In this document: positions 1 to 32,000 of the stretch, piece after piece
Layout: each line of letters starts with the position of its first letter
How positions within the stretch are numbered: the first letter of the stretch is position 1
Source of the DNA: Gemmata obscuriglobus
GTDB taxonomy: Bacteria > Planctomycetota > Planctomycetia > Gemmatales > Gemmataceae
Reading direction: 5' to 3'
NCBI RefSeq assembly: GCF_008065095.1
Contig: NZ_CP042911.1
Location: 1,410,001-1,442,000, forward strand
DNA length: 32,000 nucleotides
Translations under genes and position numbers: made by a program
The notes under the pieces: generated by a model
What the model was told of the DNA's origin: nothing
What the model saw: only the letters and a program-made list of their open reading frames with translations
The model's database searches: none

Positions 1-28
1 CCCGGACCGCGGGCTGAACCCCAGCCAG

Positions 29-1732
29 TTGCGGTGCCACCTGGAGTTCGGCGGGGACTTCGCCCGGCTGGCCGAGCGGCTCCGCACCGAAGGGTACGCC
101 CCGCGCCGCCCGGCCGCGCCGGCCACCGCGGGAAGCGACGGGACCGCCGCACCGCCCCCGCCACCGCCACCCGCGCCGAGCGGGGCAGGGGAGGGGGCGA
201 ACGATCCGGAGCCGGTCCACGAGGACTTTCTGGACCCGCACCGGCTCGGGCGGCTGCTGGTGCCGCGGGCGGGCGAGCTGCCCACGGTGATCTACCACCG
301 GGCGGAGTGGTGGGAGTGGCGCGACGGGCGGTACGTGTCGGTGCCCGACGACGACTTCGAGAAGCGGGCGTGGGTGGTGCTGCGGGGCGAGTGCGAGGCG
401 GCGCACCGGGTGGCGGTGGCGGCTTGGGGGCACGGCGGGCGGCAGGGGCCGCGGCCCAAGGTGGTGAAGCTGGACACGCGGAAGGTGGGCAACGCCGTGA
501 CGGCCGCGGCCTCCATGTGCCACCTGGACGGGGCGGTCGCGTGGCCGGTGCTGCTGGCCGCCGACCCGGCCGACGCGGACCACATCCCCCGGCTGCGCCC
601 GGCCCCGGAGCCGCGCGAGTTCGTGGCGTGCGCCAACGGGCTGATCGACGTGGCCGAACTGTTCGCGACCGGCCGCGCGACGCTGCACCCGGCCACGCCG
701 CTGTACTTCACCCCGGCCGCGATCCCGGTCGCGTTCGACCCGGCCGCAGAGTGCCCGACCTTCCTCCGGTTCCTCGACCGGGTGACCGAGGGGGACGCGG
801 AGCGGCAGTCGCTCCTCCAGGAGATCGCCGGGTACTTGCTCCGGTTCGACACCCGCTTTCAGCAGTTTTTCCTACTAACGGGCGACGGCGCGAACGGGAA
901 GAGTACGTTCCTGGCGGCGCTGCGCGCGCTGATCGGCGACCACAACTACGCGTCGGTGCCGCTGGAGGAGTTCGGCGAGCGGTTCACGCTGGGGGCGACG
1001 CTGGGGAAGCTGGTGAACGCGGTGGCCGAGGTGGGGGAGCTGGACAAGGTGGCGGAGGCCAAGCTGAAGAGCTTCGTGGGCGGCGATCTGATGACGTTCG
1101 ACCGGAAGAACAAGGCCCCGGTCTCGGCCCGGCCCACGGCCCGGCTGCTGCTCTCCACCAACACCCCGCCGCGGTTCGCGGACCGCACGGAGGGGGTGTG
1201 GCGGCGGTACCAGTTGGTGCCGTTCACGGCGGTGATCTCGGCGGAGGAGCGGGTGCGGGGGATGAGCGAGCCGGAGTGGTGGGTATCGTCCGGGGAATTG
1301 CCGGGCGTGCTGAACTGGGCGCTGGCGGGGCTGCTGCGGCTGCACCGGGCGAACGGGTTCACGTCCAGCGCGGCGTGCGAGGCGGCGAAGGCCGAGCACC
1401 GGGAGTTGTGCAACCCGCACCGGCTGTTCCTGGGTGAGCACGTGCGGGCGCAGGAGGGCGCGGCGCTGCGGTGCGTGGAGCTGTTCGCGGCGTACGTGGA
1501 GTGGTGCCGGCAGCGGCGGTACTTGCCGCTGGCGGACGGGAACTTCGGGGCGGAGGTGCGGAAGGTGTTCCGCCGGGTGACGAAGTCCCGGCCGCGGAAC
1601 GGCCGGGAGCGGCAGAACGTGTACTCCGGGGTGACGTGGACGGAGGGACGCCCGGACGGGCTGCTGACCGAGTACGACCGCCGCCGCCGGGACGCCACCG
1701 GCTGGACCCCGGACGACGACCGCCCGGGGTGA
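29..1732 (+). CDS. Phage/plasmid primase-helicase, P4/D5 family (SF3 helicase module). The ORF is open to the window edge, so the 5' end is probably missing.
   Basis: No in-frame stop between nt 2 and 29. P4-family primase C-terminal pattern: FLRFLDRVTEGD..QSLLQEIAGYLL, Walker A LLTGDGANGKSTF, LKSFVGGDLMTFDRKNK, LLLSTNTPPRF, WRRYQLVPF. Strong G/C third-position bias. Confidence 0.85.
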   Translation: MRCHLEFGGDFARLAERLRTEGYAPRRPAAPATAGSDGTAAPPPPPPPAPSGAGEGANDPEPVHEDFLDPHRLGRLLVPRAGELPTVIYHRAEWWEWRDGRYVSVPDDDFEKRAWVVLRGECEAAHRVAVAAWGHGGRQGPRPKVVKLDTRKVGNAVTAAASMCHLDGAVAWPVLLAADPADADHIPRLRPAPEPREFVACANGLIDVAELFATGRATLHPATPLYFTPAAIPVAFDPAAECPTFLRFLDRVTEGDAERQSLLQEIAGYLLRFDTRFQQFFLLTGDGANGKSTFLAALRALIGDHNYASVPLEEFGERFTLGATLGKLVNAVAEVGELDKVAEAKLKSFVGGDLMTFDRKNKAPVSARPTARLLLSTNTPPRFADRTEGVWRRYQLVPFTAVISAEERVRGMSEPEWWVSSGELPGVLNWALAGLLRLHRANGFTSSAACEAAKAEHRELCNPHRLFLGEHVRAQEGAALRCVELFAAYVEWCRQRRYLPLADGNFGAEVRKVFRRVTKSRPRNGRERQNVYSGVTWTEGRPDGLLTEYDRRRRDATGWTPDDDRPG

Positions 1733-1734
1733 GG

Positions 1735-2168
1735 AAGACCTACCCCCCGGCCCCCTCGGCGTGCTCGCCGGCCCGGTCAGCGGAGCTTCCGTGGGCCGGC
1801 GGAAGGGAAGGGGTGGCGCCGGGAGCGTTGGTCCCGGCGCGAGAGGCGCACGCCACGCTTCGCGTTCGCCCGTGTCTTCCCCCCCTCCCTTCAGGGAGGG
1901 GGCCGGGGGGTAGGTTGCCCCGCACGCGCCCTCTCCCGCTCCGGGACCACTCGTCCCGGCGCCACCCCCTCCCTTTAGGGAGGGGGCCGGGGGGTAGGTT
2001 GCCCCGCACGCGCCCCCTCCCGCTCCGGGACCACTCGTCCCGGCGCCACCCCCTCCCTTCAGGGAGGGGGCCGGGGGGTAGGTTGTCTTCCTCCCCCTCC
2101 CTTCAGGGAGGGGGCCGGGGGGTAGGTTGTCTTCCTCCCCCTCCCTTCAGGGAGGGGGCCGGGGGGTA
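1735..2168. repeat. REP/BIME-like array A. Tandem GC-rich hairpin units (CCCCTCCCT-NNN-AGGGAGGGG then CCGGGGGGTAGGTTG), separated either by a short TCTTCCT spacer or by a ~48-nt second hairpin (..CCGGGACCACTCGTCCCGG..).
   Basis: At least five full units are readable between 1876 and 2168, with a partial reverse-oriented unit at 1737-1760. The same unit recurs in arrays at 3435, 20527, 24975 and 30461. Confidence 0.85.
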
Positions 2169-2484
2169 GGTGGTCACCCCCGGTCACCCTCTGGTCACCC
2201 CCGGGTGACCGCCGTAAGTCGTTGCGGCGCAAGGCTTGGTCACCCGCGGTCACCCCGGTCACACCCTCCCTACCCCCCGTAACACTCCGCCGCCCCCCCT
2301 GGCGCGTGTGTAACGAGCGCCGGACCACGTTACACCGGCGACACGTTACACCGGCGAGACGGTGTGCGATGGACAAAAACAGGAAACAGGGTGACCAGGG
2401 TGACCAGGGGTGACCACTCCTTGCGCCGCAAGGAGTTACGGCGGTCACACCCCCCTGCCAACCGGGTGACCGGGGGTGACCACC
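2169..2484. promoter_or_regulatory. Iteron-rich imperfect inverted repeat (arms ~2169-2264 and ~2389-2484) around a ~124-bp core. Putative replication origin or regulatory region.
   Basis: The reverse complement of 2389-2484 matches 2169-2264 along its length (GGTGGTCACCCCCGGTCACCC ... GTGACCGCCGTAA..TTGCGGCGCAAGG..TGGTCACCC..GGTCACCC). There are 11 perfect GGT(C/G)ACC heptamers (2172, 2182, 2194, 2204, 2238, 2248, 2390, 2399, 2409, 2465, 2475) plus 2 near copies. The core holds TGTAAC (2309) and two GTTACACCGGCGA direct repeats (2329, 2345). The region lies between the primase-helicase and the ParB-like gene. Confidence 0.5.
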
Positions 2485-2571
2485 GGAGCGCGGATACGGG
2501 GCGCGGCCCCGGTGCCATTGGCCGATGAGCGGCGCGTGTTGCGCGCGCCGCACCGGCGGAGGAGCAGTTGT

Positions 2572-3417
2572 ATGACGGAACCGATCCCGGCGCTGCGGTT
2601 CGGGAACGTGACGTACCACTTCCCGTTCGCGCGGCTGATCCGCTCGCACACCGCGCAGGAGCGGGACGAGCTGGCGGCCAGCATCCGCGCGCACAAGCGG
2701 GTGCTGGTGCGGGTGGTGACCTACGACAGCCCTGCGTGGGGCGAGCGGTGCGTGATCGACGGCGCCGCCCGGCTGGAACTGGCCGCCGAGCTGGGAATCG
2801 ACGTGCCGGTGCAGCACCGCGGGCCGCTGGGCGACGAGGCGGCGCGGGCCGAGTGCCTGGCGCTGAACGTGGACCGGCGGCACCTGACGCCCGAGGAGCG
2901 GCAGGCGGTGCGGGCCTCGCGGGTCGAGCGGGTCCGCGCCGCCCGGGACGACGGCCGCTCGCTGCGCGAAATCGCCCGGGCCGAGGGCGTCAGCCCGACC
3001 CAGGTCGCCCGCGACCTCGCCGACGCCGCGCACGCGGGTGTAACCCCCGTTACACCGGAGTCGCGTGTCGCGGGTGTAACGGGGGTTACACCGGAGTCGG
3101 GCGGCGCGGGTGTAACGGGGGTTACACCGGAGTCGCGTGTCGCGGGTGTAACGGGGGTTACACCCGCGCCGGGCGGGGCCGGCGACGACCGGTCGCTGAA
3201 GGCGCTGGAGCGGGGGCTGCGCGCCCTCGTGCGGGCGGACCGCGGGCGGGTGGCCGGGGCGCTGCCGGACCTGCTGCGCGGCCCGCACCGGGAGCGGCTG
3301 GAGCGGATCGCCGCCCGGCACGGGGTGCCGCTGAGCGGGGACCGCTGGCCGCTGATGGACGCGCTGCTGGCGGTGGCGTCGGACCTGCTGGCCGAGATGG
3401 AAGTAAGGCAAAAGTGA
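2572..3417 (+). CDS. ParB/Srx-fold N-terminal domain protein with an HTH segment (ParB-like partition or nuclease-type protein)
   Basis: ATG at 2572 is preceded by GGAGGAG (2557-2563), in frame with track ORF 2476..3417. ParB-like motifs: VIDGAARLELAAELG, ALNVDRRHLTPEERQA, then an HTH-like GRSLREIARAEGVSPTQVARDL. A repetitive GVTGVTPES segment is encoded by the 36-bp palindrome repeats. Confidence 0.7.
   Translation: MTEPIPALRFGNVTYHFPFARLIRSHTAQERDELAASIRAHKRVLVRVVTYDSPAWGERCVIDGAARLELAAELGIDVPVQHRGPLGDEAARAECLALNVDRRHLTPEERQAVRASRVERVRAARDDGRSLREIARAEGVSPTQVARDLADAAHAGVTPVTPESRVAGVTGVTPESGGAGVTGVTPESRVAGVTGVTPAPGGAGDDRSLKALERGLRALVRADRGRVAGALPDLLRGPHRERLERIAARHGVPLSGDRWPLMDALLAVASDLLAEMEVRQK
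3037..3164. repeat. Four tandem 36-bp units, each carrying the palindrome GGTGTAAC-(C/G)4-GTTACACC. Putative protein-binding (parS-like or pac-like) sites inside the ParB-like CDS.
   Basis: Palindromes lie at 3037-3056, 3073-3092, 3109-3128 and 3145-3164, an exact 36-nt (12-codon) period. The arms TGTAAC/GTTACA are perfect in all four. Confidence 0.9.
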
Positions 3418-3434
3418 AAAGGCAAAAGGCACTC

Positions 3435-4012
3435 GCCCTCCCTGAAGGGAGGGGGAGCAAAGGCAACCCACCCCGGCCCCTCCCTGAAGGGAGGGGGTGG
3501 CGCCGGGACGAGTGGTCCCGGAGCGGGAGGGGGCGCGTGCGGGGCAACCTACCCCCCGGCCCCCTCCCTAAAGGGAGGGGGTGGCGCCGAGAGGAGTGGT
3601 CCCGACGCGACACGCGCGCCGAGCGTAGACCAACCCCCGGCCCCTCCCTGCAGGGAGGGGAGCAAAGGCGCCCGGGCACCCGAGGCGGAATCGGTGCGCC
3701 CGTGCCTTCCTCCCCTCCCTGCAGGGAGGGGTTGGGGGTGGGTCGCCCCCGCGTGTTCCTTTCGCACCGGGACCAAGGCGGTCTTCCTCCCCTTCCCTTT
3801 AGGGAGGGGGCCGGGGGGTAGGTTGCCCCGCGCGCGCCTCTCGCACCGGGACCAGCGTTCCCGGCGCCACCCCTTCCCTTTAGGGAGGGGGCCGGGGGGT
3901 AGGTTGCCCCGCGCGCGCCTCTCGCACGGGGACCACTCCTCCCGGCGCCACCCCCTCCCTTCAGGGAGGGGGCCGGGGGGTAGGTTGTCTTTGGGGCCGG
4001 GGGGTAGGTTGC
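3435..4012. repeat. REP/BIME-like array B. Units are in reverse orientation from 3435 to ~3690 and in forward orientation from ~3700 to 4012, so the array is itself a large imperfect palindrome.
   Basis: Repeated CCCTCCCT(G/T)(A/C)AGGGAGGG hairpins with CAACC(C/T)ACCCC / GGGG(T)AGGTTG flanks. Segment 3488-3545 is the reverse complement of the array A spacer (GGTGGCGCCGGGACGAGTGGTCCCGGAGCGGGAGGG). Confidence 0.85.
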
Positions 4013-4042
4013 CTTTGCTCCCGTCATTCTTTCGGTGCGCGC

Positions 4043-4798
4043 ATGAAACTCACTCCCCGGCAGCAGCGGTTCGTGCAGGAGTACCTCGTGGACCGGAGCC
4101 CGTCGGGGGCGGCGGTGCGGGCCGGGTACAGCACGCACTCGGCGCGGAAGATCGGCGAGCAGAACCTGAAGAAGCCGCCGATCGCCGCGGCCATCGCGGC
4201 GGCCACCGGGTGCGCCAAGCCGCCCGAGCGGCCCGCCCTCACCCCGGACGCCGTGCTCCAGCGGCTGTGGCTCATCGCCACCGCCGACCCGAACGAGATC
4301 ATCGAGCACCGCCGCACCTGCTGCCGGTACTGCCACGGGGACGGGCACCGCTACCACTGGACCCAGAGCGAGCTGGACGCCGCCCGCGCCGCCCACGCCG
4401 AAGGCAAGAAGGCCGACGAGCCGTTCGACCCGCTGGGCGGCCCCGGGTACGACCCGCGCCGCCCCCCGGCCCCCAAGTGCCCCGAGTGCTTCGGGGACGG
4501 GGTGGGGGCGGTGTACGTGAAGGACACGCGGCGACTGTCCCCGGGCGCCCGCGCGCTGTGGGCCGGGGTGAAGCAGACCAAGGACGGGGTGGAAGCCCGG
4601 CTCAACGACCAGCAGGCCGCCCTGGTCACCGTGGCCCGGCACCTGGGTATGTTCACGGACGCCGGCGCGGCCAAAGACACGGACCTGCCCGACCTGTCGG
4701 GGATCACCGCCGATGAACTCGACCGACTGCTCGCTGCCCTGCGGCCCCTCTTCGCTCCGCCGCCTGTGGGGGGCGGCGGAACGGGCGGGCGCCCGTGA
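4043..4798 (+). CDS. terS: Terminase small subunit (Terminase_2/P27-like)
   Basis: The N-terminus MKLTPRQQRFVQEYLVDRSPSGAAVRAGYSTHSARKIGEQNLKKPPIAAAI is the canonical small-terminase HTH signature. The gene sits directly upstream of, and overlaps, the large subunit. Confidence 0.85.
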   Translation: MKLTPRQQRFVQEYLVDRSPSGAAVRAGYSTHSARKIGEQNLKKPPIAAAIAAATGCAKPPERPALTPDAVLQRLWLIATADPNEIIEHRRTCCRYCHGDGHRYHWTQSELDAARAAHAEGKKADEPFDPLGGPGYDPRRPPAPKCPECFGDGVGAVYVKDTRRLSPGARALWAGVKQTKDGVEARLNDQQAALVTVARHLGMFTDAGAAKDTDLPDLSGITADELDRLLAALRPLFAPPPVGGGGTGGRP

Positions 4799-6248
4799 CC
4801 TCACCCCGGGCGCGTGGAACGCCCGGTTCCTGCCGCACTACTTCGGCCGGTTCCCGCCCGCGGACTTCCACGCCCTGTTCGACCGCGAGCTGCACAACCT
4901 GCACCTCACCCGCGGGGTGAAGCGGTCCGACATCGCCCCCCGGGGCGGGGCCAAAAGTACGTGGAAGACCCTGGCGTACCCGCTCCGGTGCGCCGCCGAG
5001 GGGTGGGAGCCGTACACCCTGATCCTGTCCGACTCCAGCGACCAGGCCGACCTGCACCTGCGCCACATCCGCAAGGAGCTGGAAGAGAACGAGGTGCTGG
5101 CCGCGGCGTACCCGGAGGCGACCGGGCCGGGGCCGGAGTGGAAGCAGTCGCGCATCCGGCTGCGGAACGGGTCGCTGGTGGAAGCTCTGGGGAGCGGCAA
5201 AAAGGTGCGCGGCCGGCGGAACCGGAGTGAGCGCCCGAGTTTGATCATTTTCGACGACATTCAGAGCAACGAGGACGTGACCAGTCCGGTCATGCGCCGC
5301 CGCGCGTGGGAGTGGGCGACGCGCGAGGTGATCCCGGCGGGGAACGAGCGAACCAACTTCCTGGCGGTGGGCAGCGCGCTGCACCGGGAAGCGGTGGCGG
5401 TGCGGCTGGGGCAGCTCCCGGGGTGGTCCGGGCGGGTCCACCGGGCGGTGCATGCGTGGCCGGAACGGGCCGATTTGTGGGCGGATTTCGAGCGGATCGC
5501 CTCGAACATGGCGGACGACGGGCGGGAGGCGACGGCGCGGGCGTTCTACGCCGAGCACCGCGCGGAGATGGACCGGGGCGGGGTGGTGTACTGGCCGGAC
5601 CGCTTCCCACTCGTTGACCTGATGCTGGTACGCGCGGCGGTGGGCGGCAGCGCCTTCGAGAGCGAGTACCAGGGCGTACCGGGCACGCTGGAGGGGGCCG
5701 AGTGGCCGCCCGAGTGCTTCGACCGGCCGGACCTGTGGTTCACGGACTGGCCGTCGGATTTGGTGGTGCGGCTGCAAAGCCTGGACCCGTCGAAGGGTGT
5801 GAGCGACAAGGCGGACTACCAGGCGCACGTGAAGCTGGGGCTGTCGCGGTTCGGGCTGCTGTACGTGGACGCGGAGCTGCGTCGGGAGCCGGGCTGGGTG
5901 GAGCGGGCGATCGACATCGCGGCGGAGTGGCGGCCGGTGGAACTGGTGGCGGAGGCGAACAACACGATGGGGCTGCTGCGGCCGGCGGCGGAGCGGGTGC
6001 TGCGGGAGCGGCGGGAGCAGGGGCGGGTGCTGTCGTTCGTGTACACGGAGAAGATCAACAGCGCGCCGAAGGCGATCCGCATCCGGGCGCTGAACGACTA
6101 CCTGCGCCGCGGTCAGATCCGGGTGCGCGGCACCCCGGGCGGTCGGGTGCTGGTGGAGCAGCTCCGGGACTGGCCCAACGGCGACCACGACGACGGCCCG
6201 GACGCGCTGGCCACCGCCGTGATCCGCTTGCAGGAACTGGTGGCGTAA
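4713..6248 (+). CDS. terL: Terminase large subunit (ATPase plus RNaseH-like nuclease)
   Basis: Walker A-like PRGGAKSTW and Walker B LIIFDDIQ. C-terminal nuclease pattern LQSLDPSKG..DKADYQA, ELVAEANN, KAIRIRAL, WPNGDHDDGPDALATAV. The start is taken as ATG 4713 (86-nt overlap with terS). No better in-frame ATG/GTG lies before the conserved FHALFDREL, so the start is uncertain. Confidence 0.85.
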   Translation: MNSTDCSLPCGPSSLRRLWGAAERAGARDLTPGAWNARFLPHYFGRFPPADFHALFDRELHNLHLTRGVKRSDIAPRGGAKSTWKTLAYPLRCAAEGWEPYTLILSDSSDQADLHLRHIRKELEENEVLAAAYPEATGPGPEWKQSRIRLRNGSLVEALGSGKKVRGRRNRSERPSLIIFDDIQSNEDVTSPVMRRRAWEWATREVIPAGNERTNFLAVGSALHREAVAVRLGQLPGWSGRVHRAVHAWPERADLWADFERIASNMADDGREATARAFYAEHRAEMDRGGVVYWPDRFPLVDLMLVRAAVGGSAFESEYQGVPGTLEGAEWPPECFDRPDLWFTDWPSDLVVRLQSLDPSKGVSDKADYQAHVKLGLSRFGLLYVDAELRREPGWVERAIDIAAEWRPVELVAEANNTMGLLRPAAERVLRERREQGRVLSFVYTEKINSAPKAIRIRALNDYLRRGQIRVRGTPGGRVLVEQLRDWPNGDHDDGPDALATAVIRLQELVA

Positions 6249-6377
6249 GTGGGGGCGCATCACCTCGGGAACGAACGCGCCCGCCCTGGAACCGCGCACA
6301 CGCGCCGTGTACGTTTGCAGGAACACTTGAAGACGCGAGCCGCCGGACCGACCCGGAACGACTGGAGCGGAACTGCC

Positions 6378-7100
6378 GTGACCGTGGAAGAAGCCGCCCT
6401 CCTTCGCGCCATCGCCGCCGCGCCCGGCGACGTCACGGCCCGGCTCGCGTATGCGGACTGGCTCGACGAGCACGGCCGCGGCATCGAAGCCGCCTGGGTG
6501 CGCGACGAGGGCACGGCCCCGCCGTGGGTGACCGACCTTGCTGGCGAGGGTGACGGTCCTGGCCACAACGCCGGCAACGGTGGGGGCGGCGGCTACGGTG
6601 CCGGCGAGGGCGGTGGCCACGGCGGTGGCGACGGCCGCGGTGAGGGCGACGGCCGCGGTGAGGGCGATGGCGAGGGCGAAGGCGAGGGACACGGCTGCGG
6701 CCTCGGCCCCTACGGTGGGGGGGGCGGCAACGGTGCTGGCTACGGCAACGGCCGCGACTACGGCAACGGCGGCTACGGAACCCCAGACAAGCCCCACATT
6801 ACACACGAGGAAGTTTCCATGCCTTCACCCGGTGCGTATGTGATCGTGCGTTCGCGGGATCAGGGTTGCGTGTGCGGTGAGTACCGGGGTCACCACGGTC
6901 GGGAGGTGGTGCTGGGGAAGGCGCGTCAGATCTATTCGTGGGAGGGCGGTCGTCTGACGCTGTTCGACTTCGCGGTGGTGCCGGGGCCGTGCCGGCTGTC
7001 GCGCGAGGCGCCGGGCGAGGTGGTGATGCTGGAGGCGTGCGGCATCATCCCGACGACGCCCGAGGTCGAGGCGTTCCTGCGCGCGCACCCGGGCGAGTGA
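6378..7100 (+). CDS. TIGR02996-type N-domain / Gly-Asp-rich variable core / conserved C-domain protein (paralog P1)
   Basis: GTG 6378 gives VTVEEAALLRAIAAAPGDVTARLAYADWLDEHGRGIEAAWVRDEG, aligned with the MTDPDEAALLRAI starts of the paralogs. The C-terminal 93 aa (MPSPGAYVIVRSRDQGCVCGEYRGHHGREVVLGKARQIYSWEGGRLTLFDFAVVPG..EACGIIPTTPEVEAFLRAHPGE) are almost identical in P1-P5. Confidence 0.8.
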   Translation: MTVEEAALLRAIAAAPGDVTARLAYADWLDEHGRGIEAAWVRDEGTAPPWVTDLAGEGDGPGHNAGNGGGGGYGAGEGGGHGGGDGRGEGDGRGEGDGEGEGEGHGCGLGPYGGGGGNGAGYGNGRDYGNGGYGTPDKPHITHEEVSMPSPGAYVIVRSRDQGCVCGEYRGHHGREVVLGKARQIYSWEGGRLTLFDFAVVPGPCRLSREAPGEVVMLEACGIIPTTPEVEAFLRAHPGE

Positions 7101-7105
7101 CACCC

Positions 7106-7816
7106 ATGACCGACCCCGACGAAGCCGCGCTGCTCCGCGCCATCGCCGCCGTGCCGGGCGATGTGACGGGGCGGCTCGCGTATGCGGACTGGCTCGACGA
7201 GCACGGGCGCGGGATCGAAGCCGCCTGGGTGCGCGACGAGGGCTTACCCCCGCCCGGCGTGACCGAACTTGCTGGCGACGGTGAAGGCGCTGGTGCGGGT
7301 GACGGCGGCGGCGATGGTGACAACGACCGGGGTCACAACGACGACCTCAACAACGGCCACGGCGATGGCACCGGCAGCGGTGAAAGCCGCGGCGGTTTCG
7401 GCTACTGCGACATCGACGGCACCGGTAGCGGCTTGGAAAGCGGTTACGCCCGCGGCTATGGGAACGGCGGTGGCTACGGCCACGGCGGCTACGGAACCCC
7501 AAACAAGCCCCACATTACACACGAGGAGGTTCCCATGCCGTTGCCGGGTGCGTATGTGATCGTGCGTTCGCGTGACCAGGGTTGCGTGTGCGGCGAGTAC
7601 CGGGGTCACCACGGGCGGGAGGTGGTGCTGGGGAAGGCGCGTCAGATTTATTCGTGGGAGGGCGGTCGGCTGACGCTGTTCGACTTCGCGGTGGTGCCGG
7701 GTGCGTGCCGGCTGTCGCGGGAGGCGCCGGGGGAGGTGGTGATGCTGGAGGCGTGCGGGATCATCCCCACCACGCCCGAGGTCGAGGCGTTCCTGCGGGC
7801 ACACCCGGGCGAGTGA
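7106..7816 (+). CDS. TIGR02996-type N-domain / variable core / conserved C-domain protein (paralog P2)
   Basis: ATG 7106 lies 5 nt after the P1 stop. Same N- and C-terminal blocks. The core (GDGEGAGAGDGGGDGDNDRGH..GFGYCDI.GTGSGLE.GYARGYGNGGGYGHGGYG) is nearly identical to P5. Confidence 0.85.
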   Translation: MTDPDEAALLRAIAAVPGDVTGRLAYADWLDEHGRGIEAAWVRDEGLPPPGVTELAGDGEGAGAGDGGGDGDNDRGHNDDLNNGHGDGTGSGESRGGFGYCDIDGTGSGLESGYARGYGNGGGYGHGGYGTPNKPHITHEEVPMPLPGAYVIVRSRDQGCVCGEYRGHHGREVVLGKARQIYSWEGGRLTLFDFAVVPGACRLSREAPGEVVMLEACGIIPTTPEVEAFLRAHPGE

Positions 7817-7820
7817 GCCC

Positions 7821-8576
7821 ATGACCGACCCCGAAGAGGCCGCCCTCCTTCGCGCCATCGGCGCGGCACCCGGCGAGTTCACGGCGCGGCTCGCGTACGC
7901 GGACTGGCTCGACGAGCACGGCCGCGGCCTCGAAGCCGCCTGGGTGCGCGACGAGGGCACGGCCCCGCCCCGGGTGACCGAACTCGGTGGCAGCGGCCAC
8001 GGCGAGGGCAAAGGCAACGGCGACGGCCAGAGCGACGGCTGCGACTACAGCGACGACGACGACCGTCACGGCGACGACGGCAGCCACGGGGACGGCTACG
8101 GCTACGGCTACGGCGGTCGCAGCTACAGCCACGGCGTCTACGGCCACGGCTACAGCAGCGGCCGCGGCGACGGCCACGGCTACGGCAGCGGCTTAGGCGG
8201 CCGCGGAATCGGCGTAGGCGAAGGGGACGGCGGCCGCGCCGGCCGCATCGCCACACGAAAGCTTCAACACCTGATCCCCCACGAGGAAGTTCCCATGCCG
8301 GTTTCGGGTGCGTATGTGATTGTGCGTTCGCGGGACCAGGGTTGCGTGTGCGGGGAGTACCGGGGCCACCACGGGCGCGAGGTGGTGCTGGGGAAGGCGC
8401 GTCAGATCTTCTCCTGGGAGGGCGGTCGGCTGACGCTATTCGACTTCGCGGTGGTGCCGGGTGCGTGCCGGCTGTCGCGTGAGGCGCCGGGCGAGGTGGT
8501 GATGCTGGAGGCGTGCGGGATCATCCCGACCACGGCTGCGGTGGAAGCGTTCCTGCGGGCGCACCCAGGGGAGTAG
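7821..8576 (+). CDS. TIGR02996-type N-domain / variable core / conserved C-domain protein (paralog P3)
   Basis: ATG 7821 lies 4 nt after the P2 stop. Conserved ends with a different, longer core (GHGEGKGNGDGQSDGCDYSDDDDRHGDDGSHGDGYGYGYGG...). Shares LQHLIPH with P4. Confidence 0.85.
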   Translation: MTDPEEAALLRAIGAAPGEFTARLAYADWLDEHGRGLEAAWVRDEGTAPPRVTELGGSGHGEGKGNGDGQSDGCDYSDDDDRHGDDGSHGDGYGYGYGGRSYSHGVYGHGYSSGRGDGHGYGSGLGGRGIGVGEGDGGRAGRIATRKLQHLIPHEEVPMPVSGAYVIVRSRDQGCVCGEYRGHHGREVVLGKARQIFSWEGGRLTLFDFAVVPGACRLSREAPGEVVMLEACGIIPTTAAVEAFLRAHPGE

Positions 8577-8580
8577 CACC

Positions 8581-8785
8581 ATGACCGACCCCGAAGAGGC
8601 CGCGCTGCTGGCCGCCATCATCGCCGCGCCCGCCGACGACACCCCGCGCCTCGTGTACGCCGACTGGCTCCAGGAGCAGGCCGCGGGATCGAAGCCGCCT
8701 GGGTGCGCGACGAGGGCACGGCCCCGCCCCGGGTGACCGACCTTGCCGGCGACGGTGAAGGCGCTGGCGCGGGCGAAGGGGGAGG
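8581..8785 (+). pseudogene. Chimeric, frameshifted remnant of a TIGR02996-family paralog
   Basis: 8581-8683 is near-identical to the 5' end of the 14657 gene (MTDPEEAALLAAIIAAPADDTPRLVYADWLQEQAA). At GGCCGC it switches, one base short, to the P1-P5-type sequence GGGATCGAAGCCGCCTGGGTGCGCGACGAGGGC...GGCGACGGTGAAGGCGCTGGCGCGGGCGAAGG. The original frame stops at about codon 46, and similarity is lost after ~8785. Confidence 0.75.
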
Positions 8786-8855
8786 GGTGTGTGGCACTGC
8801 GGCGGAAACCGCCCGCCGCCGGTACGGGAGCGCCGGGCGCTCCGGTCGCGCGGGC

Positions 8856-8883
8856 TTGACACGGGAGCGAATTTTACTATGCG
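8856..8883 (+). promoter_or_regulatory. Candidate sigma70-like promoter for the CHAT cassette (TTGACA, 16 nt, TATGCG)
   Basis: This is the only AT-richer patch between the paralog remnant and the first cassette gene. The -35 is perfect and the -10 is weak. Planctomycete promoter rules are poorly known. Confidence 0.2.
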
Positions 8884-8966
8884 GCGGAACCTGACTGCAT
8901 CCGCGGGTGGCGTGCGCTACGCTTGGTACGTTCGCCGTTCACTCCCAACCGTGGCTCGGGGGCAGA

Positions 8967-9302
8967 ATGTCCGACACCGCGCGCGTTGCCGAGCCGCTCA
9001 CGCTGGAACTCGACTTGCCCGGCCCGGCCGACGGGCGGTACGTGGCCCGCGCGGGAGTGCCGTTCGCGTTACGCGTGAGGGGCGACCTCGGTTCCCCGGT
9101 GCCCGCGGAGGTGCTGGTCCTCGGGGCCGGGGTGCGGGCGACGCCGGTGGGCCGCGACGTGCGGCTCCCCGCCGACGCCACCTTCCTTGTGTGCTGCTCG
9201 GCCGCGGGGCCGGCGCACCTACACGTCGAGCTGCTCGTCGGCGGGGAAGAGATGGCCTCCGCCGCGGCGTACCTGTCGGTGCTCCCCGCGCCGGTCGTAT
9301 GA
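8967..9302 (+). CDS. Small beta-rich (Ig/beta-sandwich-like) hypothetical protein, first gene of the CHAT cassette
   Basis: ATG 8967 in frame with track ORF 8907..9302. Alternating beta-strand-like segments (LTLELDL, FALRVRG, AEVLVLGAGVRATP, FLVCCSAAGPAHLHVELLVGG, AAAYLSVLP) resemble the C-terminal domain of the 9957 gene. Confidence 0.55.
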   Translation: MSDTARVAEPLTLELDLPGPADGRYVARAGVPFALRVRGDLGSPVPAEVLVLGAGVRATPVGRDVRLPADATFLVCCSAAGPAHLHVELLVGGEEMASAAAYLSVLPAPVV

Positions 9303-9405
9303 GCGTGCATTCGGCCGACCCTGTCTGGACGCCGGTTGCCAGTTCGACTATCACAAGGGTTTCCAGCCGACCTCTCCGACCGTGCCCTTGTCCGGAGTGA
9401 TCGCA

Positions 9406-9960
9406 ATGCCCATTCGCTCATCGACGGCCCGCGCGCTCCAGCTCGGTGCGGTGATCGCCACCGCGGAGCAGGTGCAGCAAGGTCTGCTTCACGGCCCCGA
9501 CATCACGCTCGGCAGCCGCGCGCGAGCCGCGGCGGGAATCGAAGAGGTCCGCACCCGGCTCCTCGCCGCGGCCCGCGACTTGGACCGGCGGGTGGGTGAG
9601 CGGCTCCGGTCGAGCGTGTCGTGGTGGGTCCAGTTCGTCCTGCTCGTCTTCTTGGTCGCGCTCGGGGTCGGGTTCGTGTTCGCGGCCGTGCGCCTCATGA
9701 CCAGTGAGGACCCGTCGAACTTAACGTACCTGTTCACCGTCGGCCCGCCGCCGCTGGTGGTCTTCCTTCTGAACCAGTTGCGGCGCATGGAGGTCGATCG
9801 GATCACCGTGAGCCTGCTGGCGGCCCGGTTCGTGCCCCGGATCGAGGCGGCCGGGTCGATCGCCGAACTGGAGGCGATCGCGCGCGAAATGTCCGACTCC
9901 TTGCGGCTCCTCACGAACGCGCCGCGCCCGGCCGCCCCGGGGGCAGGACCCCGAACATGA
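9406..9960 (+). CDS. Membrane protein with two predicted TM helices (hypothetical)
   Basis: ATG 9406 is preceded by GGAG (about 9 nt). Hydrophobic stretches WWVQFVLLVFLVALGVGFVFAAV and YLFTVGPPPLVVFLLNQL. The stop overlaps the next start (ATGA at 9957-9960). Confidence 0.6.
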   Translation: MPIRSSTARALQLGAVIATAEQVQQGLLHGPDITLGSRARAAAGIEEVRTRLLAAARDLDRRVGERLRSSVSWWVQFVLLVFLVALGVGFVFAAVRLMTSEDPSNLTYLFTVGPPPLVVFLLNQLRRMEVDRITVSLLAARFVPRIEAAGSIAELEAIAREMSDSLRLLTNAPRPAAPGAGPRT

Positions 9961-11375
9961 GCAAGAAGATCAAGGAGCTGGAGCTGAACAGCCTCCGCAA
10001 GACCTTCCAGGGCGTGCGGGACTTCGTGCTGCTGGAGCCGCTGAAGCTGGACTCCGCGGCCGACTACACGCTTCGCAAGAGCCTTCGCGAGAAGAAGGTT
10101 CGCGTGAAGATGGTCAAGAACAGCTTCGTGCGGAAGGTGTTCAGCGAGAACGGCATGACGGTGGAGACGGGCTCCGGCCCGACCCTTCTGTGCTGGGGGG
10201 CCGACAGCGCGAAGTCCCTCGGGACCGCGGTGGAGGCGGCTCTCAAGCTGATCCGCCCGGACCTGAAGGTGCCCGAGAAGGTCAAAGAGAAGGTCGGCAT
10301 CGCCGACGGCGAGACCATGACCCTGGCGCAGCTCGCCAAGGTGCCGACCAAGCAAGAGGCGATCGGCGAAGTCCTCGCCGCGGTGCTCGCGCCGGGCGCC
10401 GCGCTGGCCGGGGCGCTCACGGCGCCGGGTGCGGACCTCGCGGGCATCCTCAAGGCGGTCCAGGGCGTGCGGGCGCAGAGGACCCCCGCGGCCGTCGCGG
10501 TGGGGGCGACGGATTCGGCGTGGGCGAGTGAACCCGCCCCTTCTGTGCCGGGTCCGTTCGTGCGGCCGGCGGCCGGCGCGGGCGCCCGGTTGCCCTTGCC
10601 TTCTGTGCCGCGGCCGCCGAACAATGGTGTAGAGCCAGGGGCCGCTCCGGTCCGCTCTTCGGTTCGGAACGCGGAACCGGACCCGGAGGTCGCGCTGCGA
10701 GCGCTGGAGCGGTGGCTGCCGCTGTTGCACGGGATCGGCGCCGGACGGGCGCCGGAGCGCGTGCGCACGATCTGGGGCGAGCACGTCCGGAACGAGCTGT
10801 TCCGCAGCCCCCCGGCGGTCGCCTGGCTCGATCAGTGCTTGGCCGCCCGGCCGTCATTTGCACCTCAGAGGGCCGCGGCACTCGAGGCGCTGCGGCGGGT
10901 GCGGGCCGAGGTGCGGGACGAGTTGACCGGGTTGGGCGAACAACTCGCCCCTCAAGCGGAGGGAACATCGCCCCCCAACGGGGGAAGCGAAATGGATCAG
11001 TTCATCCTGGTTCTGGAGATCGGCGCGCGGGACGGCGGACCCTTGACCGTGGGGCACGAAGCGACCCTGCGGGCGGTGGTCGCGAAAGCTGACGTGGCGA
11101 ACACGGAAGATCACTACAACGGCCACTACAACTGGGTGCCGGCGGGGCCCGGGGAGGTGGTGGCGGTGCGGGTGTTCGCGACCGGCAGCCGGGTGCTCCC
11201 GGCCGAGCGGTACCTCTCGACGCCCCCGCAACCGGGCCAGTCCGTCGAGTTCACGTTCCGGCCCCGGGCCGCCGGCCGGCAGTACCTGCACCTGGCCCTC
11301 GTGGACCGGCACGACTCCGACGTGTACACGGCGTCCCAATACTTCACCGTCGAGCCGGCCGCCGCTGTCGGCTGA
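9957..11375 (+). CDS. Ribosomal protein uL10-like N-domain fused to a Pro/Ala-rich linker, a helical segment and a C-terminal beta-sandwich-like domain
   Basis: Residues 1-~170 follow uL10 by eye: VLLEPLKLDSAADYTLRKSLREKKVRVKMVKNSFVRKVF, GPTLLCWG, LAKVPTKQEAIGEVLAAVLAPGAALAGAL. No rplK/A/L or rpoB neighbours. The C-terminal 128 aa (from MDQFILVLEIG, nt 10992) are beta-rich. Confidence 0.7.
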   Translation: MSKKIKELELNSLRKTFQGVRDFVLLEPLKLDSAADYTLRKSLREKKVRVKMVKNSFVRKVFSENGMTVETGSGPTLLCWGADSAKSLGTAVEAALKLIRPDLKVPEKVKEKVGIADGETMTLAQLAKVPTKQEAIGEVLAAVLAPGAALAGALTAPGADLAGILKAVQGVRAQRTPAAVAVGATDSAWASEPAPSVPGPFVRPAAGAGARLPLPSVPRPPNNGVEPGAAPVRSSVRNAEPDPEVALRALERWLPLLHGIGAGRAPERVRTIWGEHVRNELFRSPPAVAWLDQCLAARPSFAPQRAAALEALRRVRAEVRDELTGLGEQLAPQAEGTSPPNGGSEMDQFILVLEIGARDGGPLTVGHEATLRAVVAKADVANTEDHYNGHYNWVPAGPGEVVAVRVFATGSRVLPAERYLSTPPQPGQSVEFTFRPRAAGRQYLHLALVDRHDSDVYTASQYFTVEPAAAVG

Positions 11376-11441
11376 GCCCGGCGCCGCGCGCCGCGAACGC
11401 GCGGCCTCGGCGCCCGCCACCCTTTCGGTCACGCCACCGTC

Positions 11442-12962
11442 ATGCTCCGCGCCCCCACGACCGCCGTTCTGTCGCCCCCCCCCCAGGAGCGGTCGCTCCG
11501 GGTGGATCTGTTCTACCGCGATCCGAGCGCCCCGAGCGCCTACGTGGTGCTCAACGTGCCGCTGGACCCGACGTACGGGACGGCGCACCGCGAGTACCTG
11601 GACCGGCACCGGTACGACACCTCGGACGGGAGCCCACCAACGGCCCTGTTCGAGGGCGTCGTCGACGGCTCGTTTGCGACCTTCCGGGACCTGATCCGCG
11701 CGGCACTGGACGCGCACGTGGAGGCCGCCCACCGCCGCGACCCGGCGCTGTACGCGCTGTACGATCCGGCCCTGCCGAGGGCCGGGGACCGGGAGCTGGG
11801 CGCGTTCTTGCGCCCGCTCGCGGTTCACGGGTACGAGATGTACCGGAACCTGTTCGAGCGGCTCGTCGGGGACCTGCGGGCGCCGAGCGACCTCCCGCCC
11901 GAGGAGCGGCCCGACTGGGACCAGACCGAGGCGCACGCGCTGGTCCGCGAGTACCTGGCGAGCGCCTCTCCCAAAGTGGTGTTCAAGGTGCCGCAAGAGG
12001 ACCGGGCGGACCCCGTCAACCGGCCGCACCTGCCGCCGCCGGCGGACCACTGGACCGAACCGTTCCCGTGGCGGCTCCTGTTCGACCGGCACCCCGACAA
12101 GTTGCCCGCCGCGCCCGACCTGTTCGGCCGGCGCCCCGACGAACTGCCCTCCGCGCCCGAGCTGGCGGCGGCGTGCTGGGGCCTGAAGTACCAGCTCGAG
12201 ACCGCCTTCAAGTGGACCCAGGGGCAGTCGACCCTGCGGGCGTTCGAGAATCGGCCGCCCCGGATCGTCGCGGCCACGTGCCCGTCGGCCGATCCGGCCG
12301 ATCGGCACCGCGATCGGGGCCACCCGTTCCAGCGGCCTGGGGTGGACACGACCCACCACGACCAACGGGACGACTTCCGCGCCGCCCTCCGCCACGTCGA
12401 CGCGGACGCGGTATCGTTCTTCGGCCACGCGGAGGTCGCACGGGCGAACGTGCAGACCGGCAGCTCGATCGAGTTCCGGCCCCCCCGGTCCGGCCCCGCG
12501 GACTGGGAGCAACTGACGGCCGCCGACATGGACGGGGCGAGGATCCCGAAGTACCAGCGCAAGCCGGTGCTGGTGTTCCTCAACGGGTGCGGGACCGGTC
12601 CGCTGGACGGGTTAGGACCGACGACCGTCTTCGGGCAGTTCACCAACAATGGGCCGGTCCGGGGGCACCGGGTGCGGTGCGTGGCGGTCGTCCACGAGGC
12701 GCCCATCACATTCGGGCTCGAACTGGGCCAGGAGTTCTGGAAGCAGGTGCTCCCCGCCGCACCGGGGGCGGGCGGGGAACCGGTGGGGGCGGCTCTGCTG
12801 GCCGCGCGGCAGCACATGGTCCGGGCGTACAACAACCCGCTCGGGGTGCTGTACGCGCTGTTCGGCGACGGCCTGTTGCGGTACCACCCGGGCGCGCCGT
12901 CACACGGGGCCATCGGGTCCGGCGGCCCGCCGGCGGGGCCGAGCGCCACGGCCGGCGCGTAG
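11442..12962 (+). CDS. CHAT-domain caspase-like cysteine protease
   Basis: His/Cys dyad context VSFFGHAEV ... (about 55 aa) ... KPVLVFLNGCGTGP, and the C-terminal NPLGVLYALFGDGLLRY typical of CHAT domain ends. Good third-position GC bias. Confidence 0.7.
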   Translation: MLRAPTTAVLSPPPQERSLRVDLFYRDPSAPSAYVVLNVPLDPTYGTAHREYLDRHRYDTSDGSPPTALFEGVVDGSFATFRDLIRAALDAHVEAAHRRDPALYALYDPALPRAGDRELGAFLRPLAVHGYEMYRNLFERLVGDLRAPSDLPPEERPDWDQTEAHALVREYLASASPKVVFKVPQEDRADPVNRPHLPPPADHWTEPFPWRLLFDRHPDKLPAAPDLFGRRPDELPSAPELAAACWGLKYQLETAFKWTQGQSTLRAFENRPPRIVAATCPSADPADRHRDRGHPFQRPGVDTTHHDQRDDFRAALRHVDADAVSFFGHAEVARANVQTGSSIEFRPPRSGPADWEQLTAADMDGARIPKYQRKPVLVFLNGCGTGPLDGLGPTTVFGQFTNNGPVRGHRVRCVAVVHEAPITFGLELGQEFWKQVLPAAPGAGGEPVGAALLAARQHMVRAYNNPLGVLYALFGDGLLRYHPGAPSHGAIGSGGPPAGPSATAGA

Positions 12963-13135
12963 CACCTCTGCACCACTGATCCGTGGGACACATCGTAGGG
13001 TCTTGGGCTGCCGGATCGCTCCTCATTTACGGGTACGACGCTGGTACACGAGACGGTGCTCGCCCGCGCGCGTGATCCCGGGCTCGTCGAGCGGCGCGCC
13101 GCCGGCACGTGGCGCCTGGAACCATCGGGGCGAGT

Positions 13136-13939
13136 ATGACCACCGACGAGGCCGCGCTGCTTCGCGCCATCGCCGCGCACCCGGGCGAGGTCACCGCGCG
13201 GCTCGCGTATGCGGACTGGCTCGACGAGCACGGCCGCGGGATCGAAGCCGCCTGGGTACGCGACGAGGGCACGGCCCCGTGGGTGACCGAACTCGGCGGC
13301 GGCGATGGTGACGGTGGCTGCGACGCCGACGGCACCGGCACCGGCGATGACCACGGCAGCGGTAACGGCGATGGTGACGGCGACGGCTACGGTGACAGCA
13401 ACGGCGACGGCTACGGCGACGGTACGAACTGCGGCGACGGCGCCGGCCGCGGTGACGGCCGCGGCTACGGCGCCGGCGGCGGGGGCAGCGAAATCCACGA
13501 CTACAGCATCCGCGGCGGCAACCACGGCTACGGCCGCGGCTACGGTTACTGCTACGGCGACAGCGACGGCGACGGCGACGGCAACGGTCAAGGCCACGGC
13601 TACAACCCCATCGCCGCGCACAATCTGCAACACCTGATCCCCCACCAGGAGGTTCACATGCCGGAGTCGGGTGCGTACGTGATCGTGCGTTCGCGGGATC
13701 AGGGTTGCGTGTGCGGTGAGTACCGGGGGCACCACGGCCGTGAGGTGGTGCTGGGGAAGGCGCGCCAGATCTACTCGTGGGAGGGCGGTCGGCTGACGCT
13801 GTTCGACTTCGCGGTGGTGCCGGGTCCGTGCCGGCTGTCGCGTGAGGCGCCCGGGGAGGTGGTGATGCTGGAGGCGTGCGGGATCATCCCGACCACGCCC
13901 GAGGTCGAGGCGTTCCTGCGGGCGCACCCGGGCGAGTGA
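13136..13939 (+). CDS. TIGR02996-type N-domain / variable core / conserved C-domain protein (paralog P4)
   Basis: ATG 13136 (MTTDEAALLRAIAAHPGEVTARLAYADWLDEHGRGIEAAWVRDEG). Longest core (GDGDGGCDADGTGTGDDHGSGNGDGDGDGYGDSNGDGYGDG...). Conserved C-terminal 93 aa. Confidence 0.85.
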   Translation: MTTDEAALLRAIAAHPGEVTARLAYADWLDEHGRGIEAAWVRDEGTAPWVTELGGGDGDGGCDADGTGTGDDHGSGNGDGDGDGYGDSNGDGYGDGTNCGDGAGRGDGRGYGAGGGGSEIHDYSIRGGNHGYGRGYGYCYGDSDGDGDGNGQGHGYNPIAAHNLQHLIPHQEVHMPESGAYVIVRSRDQGCVCGEYRGHHGREVVLGKARQIYSWEGGRLTLFDFAVVPGPCRLSREAPGEVVMLEACGIIPTTPEVEAFLRAHPGE

Positions 13940-13944
13940 CACCC

Positions 13945-14652
13945 ATGACCGACCCCGACGAAGCCACGCTGCTTCGCGCCATCGGCGCCTACCCGGGCGA
14001 GGTGACGGCCCGGCTCGCGTATGCGGACTGGCTCGACGAGCACGGCCGCGGCCTCGAAGCCGCCTGGGTGCGCGACGAGGGCACGGCCCCGCCGTGGGTG
14101 ACCGACCTTGCCGGTGACGGTGAAGGCGCTGGTGCGGGTGACGGCGGCGGCGATGGTGACAATGACCGCGGCCACGGCGACCTCAACAACGGCCCCGGCG
14201 ACGGCGCCGGCAGCGGTGAAGGCCGCGGCGGTTTCGGCTACTGCGACATCGCCGGCACCGGTAGCGGCTTGGAAGGCGGTTACGCCCGCGGCTACGGGAA
14301 CGGCGGGGGCTACGGCCACGGCGGCTACGGAACCCCAAACAAGCCCCACATTACACACGAGGAGTTTCCCATGCCTTCACCCGGTACGTATGTGATCGTG
14401 CGTTCGCGGGATCAGGGCTGCGTGTGCGGTGAGTACCGGGGTCACCACGGGCGGGAAGTGGTGCTGGGGAAGGCGCGTCAGATCTACTCGTGGGAGGGCG
14501 GTCGTCTGACGCTGTTCGACTTCGCGGTGGTGCCGGGGCCGTGCCGCCTCTCCCGTGAGGCGCCGGGGGAGGTGGTGATGCTGGAGGCGTGCGGGATCAT
14601 CCCGACGACGCCCGAGGTGGAAGCGTTCCTGCGAGCGCACCCGGGCGAGTAG
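13945..14652 (+). CDS. TIGR02996-type N-domain / variable core / conserved C-domain protein (paralog P5, near-twin of P2)
   Basis: ATG 13945 lies 5 nt after the P4 stop. Core and ends are nearly identical to P2. Confidence 0.85.
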   Translation: MTDPDEATLLRAIGAYPGEVTARLAYADWLDEHGRGLEAAWVRDEGTAPPWVTDLAGDGEGAGAGDGGGDGDNDRGHGDLNNGPGDGAGSGEGRGGFGYCDIAGTGSGLEGGYARGYGNGGGYGHGGYGTPNKPHITHEEFPMPSPGTYVIVRSRDQGCVCGEYRGHHGREVVLGKARQIYSWEGGRLTLFDFAVVPGPCRLSREAPGEVVMLEACGIIPTTPEVEAFLRAHPGE

Positions 14653-14656
14653 CACC

Positions 14657-15442
14657 ATGACGGACCCCGACGAGGCCGCGCTGCTGGCCGCCATCATCGC
14701 CGCGCCCGCCGACGACACCCCGCGCCTCGTGTACGCCGACTGGCTCCAGGAGCAGGCCGCCGACGCCACCTGCGGCGAGTGCGACGCCGGCCGCGTGTTC
14801 GGCCGCGACGTGCAGTCGCTCCGGCCCGCCGGGGCGTGGCACACCTGCCGCCGGTGCGGCGGGTCCGGCCGCCTCACCGACGGCCGCGCGGGCCGGGCCG
14901 AGTTCATTCGCGTGCAGTGCGAACTCGCGGCGCTGAACGACCGGCACCGCCGCGGCGACGCGACCCCCGCGGACGCCGAGCGGCTGGAGGCGCTCCGGCG
15001 GCGCGAGGGGCAACTGACCATGACCGTCTACCCGCGCGAGATCTGGCCCACCTTCGACTGGCTCCGCGGGCTCGGCATCAACCCCTACAACTGTGTGCTC
15101 GATTCCCGCGGCGGCTGGATCGCGGCGGTCACCTGCGACGCCGCGACCTGGATCGCCCACGGGGACGCGATCCGCGCCCGGCACCCGGTCACCGCCGTGC
15201 GGCTGACGACGGTGCCGGAGGTCGGTTGGGTGCCGCCGGCGCACGGGCGCGACGGCTACTTCGCGTTCGCCCGCGACCCGGCCGCCCGGCGCATCACCTG
15301 GGCCGAGTACCGGGCCGGCTGCGCGGCGCACGCCCCGCCCGGCGAGCCGGACCCGAGCGCCTCCGAATACAACCCGGATGTGGGCGTCCTGCTGGCGTGC
15401 CGGTTCGGAGACGGTGTCGATTTCGAAGTCCCGTTGCACTGA
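14657..15442 (+). CDS. Canonical TIGR02996 repeat-companion domain protein with CxxC..CxxCxGxG zinc-ribbon-like segment (P6)
   Basis: MTDPDEAALLAAIIAAPADDTPRLVYADWLQEQ ... RAEFIRVQCELAAL is the full TIGR02996-type signature as I remember it. CGECDAG and CRRCGGSGRL motifs lie between. ATG is 4 nt after the P5 stop. Confidence 0.8.
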   Translation: MTDPDEAALLAAIIAAPADDTPRLVYADWLQEQAADATCGECDAGRVFGRDVQSLRPAGAWHTCRRCGGSGRLTDGRAGRAEFIRVQCELAALNDRHRRGDATPADAERLEALRRREGQLTMTVYPREIWPTFDWLRGLGINPYNCVLDSRGGWIAAVTCDAATWIAHGDAIRARHPVTAVRLTTVPEVGWVPPAHGRDGYFAFARDPAARRITWAEYRAGCAAHAPPGEPDPSASEYNPDVGVLLACRFGDGVDFEVPLH

Positions 15443-15481
15443 CACGCCCCTGATACATGAGTCCACCCGCGGTGTCGCTCT

Positions 15482-15550
15482 CTTGACGAGCCGCGACCGC
15501 CAGGGAGCGGTGCCACGTCTCCCGCTCCCTGGCGGTCGCGGCTCGTCAAG
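15482..15550. other. Perfect 29-bp-stem hairpin (11-nt loop) 40 nt downstream of P6. Possible terminator or recombination/processing site.
   Basis: CTTGACGAGCCGCGACCGCCAGGGAGCGG (15482-15510) is the exact reverse complement of 15522-15550. No U-tract follows on either strand. Confidence 0.6.
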
Positions 15551-15793
15551 AAAGCGGCGGTATTACCGGGTGCGTGTGTGAGGCGGCGTGTGCCGGGCGC
15601 GGGGCACCGTATGCGTGCGTAGTAGCAACAGAATGCCGCGCTCGCGAAGACCGCCGGAAAAATGTTTTGCGGCGAAGACTGCGGTGCGAATGACTTTCAG
15701 CTACAATTTTCGCGGCACCGTGGTTATCCCAACGCCCGGTGCGCCTCGCGATTCGTGAGGCAGGAGGAAACGCGTGGCTGGCGGAGGTGGCCG

Positions 15794-16153
15794 ATGAAAC
15801 AGATTACCGCCCGAACACCACTCCGAATTGTGTTTTACCGTGACAAGGCCGACCGCAGTGTCGTTGTTGCCCACTGTCTGGAGTTCGATCTGCTCGGCTT
15901 CGGTGACACCAAGCACGAAGCCATGAACATGTTGTGCGAGGCGATCGAACTTCAGGTCAGCAGCGCGGTCAAGGAACAATCGCCGAACGTCCTTTTCACG
16001 CCCGCACCGAGCGAATACTACGTCATGTTTGCGAAGGGCAAGGACGTGGCGATCGGCGAAATGGCGATCGAATTCGAGGCGCCGGACTACAAGATCGAAG
16101 GCGTGAGCGCCCGCGAGTACGAGGACGAGGACGCCGAGTGCGCGACGGCCTGA
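15794..16153 (+). CDS. hicB: HicB-like antitoxin (UPF0150 fold)
   Basis: ATG 15794 with GGAGG 6 nt upstream. VVVAHCLEFDLLGFGDTKHEAMNMLCEAIELQV matches the HicB N-domain pattern (..a.cpel.g..s.G.T.eEA..n..eAi.l). Directly upstream of a HicA-like ORF. GC is lower than the surroundings. Confidence 0.6.
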   Translation: MKQITARTPLRIVFYRDKADRSVVVAHCLEFDLLGFGDTKHEAMNMLCEAIELQVSSAVKEQSPNVLFTPAPSEYYVMFAKGKDVAIGEMAIEFEAPDYKIEGVSAREYEDEDAECATA

Positions 16154-16168
16154 TGCGAGGAGTCGCCC

Positions 16169-16417
16169 GTGGACCGTCCGCTCTCATTGCGTCAACTCAG
16201 ACGAGCCTTGTTCGCTTTTGGGGTGTTTGAGGATACCGGCCGGGGAAAGGGCTCTCATACGATGTTCTATAAGTACATCGATGGTCACAAGGTGAGCTTC
16301 CCGGTCCCGACGAGCCACGACACTCTTCCCACCGCTTACGCCCGGGCGGCTCGCCGAAAGTTCAAGCTGACCGCCGAAGACGGAGTTACTGACCAGCAGT
16401 TCTACGACAACACCTGA
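16169..16417 (+). CDS. hicA: HicA-like mRNA interferase toxin
   Basis: LRQLRRALFAFGVFEDTGRGKGSHTMFYK...VSFPVPTSHDTLPTAYARAARRKFKL follows the HicA/YcfA pattern (l...Gf...r.kGSH..f......tvP.H..l). GTG start with GAGGAG upstream. Confidence 0.75.
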   Translation: MDRPLSLRQLRRALFAFGVFEDTGRGKGSHTMFYKYIDGHKVSFPVPTSHDTLPTAYARAARRKFKLTAEDGVTDQQFYDNT

Positions 16418-16527
16418 GCCCCGCCGGTTAACCGAGTCTTACCAACCCCCAGCGGTACGCGCACCCGCCGATCAGGGGTGCGCCCAGCCTGGGGGCAATT
16501 CGTCTGCGCCGCGCCGGCCGCCGGGCG

Positions 16528-16587
16528 GACGCCCTGCTGGCGTGCCGGTTCGGGGGCGGTGTCACGTTCGAGGTTCCGTTAGGCTGA
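16528..16587 (+). pseudogene. Orphan 3'-end fragment of a P6-like TIGR02996 gene
   Basis: GACGCCCTGCTGGCGTGCCGGTTCGGGGGCGGTGTCACGTTCGAGGTTCCGTTAGGCTGA (DALLACRFGGGVTFEVPLG*) parallels the P6 end 15385-15442 (GVLLACRFGDGVDFEVPLH*). No upstream body is attached. Confidence 0.65.
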
Positions 16588-16714
16588 CGCCTCCGCACCG
16601 CGTGCGGCCGGCGCACCGGTTCGCGGCGGCGGTGTCGGGAGAATTCCGGGCAACATTCGTTAGCGCTCACCGATAACTTCTGGTAGCGCAAGACGCCCCC
16701 GACGGAGCCCAACC

Positions 16715-16945
16715 ATGTTCCTTTCACAAGCCGCCATCGACGCGGTGCTGGCCGTTGACCTGAGCTACGAACTGCTGTCCCGCCGCCCGGGCGAGAGCTG
16801 GCTGTCCGAGGGCCGGTTCCCCACCCGCGACGAGGCCCTCCGGGCCATGCCCGAGAGCCCGGGCGACTCGCGCTGGGTGGTGCTGCCGTCCCGCTCCCGC
16901 GCCACCGAGGGCGGGTCGCCGGCCGCTGAAACCAAGGCCGACTGA
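16715..16945 (+). CDS. Small hypothetical protein upstream of portal
   Basis: 76-aa ORF with consistent G/C third-position bias. No recognisable motif. Confidence 0.45.
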   Translation: MFLSQAAIDAVLAVDLSYELLSRRPGESWLSEGRFPTRDEALRAMPESPGDSRWVVLPSRSRATEGGSPAAETKAD

Positions 16946-17017
16946 CGCGCGCCGGTGATGCCGCATGCCGCGGCCGGGTTTCAGTAGTTTCAAGTTCATG
17001 CGGCGCGTCCTGGTTCG

Positions 17018-17150
17018 GAGTGTGGTCCGCTCACGCCGTGAGCGGTCGCTCCGCGCATATGACTGGCTCCGCGGGCGTGCCGGCCCGTTACCGCGCTCCA
17101 CGCCACCCGATGCCCCGGGCGACCGCTCACGGAGTGAGCGGACCACACTC
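17018..17150. repeat. 32-bp inverted repeat (1 mismatch) separated by 69 nt, each arm containing its own small hairpin. Lies immediately upstream of the portal gene.
   Basis: GAGTGTGGTCCGCTCACGCCGTGAGCGGTCGC (17018-17049) versus GCGACCGCTCACGGAGTGAGCGGACCACACTC (17119-17150). Inner palindrome CCGCTCAC-N3-GTGAGCGG. Confidence 0.8.
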
Positions 17151-17194
17151 ACAACACCCGCCGCCTCTCCCCGCGCCGGTGCCATCGGCCGGGC

Positions 17195-19993
17195 ATGTAC
17201 CCGGCGATCACCCTGACGGCCCTCGACGTTCCCGCCCCGCTCCCCGAGCCGGACGCGCACGCGCACCTCCGCACCGAGCTGGCCGCCAAGGTGCGGCGGC
17301 TCGAAGAAACCCTCCTGTCGCTCGACAACCTGCTGGCCCCGCAGGACTGGCTGGACGCCGGCGACGGGTTCCCCGGCCCCGGCTGCTGGCGGGTGAACCG
17401 CCCGGCCCAGCGGACCCAGGACCGCACCCGCGCGCCCCTCTCGTACCTGAACGAGGAGGAGTGGCGCCAGCACGTCGCCCTGGCCCGCGACCTGTGTACC
17501 CGCAACCACCTGGCGCTCGGGTTCCGCGACCACGTCTCCAACTTCATCGGCCCCGTTCAGATCAGCTTCGTGCCCCGCGCCCGCGGCGCCGCACGCGACA
17601 CCGCCCCGGGGCTGGTGTCGGCGTGTACCCGCGCGTGGGCCGAGTGGTGCGAGTTCGCCGAGTGGGGGCAGGGTGAAGAGGACCGCGAAGAGGAGTGCCG
17701 GCGCCGGCTCATCGTGGAGGGCGAAACCACCCTGCGGTTCTTCGTGGGCGACGAGGCGTCGGACGGGCTGCCGTACGCGCGCCACGTGGAGCCGGAACTG
17801 ATCCGCACCCCGCCCGGGGGCAGCACCGCGGACCGGTGCGGGTGGGGCGTGGTGACGGCCGAGGGGGACGACGAGCGCGAGGAGGGGCTGTGGGTGTGCG
17901 ACCCGGCGGACGTGTCGCGCGGGCGCGAGGTGCCGGCGTCCGAGTACGTGCGGGTGAAAGGGAACGTGGACCGCACGGTGAAGCGGGGCCTGTCGGACTT
18001 CCTGCCGGTGGGCGAGCAGTTGCGGAAGGTGCTGGGGCTGCTGGACAACATGGCCCACGTGGCCCGCGTCCAGGCGGCGATCGCGTGGTGGGAACAGTAC
18101 CCGGCGGCGACGGCCGAGCAGGTGGCGGCGCAGGTGCGGCTGGGGGCGGACTACCACCGGCCCAAGGGGGCTCCGGGTTCGGCCGGGGCGGGCACGGAGG
18201 TGACCGGGTACGAGGCCGGGACGGTGGTGCGGACGGAGGGCGGGCGGGAGGTGAAGCCGGGGCCGGTGTCGAGCGGGACGGCCGGGTTCGAGGCGGTGGA
18301 GCGGATGGTGCTGCGCGGGGTCGGGTTCCGGTGGGGGTGCCCGAGCTACTTCAGCGGCGACGGTGACGCCAGCTTCGCAAGCGTGCTGGTGACGGGGTCG
18401 CCGTTCGTGCGTCTGACGCAGGCGCGCCAGGAGCGGGTGAAGGCGTTCGCGTGCCGTGTGGCGTCGCGGGTGGTGGAGTTCTGTGAGCGTTCGGGCCGGC
18501 TCCCGCGTGGGGTGTCGAAGTGGGTGCGGGCGGTGGGCACGTGCGGGCCGGTAGTGATCGCGGACGAGGAGAAGAAGGCGCGGACGTTCCTGGCCTTGTA
18601 CCAGCAGAACTGCGCGGACCCGCTGGAGTTCGTGCGCTCGACGGGCGCGGACCCGGAGCAGGTGGCGGCGAACATCCGGGCGTGGAAGGCGCGGTTCGAG
18701 CCCCCGGGGCCGGGCGGCGGCGGGGGCGCCGGGGGGACGCCGGGCGGCGGCCCGAGCCCGTCGCCGCCGGGCAGCGCCGGCGGGGACGGGAGCAGCCCGA
18801 ACGCGCCGGTGGGGGAGGGGCGCAAGCCGTGCGCGTGCCACGGGCTCGCGCGGGAGAGCACGGGCGGCACAGACGCGCCAGCGAACGGGGAAACAAAAGA
18901 CTCGCTCGGTCGGCGGATTTGCTATTCGGATGGAGAGCGCGTTGCATGCTCTGGCGATGATGCTGCGGATGGGGAACCGGAAGCCGGCGCGAAGGACGGT
19001 TTCGACGCGGCGGCGGTGGGGAAGCAGTTGGTGGATGAGAAGCTGGTGCCCGATGAGAACGAGCTGAACGAGATCCGCGCGAACGGCATCCCGAAGGGCG
19101 GGAAGCACGAGGACAAGGTTGAGAAGAGGTGGGAGCAGGTTATTGCCCGGGTGCTGGGGTCGGGGTGGGTGGTCAGCACGTCGTCGAACGCTGCGGCCGA
19201 CGTGACCGGTAGTCTAGAGATCGACGGTAAGCCGTGTCGCGTTGTGCTCGACGGGAAGTTCAGCGTCGCCGTCGGGGCGGCGTACGATCAACTCCCGGAC
19301 GCGGTGCAGAACAAGTTAAAGGACTCGGCCCAGCACGGCGAGAACACGGTCGTCGCCTACGTCGTGGCGTACCACACGCCGGCAACGGGCAACGGCGGTG
19401 TAGCGGAAGACGGGGTATACTTGCGCATCGGCGCGATGCCGCAGGTGATTAACGTGTCCGACAGCGTGGTGAAGCGGGCGCGGGAGTTCGGCCCGTTTCG
19501 GATTCTGAACAAGGACCAGTACGCGGCCTTACGCGAAGGCAAGCCGGAAGCCGTGCAGGCGCTGCGCGACAACCTGACTCAGCGGCTCACGGCGATCGAT
19601 CTCAAGCGGTACAAGGCCCAAGAGCAACTTGACGACGTGGCGCAAACGGGTAAGGCCGCGGATAAGCTGAGTGAGATGGTTGAGGCGTCGCAAAAGCACG
19701 CCGTGGATCCGAAGGCCGTCGGGAAGCAAACGGCCGCCGCGCTGAGCGGGGCCAACGCGGCGGTCCGGAATGCCCACGTGGCGGCGGTGGTGGCGGGTGC
19801 CCCGGCGGCCGAGCAGGCGGGCGCGGCGGCGGCGGTGCTGAGCGGGCTGACGGACGAGGGGCAGAAGGCGGCCGTGCTGACGGGCGGGTTGGCCGGGCTG
19901 AACCCGGGGAGCCTGAGCGCCGAGCAACTGGCCGTGTTGGAGCGGCTGCTCGCCGCCGCCCGGGGCACCGCTCCGCCGAACCCGCCGGGCTGA
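17195..19993 (+). CDS. Phage portal protein (about the first 500 aa) fused through a Gly/Pro linker to a ~400-aa C-terminal extension
   Basis: Portal-like blocks ARDLCTRNHLALGFRDHVSNFIGPV, NVDRTVKRGLSDFLPV, AHVARVQAAIAWW, GFRWGCPSYFSGD. Linker PPGPGGGGGAGGTPGGGPSPSPPGSAGGDG (~18700-18800). The extension has visibly lower GC at 18890-19700. Confidence 0.7.
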   Translation: MYPAITLTALDVPAPLPEPDAHAHLRTELAAKVRRLEETLLSLDNLLAPQDWLDAGDGFPGPGCWRVNRPAQRTQDRTRAPLSYLNEEEWRQHVALARDLCTRNHLALGFRDHVSNFIGPVQISFVPRARGAARDTAPGLVSACTRAWAEWCEFAEWGQGEEDREEECRRRLIVEGETTLRFFVGDEASDGLPYARHVEPELIRTPPGGSTADRCGWGVVTAEGDDEREEGLWVCDPADVSRGREVPASEYVRVKGNVDRTVKRGLSDFLPVGEQLRKVLGLLDNMAHVARVQAAIAWWEQYPAATAEQVAAQVRLGADYHRPKGAPGSAGAGTEVTGYEAGTVVRTEGGREVKPGPVSSGTAGFEAVERMVLRGVGFRWGCPSYFSGDGDASFASVLVTGSPFVRLTQARQERVKAFACRVASRVVEFCERSGRLPRGVSKWVRAVGTCGPVVIADEEKKARTFLALYQQNCADPLEFVRSTGADPEQVAANIRAWKARFEPPGPGGGGGAGGTPGGGPSPSPPGSAGGDGSSPNAPVGEGRKPCACHGLARESTGGTDAPANGETKDSLGRRICYSDGERVACSGDDAADGEPEAGAKDGFDAAAVGKQLVDEKLVPDENELNEIRANGIPKGGKHEDKVEKRWEQVIARVLGSGWVVSTSSNAAADVTGSLEIDGKPCRVVLDGKFSVAVGAAYDQLPDAVQNKLKDSAQHGENTVVAYVVAYHTPATGNGGVAEDGVYLRIGAMPQVINVSDSVVKRAREFGPFRILNKDQYAALREGKPEAVQALRDNLTQRLTAIDLKRYKAQEQLDDVAQTGKAADKLSEMVEASQKHAVDPKAVGKQTAAALSGANAAVRNAHVAAVVAGAPAAEQAGAAAAVLSGLTDEGQKAAVLTGGLAGLNPGSLSAEQLAVLERLLAAARGTAPPNPPG

Positions 19994-19995
19994 AC
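19772..19995. repeat. Direct repeat copy 1 (224 bp, apparently 100% identical to 20175-20398)
   Basis: Encodes AHVAAVVAGAPAAEQAGAAAAVLSGLTDEGQKAAVLTGGLAGLNPGSLSAEQLAVLERLLAAARGTAPPNPPG* at the portal ORF end. The antisense-frame translations in the track are also identical between the copies. Confidence 0.9.
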
Positions 19996-20018
19996 ATACA
20001 CGAACGAAGGGGCCAGCA

Positions 20019-20396
20019 ATGGATGCGAAGGAGCAAGCGCTCACGAATCTGACGGCGGCGGCGGCTGAGGCACGAATGGAGGCCCAGGCGCACCTGGCGG
20101 CGGGGGCGCACCCGGATGCCGTCGGGATCGGTCTGGCCCGCGCGCTGGCTGGCGCGTCACCAGCCGTGATGACGGCCCACGTGGCGGCGGTGGTGGCGGG
20201 TGCCCCGGCGGCCGAGCAGGCGGGCGCGGCGGCGGCGGTGCTGAGCGGGCTGACGGACGAGGGGCAGAAGGCGGCCGTGCTGACGGGCGGGTTGGCCGGG
20301 CTGAACCCGGGGAGCCTGAGCGCCGAGCAACTGGCCGTGTTGGAGCGGCTGCTCGCCGCCGCCCGGGGCACCGCTCCGCCGAACCCGCCGGGCTGA
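20019..20396 (+). CDS. Hypothetical protein whose C-terminal 74 aa duplicate the portal ORF C-terminus
   Basis: ATG 20019 with GAAGGGG upstream. The unique 52-aa Ala-rich N-terminus is followed by the repeated segment. Confidence 0.55.
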   Translation: MDAKEQALTNLTAAAAEARMEAQAHLAAGAHPDAVGIGLARALAGASPAVMTAHVAAVVAGAPAAEQAGAAAAVLSGLTDEGQKAAVLTGGLAGLNPGSLSAEQLAVLERLLAAARGTAPPNPPG

Positions 20397-20398
20397 AC
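20175..20398. repeat. Direct repeat copy 2 (see 19772-19995)
   Basis: Offset is exactly 403 nt. Both copies include the stop codon plus 2 nt. Confidence 0.9.
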
Positions 20399-20419
20399 TC
20401 CACATACAAGACGTATCCC

Positions 20420-20456
20420 CCGCGCCCCGGTTCCGTGCAGGGGCGCGGTCGTTTGT
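20420..20456 (+). terminator. Terminator-like hairpin (CCGCGCCCC / GGGGCGCGG, 11-nt loop) followed by TCGTTTGT
   Basis: Lies 24 nt after the 20396 stop. The T-tract is short and interrupted. The 3' part belongs to a 27-nt motif repeated at 21456-21482. Confidence 0.4.
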
Positions 20457-20526
20457 GGCAACGTTACAGAAGGCGCGCAAGGGCTGAGCCGCACGCACGA
20501 CCCCGGGGCGTTCATGCGCTCGCGGG

Positions 20527-20690
20527 GCGACCCACCCCCGACCCCTCCCTGAAGGGAGGGGAGCAAAGCCGCTCGCGCGCCGATCCCGCCTCGGGCACGC
20601 CGTGGTTCTTACTCCCCTCCCTTCAGGGAGGGGTTGGGGGTAGGTTGCCTTCCTCCCCTCCCTGCACGACAAGGGGCCGGGGGTGGGTTG
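20527..20690. repeat. REP/BIME-like array C (three units, mixed orientation, one degenerate)
   Basis: CGACCCACCCCCGACCCCTCCCTGAAGGGAGGGG; CCCCTCCCTTCAGGGAGGGGTTGGGGGTAGGTTG; degenerate CCCTCCCTGCACGACAAGGGGCCGGGGGTGGGTTG. Confidence 0.8.
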
Positions 20691-20813
20691 TGCCGCGCGC
20701 ACGTACCGGCCGGCGCTCGGAATGCGCTTTCCGACGGTCGTTCGCCCGGTTACGGTATCGCTAACCCGGTGCGACCCGCGCGCCGAACCCGCCCGTGAGC
20801 ACCCGCACCGCCC

Positions 20814-21413
20814 ATGCTCGATCTCGCCGCCGTCGCCGGAATCGGTTCCCTCTCCAAAGCGCTCGCGGATTTCATCAAGCTCCGCCGGGACCGCAAGAGC
20901 GGCGAGGAAACCAAGACCCTCCGCGATTACATCGAAGCCTGCCGGCGCCGCGACCACGCCGAAGCCCTCGGGCGCTTCGATGTGGTCGGCGAGCAACTCA
21001 CCGGCCTCGAACGGCTGATCGAGACCCTGGGCCACGTCACTGACGATCAAGCCGCGGTCGTCCTCAACGCGATCGAGGACGGCAACTTCGCGCTCCTGTC
21101 GCAGCTCCGCACCGCGGACGCCGCGCTCCACGCCCGGCTCGACCAGATCATTCACCGGCTCGGGGTCGCGCCGCGCCAGTTGTTCCGCGACGACTGCCCC
21201 TCGCGACACGACGCCGCGATCCAGGCGTTCGAGGCGAAGTACCTGGACCGGGTGCGTGACGACTTCGGCCGGCTGGAGATGCTCGGCGTGCCCCGCGCCC
21301 AGGACATCCGCCAGAAGCTCGACATCGCATACGTGAGTCTGGAGCTGAGCGCGCTGGCGGCGGACGGCGCCGGCGGCGGGCGCGCCGACAGGGGCGCCGC
21401 TGAGCCGAACTAG
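20814..21413 (+). CDS. N-terminal fragment of a STAND (NACHT-type) NTPase. The ORF ends just before where the P-loop would be expected.
   Basis: AFEAKYLDRVRDDFGRLEMLGVPRAQDIRQKLDIAYVSLELS is the typical pre-NACHT segment (YL..l...f..l.l.G......l.l..vYV.L). It is followed by a Gly/Ala tail and a stop, with no Walker A. Good coding bias. Confidence 0.55.
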   Translation: MLDLAAVAGIGSLSKALADFIKLRRDRKSGEETKTLRDYIEACRRRDHAEALGRFDVVGEQLTGLERLIETLGHVTDDQAAVVLNAIEDGNFALLSQLRTADAALHARLDQIIHRLGVAPRQLFRDDCPSRHDAAIQAFEAKYLDRVRDDFGRLEMLGVPRAQDIRQKLDIAYVSLELSALAADGAGGGRADRGAAEPN

Positions 21414-21571
21414 CCGAGCTGAACGTCGCGCATAAGAGACGTGCCCACGCCCCTCGGGGTGCGGTCGTTTGCAGCAACGTTAAGGCTCCAGGCGTGGCAC
21501 GGGTTGTTTCAGTCTGGTGGCCTCAACGGCCACGACGTGGTGGCCGGGTGGAAGCGAACCGGGGACGAGCG

Positions 21572-21850
21572 ATGCGCGGGAACAGCGTGGCAAAATTGTG
21601 GAGCGAGATGAGCGACGAGGAGCGGGTCGCGTGGTACGAACGGTTCGGGGAGTCGTCCACACCCGAAGAGGTAGCCGCTCTGGCTCGTGGTATCCTCCAG
21701 AACCCTGAGACGCTGGCTGAGGCCCGTCGGTTGCTGGCGGAGTACGACGCTACGCAGGGTGCTTCGAACCCGGAGACCGAAGCACCGAAACCGGTTGAGG
21801 TGCCCGGTCCGCCACCGCCCGCGAAGACGAAGAAAAGGCGCAAGAGGTAA
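21572..21850 (+). CDS. Small hypothetical protein with a basic C-terminal tail (KTKKRRKR)
   Basis: ATG 21572 within track ORF 21494..21850. First gene of the lower-GC island. No recognisable motif. Confidence 0.45.
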   Translation: MRGNSVAKLWSEMSDEERVAWYERFGESSTPEEVAALARGILQNPETLAEARRLLAEYDATQGASNPETEAPKPVEVPGPPPPAKTKKRRKR

Positions 21851-21947
21851 CCTGTTAGCCGCTTCACCGCGCTTCGCATGTCGTGAGCATTGCCGGAAAA
21901 TCGATGGTGCTAAACTGCTGTCAGGCCATGGGTTACGCAAACAGCAC

Positions 21948-22026
21948 TGGACAAGGGGGGCTTGACTCTCCTATAATTTCATGGGCTCTCTACGGGCATT
22001 GAAAAATTCATCTGCCAATTTATATT
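21948..22026 (+). promoter_or_regulatory. AT-rich region with two sigma70-like promoter candidates upstream of the three-gene operon
   Basis: TGGACA (21948), 18 nt, TATAAT (21972); and TTGAAA (21999), 16 nt, TATATT (22021). This is the most AT-rich stretch of the window, 85-160 nt upstream of ATG 22111. Confidence 0.35.
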
Positions 22027-22110
22027 GGATGTCTTTTCCCTGAATTACGGTGCGCCCCACAATTCAGAGAAAAACGAACGCTACGGCGGCGGGACCGCAA
22101 GGCAAATGAT

Positions 22111-22773
22111 ATGAGCTGGACTGAAAACCCCCCCGTCGTCGTCGTGCTGGCTCGCCATTTTAATCCCAGCATCTTTAACCCAGTCTGGCTTGCCAAGCAC
22201 GGTATCCTAAACGAAACCGGAGATTACAAGCCGGACTCGGTATTCACCGGCCAACTGGTCCAGGTGGTGACGGATGATTTTGTATTGGTTGTGACCAATG
22301 ATCAGATGCAATTCATTCTCCTCGCCTCGCCAGAAAGGCATTCGGTACTGATTGAGGAGAAAGTTGGCACATTAATCCGGAAGCTTCCAGAAGTGCCGTA
22401 TCGTGCGGTCGGGCTGAACTTTAACTGGCATAACGCGCTGGATGCGAACCGCTTGGCTGAGGAAACCCGTCAGTTGTTTGCAGGGCGAACGGACGGGATT
22501 TACTCCTGCTTTACCGAGCCGAATGCAAGGTTTGGTGCGTACTTGAGTAAGGATTTTGGACCATTTCGCATGAAATTGGATGTGAAGCCGATCTTGGTCG
22601 AGATGGAAGGGGTAAAGGGGGATCGCATCCAGTTCGCGTTTAACTTCCACCACGACCTACCCGCAGAGCGTAACGCCCCTGACGCGCTCTTTGACCTGAT
22701 CGGTCAGTGGAACGCGGTTCGCACTGAGACCGTCAAGACCATCAAGACCGTTGGCTTCCGGGAACAGCTATGA
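22111..22773 (+). CDS. Hypothetical protein, gene 1 of the lower-GC operon (possibly TIGR04255-like; unverified)
   Basis: 220-aa ORF. Beta-rich, with PPVVVVLARHFNP.., DDFVLVVTNDQMQFIL and RAVGLNFNWH segments that remind me of the TIGR04255 pattern (..RiGLRY.N.i). Its stop overlaps the next start (ATGA at 22770). Confidence 0.6.
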   Translation: MSWTENPPVVVVLARHFNPSIFNPVWLAKHGILNETGDYKPDSVFTGQLVQVVTDDFVLVVTNDQMQFILLASPERHSVLIEEKVGTLIRKLPEVPYRAVGLNFNWHNALDANRLAEETRQLFAGRTDGIYSCFTEPNARFGAYLSKDFGPFRMKLDVKPILVEMEGVKGDRIQFAFNFHHDLPAERNAPDALFDLIGQWNAVRTETVKTIKTVGFREQL

Positions 22774-23657
22774 ACACCACCCTCTCCAACGAATACGACA
22801 CACAGACGAACCGTATTATCGGATTCAACTCCGTTTACACCACGCTGTCGCACATGCCGGCAGGCCATAGCAGCTCTGGTTCGCGTCTCGGGGTGCATAC
22901 GTCAGACTGTGCGCTCTACTCACGTGGTGTCGGCTCCCAAAACTGGGTGCAGCAGGTAGTGTGGTACGGTGCCGACGACGCTGGTGGCTTCGAACTGATT
23001 CCGAGCGTTCAGGAGAAGGGCTACTACGGTGCCCGTAAGGTTGAGAAGCGGCCCTCTGCGCCAACGGTTTCCGTTGTATTGTTAAAATCGGAGCCGGTGC
23101 CGCGTGAGGCGAGAGGGGAGCCGGTTAAATACCTTGCCGAGGTGGTGAAATACGCCACTGCAGTGGCGCACGCACACGACGAACTGGTAGCGAACGCGGC
23201 TAGACCGATGCCGGTGTCGGTGATCGTTAATAATTTGGCTATTCGTCCAGTGGATCATAAGGACAAATGGGAAAAACGACTGGACGATCTCCAAACCTTT
23301 GAGCGTGACTGGGACAGCTACGGCGCTGAGCCACCGAGCCAACAATCGATCGGTAACGCTCGCGCCTTCGTGGCATTTCTCAGGACGAACTTCAAGGAAC
23401 CTGACGCGCTAAATCCCTCGGCGGTGGGCGGAGTGGGCTTCACCTTTCGCGACGGCAAGCGGTCAGTGTATATTGAGTTTCGGAATACCGGAAACGCACA
23501 CGCCGCTTTTATGGGCGCGGGTAAGCCTCGCGTCGAGAAGGTCATCCAGGACGCGGATGGCTTCCGGGCCGTGATGCACCAGACCGAGACGCACTTGTAT
23601 GAGCAAGATGCCGCCACAGCCCGAATTGATGAAACGAGCCGGCCGTCCCGTTATTGA
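22770..23657 (+). CDS. Hypothetical protein, gene 2 of the lower-GC operon
   Basis: 295-aa ORF translationally coupled to gene 1. The C-terminal half has a LQTFERDWDSYGAEPPSQQSIGNARAFVAFL ... PSAVGGVGFTFRDGKRSVYIEFRNTG pattern. Confidence 0.6.
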   Translation: MNTTLSNEYDTQTNRIIGFNSVYTTLSHMPAGHSSSGSRLGVHTSDCALYSRGVGSQNWVQQVVWYGADDAGGFELIPSVQEKGYYGARKVEKRPSAPTVSVVLLKSEPVPREARGEPVKYLAEVVKYATAVAHAHDELVANAARPMPVSVIVNNLAIRPVDHKDKWEKRLDDLQTFERDWDSYGAEPPSQQSIGNARAFVAFLRTNFKEPDALNPSAVGGVGFTFRDGKRSVYIEFRNTGNAHAAFMGAGKPRVEKVIQDADGFRAVMHQTETHLYEQDAATARIDETSRPSRY

Positions 23658-24150
23658 TGAATTCCACGACGATGAGTACCTCTACCGGCGCGTTCCGACC
23701 AGAATCTGGCCGGCGGTGGACGCTCCGCTTACCGTCGATGCGATGAACCTTCCTGACATTTCGATGGCTCGCAGTTCTCTCGGCCACCCGGAGTGGTTGA
23801 GGCTTGATATGCATGCCAACATCCCTCGGAAGAACTGGGGGGTGATCGGCGTGCGAGTCCGGTTGGTACCACCCATGTGTCAGCCGGATGGTGGCCCGTT
23901 ATTTACCTATCGCGTGGTTCATGTACCACTGGACTATGACTATCCGCACAGCGAGGTGAGAGCCTTCGACGGTGAGAGACACCTTGATTCGAAGGAGAGC
24001 GTGCTGCCGGAGGATCTTCACCTTGAATGGCGAGCAACTCTGCTCGAAGCGTGCGAAGTGATGATTCGTCCGAACGAGCAGTGCTCCATCCGCAATGATC
24101 CGCCGAAGTCGCATGAACCAGAGCCGCACCCCGACTTGAAGAGAGGATGA
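23599..24150 (+). CDS. Hypothetical protein, gene 3 of the lower-GC operon (toxin-like; function unknown)
   Basis: 183-aa ORF overlapping gene 2 by 59 nt. Alternative in-frame starts at 23608 and 23629. Motifs LYRRVP, DISMARSS, HVPLDYDYPHSEVRAF. Confidence 0.55.
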   Translation: MSKMPPQPELMKRAGRPVIDEFHDDEYLYRRVPTRIWPAVDAPLTVDAMNLPDISMARSSLGHPEWLRLDMHANIPRKNWGVIGVRVRLVPPMCQPDGGPLFTYRVVHVPLDYDYPHSEVRAFDGERHLDSKESVLPEDLHLEWRATLLEACEVMIRPNEQCSIRNDPPKSHEPEPHPDLKRG

Positions 24151-24297
24151 TGTGACAAGGGACAGAGGTGCATGCAAATTCATCCTCTAGTCGAACCGCT
24201 AAGCAATCCTCAAGGCTCAAGAAACTGCAAAAGAAACGCAATATCGGCCAACTCTGACAAGCACTTCTCCCCGGCCGGCCGGTGACATCGGCCGGGG

Positions 24298-24891
24298 ATG
24301 AGCACCCTTCTTGCGCCGGCTCCGGTTCCCGATCCTGCGCCCGTGGCGGTCCGCCCGGCGGTGCCGGGTGACTGGACGTTCCTCGACCACCTCCAGCGGT
24401 TGCACCACCACGCCATCGGGTTCCTGTCACGTGCCGCGCTGGGCGAGGCCATCGACCGCGGGCGGGTGCTGCTGGCGCTGGAGAACGGCTTGCCGGCCGG
24501 GTACCTGTACGCCGCGCCGCGCTACCACCGGCGGGCGGACGTGGCCGTGATCTATCAGGCGGCGGTGAGCTTCGATGCGCGGCGCCGGCACCTGGGCACC
24601 GGTCTGGTGCGGGCGTTCGCGGAGCGGTTGCCGGCGACGGTCGGGCAGGTGTCCCTGTGGTGCGCCGCGGACCTGGAGGCGGGCGGGTTCTGGTCGGCGC
24701 TGGGGTTTACGCCGGTGGCGATGCGGGCCGGGGCGCACAACAAGCGGACGCACGTGTTCTGGTGCTGTAACCCCCGTTACACCGGGTCGGGGCCGGTGGG
24801 GACGTTCTGGGTGCCGGAGGCGACGCGCGGCGGTGTGGTCCGCGCCACCCGTACGGTGACGCGCCTCGCGCCGGCGCGGGGCGAAGGTTAG
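24298..24891 (+). CDS. GNAT-family N-acetyltransferase
   Basis: VRPAVPGDWTFLDHL.., YQAAVSFDARRRHLGTGLVRAF (Q/RxxGxG/A acetyl-CoA motif), LEAGGFWSALGFTPV. Contains one TGTAAC-CCCC-GTTACA palindrome near its 3' end. Confidence 0.7.
   Translation: MSTLLAPAPVPDPAPVAVRPAVPGDWTFLDHLQRLHHHAIGFLSRAALGEAIDRGRVLLALENGLPAGYLYAAPRYHRRADVAVIYQAAVSFDARRRHLGTGLVRAFAERLPATVGQVSLWCAADLEAGGFWSALGFTPVAMRAGAHNKRTHVFWCCNPRYTGSGPVGTFWVPEATRGGVVRATRTVTRLAPARGEG
24766..24783. repeat. Isolated copy of the TGTAAC-CCCC-GTTACACC palindrome
   Basis: Same arms and spacer as the first copy in the ParB-like gene (3039-3056). Inside the GNAT CDS (codons CNPRYT). Confidence 0.85.
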
Positions 24892-24974
24892 CGGCGGTGG
24901 TACTGGAGCGCGGGCCTCTGGCCCGCCGGTATGCGGCGCATGTCGCTCGGGGGACGGTGCGGGTGCGCGGAGGC

Positions 24975-25383
24975 GAAGACCTAACCCCCCGGCCCCCTTC
25001 CCTGAAGGGAAGGGGGTGGCACCGGGAGGAGTGATCCCGGGGCGGGAGGTGCGCGCGGGGCGACCCACCCCCAGCCCCCTCCCTGAAGGGAGGGGGAGGA
25101 TGGTTGATCCGCGAAGCGAACGTGATTCGCGATGCGGAACCGAAGTGCCTTCCTCCCCTCCCTTCAGTGAGGGGCTGGGGGTGGGTTGTCTTCGGTTTTG
25201 CTCCCCCTCCCTTCAGGGAGGGGGCTGGGGGGTGGGTTGCCCCGCGCGCGCCTCTCGCGCTGGGACCAGCGTTCTCGGCGCCACCCCCTTCCCTTTAGGG
25301 AAGGGGGCCGGGGGGGTAGGTTGTCTTCGGTTCTGCTCCCCCTCCCTTCAGAAGGGGGCCGGGGGGTTAGGTTGCCTTTCCTC
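24975..25383. repeat. REP/BIME-like array D. It includes a unique 48-nt element (25102-25149) shared in inverted orientation with array E.
   Basis: Multiple CCCT(C/T)CCCT..AGGGA(G/A)GGG hairpins in both orientations. 24979-~25240 is the reverse complement of ~30555-30815. Confidence 0.85.
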
Positions 25384-25401
25384 CTGTAACCCCCGTTACA
25401 G
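25384..25401. repeat. Isolated copy of the palindrome CTGTAAC-CCCC-GTTACAG at the inner edge of array D
   Basis: 7-nt arms are perfect. The spacer CCCC matches that at 3037 and 24766. Confidence 0.85.
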
Positions 25402-25947
25402 CAGGTGGGCCGGTCGGCTTCCGATGGGGCACCGACGGGACATTCGCTGCCGATCGACTGCCGGTTCGCTGGTCGGGTGCTGGGCGGTCGCTACCCACGA
25501 ATCACGCCCCCAAAGCCCCCCCAATGCGGCAGGAGACGAGCGGGTGCGCTATCGGTGATGGTCGAGTTCTGTGTCGTAACGCTTTGATGCTTTTGTGCTT
25601 ATAGCGATTGCGATCCGTGCGGACCGCTTCGCTTCCCGGACGGCAATCACGCGCCAGAATCCCTCCGGTGTGGGCAGAGACGAGGTTCGAGCTGCCAGAA
25701 CTACCACACAGGGAAAAAGTAGTTGGGAAATGACCGGCGCACCGGTGGGCAGCAGTTTCGCAGGTAGGGGCGTAAGATTCGCGCCTGCCATGAGTGTCGG
25801 GCAAATATTAAGCGGGAGCAAGGAGCGTGTAACTTGTTCTCTCCACACAAATTCCGTTTTGGCTCGGCCTGGGAGTTGCTTTTGCTTATAGCGGCGGACG
25901 GTGCGGCATCCCGCGTAGCCTCCGATCCACAACCGGAAGGTGTCGCA

Positions 25948-26403
25948 ATGTGCCCTGTACCACCGAGCGAGAGCACGACCGAATCGGAACCGCCGCTGCG
26001 GGTGCTCTGCGTGGACGACAACAACGACGCCGCCGACACGACCGTCGAGCTGCTGTGCGCCGTCGGGTTCGAGGCGCGGGCCTGTTACAGCGGTCCGACG
26101 GCGCTGGCGCTGGCGGCAACGTTCCACCCGGGGGTGTGCCTGCTGGACCTGAACATGCCGGGCATGGACGGCGACGAGCTGGCGCGGCGGCTGCGCCCGG
26201 ACCCGGACGCCGGGCCGGTGGTGCTGGTCGCGCTCACGGCGATGAGCGACGACAACAGCCGGCGGCGCATCGCGGCGGCCGGGTTCGACCTCCACCTGGT
26301 GAAGCCGGTGGACCCGCACCAACTGGTCACGGTGGTGGACAAGCTGTGGCACTCGTGGGCGGTGCGGCAGAAGCAGTCCGAACGCGCGCAAGCGGCGCAG
26401 TAG
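25948..26403 (+). CDS. Single-domain CheY-like response regulator receiver
   Basis: ATG 25948 with GGAAGG upstream. LRVLCVDDNND, phospho-acceptor context CLLDLNMPGMDG, LVALTAMSD, HLVKPVD. Confidence 0.8.
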   Translation: MCPVPPSESTTESEPPLRVLCVDDNNDAADTTVELLCAVGFEARACYSGPTALALAATFHPGVCLLDLNMPGMDGDELARRLRPDPDAGPVVLVALTAMSDDNSRRRIAAAGFDLHLVKPVDPHQLVTVVDKLWHSWAVRQKQSERAQAAQ

Positions 26404-26416
26404 CGGGCGGGGGCGG

Positions 26417-26803
26417 TTACCGGCGGGCGCGGGGCCGCTGATCGACCGACTCGCAGACGCGGCGGTATACGACCCGGCCGTCGGCCCCGAACCGCACCTC
26501 GAGCCGGGCCTCGTCGCTCCGCCAGAACACGGTGCGGTGCGGGCCGCGCTCGAGGTCGATGGGCACCTGGGGGAGGCTGCGGTGGTCGACGGTGAAGCGG
26601 CCCGGGTCGCTGCAATAGTCGCCCGGGGGCGCCCCGAGCAGCGCGACGACTTCGGCCTCGGTCAGTCCCGGTACGACCCGCTCCATTTGCTCGACCCGCG
26701 GGGCGGCGGGGGCCGGGGCGCGAAAGGAAATCAGGACGGCCGCGAGCCCGACGACCAGCACGCCGACCGCCGCGGCCGACTGCCTTCGCGATGTGGGTTT
26801 CAT
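26417..26803 (-). CDS. Small membrane-anchored or exported protein with BamE/SmpA-OmlA-like motif
   Basis: Start taken at ATG 26803 (GGAGGG upstream), not the 27112 ORF start. N-terminal anchor AAAVGVLVVGLAAVLISF, then GLTEAEVVALLGAPPGDY. ATGA overlap with the upstream gene. Confidence 0.55.
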   Translation of the reverse strand: MKPTSRRQSAAAVGVLVVGLAAVLISFRAPAPAAPRVEQMERVVPGLTEAEVVALLGAPPGDYCSDPGRFTVDHRSLPQVPIDLERGPHRTVFWRSDEARLEVRFGADGRVVYRRVCESVDQRPRARR

Positions 26804-27210
26804 CCGCTGTGCCCTCCGTGCCCGCCCGCGGTTCGGAAGCGGCTCCTGTGCCGCAACCAGAACACCGGGCCGACGGCGCTCCCGGCCAGCAGCGCGACGA
26901 GCGGCACGTTCGCGGCGGCGAGCAGAACCCCGGCGGGTGAGGCGTACCCCACCCACTGCTCCCGTCCCGGCGGCCCCACCAGGATTGCGGCCCCGATCGG
27001 CAGCGGCAGACCGTACACCCGGAGCGTGGGCGACGCCTGGTACTTCGCGAAGAACCCGCCCCACGCGCCGGCCGCGGCCCCGGCCAGCCAGAGCACCGCT
27101 AGGGCGGCCCACCAGCCGCCGGGGGCGCGCCGAGCCCGGAGCGCGCGCACGGCCGCGGTGTTGGCCCAGGCGAGGAGCACGAAGACGGCGGGGATCAGGA
27201 CCAGTGCCAT
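26800..27210 (-). CDS. Polytopic small membrane protein (hypothetical)
   Basis: Several hydrophobic segments (MALVLIPAVFVLLAWA, WWAALAVLWLAGAAAGAWGGFF, LPLPIGAAILVG, GVLLAAANVPLVALLAGSAVGPVFW). Confidence 0.5.
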   Translation of the reverse strand: MALVLIPAVFVLLAWANTAAVRALRARRAPGGWWAALAVLWLAGAAAGAWGGFFAKYQASPTLRVYGLPLPIGAAILVGPPGREQWVGYASPAGVLLAAANVPLVALLAGSAVGPVFWLRHRSRFRTAGGHGGHSG

Positions 27211-27232
27211 GTCGGGGCTCCGGCGGCGGGGC

Positions 27233-27655
27233 TCACGGGCGCGGCGGGTCGGCCGGCAGCGTCTGCTCGTACCACTTCCGGAACGGTTCCATTTGGAGGT
27301 GCGTGTACTTGGTGCAGCGGACGACGCGCGGGCCGCAGGCGAGCCAGAGCACCCCGTCCGCGTAGACCACTTCCGACGCCTCCAGGGTCCGGCCCCCGAC
27401 CTCGACCCGGAGCGGCTTCGGGAACAGGAACCGGACGTGGTCGCCCTTCCGCGCGGCCGCCAGCTCGGCGGCGGTGCCGGCGCCGACGGCGTGGCAGGAT
27501 TCGAGGACGCCGCCGAGCAGCCGCGCGCCCTCGGCGACCGACTTCGCGGGGTACGTCGTCTTCACCTTCTCCAGAACGCGGGCGGCCGTCGGCTCGTCCG
27601 CGCCGAGGCGCGGGACGGTCACGAGCAGGGCCGCCGCAACAGCCAAGTACCGCAT
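27233..27655 (-). CDS. Secreted hypothetical protein (signal-peptide-like N-terminus)
   Basis: MRYLAVAAALLVTVPRLGADE, then a soluble domain. Good coding bias. Lies 22 nt upstream of the next gene. Confidence 0.55.
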   Translation of the reverse strand: MRYLAVAAALLVTVPRLGADEPTAARVLEKVKTTYPAKSVAEGARLLGGVLESCHAVGAGTAAELAAARKGDHVRFLFPKPLRVEVGGRTLEASEVVYADGVLWLACGPRVVRCTKYTHLQMEPFRKWYEQTLPADPPRP

Positions 27656-27718
27656 ACGGTCATCTCCGGGGGGCGAACGGTGTGCCGGGCATCGGGACTT
27701 CGAGGCGTCCCGCGCGGG

Positions 27719-28066
27719 TCAGATCCGGCGGTCGGGGCCGGGCTCGGGCTCGTCGTGGTCGTTGAGCGCGACGCACACGCCGTCCCGGAAGCGCATCCGG
27801 GCCTCCACGTGGGCGGAGACGGTGTAGGCGTCGAGCAGGGAGAACCGCCCCTTCTCGACCCAGATCATCAGCTCCTCGTCGGCGGTGGGCTCCGGTACGC
27901 GGGTGGGCGGCCCCAGCGCCGCCGCGACTTCGGCCCGGGTGCGGCCGAGCGGGTCGCCGAGTTTGTCGAGCCCCGCTTGGAGTGCCCGCACCCGGCGGAA
28001 CGCGAGCCAGTAGCGCGCCGACCAGTACCCGACCAGAGCGGCGACGATCGCGAGGGCGTACCACAT
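27719..28066 (-). CDS. Small N-terminally anchored protein, BamE-like motif (paralog-like to 26417..26803)
   Basis: MWYALAIVAALVGYWSARYW anchor. GRTRAEVAAALGPPTRV parallels GLTEAEVVALLGAPP. Confidence 0.5.
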   Translation of the reverse strand: MWYALAIVAALVGYWSARYWLAFRRVRALQAGLDKLGDPLGRTRAEVAAALGPPTRVPEPTADEELMIWVEKGRFSLLDAYTVSAHVEARMRFRDGVCVALNDHDEPEPGPDRRI

Positions 28067-28169
28067 GGGGGCGACTCCGGACGGACCGGGCGGCGCCCGG
28101 CACGCTTCGACCAGTACCGCGCGGCGCCGGCGGACGCAAGGACGTGGTGCCGATTTTCGCCCCGCGGCC

Positions 28170-30353
28170 TCACGGGGCCGAGGTGTCGAGCGGGAGCCGG
28201 ACCGTGAACGTGGTGCCGTGCCCGGGGCCGTCGCTGGCCGCGGAGGCGCTGCCGCCGTGCAACTCGGCGATCGACCGCACGAGCGCCAGCCCGAGCCCGA
28301 GCCCCTCGCGGCTGCGCTCGAGCGACCCCTCGGACTGGGCGAACGCCTGGAACACGCGCCGCAGGTCCGCCGCGGCGATCCCGATGCCGGTGTCGGCGAC
28401 GGACAGGGACGCGGCGGTGGCGTCGGCGCCGAGCGCGACGGTGACCCGGCCGCCCCGGTCGGTGAACTTCCCGGCGTTGGTGAGCAGGTTGCTGATCACC
28501 TGGCGCAGCCGGACCGCGTCGCCCCGCACCCGCACCGGGGCCGCCGGGGTGCGGGCCGCGAGCGCGATCCCGTTCGCCTCCAGCGCCGCGCGGGCGTCCT
28601 CCACCGCGGCCCGCACGAGCGGGGCGAGGTCGAGCGGGACGAGATCGACCCGGAGCTTGCCCTGGCCGGCGCGGCTGGCGTCGAGCAGGTCCTCCACGAT
28701 GCGCCGCAGGGCGCCCGTCTGCCGCTCGATCATGTCGGCCGCCCGGGCGGCGACCGCGTTCCCCCCGGCGCTCATGCGAACGAGCTGCGCGGCGTTCTGG
28801 ATCGGGGCGATCGGGTTCCGCAACTCGTGGGCCACGGCGGCGAGGAAGTCGTCGCGGCGCCGGGCCTCGGCCTCCAGCCCGGCCCCGCGCCGGGCGAGCG
28901 CGGTGAGCACCATCTCGTGGAGCGTGTGGGCCGCGTCCCGGTCGCACGCGCCCCACGGCTCGGACTTCCCGCGCTGCTCCTCGCGCCACAGCGTGAACGA
29001 CCCGCGCGGCGAGAGCCGCGGGCCGTTCGGGCCGGTCACCACCCGCTTGTAGTGCGGGTCGCCGGCCCAGCGCACGGAGGCGATCAGCTCCGGGCGGAAC
29101 CACAGCAGGTAGTCGCCGCCGCCCAGCGGGACGGCGAGGAGCCCGCTGGCGGTCGCCGGGTCGGTGCCGGGCACGGCGGCGGGCAGCGCGTGCGTGTCGT
29201 ACTCGCCGCGGTTGCCGTCCCGCAGCCACTGCGCCACCCGGGCGGCCTGCTCCGCGCCCGGGGTCGCGCCGGCGAGGGTCACCCGCCCGCCGGACACGAC
29301 GGCCGCGCCGGCGGCGCGCGTCAGCCCGATCAGCTCGTCGGGTCGCTCGGCCAGCACCGCGACCGGGTCGTCGCCGACGAGTGCTGCGGCCAGCCGGCCG
29401 AGCCGCTCCTGGGCCGCCGCCCGGCACCGCAGGTCCTCGGCGTCCTGCTTGGCGGACAGTTGGAGGGACACGAGCACCCCGAGCGACTCGCACGCGGCCC
29501 GCACCCGGTACGGCAGGAACAGGGGGGCGTAGTGGTGGCACGCGACCAGCCCCCACAGCCGCCCGTCCTTCAAGAGGGAGATGGTGAGCGTCCCGGCCAC
29601 GTCCATGTTCTTGAGGTACTCGACGTGGATCGGGGACACGCTCCGCAGCACCGCGTGGCTCAGGTCCAGCGGGGCGCCGGTGCCCGGGTCCAGCTCCGGC
29701 ACGAGGGCGGAGGACGCATAGGTGATGTCCGGGAGGTGTCGCACGAGGTTCAGGTGGTACAGCCGGCGCGCCTGGGCGGGGATGTCCGACGCCGGGTAGT
29801 GCAGCCCGAGGAACGGCTCCAGGTCCTCGCGCTTGACCTCGGCGTACACCTCGCCGTTCCAGTCCGGGTCGAACCGGTACACCATGACCCGGTCGTACCC
29901 GGTGAGCGCCCGCACCTCACGCGCGACCACCTCGCAGAAGGGTTGCAGGTGAAGGCCGTTGCGCAGGTTCGCGAGGGTGAACCGCACGAGCCGGTCGGGG
30001 TCCGTGGTCGCGCCCCCGGCGGGCTCGAGTTCCACGATGAGGCGGCCGGCGTGCCGGTGCGCGATGACATCGAACGCGCGCCCGCCGACGCTCACCGGGA
30101 GCGGGGCGAGGGGGCGCGGGTCGGGCGCGGCGAGCGCGGCGGTGAGGTCGCGGCCCAGCACGTCGGCGAGTGGGCGCCCGAGCGGCAGTTCCGGCAGCCC
30201 GAGGAGGTCGGCGCAGTTCGCGCTGGCCTGAACCACGACCCCGTCGGGTTCGGAAACGGCCAGTAGCGCCCCGTGCGGCTGGACCCGCCCGGGGATGTGG
30301 ATCGGCTCGCTCTCGCAGGTGACCAGATCGACCGTGCTCATGGCCGAGGACAT
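28170..30353 (-). CDS. bphP: Bacteriophytochrome histidine kinase (PAS-GAF-PHY-HisKA-HATPase)
   Basis: Start at ATG 30353 (GGAG 5 nt upstream). N-terminal chromophore-Cys context DLVTCESEPIHIPGRVQPHGALL. GAF block RVMVYRFDPDWNGEVYAE..LGLHYPASDIPAQARRLY. H-box FLAAVAHELRNPIAPI. G-boxes DTGIGI and GLGLGLALV. Confidence 0.9.
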   Translation of the reverse strand: MSSAMSTVDLVTCESEPIHIPGRVQPHGALLAVSEPDGVVVQASANCADLLGLPELPLGRPLADVLGRDLTAALAAPDPRPLAPLPVSVGGRAFDVIAHRHAGRLIVELEPAGGATTDPDRLVRFTLANLRNGLHLQPFCEVVAREVRALTGYDRVMVYRFDPDWNGEVYAEVKREDLEPFLGLHYPASDIPAQARRLYHLNLVRHLPDITYASSALVPELDPGTGAPLDLSHAVLRSVSPIHVEYLKNMDVAGTLTISLLKDGRLWGLVACHHYAPLFLPYRVRAACESLGVLVSLQLSAKQDAEDLRCRAAAQERLGRLAAALVGDDPVAVLAERPDELIGLTRAAGAAVVSGGRVTLAGATPGAEQAARVAQWLRDGNRGEYDTHALPAAVPGTDPATASGLLAVPLGGGDYLLWFRPELIASVRWAGDPHYKRVVTGPNGPRLSPRGSFTLWREEQRGKSEPWGACDRDAAHTLHEMVLTALARRGAGLEAEARRRDDFLAAVAHELRNPIAPIQNAAQLVRMSAGGNAVAARAADMIERQTGALRRIVEDLLDASRAGQGKLRVDLVPLDLAPLVRAAVEDARAALEANGIALAARTPAAPVRVRGDAVRLRQVISNLLTNAGKFTDRGGRVTVALGADATAASLSVADTGIGIAAADLRRVFQAFAQSEGSLERSREGLGLGLALVRSIAELHGGSASAASDGPGHGTTFTVRLPLDTSAP

Positions 30354-30460
30354 GCGTTCTCCGTTGCGCAACGTCGTCAGTAGACGGGTCCACACTACTG
30401 TACGGGCCGTCCCGCGGGCGCGTGCGACTCTCGCGCGATTTCGCCGGAATGCCCCGGCGC

Positions 30461-30948
30461 GAAGACCTAACCCCCCGGCCCCCTTCCCTAAAGGGAAGGG
30501 GGAGCAAAACCGAAGACAACCCACCCCCAACCCCTCCCTGAAGGGAGGGGAGGAAGGCAACCTACCCCCAGCCCCTCCCTGAAGGGAGGGGAGCAAAACC
30601 GAAGACAACCCACCCCCAGCCCCTCCCTGAAGGGAGGGGAGGAAGGCACTTCGGTTCCGCATCGCGAATCACGTTCGCTTCGCGGATCAACCATCCTCCC
30701 CCTCCCTTCAGGGAGGGGGCTGGGGGGTGGGTCGCCCCGCGCGCCCCTACCGCCCCGGGATCACTCCTCCCGGCGCCACCCCCTTCCCTTTAGGGAAGGG
30801 GGCCGGGGGGTTAGGTTGCCTTTCCTCCCCCTCCCTTCAGGGAGGGGGCTGGGGGGTGGGTCGCCCCGCGCGCCCCTACCGCCCCGGGATCACTCCTCCC
30901 GGCGCCACCCCCTTCCCTTCAGGGAAGGGGGCTGGGGGGTTAGGTCTG
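30461..30948. repeat. REP/BIME-like array E. Its inner part is inverted relative to array D, and its first ~40 nt are a direct repeat of the start of array D.
   Basis: GAAGACCTAACCCCCCGGCCCCCTTCCCT(A/G)AAGGGAAGGGGG occurs at 30461 and 24975. The unique element at 30645-30692 is the reverse complement of 25102-25149. A ~120-bp unit is duplicated at 30700-30820 and 30823-30945. Confidence 0.85.
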
Positions 30949-30977
30949 CATTTTCCGCCCGCTGCCATCGGCCGGGC

Positions 30978-32000
30978 ATGACCACACCCCGGCGCATCAC
31001 CGAACACGTCCGCGCTCCGTTCCGCGGCGCCCGCCCGAACCGCGAGTCGGGCACCATCGACGGCGTGCTCATCTGCGGCACCGCCAGCGCCAACGGGCGC
31101 GACTACCCCGTCGCCGTGCTGCGCCGCGACTGCGCCCGCTACGAGGGCCGGCCGGTCAACTGCGACCACGGCCGCGAGAGCACCGTGGAGCGGCGGCTCG
31201 GGTGGTTCACCAACGTCCGCCCCGGACCCGACGGGCGGCCCCGCGGCACCCTCAACCTGCTCCGCTCGCACCCCATGTACGAGCGCGTCATGGAGGCCGC
31301 CGAGCGCAACCCCGCGCTGTACGGGTTCAGCCACGTCGCGCTCTGCGACACCCGGCCCGGACCCGACGGGCGCGAGGTCGTCGAAGCCATCCGGGCCGTC
31401 GAGTCCATCGACCTCGTCGCACAACCCGCTACCACCAAAGGCCTGTTCGAAGGAGCACCCGTGCCGTTCACCCGCGCCCGACTGGTCGAGTGGCTCGCCG
31501 CGCACCCGGCGTCCACCCGCCGCCAACTCACCGCCGCCCGCCGGCTCGCCGAGATCGACGGCCCGGACGGCACCGACGGCACCGACATGCCGGCCGCCGA
31601 CGCGCCCCCGCCGCCCGACGCCGGCGCCGCCGCCCCGCTCGACGCCGCGTTCCTCGCCGCGGCCACCGACGAACTCAAGGCGTGCATGGCCGCCAAGGGC
31701 GACCCGAAGGCGCTCGGCAAGTGCCTCGCCAAGCTCAAGAAGATGCTCCGCGCGCACGCCGACATCACCACTGACGACACCGACACCGACGCCGACGCGC
31801 CCGAAACCGAGCCGCTCGACGACGACACCGACACCGACGACGGCGCCCCGAAGCCGGAGAGCGCGCGGCGCCGGGCCGGGGCCGTGCTGGAAGCGCTGGA
31901 CGTGTGCGAGCGGCTCGGCTACCGCCCCGGGCGCGAGGACCTGGAGCTGATCGCCGCCGCCCCGCGCGACCGCCGCGCCGCACTGGCCGCCCGGCTCCAG
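30978..32000 (+). CDS. Phage head-morphogenesis protein (prohead protease/scaffold-like), 3'-truncated by the window end
   Basis: Not in the ORF track because no stop is reached. I translated frame 0 from ATG 30978 to 32000 without a stop and with strong GC3 bias. MTTPRRITEH..GTIDGVLICGTASANGRDYP..YEGRPVNCDHGRE..GFSHVAL..VESIDLVAQPATTKGLFEG, followed by an acidic DDTDTDADAPETEPLDDDTDTDD region typical of scaffolds. Confidence 0.55.
   Translation, partial: MTTPRRITEHVRAPFRGARPNRESGTIDGVLICGTASANGRDYPVAVLRRDCARYEGRPVNCDHGRESTVERRLGWFTNVRPGPDGRPRGTLNLLRSHPMYERVMEAAERNPALYGFSHVALCDTRPGPDGREVVEAIRAVESIDLVAQPATTKGLFEGAPVPFTRARLVEWLAAHPASTRRQLTAARRLAEIDGPDGTDGTDMPAADAPPPPDAGAAAPLDAAFLAAATDELKACMAAKGDPKALGKCLAKLKKMLRAHADITTDDTDTDADAPETEPLDDDTDTDDGAPKPESARRRAGAVLEALDVCERLGYRPGREDLELIAAAPRDRRAALAARLQ

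Follow-up and report, generated by a model that had tools for sequence, protein, structure and literature searches.

Palindromes inside the gene for an orphan ParB-like protein of a Gemmata obscuriglobus prophage remnant are putative loading sites for that protein

A prophage remnant in the Gemmata obscuriglobus chromosome, with host genes on its flanks, carries four identical 20-bp palindromes inside a gene for an orphan ParB-like protein. This arrangement raises two questions: whether the palindromes are maintained as DNA or are a by-product of the peptide they encode, and, if they are DNA sites, which protein reads them. We examined the 32,000-nucleotide stretch of DNA that holds the gene (the window) together with related loci in bacterial genomes, metagenomes and viral contigs. 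The features of the window are collected in Table 1.

Table 1. Palindromic sites and relevant genes in the 32-kb window.
Feature	Position	Strand	Remarks
D5/P4-type primase-helicase	29..1732	+	N-terminus beyond window edge
Three half-sites	2308..2351	GTGTAAC 2308 (+); GTTACAC 2329 (-), 2345 (-)	227-265 bp upstream of start codon
Gene for 281-aa orphan ParB-like protein	2572..3417	+	ParB/Srx N-domain (about 1-110), HTH (about 128-153), linker, helical C-terminal domain (about 203-280)
HTH recognition-helix coding sequence, S141-A153, SPTQVARDLADAA	2992..3030	+	AF2 helix 142-155; similar to P1 ParB HTH
36-bp (12-codon) tandem array	3033..3164	+	Codes disordered linker, residues about 156-198 (TRF, AF2, codons)
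Dyad copy 1, GGTGTAAC-CCCC-GTTACACC	3037..3056		Exact match; codes G156-P162 (GVTPVTP)
Dyad copy 2, GGTGTAAC-GGGG-GTTACACC	3073..3092		Exact match; spacer orientation opposite to copy 1
Dyad copy 3, GGTGTAAC-GGGG-GTTACACC	3109..3128		Exact match
Dyad copy 4, GGTGTAAC-GGGG-GTTACACC	3145..3164		12-bp extended arms CGCGGGTGTAAC...GTTACACCCGCG, 3141-3168
TerS (Terminase_2), TerL	4043-4798; 4713-6248	+	Start of late operon directly downstream of ParB-like gene
Outlying dyad GCTGTAAC-CCCC-GTTACACC	24764..24783		One mismatch to GGTGTAACNNNNGTTACACC; C-terminal tail of GNAT ORF (24298-24891)
Outlying dyad CTGTAAC-CCCC-GTTACAG	25384..25401		7-bp arms; intergenic; right-hand edge of prophage remnant

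A motif scan of the window returned the four exact GGTGTAACNNNNGTTACACC matches of the array, and none of 100 dinucleotide-preserving shuffles contained any match. The copies share the form GGTGTAAC-N4-GTTACACC at a spacing of 36 bp, with none expected by chance, and differ in the spacer, which is CCCC in the first copy and GGGG in the other three. Tandem Repeats Finder reported a period of 36 with 3.7 copies, and all four dyads are read in frame 0 of the gene, giving the peptide GVT(P/G)VTP(E/A). An earlier note on this DNA had described four phased palindromes 36 nt apart within a ParB-like gene; exact matches, shuffles and repeat analysis confirmed the palindromes and their regular period, but not phasing in the helical sense. 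The period equals 12 codons or about 3.4 helical turns, so that neighboring sites point to different sides of the helix. As the array of one relative (L059) has a period of 42 bp, the spacing is set by the reading frame rather than by helical phasing.

Related sites occur elsewhere in the window. The 16-bp core TGTAAC-N4-GTTACA was found six times against none expected (the array four, 24766 and 25385), and the heptamer GTGTAAC 13 times against 1.15 expected. Half-sites that had been noted at 2309-2352 are indeed present and are kept in G. algarum (L112). The dyad in the GNAT reading frame is read in another frame than the array dyads and has an identical counterpart in G. obscuriglobus contig L175. 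In the intergenic dyad the outer base pair is altered symmetrically.

The ParB assignment of the protein comes from fold and not from curated sequence models, since Foldseek matched the N-domain plus HTH of the AF2 model to KorB, ParB, Noc and Spo0J with probability 1.0 (E 1e-4 to 1e-3; top match KorB, 8qa9), whereas the ParB models of Pfam and NCBIfam matched below their cutoffs only (TIGR00180, 18.7 bits vs a cutoff of 58.45). Pfam ParB_N gave a match solely in the relative L030 (E=0.0024). The protein is thus predicted to have a ParB/KorB/Noc-type N-domain fold plus an HTH, which supports the ParB/Srx-type N-domain proposed from the sequence earlier. The HTH was closest to that of P1 ParB (E=0.001) and also matched HTH_38 (E=4.9e-5); the first dyad begins 6 codons past L149 of its recognition helix. 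Residues R24, G64-A-A-R67 and N99-V-D-R102-R103 were invariant in a 9-sequence alignment, and these motifs align with DG.TR and RRQL of the ParB-domain protein 5k5a (PDB). R24, G64/R67 and N99/R102/R103 may therefore be read as ParB Box I, II and III of a putative nucleotide pocket, the putative Box II having a single Arg vs GERR in canonical ParB. PADLOC made no defense-system call for the ParB-like proteins.

The codons of the array indicate that the dyads are under selection at the DNA level. Given the peptide and the codon usage of this genome, the joint probability of the arm codons GGT, GTA, GTT and ACA is 2.8e-6 per copy. Codons ending in A or T account for 18 of 46 in the array vs 9 of 236 in the rest of the gene, and the dyad codons are rare in the 71 %-GC host genome. 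Between loci, the Val codons GTA and GTT exchange jointly with the dyad preserved, and the flanking Ser (TCA) and Glu (GAx) codons come from the extended dyad. The dyads are kept by selection as DNA, beyond the coded peptide. Together with an AF2 pLDDT of about 30 for residues 157-204 (77-93 for residues 1-100), the codon test bears out the suggestion that a DNA signal is housed in a disordered linker.

To see what accompanies the site, related loci were collected by DNA and by protein. A search by DNA motif alone found seven loci (L112, L067, L059, L030, L020, L060 and L125) of 0.41-0.73 GC, and in all seven the dyad sits inside a member of the same protein family, in frame 0, shortly after the HTH. 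Every one of the homologues found by protein alone and read at the DNA level (L001, L171, L172, L174, L003, L007, L008 and L203) has a perfect N4 dyad 4-13 codons past the recognition helix; such dyads occur at a background rate of 0.8 per kb. Dyad-bearing loci span 41-74 % GC and come from Planctomycetota, a beta-proteobacterial MAG and viral contigs. By sequence comparison, phages of several bacterial phyla share the pairing of gene and site. Most relatives have one dyad only. The constant position of the dyad relative to the HTH favors ancestry over insertion, as would apply to REP- or MITE-type palindromes. Across 162 kb of Gemmataceae-type DNA, dyads of the six arm classes described below all lie in ParB-like genes, except for the two at the right end of the window, and one Gemmata stretch is among the at least 120 genome matches listed.

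The neighbors of the gene are less constant. Identical arms lie beside a Terminase_2 TerS in the window (PF03592) and beside a GP3_package, P22-gp3-type TerS in L030 (PF16677). They are also found with no terminase nearby, in a replication module (L059) and beside a LexA-like repressor (L203). Across these loci the neighbors change and the gene is constant.

The pairing has limits. The two best homologues examined from cultured phages, vB_MseS-P1 gp19 and Rivra gp59, have neither the dyad nor the peptide footprint described below, and the site is therefore not universal in the wider family. These two proteins and L030 are fused to MT-A70. A metagenome scan with the family alignment yielded a single locus, L171, and viral-contig searches found no relatives of the metagenomic homologues P0005, P0006 and P0008. 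In a 50.7-kb viral contig (IMGVR_UViG_3300047160_014427) the same dyad occurs 16 times, between genes; tblastn and a 155-sequence HMM were run on 42 of its 50.7 kb and found no family member, and the 509-aa methyltransferase of this contig has no recognizable ParB or HTH part. Searched in the literature, the motif string matched unrelated primers or sequences only.

The arms themselves fall into six classes: GGTGTAAC, GGTGTTAC, GGTGTATC, TGAAAC, TGAACC and TGAACA. We refer to GGTGTTAC/GTAACACC as the swapped class; another is GGTGTATC/GATACACC. At least three classes were confirmed on DNA and several more are predicted. The inner six pairs were complementary in 90 of 90 cells, with no G-T pairs and no one-sided changes, a statistic that is partly circular because motif-found loci match by construction, and for which three dyads were picked by a dyad search. 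Four arm positions vary between lineages, each on both sides. The outer arms GGTGT/ACACC are conserved across phyla and over the whole range of GC, and the orientation of the spacer flips freely (CCCC/GGGG, AAAT/ATTT). A scan for the swapped-arm pattern gave 23 matches, all singletons; one lay 2.3 kb from a ParB_N-methyltransferase gene without an HTH and was taken as chance.

The site also leaves a trace in the protein. A peptide footprint, G[VI]xxxT[PVR] directly after the helix, was present in 38 of 127 representatives against an estimated chance expectation of about 1 in 127; the family has 1182 representatives at E<=1e-10, and the share of about 30 % applies to the top representatives. 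GVSGDTP was predicted to encode a dyad, and the DNA confirmed it. The recognition helix reads S(L/P)GQ(V/I)QRD in 11 of 11 members of the GVSxDTP class, has Val at position 3 in all swapped-type loci and is variable inside the GVTxVTP class, and phylogeny confounds these links of arm class with helix. One G. obscuriglobus assembly holds two related elements whose protein alleles are 53 % identical and whose dyads differ, which excludes a host factor as the reader. A host-wide repeat is likewise disfavored, given two dyad types in one assembly and no extra copies in the 162 kb.

We consider it probable that the dyads are putative parS-, bisS- or OB-like loading sites for the ParB-like protein of their own gene, the two forming a one-gene cassette that acts in cis and in trans. 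With the cis site inside the trans-acting gene, recombination cannot part the two. At each dyad of 20-24 bp a dimer would dock with both of its HTH domains, the half-site centers being 11 bp apart. By analogy with ParB, KorB and BisD, nucleotide binding by the N-domains may then close the dimer into a clamp, which could leave the dyad and spread over flanking DNA. The four tandem sites would serve as a loading zone of high capacity immediately 5' of the late operon (terS-terL-portal), and the two outlying sites may mark the element's far end. The output is likely to be control or organization of the neighboring phage DNA, by late-gene regulation or by bringing in a partner or a fused enzyme, conceivably the MT-A70 methylase of relatives; it is probably not ParA-driven segregation. 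Binding of the protein to the dyads, nucleotide binding, clamp formation and the biological output are the parts of this scheme that we infer.

A broader role can be put forward tentatively. The protein might load in its own linker DNA, spread, label the phage genome as self and direct an activity there, which could be the MT-A70 methylase in relatives and, in the Gemmata elements, activation of late genes or recruitment of the terminase. On this view the cassette would be widespread, arm classes together with recognition helices would make up a specificity code that insulates co-resident elements, and in some phages the loading site may have been copied into almost all intergenic gaps.

Against loading of the gene's own protein, the dyads could be operators or 'stoperators' of another regulator, for example a LexA- or CI-like repressor, that gate early-to-late transcription. 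LexA-type sites typically have the format of a 16-bp dyad with an N4 spacer, and repressors with LexA_DNA_bind and S24 domains are encoded by the relatives L001, L007 and L203. In L001, two GTGTAA/TTACAC-heptamer dyads lie directly upstream of the repressor gene, and the 50.7-kb viral contig has its dyads between genes, in the manner of Cluster A stoperators and Cluster O dyads. We nevertheless find this reading unlikely, as the site always goes with the ParB-like gene, including in contigs with no visible repressor, and its arm class follows the ParB-like recognition helix, an association confounded by phylogeny. The LexA-like repressor was set aside as the reader and kept as a rival: in L001 the heptamer is the same, but the dyads near the repressor are everted and A-type, whereas the in-gene dyad is T-type. 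No repressor gene was seen in the window, the left part of the element lying beyond it.

The gene's position next to the terminase genes suggested to the earlier note a pac site. On such a site the small terminase, perhaps assisted by the ParB-like protein, would start headful packaging. Pac sites are often located within or next to terS and can take the form of repeat arrays. The terS-terL pair is directly 3' of the gene in 6 of 7 homologue loci with recorded neighbors, and also in L030 and L171; the P0005 contig has an intervening 144-aa gene without a Pfam match. However, identical arms beside two unrelated TerS families and at the terminase-free loci L059 and L203 led us to drop TerS as the leading candidate for the reader, so that this part of the note was not supported, while its 'parS-like' alternative, taken as a cognate site for the gene's own protein, is the reading best supported by the comparative evidence. 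Most relatives have a single dyad, the distance to terS varies from about 250 bp to 2.2 kb, and the Gemmata remnant retains four perfect copies despite having no capsid and tail genes. A pac function is accordingly quite improbable.

Equally improbable is that the palindromes act as hairpins, either mRNA stem-loops for attenuation, processing or stability, or ssDNA or cruciform structures, with no protein site on double-stranded DNA. Strict arm complementarity and compensatory changes would fit a stem, and the array folds far above shuffles (z = -8.9). The viral-contig copies lie a few bases past stop codons, and the same stem is an obvious terminator hairpin in unrelated bacteria. A pure stem, however, needs no conserved primary sequence such as that of the outer arms across several phyla. 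G-U pairs are missing from all 90 inner-pair cells, and an RNA loop would be altered by the free spacer flips. At the array, a terminator scan found no terminator-like site and no U-tract, and Rfam gave no match at the gathering threshold; a sigma-70 promoter scan was uninformative.

Two further readings have very little in their favor. A true partition centromere, of ParABS type or sopC-like, of an episomal phage form would account for a tandem array of palindromes resembling F sopC and for the ParB-type fold, and parS sites are known inside or beside parB. This sense of the earlier note's wording found no support: there is no ParA-type Walker A (KGGxGK[ST]) in six frames of the window, the 2572-3417 protein has no ParA-binding motif ([LFI]G[KR]G[LFI]) and falls far under the TIGR00180 cutoff, and the remnant is chromosomally integrated. 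The gene tables of L001, L007 and L008, which sit in contigs of 0.57-10 Mb as chromosomally integrated elements, likewise contain no ParA-type Pfam family. The array could instead be a set of origin iterons in a replication-associated gene: four linker-coding dyads next to a primase-helicase gene resemble the lambda layout, with half-sites, GGTGACC repeats and an A-rich patch just upstream. This is just as doubtful, as the protein has a ParB fold and no initiator fold, most relatives have one dyad and no adjacent replication genes, and no AT-rich unwinding element adjoins the array, which is followed by GC-rich sequence. That the palindromes are incidental to a repetitive peptide linker (GVTGVTPES) would agree with the in-frame repeat and the recurrence of the peptide among homologues, but the codon and covariation tests in effect refute it, and the segment is predicted to be disordered.

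Phages and prophages are rich in orphan ParB-fold proteins, a large subfamily of which gains a testable candidate DNA target, one that is legible from the protein sequence alone (GVxxxTP). The natural arm-class variants make binding, nucleotide gating and spreading testable with short oligonucleotides. The case is also one of a cis-acting DNA element that overrides codon usage and dictates a conserved peptide, which matters for annotation, since the 'conserved motif' is no protein feature.

Several known systems resemble the proposed loading site. The Gemmata protein shares with ParB the order of N-domain, HTH, linker and C-terminal domain, its putative site is likewise a palindrome, and parS lies inside spo0J of B. 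subtilis, while F sopC is an array of 12 palindromes of 43 bp. The closest HTH is that of P1 ParB, whose box A, ATTTCAC, is similar to the half-site GTTACAC. The Gemmata locus differs from ParB-parS in lacking ParA and the ParA-binding motif, in a 20-24 bp dyad with a free 4-bp spacer vs a contiguous 16-bp parS, and in belonging to integrated prophages whose proteins match the family models below cutoff. In lambda ori, four dyad repeats lie in the linker-coding part of gene O and are bound by the gene's own protein. The placement of dyad repeats in the linker-coding part of the putative binder's gene is shared, but lambda O belongs to an initiator family that acts in replication, whereas the Gemmata array has no adjacent AT-rich region and its relatives are single-copy.

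BisD of ICEclc in Pseudomonas putida loads at 23-bp palindromes inside genes of the integrated element, and its clamps spread into the late genes (PMC12409273). Its CTP binding and ChIP occupancy are demonstrated, whereas nucleotide binding and loading by the Gemmata protein are predicted; BisD additionally carries an activator domain and works with a partner, BisC (PMC12409273). The bisS sites lie in inrR and ssb and not in bisD, unlike the Gemmata dyads in their own gene (PMC12409273), and have no sequence relationship to them. In both cases an orphan ParB-like protein of a chromosomally integrated mobile element is accompanied by long palindromes in coding sequence (23 bp with 11-bp arms in bisS), few per element (PMC12409273). 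KorB-OB of RK2 and VirB-virS are ParB-fold CTP switches that control transcription; they load at palindromes scattered over a mobile element and control distant genes, as the Gemmata protein of similar fold may do, and KorB differs in acting with KorA/TrbA and IncC (PMC11790492, PMC10770331).

Among phages, the Cluster O dyads of mycobacteriophages (TGTTCGG-N3-CCGAACA) are intergenic and present in many copies, like those of the 16-copy viral contig, in a genome that encodes a ParB-like protein; the stoperators of Cluster A lack symmetry and are bound by the repressor, and the window sites differ from both clusters in being grouped inside one gene (PMC4351075). A 2025 survey of orphan ParB-CTPase-fold proteins and ParB-methyltransferase fusions in phages and prophages, which left them functionally unexplained, describes no cognate DNA sites, the string 'palindrom' occurring zero times in its text (PMC12704722). 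The Gemmata protein falls in the same broad class, prophage-enriched and with relatives fused to MT-A70, and relative to that survey (PMC12704722) the in-gene dyad is a new element.

Exact matches to GGTGTAAC-N4-GTTACACC began at 3037, 3073, 3109 and 3145, 36 bp apart, within the ParB-like gene (2572-3417, forward strand). None of 100 dinucleotide-preserving shuffles matched the pattern. These results confirm the earlier note's four palindromes with a 36-bp period, and the upstream half-sites it reported were also real. Its description of the copies as phased did not hold: 36 bp is 12 codons, or about 3.4 helical turns, and a relative's array has a period of 42 bp, so it is the reading frame that dictates the period, rather than helical phase. 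Copy 1 has CCCC as its spacer and copies 2-4 have GGGG; since these are reverse complements, the dyad unit is present in both orientations. In relatives with 98 % identity, array changes fell mostly in the spacers and between the copies; in Gemmata sp. JC717 one array copy was decayed. Most relatives have one or two copies, and the four in the window's lineage are a local amplification.

Location of dyads, repeats and homologues. Positions are window coordinates unless a locus (L-number) is named.
Feature	Location	Remarks
Tandem array	3033-3164	Tandem Repeats Finder
Three half-sites	2308, 2329, 2345	upstream of ParB-like gene
Outlying 16-bp core	24766	C-terminal tail of GNAT ORF, other reading frame
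Outlying 16-bp core	25385	intergenic; outer arm pair symmetrically altered, CTGTAAC...GTTACAG
REP-like arrays	1740-2175, 3420-4020, 24980-25380, 30480-30950; L001 10715-10840	
Motif-found homologue locus		G. algarum, four copies
Motif-found homologue loci		one MAG each: Gemmataceae, Thermoguttaceae, Planctomycetaceae
Motif-found homologue locus		Alcaligenaceae MAG, two copies
Motif-found homologue loci		two viral contigs, 41-43 % GC
ParB-HTH-MT-A70 homologue	L178 7950-9748	Mesorhizobium phage vB_MseS-P1, early region, adjoins second ParB gene
ParB-HTH-MT-A70 homologue	L179 37657-40103	Agrobacterium phage Rivra, early region, adjoins PAPS-reductase-like (IbrA-type) gene
Unrelated-genome stems	L065, L084, L167	Opitutaceae STC_40
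Unrelated-genome stems	L085, L109, L157	Fibrobacter
Unrelated-genome stems	L135, L143	Caproiciproducens
Unrelated-genome stems	L069, L082, L083, L099, L136	Mitsuokella

The conserved signal is the DNA and not the peptide. Among synonymous codons in the window's genes, the arm codons GGT, GTA, GTT and ACA have shares of 8 %, 3 %, 5 % and 2 %, giving a joint probability, given the peptide, of 2.8e-6 per copy. Codons ending in A or T numbered 18 of 46 in the array versus 9 of 236 elsewhere in the gene. The Frigoriglobus locus (L001) encodes the same peptide as the window, GVTPVTP, from GGTGTTAC-CCCC-GTAACACC; the dyad is kept there because both Val codons are exchanged. Across loci the dyad reaches arms of about 10 bp (CAGGTGTAAC-N4-GTTACACCTG), and the palindrome also accounts for the Ser (TCA) and Glu (GAx) codons on either side in 'SGVTxVTPE'.

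The gene product has 281 aa. Its AlphaFold2 model was confident for residues 1-155 and disordered at 157-204 (pLDDT ~30), with a helical C-terminal domain. The array encodes residues 156-198 and thus the disordered linker, as had been proposed from the sequence. The ParB/Srx fold was likewise upheld, by a Foldseek probability of 1.0 to KorB, Caulobacter ParB, Noc and Spo0J across the N-domain and HTH, with curated sequence models below their cutoffs: Pfam yielded HTH_38 only, and TIGR00180, with a cutoff of 58, scored 18.7 bits. The HTH of the window protein was closest, by sequence profile, to that of P1 ParB (E=0.001). R24, G64/R67 and N99/R102/R103 were invariant in the family alignment, and in our reading they probably correspond to the key positions of Box I, II and III.

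A 20-mer pattern was scanned over viral and genome collections, with the swapped-arm pattern (L001 type) as control. Among the matches listed, most were single and consistent with chance. At least seven independent matches to the standard pattern, the window's own, lay inside homologues, in frame 0 and soon after the HTH recognition helix. The control scan yielded 23 matches, all single and none of them within a family linker. Loci found by protein carried swapped arms in L001, L171 and L172, standard arms in L174, and four copies of GGTGTATC-N4-GATACACC in L203. Three Gemmata homologues seemingly without the motif each had a perfect N4 dyad 7-13 codons past the helix (TGAACA-GGGG-TGTTCA, TTGAACC-CCCC-GGTTCAA and TGAAAC-GGAC-GTTTCA), compared with a background of 0.8 such 6-N4-6 dyads per kb in this DNA. 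Dyads of the six arm classes in 162 kb of Gemmataceae-type DNA all lay within ParB-like genes, apart from the two at the right end of the window, and each locus held its own class only. Over 15 sites the inner six pairs were complementary in 90 of 90 cells, and four arm positions varied, each on both arms, with no change confined to one arm and no G-T pairs; the count is circular in part, since sites found by motif necessarily match and three dyads came from a dyad search, and its independent part is the protein-found loci.

The wider family comprised 1182 representatives at E<=1e-10. The peptide footprint G[VI]xxxT[PVR] occurred within 75 residues past the helix in 38 of the 127 top representatives with a recognisable helix, where we estimate about 1 by chance. 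GC-rich members had G or P as its middle residue (GGGG/CCCC) and AT-rich ones N or F (AAAT/ATTT), in each case one spacer read in its two orientations. The helix S(L/P)GQ(V/I)QRD was common to all 11 members of the GVSxDTP class, and the prediction that GVSGDTP is a dyad footprint was afterwards confirmed on DNA. The majority of distant family members had a second conserved peptide motif, G-x-D-G-K-x-Y-(P/S), 5-100 residues past the footprint; it was seen in L030, L059, L060, L067, L125, L174, L203 and many further protein homologues, and was absent from the window protein.

Neighbours varied between dyad loci and the ParB-like gene was constant. Identical arms adjoin a Terminase_2 TerS in the window and a P22-gp3-type TerS at L030, where the ParB-like protein is fused to an MT-A70 methylase; at L059 they lie in a replication module without terminase, and at L203 they adjoin a LexA-like repressor gene. 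Position 3 of the helix was Val in all three swapped-arm loci and never in standard-arm loci. The most economical reading of these sequences is that the gene's own HTH is the predicted reader of the dyad. The rivals considered were a repressor operator or stoperator, a pac site (one option of the earlier note), an RNA or single-stranded DNA hairpin, a ParABS centromere, an origin and a peptide-only repeat. Copies 1 (CCCC) and 3 (GGGG) are mutually reverse complementary, spacer included (3037-3128), and the predicted single-strand fold therefore pairs both over ~28 bp, with copy 2 forming a hairpin inside. A ParABS centromere was the note's other option; no ParA-type Walker A motif was found in any frame of the window and no ParA-binding motif in the ParB-like protein. 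A peptide-only repeat is dismissed by the codon evidence. A host factor was also excluded as reader, because a pair of related elements in a single G. obscuriglobus assembly encode protein alleles 53 % identical and carry different dyads.

IMGVR_UViG_3300047160_014427 (L013, L016, L022, L029, L043), a 50.7-kb phage contig of GC 0.61 with portal and head protease/capsid genes, held 16 copies of CAGGTGTAAC-ACCT/AGGT-GTTACACCTG in both orientations, nearly all in short intergenic gaps. A family member was not detectable in 42 of its 50.7 kb. A 5-kb contig of the same sample, _008159 (L033), had three copies. The dyad was absent from the homologues in two cultured phages (L178, L179), both alpha-proteobacterial. 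The site-less homologues and the 16-copy contig count against the dyads being loading sites for the protein of their own gene, and are among the main difficulties of that reading.

Further sites were seen elsewhere. Immediately upstream of a Frigoriglobus prophage LexA-like repressor gene (L001 1807-1822 and 1853-1868) were two (G)TTACAC-N4-GTGTAA(C) dyads, the window's heptamer everted. At L141 6840 and L149 992, in two Streptomyces genomes of GC 0.76, GGTGTAAC-CCCC-GTTACACC was accompanied by part of the extended consensus, in what seems a conserved locus of two species; no family member was detected there. The dyad's 8-bp stem recurred in unrelated genomes, in terminator-like hairpins (A-run/stem/T-run) or a longer repeat with 16-bp arms, ACCGCTTTGGTGTAAC-GATC-...; those in Opitutaceae, Fibrobacter, Caproiciproducens and Mitsuokella are convergent hairpins with no tie to ParB-like genes.

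G. obscuriglobus contigs matched the window at 99.98-100 % identity. Its phage genes comprise a D5/P4-type primase-helicase, the ParB-like gene, TerS (Terminase_2), TerL, a TIGR02996/DUF6948 paralogue block and a portal gene. Beyond the portal gene they end, followed by a low-GC stretch, a GNAT gene, REP-like repeats and a host response regulator and phytochrome kinase; the element is thus a chromosomal prophage remnant. The paralogues between TerL and portal gene (6249-15442), an unusual insertion in a packaging module shared with Gemmata sp. JC717, have N-termini ('LAYADWLDEHG') that we take to be of TIGR02996 type, Gly/Asp-rich repeats and a C-terminal DUF6948, and alternate with paralogous genes of ~260 aa. 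The stretch at 21500-24200, flanked by the last phage-like genes and by the GNAT gene, has GC 0.53-0.61 versus 0.71 overall, and its ORFs had no Pfam or PHROG match. GC-rich REP-like arrays (palindrome CCCCCTCCCTTCAGGGAGGGGG then CCGGGGGGTAGGTTGCC, periods 41-129 bp) fill intergenic gaps around the ParB-like gene and at the prophage edge; because Frigoriglobus has the same unit, this is apparently an intergenic repeat found throughout the Gemmataceae. Between the primase and ParB-like genes, the 'origin core' of the earlier note (2170-2470) holds GGTGACC/GGTCACC heptamers (GGTNACC), about twelve in all and several of them in short tandem runs, along with an A-rich patch (2370-2385) and a palindrome with 10-bp arms (2416-2436); it is a separate repeat system adjoining the GTGTAAC half-sites.

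On the model of ParB, KorB and, above all, BisD, each dyad would be a docking site for dimers, whose ParB-type N-domains would close into a clamp upon nucleotide binding; closed clamps would then spread to flanking DNA. A site within the linker-coding segment would bind cis site and trans factor into one recombination-proof unit, the disordered linker tolerating the imposed peptide. Downstream, the protein might control late genes, deliver an enzyme that is fused to it or acts as its partner, or organise DNA.

Precedents include parS inside parB (B. subtilis spo0J), the F sopC array and P1 box A. New here is that a large orphan subfamily has a conserved dyad within the gene, whose arm classes are symmetric and which can be read from the protein as a peptide footprint. 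A 2025 survey of the ParB-CTPase fold listed as unexplained both the orphan ParBs of phages and prophages and the methylase fusions, with cognate sites unmentioned (PMC12704722). KorB, VirB and BisD are ParB-fold clamps serving regulation (PMC11790492, PMC10770331, PMC12409273). BisD, an orphan ParB-like CTP clamp of the integrated element ICEclc, loads at 23-bp palindromes inside genes, spreads ~50 kb and turns on late promoters (PMC12409273). The system described here, in which loading is predicted, resembles BisD/ICEclc in its orphan ParB-like protein, its integrated element and its palindromes inside genes.

Follow-up and report, generated by a model that had tools for sequence, protein, structure and literature searches.

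Genes between terL and portal

The window analysed here is a 32,000-nucleotide stretch of Gemmata obscuriglobus DNA. In the prophage that it carries, the slot between terL and portal holds five genes of one kind (A-type, P1 to P5) and a gene X (P6). Each of P1 to P5 encodes a TIGR02996 N-domain, a Gly-X core of 96-129 aa that is predicted to be disordered, and a near-invariant DUF6948 C-domain. The features are listed below in window coordinates.

4043..4798, + strand: terminase small subunit, given for context (Pfam Terminase_2, E 7.5e-26; phrog_51)
4713..6248, + strand: terL, terminase large subunit (phrog_38, E 1e-76), left border of the accessory slot
6378..7100, + strand: P1, A-type; N-domain 6378-6512, (Gly-X) core 6513-6818, DUF6948 6819-7097
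7106..7816, + strand: P2, A-type, GobsT_11850; N-domain 7106-7243, core 7244-7534, DUF6948 7535-7813
7821..8576, + strand: P3, A-type, GobsT_11860; N-domain 7821-7958, core 7959-8294, DUF6948 8295-8573
8581..~8787, + strand: remnant of a sixth A-type gene; X-type N-terminus AAIIAAPADDTPRLVYADWLQEQAA, 1-nt deletion, then A-type 'GIEAAWVRDEG...GDGEGAGAGEGGG'
~8788..13135, + strand: 4.35-kb insertion; ORFs 8907-9302, ~9400-9960, 9957-11375 (uL10-like N-domain; L10 matches) and 11442-12962
13136..13939, + strand: P4, A-type; N-domain 13136-13270, core 13271-13657, DUF6948 13658-13936
13945..14652, + strand: P5, A-type, GobsT_11930; N-domain 13945-14082, core 14083-14370, DUF6948 14371-14649; core twin of P2
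14657..15442, + strand: X (P6); TIGR02996 N-domain carrying a zinc ribbon, then a C-terminal domain of ~150 aa
15662-16153, + strand: small accessory gene of the slot (within 15662..16417), kept in JC717/JC673 by synteny
16169-16417, + strand: HicA-like small accessory gene (Pfam HicA, E 1e-3, below cutoff; phrog_353), kept in JC717/JC673
17195..19993, + strand: portal (Phage_portal_2, E 2.5e-13; phrog_21, E 2e-107), right border of the slot

Neighbours in the array lie 5, 4, 5 and 4 nt apart by ORF calls and translations, in agreement with an earlier sequence-only reading that had described five tightly packed genes (starting at 6378, 7106, 7821, 13136 and 13945), and the matches to phrog_38, phrog_21 and Phage_portal_2 bear out its placement of these genes between terL and portal. 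P1 begins with a GTG codon, and its first residues (VTVEE) are common to the first array genes of the Gemmata JC717 and JC673 sister prophages. The same reading correctly saw a split array but missed the truncated copy at 8581-~8787; the split is the effect of the 4.35-kb insertion, which is missing from both sister prophages (L001, L002). The truncated copy is an X/A chimera, frameshifted by the 1-nt deletion and cut off by the insertion; its ORF 8581-8736 matches the N-domain HMM (E 2e-22), and its in-frame counterpart is J673_5.

All six genes match TIGR02996 in NCBIfam (61.8-67.4 bits; cutoff 29.05), which confirms the family proposed for the ~45-aa N-domain. The 93-aa C-domain, previously suspected of being phage-associated, matches DUF6948 (Pfam PF22253) in P1-P5 with 90-93 bits against a cutoff of 27. 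It is as nearly invariant as had been described (92.5-98.9% identity between copies) and is under strong purifying selection (dN/dS 0.02-0.10 at dS 0.2-0.4 across the five copies), as are the N-domains in every copy. The cores, already recognised as low-complexity and different in length and sequence, contain ~34% Gly, then D/H/R/Y, and 3-6 [G/S]Y[G/S] motifs each. The AF2 model of P2 predicts a three-helix N-domain (pLDDT 75-86), a disordered stretch at residues 52-141 (below 50; core ~30) and a C-terminal barrel of five strands plus a helix (80-91). The suggested likeness to phase-separating sequences is consistent with this predicted disorder and with a FUS-like composition.

When the DUF6948 model was compared with the PDB by Foldseek, the top 50 matches were all Sm/LSm proteins (SmAP1 1i8f: TM 0.66, prob 1.0, E 4e-3); against BFVD, DUF6948 phage proteins were returned at E 1e-6, with Sm-like/Hfq-like phage proteins lower in the list. 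On the AF2 model and these modest E-values, DUF6948 is predicted to adopt an Sm-like fold. By sequence, no Sm/LSm match came from the Pfam scan of the six complete array proteins or from PDB searches with the A1 and A2 profiles. The array proteins also contain no detectable signal peptide, hydrophobic segment, transmembrane or lipobox-like segment.

The sixth gene has the TIGR02996 domain and the different body attributed to it: X scores 67.2 bits and has no DUF6948 match in the Pfam scan, and its N-domain carries an inserted CxxC...CxxCxGxG zinc ribbon. It has at least 919 homologues, and its AF2 model (pLDDT 91) has no fold match in the PDB. Typical TIGR02996 proteins run on into leucine-rich repeats or an X-type body. 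The order A-type gene, then X-type gene is also found in the unrelated temperate contig L011.

Core variation and selection in three prophages

The sister prophages in JC717 and JC673 also carry five intact copies each, which makes 15 intact A-type genes in the three genomes. Of the variation that related genomes had been expected to reveal, that of the cores is present, but intact copy number is constant at 5. Flanks are 94-99% identical to those of JC717/JC673, and most cores are unalignable. The terL genes share 98-99% nucleotide identity; between positional orthologues, identity falls from 98-99% at the terL 3' end to 93-95% in the N-domain, 91-96% in the C-domain and ~60% in the core, the last with ~50 gap columns.

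At the DNA level, each core is an array of a degenerate hexanucleotide (GGC-NAC), with a maximum of 49.5 period-6 copies in P4, and behaves as a mini/microsatellite within coding sequence, slippage changing its length 6 nt at a time. Recombination, unequal or ectopic, also reassorts the cores by way of the conserved flanks that encode the N- and C-domains. The P2 and P5 cores, rightly called near-twins before, are 88% identical, and that of P4 is 75% identical to the J673_2 core. Only two core types are common to more than one of the 15 genes, at different array positions, and twin cores occur at positions 2, 3 and 5. In the P2 clade, dS of the core is lower than dS of the C-domain and nearest neighbours are mosaic; together with X/A chimeric N-domains, these patterns uphold the exchange between copies that had been suspected. 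P3 and P4 do share LQHLIPH, but not the full NLQHLIPH reported for them, since the residue before this motif differs (K in P3, N in P4). Core dN/dS of 0.25-0.76, from the one alignable clade, indicates relaxed rather than positive selection. What selection retains is the composition of the core and not its sequence: Gly alternates with D/Y/H/N/S, the net charge is negative and hydrophobic residues are absent.

A variable cassette within conserved flanks, tandem paralogues and exchange between copies had suggested a contingency or variable-surface family, in which exposed proteins undergo stochastic on/off or antigenic switching, and the P1 core does hold one G8 tract, the only frameshift-prone tract in the array. 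This proposal now appears very improbable. The proteins lack any recognisable export or membrane signal, the repeats are in-frame hexanucleotides and therefore alter length rather than on/off state, no invertase or DGR was seen, and copy number is stable. The genes are moreover phage-encoded, with single-copy relatives in early phage modules.

The locus has also suffered damage. Besides the frameshifted copy and the insertion, a deletion has apparently produced a fused portal gene when JC717 is taken as the reference, and the G. obscuriglobus prophage yielded no recognisable capsid or tail genes. The array could accordingly be seen as decaying prophage junk, a silent relic with ends conserved through recent duplication or gene conversion. 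We regard this as highly improbable given the 15 of 15 intact genes, and because the dS and dN/dS of the C-domain exclude both recent conversion and neutrality. Nevertheless, the partly decayed appearance of the prophage means that a present-day function in G. obscuriglobus is not guaranteed.

DUF6948 and glycine repeats in other phages

Nine independent lineages of GenBank phages carry DUF6948 (NK-7, the Taid group, phiPLPE, CV-1-33, IKEMa6-1, two spring viromes and two faecal viromes), and every one of them has a (GX)n ORF adjoining it. The 80 IMG/VR loci give a similar picture: in 79, a (GX)n stretch at least 12 aa long (median 42) lies on the DUF6948 strand and at most 350 nt away, directly downstream in 78 of the 79, and only 10 other such stretches occur in these loci. 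The partner is a (Gly-Ser/Tyr/Asp)n protein encoded by a separate gene, second after DUF6948, whose start overlaps the DUF6948 stop (median 13 nt). Among eight sibling phages of Pectobacterium/Dickeya, the DUF6948 gene is always 399 nt long, whereas the (GX)n gene ranges from 162 to 270 nt in differences that are always multiples of 6. DUF6948 and (GX)n thus constitute a conserved, widespread two-part module of bacterial viruses, and the variability of the Gemmata cores belongs to this module and not to an antigenic cassette system. The Gemmata genes are accordingly a fused, amplified form of it. At 52 IMG/VR loci, a larger protein with a 150-aa domain has the (GX)n run as no more than its N-terminal portion, so the repeat could serve as a linker rather than as the active part.

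Within an array every residue has a single codon, but the choice of codon differs between phages, which places the conservation of (GX)n at the protein level. It is conceivable that the repeat instead acts as nucleic acid, the GGC-rich array (RNA or DNA) being what the Sm-like protein binds and the ORF incidental: RNA is a ligand of Sm/Hfq folds, Gly is encoded almost only by GGC in 68 of 79 loci despite a locus GC of 32-62%, and several repeat frames are open, with gene callers choosing different ones. Yet in the fused genes the frame is set by the flanking domains and is always Gly-X, other phages use GGG/TCT/TAT/GAT or GGT with an unchanged amino-acid pattern, and a conserved Met-leader and translational coupling favour a protein product, so that we consider this explanation improbable.

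Fused A-type relatives elsewhere are single-copy and lie in phage early, replication or recombination regions. This bears on whether the proteins belong to the virion, as silk-like or polyglycine-II fibres or as capsid or tail decoration whose variable cores alter adsorption, a parallel to the glycine-rich motifs and hypervariable segments of T-even gp38. The position of the Gemmata genes, their repetitive glycine-rich composition and the annotation of the NK-7 partner gene as 'fibroin heavy chain-like' would fit such a role, but it seems quite unlikely, as elsewhere the module sits among early, recombination or integrase genes, distant from structural ones, AF2 predicts disorder in the core, and structural PHROGs were unmatched.

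A putative scaffold and its relation to known systems

We favour, at a probability of about one half, a reading in which the array is a fused phage module that varies by slippage and recombination and encodes a cytoplasmic multivalent scaffold. The array comprises five intact paralogues of a phage accessory gene, along with a further, wrecked copy, and this gene has three modules: a TIGR02996-type three-helix N-domain, a disordered, acidic (Gly-X)n segment from a degenerate hexanucleotide (GGC-NAC/AGC) repeat, and DUF6948 as a predicted Sm-like beta-barrel. In almost every other phage, the last two are translationally coupled neighbour genes, DUF6948 first; in planctomycete phages they are fused in reverse order behind the helical leader, and in this Gemmata prophage lineage the fusion has been amplified five-fold.

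The scaffold itself is our best guess. A cytoplasmic location is suggested because the proteins contain no hydrophobic run, and multivalent or condensate-like behaviour by the [G/S]Y[G/S] composition of the cores, their predicted disorder and the known propensity of Sm folds to assemble into rings. It is possible that the barrel oligomerises and/or binds Gly-Tyr/Ser repeats, and that a polymeric network, gel or condensate would then arise from barrel plus repeat, or from association of the fused protein with itself and with its paralogues; alternatively, a host or nucleic-acid partner might be sequestered during infection. The TIGR02996 helix bundle could link them to the neighbouring X or to host members of the TIGR02996 family. 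Counting against a scaffold, the Gemmata genes lie in the packaging region and not in an early region. Their cores are also less regular than the S/Y/D repeats of other phages and include R, H, C and E.

A related idea is that these are anti-defence or host-takeover factors whose N-domain mimics host TIGR02996 and docks into host complexes, with amplification and core diversification being adaptive as in a gene accordion. It overlaps with the scaffold reading; the main difference is why the core varies. The large host TIGR02996 family includes LRR/ROCO-like proteins. In favour of such an arms race, A-type relatives occupy phage accessory regions beside known counter-defence or recombination genes, namely Gad2, Gp157, Erf and methylases (L013, L012, L004), a related phage has an LRR-Roc-COR-nucleosidase protein in the same terL-to-X slot, the X/TIGR02996 family is large, and purifying selection keeps five paralogues. 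We nevertheless think it unlikely, since PADLOC gave no match, copy number does not vary, selection on the alignable cores is relaxed, and unfused (GX)n genes are equally variable in phages with hosts that lack TIGR02996.

A literature search found no published work on DUF6948, TIGR02996 or the pairing of a barrel with a glycine repeat, but several known systems invite comparison with the array. Poxvirus-type gene accordions and phage accessory paralogue arrays share tandem amplification with diverging copies; here, in contrast, all three prophages keep the same copy number (5), and the copies diverge in a single low-complexity segment only. Like bacterial contingency loci with simple-sequence-repeat phase variation, coding repeat DNA generates heritable variation at a high rate, although the 6-nt unit alters length and composition instead of acting as an on/off switch, and surface targeting is absent. 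T-even gp38, another phage protein, likewise combines conserved glycine-rich elements and hypervariable stretches in alternation; however, its gene belongs to the tail module and its product folds into a polyglycine-II sandwich at the tip of the tail fibre, whereas the Gemmata core is predicted to be disordered and the genes appear non-structural. Eukaryotic Sm/LSm proteins with low-complexity tails (the RG tails of SmB/D1/D3, LSm4, LSm14/Edc3) form rings and scaffold RNP granules. They offer an analogy only, of a small Sm-type barrel with a glycine-rich disordered region: sequence homology is undetectable, the Gemmata tail is acidic Gly-Tyr/Asp/His and not RG/RGG, and its barrel is a prediction.

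The TIGR02996 'repeat-companion' proteins of Gemmata and other Planctomycetota/Myxococcota likewise place an N-terminal ~45-aa domain before repetitive sequence, but the array proteins lack the zinc ribbon of X, continue into disordered Gly-X and DUF6948, and are phage-borne. The stand-alone phage systems, such as those of Taid (Pectobacterium; CDS0033/0032), NK-7 (Ralstonia; XCO36016/XCO36015) and phiPLPE (Iodobacter; gp84), share the barrel family, the obligatory Gly-X repeat partner and slippage-type length variation. They consist of two single-copy genes, barrel then repeat, without TIGR02996 and with S/Y/D almost exclusively as X, whereas the Gemmata array has a TIGR02996 leader, a fused repeat-then-barrel order, five-fold amplification and an irregular H/N/R/C-rich core.

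Domain architecture and core repeats of the array

We show that P1-P5, the A-type genes between terL and portal (TIGR02996 N-domain, Gly-X core, DUF6948 C-domain), encode bona fide members of both the TIGR02996 and DUF6948 families, previously catalogued as hypothetical proteins and phrog_18306. The five tandem genes described in the sequence-only reading are confirmed as ORFs, and neighbouring genes in the array, including the sixth TIGR02996 gene, X, lie 4-5 nt apart:

6378-7100: P1, A-type gene, GTG start
7106-7816: P2, A-type gene, 100% identical to GobsT_11850 of Gemmata obscuriglobus
7821-8576: P3, A-type gene
8581 to ~8787: truncated copy after a 4-nt gap from P3, with the N-terminus of X, a frameshift and A-type sequence
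13136-13939: P4, A-type gene
13945-14652: P5, A-type gene
14657-15442: P6, or X, after P5

TIGR02996 (NCBIfam rpt_mate_G_obs) marks a very large family of paralogues in Gemmata and its relatives. Against its curated cutoff of 29.05 bits for an N-terminal match, NCBIfam HMM scores reach 61.8-67.4 bits at residues 4/5-44/45 of P1-P5 and 67.2 bits for X, so that the N-domain assignment holds for all six genes. The phage-associated C-domain consensus of the sequence-only reading was right: P1-P5 match DUF6948 (PF22253) with scores of 90-93 bits that cover positions 2-84 (Pfam; gathering threshold 27 bits over almost the whole 85-position model); X is not a DUF6948 member in the Pfam scan. The C-domain spans 93 aa, with pairwise identities of 92.5-98.9% among copies, and the cores are 96-129 aa long, with about 34% glycine, abundant D, H, R and Y, and 20-35 GxG motifs in each. 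The presence of terS, terL, a portal gene and an upstream D5-type primase confirms the prophage setting. The sole PHROGs match, phrog_18306, covers P1-P5 at full length (E 1e-128 to 1e-139) and was evidently built from this prophage or a near-identical one. PADLOC gave no match for the array, X or the insertion that splits the array, Rfam gave no match, and a promoter and terminator scan yielded nothing informative.

At the DNA level, the cores are degenerate (GGC-NAC/AGC)n arrays of period 6 with up to 49.5 copies (periods 6, 9, 12, 18 and 24 in TRF), in which NAC codons (Y, H, N, D) and serine supply most non-glycine residues at the X position and length changes occur in 6-nt steps. Conserved flanks of 135 nt and 280 nt, 85-95% identical among paralogues, provide homology for the observed core shuffling and chimeras. 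This arrangement had been likened to contingency and variable surface gene families. Contingency loci switch reversibly on and off through an SSR unit that is not a multiple of 3, or through a promoter repeat, and the repeat periods of the array, with no 4- or 5-nt tracts, argue against such switching; its sole frameshift-prone tract is the longest homopolymer, a G8 at 6717-6724 in the P1 core. The surface comparison is likewise unsupported, as P1-P5 contain no hydrophobic segment (zero runs of at least 8 hydrophobic or small residues) and the hydrophobic-run scan gives no export signal or membrane anchor. The N-termini are acidic helices, the proteins are probably cytoplasmic, and a contingency or surface-antigen role is highly improbable. 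A DGR target should have a reverse transcriptase and a template repeat close by and should vary through substitutions at template adenines only, without length change; this reading was rejected given the many indels between cores and no RT domain among the window ORFs scanned. A RiPP or microcin-like precursor was rejected in turn, since no modification or export genes lie nearby.

Sister prophages, the insertion and the terL-to-X slot

The prophages of Gemmata sp. JC717 and G. algarum JC673 have the same terS-terL-array-X-...-portal order as the window, with flanks of 94-99% identity, and each contains five A-type genes and one X, without the insertion. When the first array gene is compared with its sisters, identity is 98-99% at the terL 3' end, 93-95% in the N-domain, about 60% across the core, where the alignment has about 50 gap columns, and 91-96% in the C-domain. 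The sequence-only reading would have been undermined by copy number and cores that are both invariant among related strains: the number of intact copies is indeed constant, at five in all three prophages, and the cores vary. Just two core types recur among the 15 cores: a P2-type (88-96% identity) in the second and fifth genes of the window (Go2, Go5), the third of JC717 (J717_3) and the fifth of JC673 (J673_5), and a P4-type common to Go4 and J673_2 (75%).

The C-domains show dN/dS of 0.02-0.10 at dS of 0.2-0.4, and their invariance therefore reflects purifying selection on each copy; gene conversion as its source was rejected, as these dS values argue against it. Set beside such selection, the notion that the array is decaying junk is highly improbable. 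In the P2 clade, dS of the core is lower than dS of the attached C-domain, and dN/dS is 0.25-0.76. Nearest neighbours disagree among the N-domain and the 5' and 3' halves of the C-domain, and array genes are thus mosaics. Selection on the cores appears to act on composition, not on sequence.

The copy at 8581 starts with an X-like N-terminus (…AAIIAAPADDTPRLVYADWLQEQAA), loses 1 base and continues as out-of-frame A-type sequence (GIEAAWVRDEG…GDGEGAGAGEGGG) until homology ends at ~8787; the in-frame counterpart of this X/A chimera is the fifth gene of JC673. It is followed, from ~8788 to 13135, by 4.35 kb with four unrelated ORFs that are missing from JC717 and JC673. Together, remnant and insertion imply that the array formerly had six A-type genes, one of which was destroyed, and the two half-arrays seen in the sequence exist because the insertion wrecked that copy. 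Within the insertion, ORF 9957-11375 (472 aa), which belongs to a four-gene operon inserted in the prophage, is over its first ~169 residues a paralogue of ribosomal protein uL10 (E 1.9e-22 and 79.9 bits against NCBIfam L10, cutoff 85; E 2e-7 against T. thermophilus L10), fused to ~300 aa without assignment. ORF 11442-12962 (506 aa), with a 42-nt tandem duplication at 12077-12160, has no family or PDB match, and by eye its His...Cys pair ('FFGHAE' ... 'VFLNGCGTG') recalls CHAT/caspase-like peptidases.

X has at least 919 homologues. Its model, a confident one (pLDDT 91.3), combines first two helices as in the A-type N-domain with an inserted zinc ribbon, long helices and an alpha/beta domain, and finds no fold match in the PDB. 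On L011, an unrelated temperate contig, a fused A-type gene has another TIGR02996 protein upstream and an X-type gene downstream, which overlaps it by 4 nt. On L014, a related phage contig, the place between terL and an X homologue (78% identical to X) is taken at 2304-5489 by an LRR-Roc(GTPase)-COR-nucleosidase of 1061 aa (MTA/SAH-nucleosidase-like), an NLR/ROCO-like cargo where the window has its array. This protein identifies the terL-to-X slot as a cargo site; a TIGR02996 domain in it was rejected, as the search gave no match. X is a recurrent, not obligatory, companion.

Several observations concern the remainder of the prophage. The X to portal interval contains a probable HicB/HicA-type toxin-antitoxin pair (15662-16417; for HicA, a Pfam E of 1e-3, below cutoff, and a match to phrog_353 'toxin'), kept in JC717 and JC673. 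The portal ORF (17195-19993, 932 aa) looks like a deletion fusion relative to positions 10467-15418 of the JC717 prophage (L001), where its counterpart comprises a 919-aa portal, a 106-aa ORF and a 547-aa portal-like ORF. The segment 18408-18866 matches L001 13824-14282 and also falls inside a long collinear match ending at L001 12129, a double match that hints at a defective prophage in which internal repeats have recombined. Neither capsid nor tail genes could be recognised in the prophage, which, given also the portal deletion fusion, may be defective. A low-GC island at 22000-24200 (53-58% against ~72%) holds three ORFs without Pfam or PHROG match, and ORF 22770-23657 weakly matches the PADLOC candidate PDC-M32A (E 2.8e-8). 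Just past the phage-like and low-GC region, the window's only tRNA, tRNA-Arg(CCT) at 25218-25293, is a possible attachment site of the element, near the first genes recognisable as host-type:

24298-24891: GNAT
25834-26403: response regulator
28170-30662, minus strand: bacteriophytochrome kinase

The DUF6948 and (Gly-X)n module across phages

DUF6948 hardly ever occurs by itself, and in the Gemmata genes it is fused to its Gly-X partner. We define the module as DUF6948 with a (Gly-X)n run of 12 aa or more, adjacent or fused to it on the same strand; in P1-P5 the run is fused upstream. A single Gemmata C-domain query found 140 matches in a representative set of 1.84 billion proteins, most of them stand-alone proteins of 90-130 aa, and the DUF6948 profile found at least 553 in IMG/VR. 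Megablast (4700-15500) and tblastn (Gemmata C-domain) gave no match among GenBank phages, which were reached only with more central DUF6948 query sequences; the genome-contig profile search matched G. algarum JC673 alone, and the A-type profile matched one jumbo contig in IMG/VR. In all nine GenBank phage lineages with DUF6948 (9/9), the next gene encodes a (Gly-X)n polypeptide:

Ralstonia NK-7: neighbour 'MKRWHKPSGSGSGSGYG…', annotated fibroin-like
Pectobacterium Taid group: neighbour 'MSKLIKPEKYGSCYGYGSGSG…'
Iodobacter phiPLPE: ORF at L018 1164-1409, unannotated
Chlorobiaceae phage CV-1-33: ORF at L019 3264-3521, with gene25 called in a different frame
Vibrio IKEMa6-1, two spring viromes and two faecal viromes: (Gly-X)n neighbour of DUF6948

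Public annotation of L011 (~9440-10282) splits the fused A-type gene with a wrong-frame '(MGLG)n' call.

Among the 80 best of the at least 553 IMG/VR loci, 79 carry, on the DUF6948 strand and no more than 350 nt away, a run of 12 aa or longer, a count that overstates independent lineages because one metagenome (3300045988) dominates the sample; independent instances come from the nine GenBank lineages and from three metagenomic contigs, L005, L011 and L012. The run lies directly downstream of DUF6948 in 78 of these 79, and only 10 such runs occur elsewhere in these loci. Run length has a median of 42 aa and a maximum of 106 aa, the X position is S (35%), Y (33%) or D (20%), and the downstream gene begins before the DUF6948 stop, with a median overlap of 13 nt. 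Since (Gly-X)n accompanies DUF6948 in other phages, the hypervariable Gly-X segment is not a Gemmata peculiarity but DUF6948's obligatory partner. In 52 IMG/VR loci, the repeat is N-terminal to a shared ~150-aa domain that has no Pfam or PDB match. In L020, L022 and 50 IMG/VR loci (for example L020 2273-2794), such proteins often carry a 15-17-aa amphipathic leader (ME.LEDRIKAFLS..) before the run; by eye, this leader recalls helix 3 in the N-domain of A-type genes (EAAWVRDEG / AAWLREEG).

Across eight sibling Pectobacterium/Dickeya phages, the DUF6948 gene is always 399 nt long and 88-100% identical, and the adjoining repeat gene measures 162, 204, 222, 222, 222, 252, 258 and 270 nt, in 6-nt steps, its leader and tail fixed and its interior reshuffled. 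Phage contig L012 carries a tandem DUF6948 - (Gly-X)n - DUF6948 at 9225-10375, each 124 aa, which implies that local module duplication is not unique to Gemmata. Other fused A-type relatives, on phage-like contigs from metagenomes, are single-copy genes of early, replication or recombination regions. That the array proteins form a virion fibre or decoration is improbable. Codon use is essentially one codon per residue within each array, and 68 of 79 loci encode glycine almost exclusively by GGC, including contigs with a GC content of 32-50%. Homogenisation of arrays accounts for the uniformity within them, not for the recurrence of GGC across phages. The near-universal codon could fit a repeat that acts at the nucleic-acid level, but other codon sets exist, and we give that possibility little credence.

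Predicted fold, possible function and known systems

Built on 23 relatives, the AlphaFold2 model of P2 comprises an N-domain of three helices (pLDDT 75-86), residues 52-141 with pLDDT < 50, and a C-domain of five strands and a C-terminal helix (pLDDT 80-91). All of the top 50 PDB matches of the C-domain model in Foldseek are Sm/LSm proteins, a superfamily recognised by a five-stranded beta-barrel with strong bending; target-normalised TM is mostly 0.5-0.7 and probability mostly at least 0.95, at a best E of just 4e-3; SmAP1 (1i8f) leads with a target TM of 0.66 and probability 1.0, and the model also resembles viral DUF6948, Sm-like and Hfq-like proteins. For Sm1/Sm2 motifs, a Pfam scan of the array proteins at E<=1 returned DUF6948 alone, without LSM or Hfq, and searching PDB sequences with profiles A1 and A2 yielded no Sm protein, only low-complexity noise. 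As sequence methods see no Sm relationship, the Sm-like fold of the DUF6948 C-domain stays a structural prediction, with homology not proven.

FUS-like domains are disordered regions with multiple [G/S]Y[G/S] stickers that form condensates in vitro or in vivo; the array cores have 3-6 [G/S][Y/F][G/S] motifs each and a net charge of -7 to -18. It is possible that the DUF6948 barrel oligomerises and/or binds Gly-X repeats, in which case a barrel and repeat pair, or fused paralogues, would form a multivalent network or sequestering scaffold. We propose a scaffold or condensate function only tentatively. It is equally speculative that the widespread phage pair of DUF6948 and (Gly-Ser/Tyr/Asp)n builds a self-assembling multivalent network inside infected cells, with valency continually retuned by hexanucleotide slippage and the Gemmata array as a fused five-fold version wired to TIGR02996. 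The architectural and evolutionary account of array and module is very probable, and our best explanation overall, taking architecture, evolution and function together, has a probability of about 0.5. An adaptive arms-race decoy is compatible with this explanation, and is unlikely; if true, it would offer a pointer to the function of the enigmatic TIGR02996 family.

Literature searches on TIGR02996, DUF6948 and the module found no publication, and those on glycine-rich or Sm-like phage proteins and Gemmata prophages found nothing relevant. The module is apparently undescribed, and the array is a new variant of it: fused, order-swapped, TIGR02996-equipped and amplified five-fold. As a Rosetta-stone fusion, it ties together two domains of unknown function, TIGR02996 and DUF6948. 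Gene callers often miss the glycine-repeat partner of DUF6948 or misread its frame (phiPLPE, CV-1-33 gene25, L011), and the repeat offers a natural, easily scored example of sibling phages in which a viral protein is diversified by a coding microsatellite, with cultivable experimental handles in the Pectobacterium Taid group and Ralstonia NK-7. Condensates or gels, if they form, would be a new phage route to organise or disarm the host cytoplasm. The proposed network, if true, would give bacterial viruses an equivalent of LSm-plus-low-complexity RNP-granule scaffolds. The likeness of the array to LSm-plus-low-complexity proteins, to the glycine-rich motifs with hypervariable segments of gp38 and to contingency repeats is a functional analogy only.

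What the first reader, a model, noticed from the sequence alone, without database searches (positions are those of the whole stretch)
8856..12962. Four-gene CHAT protease / uL10-like / 2-TM / beta-sandwich cassette embedded in the paralog array: candidate undescribed conflict system
Four same-strand ORFs lie with short gaps: 8967-9302, 9406-9960, 9957-11375 (ATGA overlap with the previous gene) and 11442-12962. They sit exactly where the tandem paralog array is broken. A chimeric remnant lies at 8581-8785 and the array resumes at 13136.

The last gene has a caspase-like CHAT dyad context: VSFFGHAEV, then about 55 aa later PVLVFLNGCGTGP, and a C-terminal NPLGVLYALFGDG.

Its partners are not the CHAT partners I know of (TPR/STAND, gasdermin, type III CRISPR). 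They are a two-TM protein, a ribosomal uL10-like fusion protein and a small beta-rich protein.

A protease, a membrane protein and a look-alike of a translation component together fit the logic of an abortive-infection or conflict module. The cassette is carried as cargo between terL and portal of a phage-like element. I am not aware of a described system with this composition.
Basis: partly seen in the sequence, partly recalled or inferred. Interest (0 to 1): 0.85.

Follow-up and report, generated by a model that had tools for sequence, protein, structure and literature searches.

The report
Prophage CHAT-like protease module with captured uL10
A Gemmata obscuriglobus prophage carries a divergent member of an uncharacterised caspase-like (CHAT) protease operon family, and its partner protein has recently acquired an almost complete copy of the host's ribosomal stalk protein uL10, which hints at a link between a protease-based conflict system and the ribosome.

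Summary
Four same-strand, strongly coding ORFs (8967-9302, 9406-9960, 9957-11375, 11442-12962) fill a 4.35-kb break (8786-13136) in a paralog array between terL and portal.

- **Gene D** gives no Pfam CHAT hit. Its family profile, an AlphaFold model (pLDDT 84) and Foldseek (Csx29, SAVED-CHAT, separase) still show a CHAT/separase-type cysteine protease with an aligned, invariant His329/Cys383.
- **The D family** (58 representatives, one per 50%-identity cluster, at E<1e-30) lies in a conserved operon: partner protein (variable N-terminus, helical region, beta domain), then the CHAT-like protease, then usually a metallophosphoesterase. PADLOC does not name it.
- **Gene C** is that partner. Its C-terminal half is homologous to the partners. 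Its first 169 residues are 94% identical to the host's own rplJ product, so this is a recent lineage-specific gene capture.
- **Gene A** is a free copy of the beta domain.
- **Gene B** (a membrane protein) and the uL10 moiety are unique to Gemmata, and the phosphoesterase is missing.

Best reading: a prophage-borne variant of a protease-effector conflict module that is tied to the ribosomal stalk. Function is inferred, and only one genome carries the cassette. A new variant of a known kind; interest moderate to high.

The parts
8581..8785 (+). Truncated paralog remnant (TIGR02996-type N-terminus). It marks the left edge of the break in the array.
   Evidence: ORF 8581-8736 translates to MTDPEEAALL...LVYADWLQEQ. 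BLASTN homology to the array ends at 8785.
8967..9302 (+). Gene A, 111 aa: a stand-alone copy of the partner beta domain.
   Evidence: 31% identical to the C-terminal domain of C. An HMM built only from foreign partner beta domains ranks it second of 328 six-frame ORFs in the window (E 7.3e-5; next hit 0.4). No Pfam, PHROG, NCBIfam or PADLOC hit. GC3 0.90-0.94.
9406..9960 (+). Gene B, 184 aa: a membrane protein with one strong TM helix (residues 73-97) and a weaker hydrophobic segment (105-123). Its stop codon overlaps the start of C (ATGA).
   Evidence: Hydropathy scan. ATGA overlap. No family hit in four libraries. No counterpart in any related locus.
9957..10456 (+). Gene C, rplJ-derived part (residues 1 to about 167): all the structured parts of host uL10.
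   Evidence: Pfam PF00466 8.8e-9 and NCBIfam PRK00099 1.9e-22 (79.9 bits, cut-off 85) over residues 6-169. 94% identical (159/169) to the host's RplJ, P0158. 87% nucleotide identity to G. algarum rplJ, beginning exactly at the ATG.
10457..10661 (+). Gene C, Pro/Ala/Gly-rich linker (residues about 168-235).
   Evidence: Atypical codon-position GC (GC2 0.64-0.70, GC3 0.78-0.86). No homology to partner proteins.
10662..11375 (+). Gene C, partner module: a helical region (residues about 236-340) followed by the beta domain (residues about 345-472).
   Evidence: BLASTP against upstream partners of D-like genes: L043 38% over 68 aa (E 9.5e-8); L045 29% over 182 aa (E 7e-6); the fusion protein P0030 (E 5.7e-5). 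Foreign-only HMM gives E 9.5e-8 and is the top hit in the window. hhalign probability 88.6%.
11442..12962 (+). Gene D, 506 aa: a divergent CHAT/separase-type clan CD cysteine protease. His329 is at 12426-12428 and Cys383 at 12588-12590.
   Evidence: His329 and Cys383 are invariant in the 50-sequence family alignment. hhalign to a canonical CHAT domain: probability 92.9%, E 3.6e-7, with the dyad aligned. AlphaFold2 pLDDT 84.3, pTM 0.87. Foldseek top hits are Csx29, SAVED-CHAT, separase and gingipain.
12077..12160 (+). Tandem 42-nt duplication inside D. It encodes a low-confidence surface loop.
   Evidence: Repeat family D2, 86% identity. pLDDT below 50 at residues 222-230.
13136..13939 (+). First complete paralog after the cassette. 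It marks the right edge of the break.
   Evidence: Array homology resumes at about 13137. ORF 13109-13939 contains an ATG at 13136.

Best explanation
The cassette is a prophage-borne, remodelled member of a conserved but uncharacterised operon family built around a CHAT-like cysteine protease.

**Anatomy (shown).**
- The family core is a partner protein (variable N-terminal module, helical region, about 120-aa beta domain) encoded immediately upstream of, or fused to, the protease. A metallophosphoesterase usually follows.
- In Gemmata, gene D is the protease and the C-terminal half of C is the partner.
- The partner's N-terminal slot holds SIR2 NADase domains, weakly receiver-like domains or nothing in other loci. 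Here it holds a recent copy of host rplJ.
- A is a free duplicate of the beta domain.
- A membrane protein (B) is translationally coupled to C.
- The phosphoesterase is absent.

**Mechanism (inferred).**
- C binds D through its helical and beta module and keeps it latent, or is its substrate, as in other protease-effector modules.
- The uL10 moiety retains the whole rRNA-binding domain and the L7/L12-binding helix with only conservative changes. It would therefore tie the complex to L7/L12 dimers or the ribosomal stalk base.
- On an unknown infection trigger, the protease either releases a competing uL10 fragment or acts at the translation-factor binding site.
- B may act as a second, membrane-directed effector.
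- The outcome would be shutdown of translation, giving abortive infection or superinfection exclusion that benefits the prophage.
- A may act as a competitor or regulator for the beta-domain binding site.
For: **D is a CHAT-type protease.**
- An exhaustive profile search found 2317 relatives at E<=1e-3. The distant ones carry significant Pfam CHAT hits on the same region.
- The dyad is invariant and aligns with the CHAT dyad. Structure and fold search agree.

**The operon is conserved.**
- Every D-like gene with upstream sequence (L001, L002, L040-L043, L045, L048) has a beta-domain partner directly upstream. P0030 (L044) fuses the two.
- A phosphoesterase lies downstream in 9 of 10 foreign loci.

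**C belongs to the partner family**.

**The N-terminal slot is variable.** It holds SIR2_2, with weak similarity to the SIR2 domains of ThsA, LmuA and Argonaute-associated proteins. It also holds receiver-like domains next to a kinase gene.

**rplJ was captured recently.** C is 94% identical to the host protein and shares seven G. obscuriglobus-specific residues relative to G. algarum. C has 6-8 unique, conservative changes; the host protein has 0-2.

**Conflict-system context.** Neighbouring genes include an integrase, a transposase and an EAD1-trypsin gene, and one D homolog carries EAD1 itself.

**Precedent.** Protease-effector modules in which a protease cleaves a latent effector are established experimentally for other effectors, and MPE is listed among protease-associated domains (PMC12642450).
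Against: - No experiment and no expression data are available.
- The exact cassette exists in one genome only, so selection on the fusion cannot be shown.
- The otherwise near-constant phosphoesterase is missing.
- D is the most divergent family member. It departs at 3 of about 20 nearly invariant positions, by my own inspection of the motif lists. It also carries low-complexity insertions.
- The linker of C has poor codon statistics.
- The cassette lies in a recombination-prone paralog array. All these points fit a decaying or accidental chimera.
- uL10 is not an enzyme, whereas SIR2 in the same slot is. The slot also holds receiver-like domains, so it is unclear whether it is an input or an output.
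- Homology of A to the beta domain is modest (17 bits).
Confidence: 0.45

Rival explanations
1. Integrated decoy. The uL10 moiety is bait rather than a targeting or effector part. A superinfecting phage factor that binds, cleaves or modifies the ribosomal stalk protein would also hit the copy on C. That event would release or activate the CHAT-like protease, which then acts through B or through broad proteolysis.
For: The N-terminal slot of the partner also carries receiver-like, input-type domains next to a kinase gene. The copy stays very close to the host protein (94%, conservative changes only), as a decoy should. The minimal partners in L043 and L045 have no N-terminal module, so that module is an add-on.
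Against: SIR2, an effector-type domain, sits in the same slot. I found no report of a phage factor that targets uL10. Only a single occurrence is known.
Confidence: 0.2
2. Evolutionary debris. A partner/CHAT-like operon landed in a recombinogenic paralog array of a decaying prophage, lost its phosphoesterase and acquired an rplJ fragment by illegitimate recombination. The long ORFs persist only because the events are recent, and the cassette has no function.
For: The phosphoesterase is absent. A truncated paralog lies at the left edge. D contains a tandem duplication and low-complexity insertions. The linker has atypical codon statistics. There is short microhomology at the fusion breakpoint. 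The copy has changed faster than the host rplJ product. The cassette is a singleton.
Against: Four ORFs totalling 1273 codons remain open with GC3 0.85-0.93. The catalytic dyad and most family motifs of D are intact. All uL10 substitutions are conservative. The B-C start/stop overlap suggests an organised operon.
Confidence: 0.22
3. Phage takeover of translation. C is a prophage-encoded alternative uL10 that is built into ribosomes, as proposed for phage-encoded bL12 and bS21, and alters translation in favour of the element. D, A and B are accessory or unrelated morons.
For: Phage-encoded stalk protein bL12 domains, often embedded in larger polypeptides, are documented (bioRxiv 10.1101/174177). 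C keeps all the structured parts of uL10. NCBI names it '50S ribosomal protein L10'.
Against: The C-terminal half of C is homologous to the obligate partner of D-like proteases, so C and D are linked. No GenBank phage record encodes a uL10 relative at E<=1e-3. The bona fide rplJ product exists elsewhere in the host.
Confidence: 0.08

Closest known systems
CHAT-domain proteases of prokaryotic immune systems (Csx29/TPR-CHAT of type III-E CRISPR, SAVED-CHAT of type III-B) and eukaryotic separase
   Same: Caspase-fold clan CD protease with a His-Cys dyad. Foldseek gives E 5.6e-7 to 1e-5 to 7zoq_A, 8tl0 and 9hms. hhalign to a canonical CHAT domain gives probability 92.9% with the dyad aligned. Each of these proteases works with a dedicated partner or substrate encoded nearby (from my own knowledge of Csx30, PCaspase and securin).
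   Different: There is no Pfam CHAT hit for D. No Pfam, NCBIfam or Rfam hit in the window suggests a CRISPR-Cas, SAVED or TPR component. The family has its own motifs (LFPWAFLY, FWGFRH, DCLYFFGHA, FLNGCxT, NPLGLLYxLFG) and a different partner (helical region plus beta domain).
Protease-effector modules of antiviral defence (protease plus MBL hydrolase, alpha/beta hydrolase, Pepco, EACC1, or the uncharacterised MPE class; PMC12642450)
   Same: A caspase-like protease is encoded beside a latent effector. In the D family the downstream gene is a metallophosphoesterase (9 of 10 foreign loci). Variable sensor or effector domains are attached. The modules occur on mobile islands.
   Different: I could not establish whether the MPE class listed in that paper is this family; the cited source, Krishnan et al. 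2020, is not held in the library. The Gemmata cassette lacks the MPE and has a membrane protein and a uL10 fusion instead. The beta-domain partner is not described in the text I could read.
Phage-encoded ribosomal proteins (bS21, bL12 and others; Mizuno et al., bioRxiv 10.1101/174177)
   Same: A mobile element carries a ribosomal stalk-related protein domain, sometimes inside a larger polypeptide.
   Different: That survey does not report uL10, and no GenBank phage has a relative. Here the copy is a very recent capture from the host (94% identity), and it is fused to a protease-system partner.
Bona fide ribosomal protein uL10 (rplJ)
   Same: Residues 1-169 cover model positions 3-164 of the 168-position NCBIfam model. 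They are 94% identical to the host's RplJ.
   Different: C lies outside the rplKAJL-rpoBC cluster, and the host has a separate 183-aa RplJ. C scores just below the equivalog cut-off (79.9 vs 85 bits). It lacks the last 15 or so residues of RplJ and carries a 300-aa unrelated extension.

Membership tests
CHAT domain (Pfam PF12770) | Hit to the family HMM at or above the gathering score | tested here: not met
   No hit for D even at E<=1. The close relatives P0009, P0030 and P0054 score 20-24 bits against a cut-off of 24.
CHAT domain (Pfam PF12770) | Catalytic His and Cys aligned with the CHAT/caspase dyad | tested here: met
   hhalign of the family alignment A3 against a canonical CHAT domain (itself Pfam CHAT 3.4e-31) aligns FFGH(329)A with HFVGHG and FLNGC(383) with VLNAC; probability 92.9%. 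Both residues are invariant in 50 sequences.
CHAT domain (Pfam PF12770) | Caspase/hemoglobinase fold | tested here: met
   AlphaFold2 model with pLDDT 84.3. All 21 Foldseek PDB hits at E<=1e-3 are clan CD peptidases: Csx29, SAVED-CHAT, separase and gingipain.
Partner / CHAT-like / metallophosphoesterase operon (unnamed family defined here) | D-family protease with the motifs LFPWAFLY, FFGHA, FLNGCxT and NPLGLLY | tested here: met
   D scores 548 bits against the family profile, which includes D itself. The motifs are present with minor variants.
Partner / CHAT-like / metallophosphoesterase operon (unnamed family defined here) | Gene immediately upstream ends in the helical region plus beta domain | tested here: met
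   C residues about 236-472 match the partners (E 9.5e-8 with the HMM; E down to 9.5e-8 with BLASTP).
Partner / CHAT-like / metallophosphoesterase operon (unnamed family defined here) | Metallophosphoesterase gene immediately downstream | tested here: not met
   The array resumes 174 nt after D. An MPE HMM finds nothing in the 32-kb window (best E 2.4). L045 also lacks it.
Ribosomal protein uL10 (rplJ) | Sequence membership | tested here: met
   Pfam PF00466 scores 35.8 bits against a cut-off of 22.8. The NCBIfam equivalog model scores 79.9 bits, below its cut-off of 85.
Ribosomal protein uL10 (rplJ) | It is the organism's stalk protein gene, located in the rplKAJL-rpoBC cluster | tested here: not met
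   The window context is terL, paralog array and portal. The host has a separate 183-aa RplJ (WP_010040254.1). Relatives in other species lie in the canonical cluster.
Known anti-phage systems in PADLOC-DB v2 | Any component matches a system model | tested here: not met
   No hits for A-D, nor for the D homologs, MPE proteins or non-SIR2 partners. Only the SIR2 domains give weak hits.
Type III-E Craspase / type III-B SAVED-CHAT | Associated Cas7-11/gRAMP or Cas10 genes, and a TPR or SAVED sensor domain | tested here: not met
   No such Pfam or NCBIfam domains appear in D or in the scanned window genes. No Rfam hit.
Protease-associated MPE module (Krishnan et al. 2020, as cited in PMC12642450) | Same protease and MPE families as described there | not testable with these tools
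   The source paper is not held in the library. Only its citation could be read.

The most novel reading that the evidence does not exclude
A bacterial immune or exclusion module has recruited a copy of an essential ribosomal stalk protein. The copy either acts as an integrated decoy that reports attack on the ribosome, or as a tether that brings a caspase-like protease to the translation-factor binding site. This would be the first ribosomal-protein-based sensor or targeting domain in a prokaryotic defence system. It would also give a first handle on the function of the whole partner/CHAT-like/MPE family.
Probability: 0.25. Interest if true: 0.85.

Novelty: new variant of a known kind. Interest (0 to 1): 0.66.

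Why it matters
Caspase-like proteases with dedicated partners are emerging as a major theme in bacterial immunity. This work adds three things.

- **A gene family.** It delimits a CHAT-like protease family with 58 representatives (one per 50%-identity cluster) at E<1e-30. PADLOC v2 does not name it and Pfam does not detect it. The family has an obligate beta-domain partner, fused to the protease in one case, and a usual metallophosphoesterase.
- **A natural experiment.** In one prophage the partner's swappable N-terminal module has been replaced by the host's own uL10. If the fusion is functional, it links a protease-based conflict system to the ribosomal stalk, the docking site of EF-Tu and EF-G.
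- **Testable consequences.** It suggests direct experiments: C-D binding, L7/L12 binding and dyad mutants.

If the fusion is not functional, it remains a clear, datable example of host gene capture into a defence operon.

Tried and rejected
- **Direct family scans** of A-D against Pfam, NCBIfam, PHROGs and PADLOC gave only the uL10 hits.
- **phmmer of D against PDB sequences** gave nothing meaningful. The family profile against PDB gave only a weak SAVED-CHAT hit (E 0.68).
- **Word-indexed homolog searches** were nearly blind: 3 relatives for D, 2 for C, and nothing new with the 50-sequence profile. The exhaustive profile search was what opened up the family.
- **AlphaFold2 with the 4-sequence alignment** failed (pLDDT 35.7). 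It succeeded only with the 50-sequence alignment.
- **Collection scans.** A 20-sequence subset gave 4 loci. The viral contig scan, GenBank phage tblastn for C and D, and BFVD fold search found no viral relatives.
- **Plasmid tblastn** gave only a distant cyanobacterial CHAT protein with an uninformative context.
- **Host rplJ DNA** could not be retrieved, so dN/dS on the captured copy could not be computed.
- **A second degenerate rplJ copy in the linker** was considered and rejected. The local alignment score only equals the best of 200 shuffles.
- **The beta-domain profile against PDB sequences** gave only chance-level hits.
- **Promoter/terminator, Rfam and tRNA scans** gave nothing that bears on the cassette.
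- **Three papers** (Krishnan 2020, Nicastro 2023, Burroughs & Aravind 2020) were not available.

Full report
**Source and context.** The window comes from Gemmata obscuriglobus. Proteins C and D are 100% identical to NCBI entries on a 9.03-Mb contig. GC content is about 72%. The neighbourhood is a phage-like element:
- a D5/primase-like gene at 29-1732;
- terS at 4043-4798;
- terL at 4713-6248 (phrog_38, 9.9e-77);
- a tandem array of TIGR02996 + DUF6948 paralogs at 6249-8576 and 13109-15442;
- a HicA-like gene at 16169-16417;
- a lambda-type portal gene at 17195-19993;
- tRNA-Arg at 25218-25293.

**Observation.** The four ORFs are present as described, with an ATGA overlap between B and C.
- In this high-GC genome many spurious ORFs exist. 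The four frames nevertheless show the coding signature: GC3 0.85-0.93 and GC2 about 0.5-0.57.
- BLASTN against the array shows that homology stops at 8785, after about 205 nt of a paralog, and restarts at about 13137. The cassette therefore fills a 4.35-kb break.

**Gene D.**
- Pfam CHAT does not hit D at E<=1, and PADLOC, PHROGs and NCBIfam are silent.
- A word-indexed search found only three 411-aa relatives.
- An exhaustive HMMER search with their profile found 2317 proteins at E<=1e-3, 451 at E<=1e-10 and 58 at E<=1e-30. The search library holds one representative per 50%-identity cluster. Most of the top full-length hits are 410-440 aa.
- Distant hits are large multidomain proteins. Their matched region coincides with significant Pfam CHAT hits (E 1e-9 to 5e-6, CHAT positions about 130-270). 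Close relatives score just under the CHAT cut-off.
- In a 50-sequence alignment with 26% mean column identity, His329 and Cys383 are invariant. The family has its own motif set.
- hhalign of this alignment against a canonical CHAT domain gives 92.9% probability (E 3.6e-7, 245 columns). FFGHA aligns with HFVGHG and FLNGC with VLNAC.
- AlphaFold2 with the same alignment gives pLDDT 84.3 and pTM 0.87. With four sequences it failed.
- Foldseek against the PDB returns only clan CD peptidases at E<=1e-3: Csx29/TPR-CHAT, SAVED-CHAT, separases and gingipain.
- D is therefore a divergent CHAT/separase-type cysteine protease.

**The conserved operon.** I examined ten foreign loci from unrelated organisms with about 52% or about 70% GC.
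- Wherever upstream sequence exists, the gene immediately upstream of the D-like gene ends in the same beta-rich domain of about 120 aa. HMM E-values run from 1e-12 to 1e-69.
- In P0030 (L044) this domain is fused directly to the protease.
- A Metallophos-family gene of about 425-445 aa follows in nine of the ten loci.
- The partner's N-terminus varies:
  - two different SIR2_2 domains, with weak similarity to the SIR2 domains of ThsA, LmuA and Argonaute-associated proteins;
  - an unknown 115-aa domain (L002);
  - weakly receiver-like domains preceded by a GAF-HATPase kinase gene (L042, L048);
  - nothing at all in the minimal partners (L043, L045).
- Neighbours include a tyrosine integrase, a transposase, an EAD1-trypsin gene and a 1000-aa CHAT protein. 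One D homolog carries EAD1 itself.
- None of the components other than SIR2 matches PADLOC v2.

**Gene C.**
- Its first 169 residues are a complete uL10 (NCBIfam model positions 3-164 of 168).
- A cluster look-up with the G. algarum RplJ recovered the host's own RplJ (WP_010040254.1, 183 aa). C is 94% identical to it (159/169).
- C shares seven G. obscuriglobus-specific residues relative to G. algarum. It carries 6-8 unique, conservative substitutions, against 0-2 in the host protein.
- DNA homology to G. algarum rplJ (87%) begins exactly at the ATG and ends at codon 167.
- This is therefore a recent, lineage-specific capture of host rplJ. It is not an ancient look-alike.
- A Pro/Ala/Gly linker with poor codon statistics follows.
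- Residues about 236-472 are then homologous to the partner family:
  - BLASTP 38% over 68 aa to L043 (E 9.5e-8) and 29% over 182 aa to L045 (E 7e-6);
  - an HMM built only from foreign beta domains puts C first (E 9.5e-8) and A second (E 7.3e-5) among all 328 six-frame ORFs of the window, with the next hit at 0.4 (an earlier version);
  - hhalign gives 88.6% probability.
- C is thus a complete minimal partner with uL10 attached to its N-terminus.

**Genes A and B.** A is a free paralog of the beta domain, 31% identical to that of C. B has one strong TM helix, a weaker second hydrophobic stretch and no relatives. No phosphoesterase is present anywhere in the window.

**Interpretation.**
- The anatomy is well supported: the cassette is a remodelled member of this operon family, carried by a prophage. 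I put about 0.85 on this.
- The mechanism is inferred by analogy with characterised protease-effector modules, in which a protease cleaves a latent neighbouring effector (PMC12642450). It also draws on Csx29-Csx30 and separase-securin.
- The partner probably binds and regulates the protease, or is cleaved by it.
- The uL10 moiety retains all structured parts. It most plausibly connects the system to L7/L12 or the stalk base, and so to translation shutdown. B is a possible membrane effector that replaces the phosphoesterase.
- The alternatives are an integrated decoy, recent non-functional debris, or a phage-type alternative ribosomal protein.
- The debris reading cannot be dismissed. The cassette is a singleton, lacks the phosphoesterase, sits in a recombinogenic array and shows signs of recent rearrangement.

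**Novelty.**
- CHAT proteases and protease-effector logic are known, and protease-associated MPEs have been flagged computationally. I could not read the source paper to test whether that class is the same family.
- The following features appear new in the sources I could check: the beta-domain partner, the family's distinct motifs, and above all the uL10 capture.
- No phage record or viral contig encodes a relative of C or D. The survey of virus-encoded ribosomal proteins does not list uL10.
- I class this as a new variant of a known kind, with moderately high interest.

Noticed in passing
window 12077-12160: A tandem 42-nt duplication (86% identity) inside the protease gene D. It encodes PDKLPAAPDLFGRR/PDELPSAPEL in a low-confidence loop, which suggests recent slippage or expansion.
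   Followed up: partly
window 10444-10473 vs 9991-10020: At the exact point where rplJ homology ends, 15 nt (CCAGGGCGTGCGGG) repeat codons 17-21 of the same gene. This may be microhomology from the fusion event. The alignment score only equals the best of 200 shuffles.
   Followed up: yes
window 10407-10706: The linker of C has atypical codon-position GC (GC2 0.64-0.70, GC3 0.78-0.86) compared with about 0.5/0.94 in the rest of the cassette. This pattern would fit sequence that was recently non-coding or read in another frame.
   Followed up: no
window 6249-8576 and 13109-15442: Tandem array of TIGR02996 + Gly/Asp-rich + DUF6948 paralogs between terL and portal. One member matches phrog_18306 (unknown function) at 9e-132. 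The last member (14657-15442) keeps only the TIGR02996 N-terminus.
   Followed up: partly
window 15662-16417: A lower-GC pair of small genes. ORF 16169-16417 is weakly HicA-toxin-like (E 0.001), so this may be a toxin-antitoxin pair just upstream of portal.
   Followed up: no
window 21500-24500 and 25218-25293: A low-GC island (53-61% against about 72%) with ORFs that have no family hits (22111-23657). It is followed by a GNAT acetyltransferase gene (24298-24891) and tRNA-Arg(CCT), which may mark the boundary or integration site of the element. Host-like response regulator and bacteriophytochrome kinase genes follow (25834-26403; 28170-30662, minus strand).
   Followed up: no
P0074 (1269 aa): This protein combines a canonical CHAT domain (residues 67-327, Pfam 3.4e-31) with a D-family domain (residues 554-899). 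The D-family domain has lost both catalytic residues (LIYLLAST and LVFLGSSLG), so it is an inactive paralog paired with an active protease.
   Followed up: partly
L042 2065-5885 and L048 2-2117: In two unrelated loci the partner has a weakly receiver-like N-terminus (Pfam Response_reg E 0.1-0.18). It is preceded in L042 by a GAF-HATPase kinase gene and in L048 by a truncated ORF that resembles the C-terminus of that kinase (judged by eye). This suggests phosphorylation input into some members of the system.
   Followed up: partly
L043 5401-6228 and L045 3-890 (beta domains): The partner beta domain gives sub-threshold hits to Pfam DUF7363 (E 0.003-0.044). A large CHAT protein, P0152, also has a weak DUF7363 hit, so the two may be distantly related.
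   Followed up: no
L005 8001-9100: This metagenomic Gemmata-like rplJ locus has frameshifts across rplJ, rplA and rpoB. The '267-aa L10' P0006 is therefore an assembly artefact after residue 129.
   Followed up: yes

What the first reader, a model, noticed from the sequence alone, without database searches (positions are those of the whole stretch)
9957..11375. Ribosomal stalk protein uL10 homologue outside any ribosomal operon, fused to a long linker and a beta-rich domain
Residues 1-~170 track bacterial uL10 along its whole length by eye. KIKELELNSLRKTF / VLLEPLKLDSAADYTLRKSLREKKVRVKMVKNSFVRKVF corresponds to the conserved ..lt..lR..lre.g...rVvKNtl. block. GPTLLCWG corresponds to GPt.l.f. 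LAKVPTKQEAIGEVLAAVLAPGAALAGALTAPGADLAGILKAV corresponds to the L12-binding stalk helix region la.LPs.eel.a.l.g.l.ap.

There is no rplK/rplA/rplL/rpoB context. The domain is followed by a ~170-aa Pro/Ala-rich and helical segment and a 128-aa beta-rich domain.

A uL10 paralog next to a protease could act as a stalk mimic, for example a decoy, a sensor of a ribosome-targeting factor, or a way to capture bL12 or translational GTPases. Virus-encoded ribosomal proteins are known in general. I do not recall a uL10 fusion in a protease cassette.
Basis: partly seen in the sequence, partly recalled or inferred. Interest (0 to 1): 0.75.

Follow-up and report, generated by a model that had tools for sequence, protein, structure and literature searches.

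The report
Prophage-cargo chimeric copy of ribosomal uL10
Gemmata obscuriglobus carries, besides its normal rplJ gene, a second copy whose first 168 codons are fused to a 300-residue orphan tail ending in an Ig-like domain, inside the cargo region of a phage-derived element; the gene is real and its uL10 part is still under selection, but it is known from one strain only and its function is untested.

Summary
ORF 9957-11375 (472 aa) begins with a complete uL10 module: Pfam PF00466 above threshold, NCBIfam uL10 covering profile 3-164/168, and an AF2/Foldseek uL10 fold that includes the bL12-binding helix. It is not the housekeeping gene. G. obscuriglobus has a canonical tuf-secE-nusG-rplK-rplA-rplJ(183 aa)-rplL-rpoBC locus elsewhere.

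The window copy is a lineage-specific partial duplicate of that rplJ. It covers codons 1-168 exactly from the ATG (504 nt, 90.7% identity, no indels) and is sister to the host gene (bootstrap 93-100). It evolves under relaxed but real purifying selection (omega about 0.1-0.3, against about 0.02 for the canonical copy) and keeps 81 of 82 conserved positions. It has lost ribosomal-protein codon bias.

After codon 168 come a disordered Pro/Ala linker, a helical segment and a CARDB-like beta-sandwich. None of these has a detectable homologue.

The gene lies in a unique 4.35-kb cassette inside about 9.5 kb of cargo between terL and portal of a phage-derived element. The "protease" neighbour is only weakly CHAT-like (E = 0.058).

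Most likely it is an alternative stalk-base protein that binds uL10's normal partners. That is inferred, not shown. It is a new variant of the known class of mobile-element-encoded ribosomal proteins, seen in a single strain, and of moderate interest.

The parts
9957..10460 (+). uL10-derived module (codons 1-168 of the host's 183-codon rplJ): rRNA/uL11-binding core plus the bL12-binding helix alpha8
   Evidence: 504 nt, 90.7% identical with no gaps to canonical rplJ L031 6982-7485. Homology starts at the ATG and stops at codon 168. Profile hits. Fold. 81 of 82 conserved columns kept.
10461..10682 (+). Junction and Pro/Ala/Gly-rich linker (about aa 169-242), predicted disordered
   Evidence: pLDDT below 50 for aa 174-243. 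Weak codon periodicity: GC3 0.70-0.85, GC2 0.6-0.78. No homology to the rplJ 3' end or to anything else.
10683..10946 (+). Helical segment (aa 243-330), orphan
   Evidence: AF2 helices 243-261, 267-283, 285-296 and 299-330, pLDDT 45-73. Clear coding periodicity over aa 231-300. The only family hit is a non-significant DinB_2 match (E = 0.06-0.55).
10998..11354 (+). C-terminal Ig-like (CARDB/FnIII-like) beta-sandwich (aa 348-466)
   Evidence: pLDDT 70-85 from what is effectively a single sequence. Foldseek hits to CARDB 2kl6/3idu, SoxZ and FnIII at E about 4e-4 to 2e-3. phmmer finds only weak hits to repeated Ig-type domains, P0252 and P0254. Codon-position GC 0.74/0.47/0.91.
10992..10994 (+). 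In-frame ATG (Met346) preceded by GGGGGAAG; possible independent start for the beta domain
   Evidence: Read directly from the sequence. It is the only Met in aa 172-472.
9397..9960 (+). Upstream ORF with two hydrophobic (putative transmembrane) segments. Start is GTG 9397 or ATG 9406. Its TGA stop overlaps the uL10 ATG (ATGA).
   Evidence: GC3 0.89. No family hit.
11442..12962 (+). Downstream 506-aa ORF, weakly CHAT-like (motifs FFGHAE and VLVFLNGCGTG)
   Evidence: Pfam CHAT is the only hit: E = 0.058, 13.3 bits against a gathering score of 24, over the His/Cys region. No other hits. AF2 pLDDT 33.
8907..9302 (+). Small 131-aa ORF, first gene of the cassette, faintly similar to the C-terminal beta domain
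   Evidence: Pairwise BLASTP E = 2e-4, 29% identity over 68 aa. Not recovered in a database-sized search.
8786..13137 (.). Unique 4.35-kb four-gene cassette embedded in a tandem array of TIGR02996/DUF6948 paralogs
   Evidence: Similarity to the paralog array ends at about 8785 and resumes at about 13137-13138. Nothing inside 8900-13000 matches elsewhere in the window.
8577..8785 (+). Truncated, frameshifted TIGR02996 paralog fragment marking the left edge of the cassette
   Evidence: blastn against the other copies, plus the three-frame translation.
4572..6248 (+). Large terminase (context: left border of the cargo block)
   Evidence: phrog_38, E = 1.3e-76. 68% identical to the terL of IMG/VR relative L032.
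17195..19993 (+). Portal protein (context: right border of the cargo block)
   Evidence: Pfam Phage_portal_2, E = 2.6e-13. phrog_21, E = 2e-107. In L032 the portal lies 1.4 kb after terL, against about 11 kb here.

Best explanation
What it is (shown): a lineage-specific chimeric paralog of ribosomal protein uL10. The first 168 of the 183 codons of G. obscuriglobus' own rplJ were copied, exactly from the start codon and without the leader or the rplL partner, into a four-gene cassette. That cassette lies in the cargo region between terL and portal of a phage-derived element. The copied part is joined in frame to an orphan tail: a disordered linker, a helical segment and an Ig-like beta-sandwich.

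How it most likely works (inferred): the uL10 module still does what uL10 does. Its N-terminal core binds 23S rRNA helices 42-44 next to uL11, and helix alpha8 binds bL12 dimers. When expressed, probably at low or conditional levels, the protein would replace canonical uL10 on a fraction of 50S subunits, or form an off-ribosome uL10-bL12 complex. That would hang a ~300-residue tail with a binding-type Ig domain from the distal end of the stalk, next to the GTPase-factor landing site. The tail would then either tether a partner to ribosomes or sterically modulate factor recruitment. Candidate partners are the co-translated membrane protein upstream and the CHAT-like protein downstream.
For: Origin:
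- A canonical rplJ exists in the normal operon.
- The paralog is sister to it in NJ trees, bootstrap 93-100.
- 504 nt, 90.7% identity, no gaps, boundaries at the ATG and at codon 168.

Constraint on the uL10 module:
- Pairwise dN/dS = 0.073 (Sd 37, Nd 10).
- Paralog branch by parsimony: 8 nonsynonymous, 9 synonymous, omega about 0.30, binomial against neutrality p = 0.012.
- Omega falls to about 0.1 if the GC3 rise from about 0.78 to 0.946 happened on this branch.
- No indel in 504 nt.
- 51 of 52 invariant and 81 of 82 >=90%-conserved family columns are kept; the one change is L99I.

Domain-preserving breakpoint:
- Helix alpha8 is retained up to its last turn and is modelled as a continuous helix 132-174.
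- The model superposes on the T. maritima L10-L12NTD complex.

The tail looks like real protein:
- In-frame coding periodicity.
- A beta-sandwich predicted at pLDDT 70-85 without an alignment.
- An extension drifting neutrally for the same time would stay stop-free in only 3-29% of simulations, before counting indels.

Operon-like embedding:
- ATGA overlap with the upstream ORF.

Precedent:
- Phage S21 and L7/L12 incorporate into ribosomes, phage bL12 domains occur inside larger polypeptides, and a phage L9 has a non-homologous C-terminal replacement (Mizuno et al., bioRxiv 10.1101/174177).
Against: - There is no direct evidence of expression, ribosome association or bL12 binding.
- The gene is a singleton. 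No other genome, phage, IMG/VR contig or metagenome contig showed the fusion, the tail or the neighbour. Selection on the tail therefore cannot be measured.
- The conserved E-E-K that follows alpha8 in housekeeping uL10 is lost at the junction.
- Paralog omega is several-fold to about 18-fold higher than on the canonical branch (Fisher p = 0.005). That fits relaxation on the way to decay as well as a new function.
- Loss of ribosomal-protein codon bias argues against bulk incorporation into ribosomes.
- The linker lacks a clear coding signature, and an internal ATG with a Shine-Dalgarno-like motif precedes the beta domain. The fusion could therefore be a read-through into a formerly separate gene.
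- No capsid or tail genes were found after the portal, so the element may be a decaying remnant.
Confidence: 0.4

Rival explanations
1. Evolutionary accident. A partial rplJ duplicate landed in mobile-element cargo and lost its stop, so it now reads through into adjacent sequence that is partly a former separate gene. The fusion as such has no selected function and the gene is slowly decaying.
For: - It is a singleton in one strain, and the tail has no homologue among 1.84 billion representatives.
- Paralog-branch omega is raised well above the canonical branch.
- The linker has no clear coding periodicity.
- Met346 with an upstream GGGGGAAG suggests the beta domain was once its own small ORF.
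- A 70-codon open bridge arises by chance about 26% of the time at this GC content.
- The cassette sits beside a truncated, frameshifted paralog fragment, and the element lacks detectable capsid or tail genes.
Against: - Omega is significantly below 1 on the paralog branch (p = 0.012), and lower still once the GC3 shift is allowed for.
- No indel in 504 nt, and 81 of 82 conserved positions are kept.
- The breakpoint falls neatly at the end of the functional helix.
- The start codon is precisely coupled to the upstream ORF.
- A 304-codon tail staying open under neutral drift is unlikely: 3-29% from substitutions alone.
Confidence: 0.3
2. Decoy or guard in a conflict system. The uL10 module is bait for a factor that attacks or docks on the ribosomal stalk, for example a phage or toxin protein. 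Engagement is passed through the tail to the neighbouring CHAT-like protease and/or the membrane protein as effectors.
For: - It lies in mobile-element cargo, flanked by a putative 2-TM protein and a protein with caspase/CHAT-like His and Cys motifs.
- It sits in a tight same-strand cassette with an ATGA overlap.
- The bait-relevant surface is conserved.
- Stalk-directed immune effectors exist, for example Cami1, seen among the fold hits as 8phj (the functional description is from my own knowledge of Mogila et al. 2023).
Against: - CHAT assignment is sub-threshold (E = 0.058).
- No PADLOC model hits any of the eight cassette and flanking window proteins scanned.
- No NTPase or sensor module was found in the cassette.
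- The cassette was not found in any other genome or virus, whereas real defence systems usually recur.
Confidence: 0.12
3. Off-ribosome regulator. The protein titrates free bL12, or, as a uL10-bL12 complex, binds the host rplJL mRNA leader. Either would down-tune host stalk synthesis on behalf of the element.
For: - The RNA-binding core and alpha8 are intact.
- The uL10(bL12)4 complex is the known autogenous repressor of rplJL mRNA (review PMC10931766).
- The paralog itself lacks the conserved upstream leader that G. obscuriglobus and G. algarum share, so it would escape that control.
Against: - It does not explain the 300-aa tail.
- No Rfam L10 leader was detectable in either locus, so the regulatory target in Gemmata is unknown.
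- There are no expression data.
Confidence: 0.08
4. It is simply the organism's housekeeping uL10 with an unusual extension, or a mis-assembly at a repeat.
For: - NCBI names it '50S ribosomal protein L10'.
- The first genome scan and the protein search did not show a second G. obscuriglobus copy.
Against: - A canonical 183-aa uL10 (P0244, WP_010040254) lies between rplA and rplL on the same chromosome.
- Independent short-read contigs break exactly where a k=31 graph must branch between the two copies, and they span the chimeric junction with 100% identity.
Confidence: 0.01

Closest known systems
Housekeeping bacterial uL10 (rplJ; PF00466 / NF000955), specifically G. obscuriglobus WP_010040254
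   Same: 159 of 168 residues are identical. It has the same fold, including the bL12-binding helix alpha8, and all but one of the conserved positions.
   Different: - Not in the rplKAJL-rpoBC operon, and no leader.
- The last 15 residues are replaced by a 304-residue tail.
- GC3 is 0.95 against 0.79.
- Omega is several-fold to about 18-fold higher.
Virus-encoded ribosomal proteins (Mizuno et al., bioRxiv 10.1101/174177 / Nat Commun 2019), especially phage bL12 domains inside larger polypeptides and the phage L9 with a replaced C-terminus
   Same: It is a host-derived ribosomal protein gene carried by a phage-type element. It is under purifying selection, it is a solvent-exposed stalk component, and it is fused to unrelated sequence.
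   Different: - uL10 is not among the proteins named in that paper's text (its Table S2 was not checked).
- The element here is integrated and possibly defective.
- The donor is the current host itself, at 95% protein identity.
- Only a single occurrence is known.
phrog_31116 (PHROGs v4, 'unknown function')
   Same: It is a uL10-type family among phage and prophage proteins. The window protein and canonical Gemmata uL10 match it weakly.
   Different: The profile is only 168 positions long, so it has no tail. The match to the window protein is weak (3e-4). tblastn of the window protein against 50,697 deposited phages found nothing.
Alternative ribosomal-protein paralogs that swap into ribosomes (bL31B/YkgM, bL36B)
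   Same: A second gene copy that could occupy the same ribosomal site under particular conditions (review PMC10931766).
   Different: Those paralogs are old, widespread, Zur-regulated, lack zinc-binding motifs and carry no added domain. This one is young, strain-specific, chimeric and carried by a mobile element.
Archaeal/eukaryotic uL10 (P0), which naturally carries a C-terminal extension beyond the stalk helix
   Same: A uL10 core followed by extra C-terminal sequence projecting from the stalk (own knowledge; P0 chains appear among the fold hits, e.g. 4v8t_q and 5dc3_p0).
   Different: The P0 extension is conserved and ends in the factor-binding acidic tail it shares with P1/P2. Here the tail is an orphan linker, helices and an Ig-like domain, with no sequence relation to P0.

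Membership tests
uL10 / Ribosomal_L10 (PF00466, NF000955) | Profile match at or above the curated threshold | tested here: met
   Pfam gives 35.8 bits against a gathering score of 22.8. The NCBIfam equivalog gives 79.9 bits, just under its 85-bit cutoff, but with full-length coverage 3-164/168.
uL10 / Ribosomal_L10 (PF00466, NF000955) | uL10 fold with a C-terminal helix alpha8 that carries the bL12 dimers | tested here: met
   AF2 core pLDDT about 80-90 and helix 132-174. Foldseek hits to 1zav/1zax and 8fmw_AJ, E = 1e-7 to 5e-6, target TM 0.63-0.71.
uL10 / Ribosomal_L10 (PF00466, NF000955) | Family-conserved residues retained | tested here: met
   51 of 52 invariant and 81 of 82 >=90%-conserved columns are kept; the only change is L99I.
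uL10 / Ribosomal_L10 (PF00466, NF000955) | Encoded in the rplKAJL-rpoBC cluster as the single housekeeping copy | tested here: not met
   The canonical copy is at L031 6982-7533, between rplA and rplL. The window copy is flanked by non-ribosomal genes.
uL10 / Ribosomal_L10 (PF00466, NF000955) | Assembles on 23S rRNA H42-44 with uL11 and binds bL12 dimers | not testable with these tools
   This needs multimer modelling or biochemistry.
Virus- or mobile-element-encoded ribosomal proteins (Mizuno et al.) | Gene lies inside a viral genome or viral-type element | tested here: inconclusive
   It is flanked by a D5-type primase, terS, terL and portal, and lies in about 9.5 kb of cargo compared with IMG/VR relative L032. 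However, no capsid or tail genes were detected after the portal, no integrase was found, and there are no close phage relatives.
Virus- or mobile-element-encoded ribosomal proteins (Mizuno et al.) | Derived from a cellular ribosomal protein gene and kept under purifying selection | tested here: met
   Sister to host rplJ. Pairwise omega 0.07, branch omega about 0.1-0.3.
Virus- or mobile-element-encoded ribosomal proteins (Mizuno et al.) | Incorporated into host ribosomes | not testable with these tools
   Requires ribosome purification and mass spectrometry.
CHAT/caspase-type protease conflict cassette | Neighbour is a CHAT-domain peptidase (profile match, His-Cys dyad) | tested here: inconclusive
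   The only Pfam hit is CHAT at E = 0.058, 13.3 bits against a gathering score of 24, over the FFGHAE...NGCGTG region. The full-length scan found nothing. PDB phmmer found nothing. AF2 pLDDT is 33.
CHAT/caspase-type protease conflict cassette | Matches a catalogued defence system, or recurs as a conserved gene neighbourhood | tested here: not met
   There are no PADLOC hits for any of the eight cassette and flanking window proteins scanned. The neighbour has no relatives in IMG/VR or in metagenome contigs.

The most novel reading that the evidence does not exclude
A mobile element has domesticated its host's own uL10 to build 'specialised' ribosomes. The chimera seats itself at the stalk base with bL12 and uses its Ig-like tail to recruit the neighbouring CHAT-like enzyme or membrane protein to the GTPase-associated centre. 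This would give the element, or the lysogen, a switch on translation, for example superinfection exclusion or abortive infection through stalk cleavage, or membrane tethering of ribosomes in a bacterium with elaborate internal membranes.
Probability: 0.15. Interest if true: 0.8.

Novelty: new variant of a known kind. Interest (0 to 1): 0.45.

Why it matters
Ribosomal proteins carried by viruses and mobile elements are a recognised but poorly understood way of tampering with host translation. So far the stalk is represented only by bL12 domains.

A uL10 copy that keeps every partner-binding determinant and carries a large foreign tail would be a natural experiment in re-engineering the stalk base, the platform that recruits all translational GTPases. 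It is also a cleanly datable case of gene birth by partial duplication and fusion: the donor gene, both breakpoints, the age (dS about 0.37) and the codon-usage shift are all visible.

Two things limit its importance. It is known from a single strain, and no expression or binding data exist.

There is also a practical point. Public annotation calls both proteins '50S ribosomal protein L10'. That can mislead marker-gene and copy-number analyses, and the repeat breaks short-read assemblies inside rplJ.

Tried and rejected
1. 'Only rplJ copy, hence housekeeping'.
- I took this seriously after the genome scan and the N-domain protein search showed no second G. obscuriglobus uL10.
- It was rejected when cluster listing revealed P0244 hidden inside the G. 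algarum 90% cluster and the canonical locus was fetched.

2. Homologues of the tail.
- The word-index search with the full protein gave 3 hits, all through the uL10 part.
- Exhaustive phmmer of aa 240-472 against 1.84 billion representatives gave only three weak, repeat-driven hits to Ig-type repeat proteins.
- Caveat: the query's own protein did not appear as a hit, so it is represented there by another sequence. Stand-alone homologues would still have been seen.
- Pfam, PHROGs and PADLOC found nothing for the tail.

3. Relatives of the fusion, neighbour, terL or portal.
- Nothing in INPHARED phages, IMG/VR or metagenome contigs, except one distant element, L032, found through the portal.

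4. Neighbour structure.
- AF2 single-sequence model is useless, pLDDT 33, so no fold search was run on it.

5. Rfam.
- No L10 leader or other family at either locus.

6. Intra-window paralogy of the cassette.
- None found.
- The faint similarity between the small ORF and the beta domain did not survive a database-sized search.

7. Exact look-ups.
- P0001 and P0244 were 'not on record' in the contig index.
- I worked around this through uL1 (P0247) and the neighbour gene.

8. Literature.
- No paper mentions the accessions or the SRA runs, and no G. obscuriglobus expression data were found.

9. Promoter and terminator scan of the cassette.
- Uninformative: no sigma-70-like sites, as expected for this phylum.
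Full report
**1. The observation**

The window has about 72% G+C. ORF 9957-11375 on the + strand encodes 472 aa.

Several results identify the N-terminal part as uL10:
- Pfam Ribosomal_L10 matches aa 2-88 above threshold (E = 8.8e-9, 35.8 bits, gathering score 22.8).
- The NCBIfam uL10 equivalog NF000955 aligns aa 6-169 to profile positions 3-164 of 168. At E = 1.9e-22 and 79.9 bits it falls just under its 85-bit cutoff.
- phmmer against PDB sequences finds only uL10 chains. The Thermus alignment runs through aa 169, which covers the bL12-binding helix.

I predicted the structure with AlphaFold2, using an alignment of 26 Gemmataceae uL10 sequences (A1). The model shows:
- a confident uL10 core (pLDDT about 80-90);
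- one long helix at aa 132-174;
- a disordered stretch at aa 174-243;
- four helices at aa 243-330 (pLDDT 45-73);
- a beta-sandwich at aa 348-466, which reaches pLDDT 70-85 even though no homologues inform that part.

Foldseek against the PDB returns uL10 chains first, including the T. maritima L10-L12NTD complex 1zav/1zax (target TM 0.63-0.71). For the C-terminal domain it returns generic Ig-like sandwiches: CARDB 2kl6/3idu, SoxZ and FnIII (E about 4e-4 to 2e-3).

**2. Whose gene is it, and is it the only rplJ?**

The protein is identical to NCBI '50S ribosomal protein L10 [Gemmata obscuriglobus]' (WP_010047364 / AWM40335 / QEG26451) on a 9.03-Mb chromosome.

A genome-collection scan with the uL10 part found 27 Gemmataceae loci, all with a normal ~180-aa gene. 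In G. algarum and Gemmata sp. IIL30 that gene lies in nusG-rplK-rplA-rplJ-rplL-rpoB. Neither that scan nor a protein search showed a second G. obscuriglobus copy; the 120 best of 374 hits were all 148-207 aa. For a while the 'only copy, hence housekeeping' reading was open.

Listing the 90%-identity clusters resolved it. G. obscuriglobus has a canonical 183-aa uL10 (P0244, WP_010040254 / AWM36655) hidden in the G. algarum cluster, and its accession is adjacent to uL1. Through uL1 I fetched the locus from CP025958.1 (L031). Its gene order is tuf-secE-nusG-rplK-rplA-rplJ(6982-7533)-rplL-rpoB-rpoC. The window gene is a paralog.

**3. Origin and age**

- Extent: window 9957-10460 aligns to L031 6982-7485 without gaps (504 nt, 47 mismatches, 90.7%).
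- Boundaries: similarity starts exactly at the ATG. The 34-nt upstream leader stretch shared by G. obscuriglobus and G. algarum is absent. Similarity stops at codon 168, 15 codons before the canonical stop.
- Protein: the two proteins differ at 9 of 168 positions.
- Phylogeny: NJ trees of protein, codon positions 1+2 and all sites place the paralog as sister to the host's own rplJ, inside the G. obscuriglobus/G. algarum clade (bootstrap 93, 100 and 98).
- Divergence: Nei-Gojobori gives dS = 0.37 and dN = 0.027 (omega 0.073) between the copies, compared with dS = 0.77 between the two species' canonical genes.

This is a partial duplicate of the lineage's own gene, made after the split from G. 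algarum. It is not a foreign uL10.

**4. Is the uL10 module still constrained?**

With G. algarum as outgroup, parsimony puts 8 nonsynonymous and 9 synonymous changes on the paralog branch, and 1 and 20 on the canonical branch. The paralog-branch omega of about 0.30 is below neutrality (binomial p = 0.012), but it is about 18 times that of the canonical branch (Fisher p = 0.005).

The synonymous count for the paralog is probably an underestimate:
- Its GC3 is 0.946. The canonical rplJ is at 0.79 (0.76 over the whole gene), and tuf, nusG, rplK, rplA and rplL are at 0.73-0.85.
- 18 of the 20 changes assigned to the canonical branch are G/C to A/T at sites where the paralog merely agrees with G. 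algarum.
- If the ancestor had housekeeping codon usage, about 27 synonymous changes belong to the paralog branch, and omega is about 0.1. This correction is my inference.

Other signs of constraint:
- The 504 nt contain no indel.
- The paralog keeps 51 of 52 invariant and 81 of 82 >=90%-conserved family columns. The exception is L99I.
- Its other changes (K68T, A87S, T113V, I120T, V140L, E160D, I168V) fall in variable columns or are conservative.

The conserved E-E-K that follows the helix is lost at the junction.

Conclusion: the module has been under purifying selection since duplication, relaxed compared with the essential copy. It has also lost the codon bias of highly expressed genes and now matches its neighbours (GC3 0.86-0.96). 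That argues against bulk expression.

**5. The tail**

Coding periodicity continues in frame. It is strongest at aa 231-300 and over the beta domain (codon-position GC 0.74/0.47/0.91). It is weak over the Pro/Ala linker at aa 171-230.

Searches for homologues gave almost nothing:
- Exhaustive phmmer of aa 240-472 against 1.84 billion representative proteins gave three weak hits.
- Two of them (P0252, P0254) match the beta domain through the 'P-G-x-S-V-E-F-T-F-x-P-x-A-A-G'-type strand pattern of repeated Ig-like domains. The third (P0253) is a repeat protein matching the helical segment.
- Pfam, NCBIfam, PHROGs and PADLOC give nothing significant.
- BFVD viral structures give only weak Fn3/Ig-type matches.

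The tail is an orphan with a plausible Ig-like fold.

Two caveats apply. The only Met in the tail (M346, ATG 10992) sits at the start of the beta domain, behind GGGGGAAG, so this domain may once have been, or may still also be, a separate small ORF. And a 70-codon open bridge arises by chance about 26% of the time at this composition. On the other side, if the whole 304-codon tail had drifted neutrally for 0.07-0.22 substitutions per site, it would remain stop-free in only 29-3% of simulations, even ignoring indels.

**6. The DNA is real**

- Logan short-read contigs of G. obscuriglobus runs end exactly 177 nt into canonical rplJ (L028, L029).
- Contigs from other runs (L033, L034; 20 or more samples by the tool's count) start at window 10334 and are 100% identical to window 10334-13228. 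They span the junction at 10460, the whole tail and the neighbour gene.
- Both end points are exactly where a k=31 de Bruijn graph must branch, given the 55-nt and 48-nt stretches that are identical between the two copies. That Logan uses k=31 is my own knowledge.

**7. Context**

Gene content of the window, in order:
- a D5-type primase/helicase (2-1732; Pfam D5_N/DUF5906, phrog_864);
- an HTH protein;
- small terminase (3884-4798);
- large terminase (4572-6248; phrog_38, E = 1e-76);
- much further on, a lambda-family portal (17195-19993; phrog_21, E = 2e-107).

A distant relative in IMG/VR (L032) has HTH-terS-terL, then the portal after only 1.4 kb. The window therefore carries about 9.5 kb of cargo between terL and portal.

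That cargo is a tandem array of TIGR02996-Gly-rich-DUF6948 paralogs. It is interrupted by a unique 4.35-kb cassette (8786-13137). The left edge of the cassette is a truncated, frameshifted paralog fragment (8577-8785).

The cassette holds four same-strand genes:
- a 131-aa ORF;
- an ORF with two hydrophobic segments, whose TGA overlaps the uL10 ATG (ATGA);
- the uL10 chimera;
- a 506-aa ORF.

The 506-aa ORF has caspase/CHAT-like motifs (FFGHAE, VLVFLNGCGTG, and a C-terminal '...LGVLYALFGD'). Its only profile support is a sub-threshold Pfam CHAT hit (E = 0.058). PADLOC, NCBIfam, PHROGs and PDB find nothing, and the AF2 model is unusable.

No capsid or tail genes were detected after the portal, and no integrase was seen. 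Ordinary host genes follow from about 24.3 kb: a GNAT acetyltransferase, tRNA-Arg, a response regulator and a bacteriophytochrome kinase. The element may be a remnant.

**8. How it most likely works**

Shown: a host-derived uL10 module with all partner-binding determinants, under selection, joined to a flexible linker and a binding-type domain, in an operon-like cassette within mobile-element cargo.

Inferred: it still binds 23S rRNA H42-44/uL11 and bL12 dimers, so it can seat itself at the stalk base of some ribosomes, or form an off-ribosome uL10-bL12 complex. Because the C-terminal end of alpha8 points away from the ribosome body, the tail would project beside the factor-binding site. There it could tether a partner or hinder factor access. 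I put this at about 0.4.

Rivals:
- An unselected read-through chimera in slow decay (about 0.3).
- A bait for a stalk-targeting factor coupled to the CHAT-like neighbour (about 0.12).
- A bL12 sponge or rplJL-leader repressor mimic (about 0.08; uL10(bL12)4 is the known autogenous repressor, PMC10931766).
- Housekeeping gene or assembly artefact: excluded.

**9. Comparison with what is known**

Mizuno et al. (bioRxiv 10.1101/174177) report 15 virus-encoded ribosomal proteins. Those named in the text are S21, L7/L12, L9, S30AE, L31, L33, S6, S9 and S15. They show that phage S21 and L7/L12 enter E. coli ribosomes, that phage bL12 domains often sit inside polypeptides of up to 724 aa, and that one phage L9 has a non-homologous C-terminal replacement. 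uL10 appears there only as a stalk component.

PHROGs does contain a small, unannotated uL10-type family, phrog_31116. E. coli RplJ hits it at 3.9e-31, and the window protein at 3e-4. A (pro)phage uL10 is therefore not entirely unprecedented.

The new features are the chimeric architecture (uL10, linker, helices, Ig-like domain), the very recent origin from the current host's own gene, and the location in terL-portal cargo. I classify it as a new variant of a known kind.

**10. Verdict**

- Observation: confirmed.
- Interpretation: partly supported. Paralog and fusion are confirmed. The protease cassette and the stalk-mimic function are unproven.
- Interest: moderate (0.45). It is a clean, datable gene-birth event touching a central part of the ribosome, but it is a single-strain singleton with no functional data.

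Noticed in passing
window 6249-8576 and 13109-15442: A tandem array of at least five paralogs. Each has an N-terminal TIGR02996 domain, a hypervariable Gly/Asp/Tyr-rich middle and a nearly identical C-terminal DUF6948. A sixth ORF (14657-15442) has only the TIGR02996-like N-terminus. They match phrog_18306 at 9e-132. The pattern of a variable middle with a conserved C-terminus suggests rapid diversification or gene conversion.
   Followed up: partly
window 8577-8785: A truncated, frameshifted copy of the same paralog family, exactly at the left boundary of the unique uL10 cassette. It suggests the cassette was inserted into, or replaced most of, one array member.
   Followed up: partly
window 6248-17195 versus L032 8592-10001: terL and portal are about 11 kb apart here but 1.4 kb apart in the only detectable relative (IMG/VR UViG_2600255093_000008; terL 68% and portal 42% identical). 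This terL-portal junction is a cargo hotspot.
   Followed up: partly
window 19994-24150: No capsid, protease or tail family was detected downstream of the portal, and the portal ORF has a ~330-aa C-terminal part with no PHROG hit. The segment 22.0-24.2 kb drops to 53-58% GC and holds three ORFs with no family hits. It could be a separate foreign insertion or the decayed end of the element.
   Followed up: partly
window 25218-25293: tRNA-Arg (CCT) lies just beyond the element and a GNAT gene. It could be an integration site, but no integrase or direct repeats were looked for.
   Followed up: no
L028 and L029 (ends), L033 and L034 (starts): Short-read assemblies of G. obscuriglobus break inside rplJ at positions predicted exactly by the 55-nt and 48-nt stretches that are identical between the two copies. 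The duplicated marker gene fragments assemblies and could distort single-copy-marker completeness or contamination estimates.
   Followed up: yes
PHROGs phrog_31116: This family is annotated 'unknown function' but is a full-length uL10 family (E. coli RplJ 3.9e-31 over 8-164/168). Either some (pro)phages carry uL10, or host rplJ was swept into prophage predictions.
   Followed up: partly
window 10992 (Met346): An in-frame ATG with an upstream GGGGGAAG lies at the start of the Ig-like domain, so the beta domain might also be made as a separate 127-aa protein. The small ORF 8907-9302 at the head of the cassette is of similar size and faintly similar (pairwise E = 2e-4).
   Followed up: partly
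P0003 (ENA contig, 1,116 bp): A 322-aa predicted protein joins the first ~94 residues of a Gemmataceae uL10 (80% identical) to a prepilin peptidase (PF01478/PF06750). On so short a contig this is probably a chimeric assembly, but it is another apparent uL10 fusion.
   Followed up: no
L031 6948-6981 versus L001 5967-6000: A 34-nt stretch immediately upstream of canonical rplJ is identical between G. obscuriglobus and G. algarum while the rest of the spacer diverges. No Rfam L10 leader matches. It may be a planctomycete-specific regulatory element for rplJL.
   Followed up: no
window 25768-26403 and 28170-30668 (-): Host genes beyond the element: a response regulator and a bacteriophytochrome histidine kinase (PAS_2-GAF-PHY-HisKA-HATPase). 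They are ordinary and unrelated to the finding.
   Followed up: no

Follow-up and report, generated by a model that had tools for sequence, protein, structure and literature searches.

The window analysed here (a 32,000-nt stretch of Gemmata obscuriglobus DNA, to which all positions refer) contains an island of low G+C with three co-directional genes. The junctions of the genes overlap by 4 nt (ATGA, g1/g2) and 59 nt (g2/g3). The ORF coordinates and overlaps that an earlier note gave for the trio (22111-22773, 22770-23657 and 23599-24150) were reproduced, the products being 220, 295 and 183 aa. The features of the locus are as follows.

21490..24290, no strand: low-GC island, set off by a shift in G+C and GC3.
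21900..22110, plus strand: AT-rich leader preceding gene 1, in which a sigma-70-like promoter is matched by consensus.
22111..22773, plus strand: gene 1 (g1, GobsT_12020, 220 aa), the optional first gene.
22770..23249, plus strand: N-terminal extension of gene 2 (about aa 1-160), variable, with the motif 'PIPSV..GYYG.RK.EKR'.
23250..23657, plus strand: C-terminal g2C domain of gene 2 (GobsT_12030; about aa 161-285 plus a short tail), defined by its motifs and PDC-M32A homology.
23599..24150, plus strand: gene 3 (g3, 183 aa; GobsT_12040, annotated too short), starting inside the end of gene 2.

The compositional shift is strong. The G+C content is 0.552 in 21900-24290 against 0.723 in the rest of the window, and 500-nt windows over 21501-24500 have values of 0.51-0.63, compared to about 0.70-0.78 elsewhere. 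GC3 is 0.61-0.65 for the three island genes vs. 0.81-0.96 for the genes flanking the island. To the right the island ends sharply, at about 24290-24300, whereas its left edge is gradual, from 21400 to 21900. The 150-nt stretch with the lowest G+C of the entire 32 kb (0.453) begins at 21931, just 5′ of gene 1. The windowed calculation bears out both the drop in G+C and the AT-richest, promoter-like stretch claimed before. The leader has a predicted promoter, a sigma-70-like consensus match (TGGACA-18-TATAAT, 11/12) at 21948-21977, and its final ~25 nt (GGCGGGACCGCAAGGCAAATGAT) are common to the two closest relatives, L001 and L003.

The small ORF at 21572-21850 is present with the basic tail ascribed to it (KTKKRRKR). 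It and the GNAT gene were excluded from the system because neither is conserved near the module elsewhere. The GC-rich palindromes in the flanks were rejected as island boundaries because the same repeat clusters are found in many intergenic regions of the window. In a search for non-coding RNA in the island, Rfam yielded only sub-threshold hairpin matches, on the GC-rich palindromes. A tRNA-Arg called by ARAGORN at 25218-25293 is doubtful, since it is inside a palindrome cluster and without Rfam tRNA support. The ORF at 20814-21413, previously taken for a broken STAND gene, could not be supported as such: it has only a sub-threshold CATASP match (E 0.016), and no plasmid or PDB match. Those flanking proteins of the window that were run against PADLOC gave no match. 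Upstream in the window are genes for a D5-type primase, a small terminase and a lambda-type portal. The proposal of a phage-like element stands to that extent, with the module lying at the edge of the element. The sole PHROGs match among g0-g3 was a weak one, of g0 to a connector (E 0.018).

That the trio has no assignable motif was confirmed: g1, g2 and g3 have no sequence match in Pfam, NCBIfam, PHROGs or PDB. Single proteins as well as family alignments were run against Pfam, NCBIfam, PHROGs and PADLOC, and the sole match was to PDC-M32A (below); five alignments used to search PDB by sequence and by profile matched nothing. As no housekeeping or phage-structural family of Pfam, NCBIfam or PHROGs was matched by the three proteins, the idea of a separate system was not refuted on this ground.

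The three genes are found together again, as a unit, in Zavarzinella, in Fimbriiglobus and on many planctomycete metagenome contigs. To describe the system as a three-gene operon is nevertheless only partly correct. The conserved core is g2C plus g3 only; g1 is optional and exchangeable, the first position being occupied in other loci by DUF6941 or by a 115-aa protein. The g2C domain is directly upstream of g3 in 16 of the 16 g3 loci that have upstream DNA, and g3 comes next in 27 of the 32 g2C loci that have downstream DNA, the other five having another ORF or none. That g3 is never found without g2C, while g2C is sometimes found without g3, is the asymmetry expected if g3 is harmful alone. 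Of the 48 distinct loci, 46 have g2 overlapping g3, and in 28 the overlap is exactly 8 nt, which suggests that the translation of g2C and g3 is coupled.

The module was found in 17 species, all Planctomycetota and patchily distributed, among 185,579 species genomes. It is GC-poorer than the host DNA in all 17 tabulated loci, and also in L074 and L075, and the genes flanking it differ in every locus. A foreign origin of the island, as originally claimed, is supported because the G+C and GC3 shifts are strong here and the module is GC-poorer than its host elsewhere. By these sequence criteria the module would be both foreign and mobile, and the core pair appears to be ancient and widespread in Planctomycetota. 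The defence-island setting, on the other hand, proved not to be general. In one locus (L075) a Type ISP restriction gene has fragments on either side of the trio, and an AAA_21 ATPase gene is adjacent. The module is beside a patatin gene in L002, and among ordinary genes in seven further loci; most loci are outside recognisable defence islands, with ordinary metabolic genes around them.

In L024, the module adjoins a phage lysis cassette, after the endolysin and holin genes. This location, the order in the window, where the module follows portal-like and other phage-like genes, and the occurrence of a PDC-M32 relative in the Gordonia phage MagicMan would suit a phage-encoded anti-defence or lysogenic-conversion ('moron') operon. 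However, 2.9 million IMG/VR viral contigs yielded no g2C and no g3, g2C had no tblastn match in 50,697 GenBank phage genomes, and most chromosomal loci have no phage genes nearby. The absence of the pair from viral contigs makes the phage-borne anti-defence role considered in the earlier note unlikely, and we give the moron explanation very little credence.

The most conserved part of gene 2 is its C-terminal domain. The extension that precedes it, with the 'PIPSV..GYYG.RK.EKR' motif, is found only in g1-containing loci. The g2C domain is ~115 aa in size and belongs to a large family (2,432 representative clusters at 50% identity) with the motifs WDSYGAEPPS, PSAVGGVGFTF and VYIEFRNTGNAHA, and with invariant W, P, GG, E and N. 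We infer that g2C is a neutraliser or partner of g3. Most type II antitoxins carry a DNA-binding domain; none of the HTH, RHH or AbrB type was found in g2. In addition, the conservation of g2C is higher than is usual for a simple binding antitoxin; the domain may have a ligand of its own or enzymatic activity. The g2 protein of L074 has a UPF0150/HicB-like domain fused to g2C; a UPF0150 domain was not found in the g2 of the window.

The only connection to a listed system came from PADLOC, where gene 2 matches the phage-defence candidate PDC-M32A. PDC-M32 is a two-gene candidate of PADLOC, a guilt-by-embedding prediction, embedded in restriction and BREX systems. The match covers aa 140-248 of g2 and profile positions 235-342 of 375 (PADLOC E 2.8e-8), and so is not full length; for scale, a true PDC-M32A member, from a Rhodococcus plasmid, gives E 1.7e-168 over 1-371. 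When g2C was compared with the PDC-M32A C-terminus by hhalign, the result was 97.2% (E 2.8e-11), and at the level of sequence their homology is solid. The corresponding comparison of g3 with PDC-M32B is marginal: over 66 N-terminal columns, P is 6.8e-4 and the probability 27%, and the P values of five controls were 0.12-0.79. No PADLOC model was matched at E <= 1 by any of the 22 g3 family members.

The two systems are alike in having two genes in the same order with a stop/start overlap (of 4-11 nt in the PDC-M32 loci, save for a short gap in MagicMan), and small second proteins with the common motifs hh[YW]R, LSxxRxS and WxVxV. They differ in that nothing here corresponds to the ~250-aa N-terminal region of M32A, in place of which g1 and a different extension are present, and in that M32B, by eye, is without the HxE glutamate at the position of E119. 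The window proteins also do not match the models over their length. The hosts are different as well: Planctomycetota for the module, and for PDC-M32 the plasmids of Actinomycetota and Pseudomonadota and a Gordonia phage. On plasmids, PDC-M32 has VapBC and RelE-family genes as neighbours, or a type I R-M gene close by; it also occurs in MagicMan. The system is novel in that no member has been characterised, but its core is distantly related to the already listed PDC-M32. In the literature we found no paper on PDC-M32 function, DUF6941 or TIGR04255.

The conservation of g2C invites a reading without conflict, in which the pair is a two-subunit enzyme or regulatory system restricted to Planctomycetota that travels on mobile DNA, for example with g3 as an enzyme that modifies small molecules or nucleotides and g2C as its ligand-binding partner. 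The invariant polar and Gly residues of g2C could form a ligand site, many loci are among metabolic genes, and g3 is without a known toxin family match. We consider such a system quite improbable in view of the patchy distribution, the G+C that is always below that of the host, the varying neighbours and the exchangeable first gene. The homology to a candidate embedded in restriction and BREX systems, the HicB-like fusion and the Type ISP insertion also argue against it.

For g3, the 183-aa form is supported because homologs conserve its first 70 residues; GenBank GobsT_12040 is just 113 aa long. In 35 diverse sequences, down to 25% identity, S55, W80, H108, P110, H117 and E119 are invariant, and R30, R31, D53 and R58 are nearly so. 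With these residues g3 looks catalytic, and is probably an enzyme. The best AF2 model, the sole confident one of five, has a pLDDT of 88.5 and is beta-rich (the other four models range from 78.7 to 53.6; the alignment had 22 sequences). In the model, the conserved Ser, His, Glu, Arg and Asp residues lie within strands 1, 2, 4 and 5 or at their ends: R30/R31 are in strand 27-32, S55 is in strand 53-58, and H117-S118-E119 starts strand 117-124. In its strand order, and with Arg in strand 1, Ser in strand 2 and Glu where strand 5 begins, the modelled layout may resemble the R-S-E of ADP-ribosyltransferases (ARTs). The ADP-ribosyltransferase superfamily has a split beta-sheet fold and a catalytic triad, R-S-E or H-Y-E, on strands 1, 2 and 5. 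A HEPN reading (R58-x4-H63) was rejected, since diverse members do not conserve H63 and the modelled structure is rich in beta-strands.

The Foldseek comparisons proposed earlier were made, and for g3 the best matches point to the ART superfamily, weakly. We take the top eight PDB matches, among them AvrPphF ORF2 and KptA/Tpt1, to be members of this superfamily, and likewise another five of the top 13, among them Tne2 and Tpt1. All of the matches are below significance (E 0.07-1, TM 0.24-0.30, rmsd 8-9 Å). The viral structure library gave a DarT fragment, also weakly (E 1.4). Pfam, searched at E <= 1 with 35 g3 members, returned nothing beyond scattered noise, the PDB profile search had no match, and no sequence profile ties g3 to a Pfam or PDB family. 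At significance, no known toxin or ART family was matched by sequence or profile. In our reading g3 would be an effector or toxin enzyme, most likely with an ADP-ribosyltransferase-like fold.

The T6SS effector Tne2 among these weak fold matches, and the close linkage of a small enzyme-like protein to a small partner, bring to mind an interbacterial polymorphic toxin with its immunity protein. But g3, at ~180 aa, is without a trafficking, PAAR, Rhs or secretion domain at its N-terminus, the putative immunity gene is upstream rather than downstream, and secretion-system genes are not consistently near; we judge this origin highly improbable.

Gene 1 has 55 homologs and a confident alpha/beta AF2 model (pLDDT 93.5). 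Its best matches among PDB folds, AdoMetDC prozyme and ACT-domain, have TM <= 0.33 only, and neither fold was assigned. The description of gene 1 as TIGR04255-like did not survive, since none of 47 g1 family members matches that NCBIfam model at E <= 1. A relationship of g1 to the N-terminal region of M32A or to DUF6941 was also discarded (hhalign probability < 1%). The presence of g1 tracks a long N-terminal extension of g2, the median being 142 aa with g1 vs. 35 aa without it (Mann-Whitney p = 7e-4). Gene 1 may accordingly provide an accessory or sensor subunit that acts with the extension.

We favour, with a little more confidence than doubt, the view that the island is a mobile toxin-antitoxin-like or abortive-infection module, in which g3 is the effector, g2 the neutraliser and g1 the accessory or sensor. 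In such a module, g3 would arrest growth through an Arg/Ser/His-x-Glu site acting on NAD+ and a macromolecular target, and g2C would bind and neutralise g3, or reverse its action. The variable part ahead of g2C would set the condition for the release of g3, such as infection by a phage or the loss of the element. The releasing part would, in the window, be gene 1 together with the gene 2 N-terminal extension.

The same architecture would serve a cassette for addiction (post-segregational killing) that is selfish only: it would keep the phage-like element or the island stable and have no role in phage defence. The module of the window is at the edge of a phage-like element, that of L024 is beside a lysis cassette, and PDC-M32 relatives are on plasmids by VapBC and RelE-family genes. 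However, the exchangeable first genes and variable N-terminal extensions resemble sensor diversification, for which addiction alone has no need, and many loci have no mobile-element genes nearby. Addiction as the only function is in our opinion unlikely. Several observations count against the toxin-antitoxin-like or abortive-infection module itself: the fold evidence for g3 is weak, g2 has no recognisable DNA-binding domain and M32B is without the Glu of E119. The conservation of g2C is unusual, the loci are mostly non-defence, and PDC-M32 is itself a prediction.

A wider reading is possible but doubtful. The g2C-g3 pair may be an unrecognised and very large planctomycete immune or abortive-infection family, with g3 as a new ART-like or new-fold clade, g2C as a new domain, common to PDC-M32, that acts as a neutraliser or ligand sensor, and the first genes as plug-in sensors. 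If true, the architecture would be modular and three-part, and no characterised system would be a precedent for it; the antiviral systems of this phylum have hardly been studied. Planctomycetota have large genomes with many genes of no assigned function, and to our knowledge there is almost no experimental information on their conflict systems. The island now has a link to a gene pair for which there are thousands of protein clusters. The parts of the pair can be specified: a putative effector whose candidate catalytic residues are named, a partner domain that is conserved, and a conserved 8-nt coupling junction. Since the pair is linked to PDC-M32, results on one would inform both families. 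Should g3 prove to be an ADP-ribosyltransferase-like enzyme whose site is H-x-E, the superfamily would gain a new toxin clade and, with g2C, a new antitoxin domain.

Features of type II toxin-antitoxin systems are present: the genes are small, adjacent, putatively co-transcribed and coupled in translation, and g3 was not seen without g2C (16/16). ART-fold toxins (DarT-DarG, ParS-ParT, RES-Xre/MbcT-MbcA) likewise combine a small enzyme with a dedicated neutraliser, as g3 and g2C putatively do. In contrast to these systems, the strand-5 motif of g3 is H-S-E, not E/Q-x-E, and its partner is not a macrodomain, an Xre-type protein or another known ART antitoxin. HicAB is similar in being a translationally coupled two-gene system, and the g2 of L074 has a HicB-like/UPF0150 N-terminal domain, but g3 is unrelated to HicA and the g2 of the window is without UPF0150. 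As in tripartite toxin-antitoxin systems, the operon here encodes a third small protein, and the presence of this protein correlates with an extension on the putative antitoxin; in the TAC systems, the chaperone-addiction segment on the antitoxin has a comparable part. Unlike in TAC, g1 is without similarity to SecB or a known chaperone and is first in the operon. The proteins in the middle of an alternative cassette that g1 also heads are not similar to the g2 N-terminal extension. In that cassette, g1 is followed by proteins of ~150 aa and ~250 aa, the genes of which are unrelated to g2 and g3.

The drop in G+C at window 21490-24290, which an earlier note had read as a sign of foreign origin when proposing a three-gene defence or anti-defence operon there, is borne out by windowed calculation. 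The G+C fraction is 0.51-0.63 in 500-nt windows from 21501 to 24500 against about 0.70-0.78 elsewhere, and over 21900-24290 it is 0.552 against 0.723 in the remainder of the window. At third codon positions (GC3) the three genes have 0.61-0.65, and neighbouring genes 0.81-0.96. The AT-rich stretch reported 5′ of the first gene is indeed the most AT-rich 150 nt of the whole window (from 21931, G+C 0.453), and a good sigma-70-like match lies at 21948-21977. The open reading frames and their overlapping junctions also stand as first drawn:

22111-22773, + strand: gene 1 (g1); protein identical to GobsT_12020 of Gemmata obscuriglobus, the source of the window
22770-23657, + strand: gene 2 (g2), with an ATGA overlap with g1; protein identical to GobsT_12030; its C-terminal domain of ~115 aa is called g2C here and is preceded by a variable N-extension
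23599-24150, + strand: gene 3 (g3), with a 59-nt overlap with g2; GobsT_12040 is identical to part of its protein

As annotated publicly, GobsT_12040 (113 aa) begins 70 codons too far downstream, omitting window 23599-23811. Since the first 70 residues of g3 are conserved across homologs, among them a YRRVP that is nearly invariant and a PDxS motif with an invariant Ser, the long form is, by this conservation, the real one.

The trio is conserved as a unit elsewhere: g1, g2 and g3 follow each other in the same order, with overlaps, in a Zavarzinella MAG (locus L002), in Fimbriiglobus ruber (L022) and on several metagenome contigs (L001, L003, L024, L031, L075 and others). A g3 profile scan of 185,579 species genomes gave 17 loci, all in Planctomycetota (Gemmatales, Pirellulaceae, Isosphaeraceae and Phycisphaerales). 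A gene ending in g2C lies directly 5′ of g3 in all 16 of those that have upstream DNA, whereas g1 is clear in only three of the 16 and weak in a fourth. Conversely, a metagenome scan for g2C gave 39 loci, and a g3 homolog is the next ORF in 27 of the 32 that have downstream DNA; in the other five the next ORFs are unrelated or doubtful. Thus g3 was never seen without g2C, g2C was occasionally seen without g3, and the conserved core is this pair, not the whole trio. An exhaustive profile search found g2C in 2,432 representative clusters (50% identity, E <= 1e-3), most of the proteins being 105-330 aa long with the domain at the C-terminus. The way in which the two genes join is conserved as well. 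Of 48 distinct loci, 46 have the g3 start within the end of g2, and 28 of these show an overlap of exactly 8 nt. The g3 ATG is written across the last codons of g2C, which explains why the domain closes with a conserved 'YL[DHN]E-stop'.

The first position, by comparison, is exchangeable. The g2 N-extension has a median length of 142 aa in loci with g1 and 35 aa in those without (Mann-Whitney p = 7e-4); the real difference is larger still, since two loci that have g1 were counted among those without it. At other loci the first gene encodes either a DUF6941 protein (PF22091, E 1e-17) or an 'EFHYIKS' protein of 115 aa, neither of them related to g1. At L074, a further related locus (6424-7008), g2 is a UPF0150/HicB-like domain (aa 1-67) fused to g2C (aa 68-194), with g3 directly 3′. 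Homologs of g1, in turn, head a different three-gene cassette (L026 5001-6848, L076 7001-8874 and L077 7001-8866), in which g1 is followed by a poorly conserved middle protein of ~150 aa and a conserved last protein of ~250 aa, with 'PLSQGDILK', 'LSRPC' and 'FYLGQ' motifs and a coiled-coil tail. The genes downstream of g1 in these cassettes are unrelated to g2 and g3, and the last protein neither belongs to a Pfam family nor resembles g3. From these arrangements we infer that g1 would serve as an accessory or sensor component, acting together with the g2 N-extension.

Searches of g1, g2 and g3 against Pfam, NCBIfam and PHROGs, and of PDB sequences using profiles of the family alignments, gave zero matches. 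The suggested likeness of g1 to TIGR04255 did not hold up, as none of 47 g1 family members matches that NCBIfam model at E <= 1. The g1 model is confident (pLDDT 93.5), and no convincing structural neighbour of it was found. All three families are absent from Pfam and NCBIfam, and a literature search found no description of them. The sole PADLOC match is of g2 residues 140-248 to the C-terminal part of protein A of PDC-M32 (E 2.8e-8), a two-gene phage defence candidate.

The PDC systems are 145 candidates predicted from genes that lie within BREX, DISARM and type I R-M loci (Payne and colleagues, bioRxiv 10.1101/2024.01.29.577857); the sole other mention of PDC-M32 that we found is in a list of Sinorhizobium prophage matches (PMC12429752). 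Genuine PDC-M32 occurs on plasmids of Rhodococcus (pN9T4-2; A, E 1.7e-168; B, E 2e-41), Rhizobium, Limnohabitans (with VapBC and RelE-family genes alongside) and Sinomonas (with a type I restriction gene nearby), and in Gordonia phage MagicMan (gp31/gp32). At each of these loci an A protein of 240-400 aa precedes a B protein of ~140-150 aa, the two genes overlapping or abutting, and neither protein has a Pfam family. By profile-profile comparison, the C-terminus of A is homologous to g2C (probability 97.2%, E 2.8e-11, 118 columns). Protein B aligns with g3 at P = 6.8e-4 over 66 N-terminal columns, whereas in five controls P was 0.12-0.79 and the alignments spanned 10-20 columns; the value for g3 and the matching gene context make remote homology of g3 to B likely. 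The core pair is a distant variant of an already listed candidate, with a familiar toxin-antitoxin-like logic. The window system itself falls outside PDC-M32, because the models match only part of its g2 and miss its g3.

In 35 g3 sequences, down to 25% identity, residues S55, W80, H108, P110, H117 and E119 are invariant, and R30, R31, D53 and R58 nearly so. The AF2 model (pLDDT 88.5, pTM 0.85; only one of five models confident, from an alignment of 22 sequences) is mostly beta, with R30/R31 on strand 1, S55 on strand 2, H108 at the end of strand 4 and H117-S118-E119 at the start of strand 5. The predicted layout of R30/R31, S55 and H117-S118-E119 resembles the R-S-E arrangement of ADP-ribosyltransferases (ARTs). 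In a Foldseek search of the PDB the eight best-ranking matches, and a further five among the best 13, were of the ART superfamily (several KptA/Tpt1 entries, AvrPphF ORF2 and Tne2), all weak (E 0.07-1, TM 0.24-0.30); a viral structure library gave only a DarT fragment (E 1.4). Because the fold matches are weak and Pfam and PDB profile searches lend the link no support, we keep an ART-like effector as the leading hypothesis for g3, not a finding, and one we would put at somewhat under an even chance.

The module appears to travel. Its G+C is below that of the host DNA in all 17 tabulated loci and in L074 and L075, and the neighbouring genes differ at every locus: a patatin gene at L002, GroEL and PhoD at L022, a phage lysis cassette at L024, PSCyt/DUF1501 genes at L074, and elsewhere sulfatase and amidohydrolase genes. 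At L075 (25-3908, JGI Ga0394879_0033541) the trio (959-2981) stands between two opposite-strand fragments (Type_ISP_C and ISP_coupler) of a Type ISP restriction gene, adjoined by MutS_III/V and ABC_tran/AAA_21 genes; it is either inserted into a degraded defence gene or embedded within it. In the window, phage-like genes lie upstream (a D5-type primase/DUF5906, a small terminase, three DUF6948 paralogs and a lambda-family portal), and a GNAT gene, a response regulator and a phytochrome kinase downstream. The phage-like part of the setting first described stands, whereas the neighbourhoods of related loci are mostly non-defence. Searches gave no support for ORF 20814-21413 as a broken STAND gene. 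Neither this ORF nor the small upstream ORF nor the GNAT gene is conserved next to the module at other loci, and we rejected the latter two as system parts. The anti-defence alternative fares poorly: searches of 2.9 million IMG/VR viral contigs for g2C and g3 found neither, and tblastn with g2C gave zero matches in 50,697 GenBank phages, so a dedicated phage anti-defence role is unlikely.

The operon is most likely a mobile, toxin-antitoxin-like conflict module. In such a scheme g3 would be the effector enzyme and g2 would restrain it through g2C, coupled translation ensuring that the two are made in fixed proportion. The g1 protein and the g2 N-extension would set when the effector is released; elsewhere DUF6941, the HicB-like domain or the long N-terminus of PDC-M32 A may stand in for them. 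The pay-off could be abortive infection or addiction to the element; the diversified front ends favour sensing, and hence defence. Against the toxin-antitoxin-like reading are the weak fold evidence for g3, the mostly non-defence neighbourhoods, the failure to find a DNA-binding domain in g2, and the unusually strong conservation of g2C, which may be ligand-binding or itself catalytic.

The window has other features. A GC-rich palindromic repeat (CCCTCCCTKMAGGGAGGG) occurs 25 times when <= 2 mismatches are allowed, where 0 copies would be expected; all of the copies are intergenic, and they cluster at 1883-2156, 3436-3970, 20543-20632, 24996-25222 and 30532-30928. It looks like a REP-like element of Gemmata and gives spurious miRNA-like Rfam matches. 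A tRNA-Arg(CCT) called by ARAGORN at 25218-25293, inside a palindrome cluster, is probably a false positive, the Rfam tRNA model being silent at E <= 1; were the tRNA genuine, it could flag an integration site where the phage-like element ends. A second low-GC island (15551-16500, G+C 0.61) holds two small adjacent ORFs, 15662-16153 and 16169-16417, for which phmmer against the PDB gave zero matches; the latter has a 'GKGSH' motif reminiscent of HicA, and the former may resemble HicB-type antitoxins. Two more short low-GC stretches (<0.62) lie at 19401-19700, within the 3′ part of the portal-like ORF, and at 25451-26050, upstream of the response-regulator gene. In the phage-like region, the three paralogous ORFs 6249-7097, 7743-8573 and 13076-13936 end in a DUF6948 domain (E about 1e-26), and ORF 9708-11372 (555 aa) has a Ribosomal_L10 match above the Pfam cut-off (E 1.1e-8), which is unexpected there.
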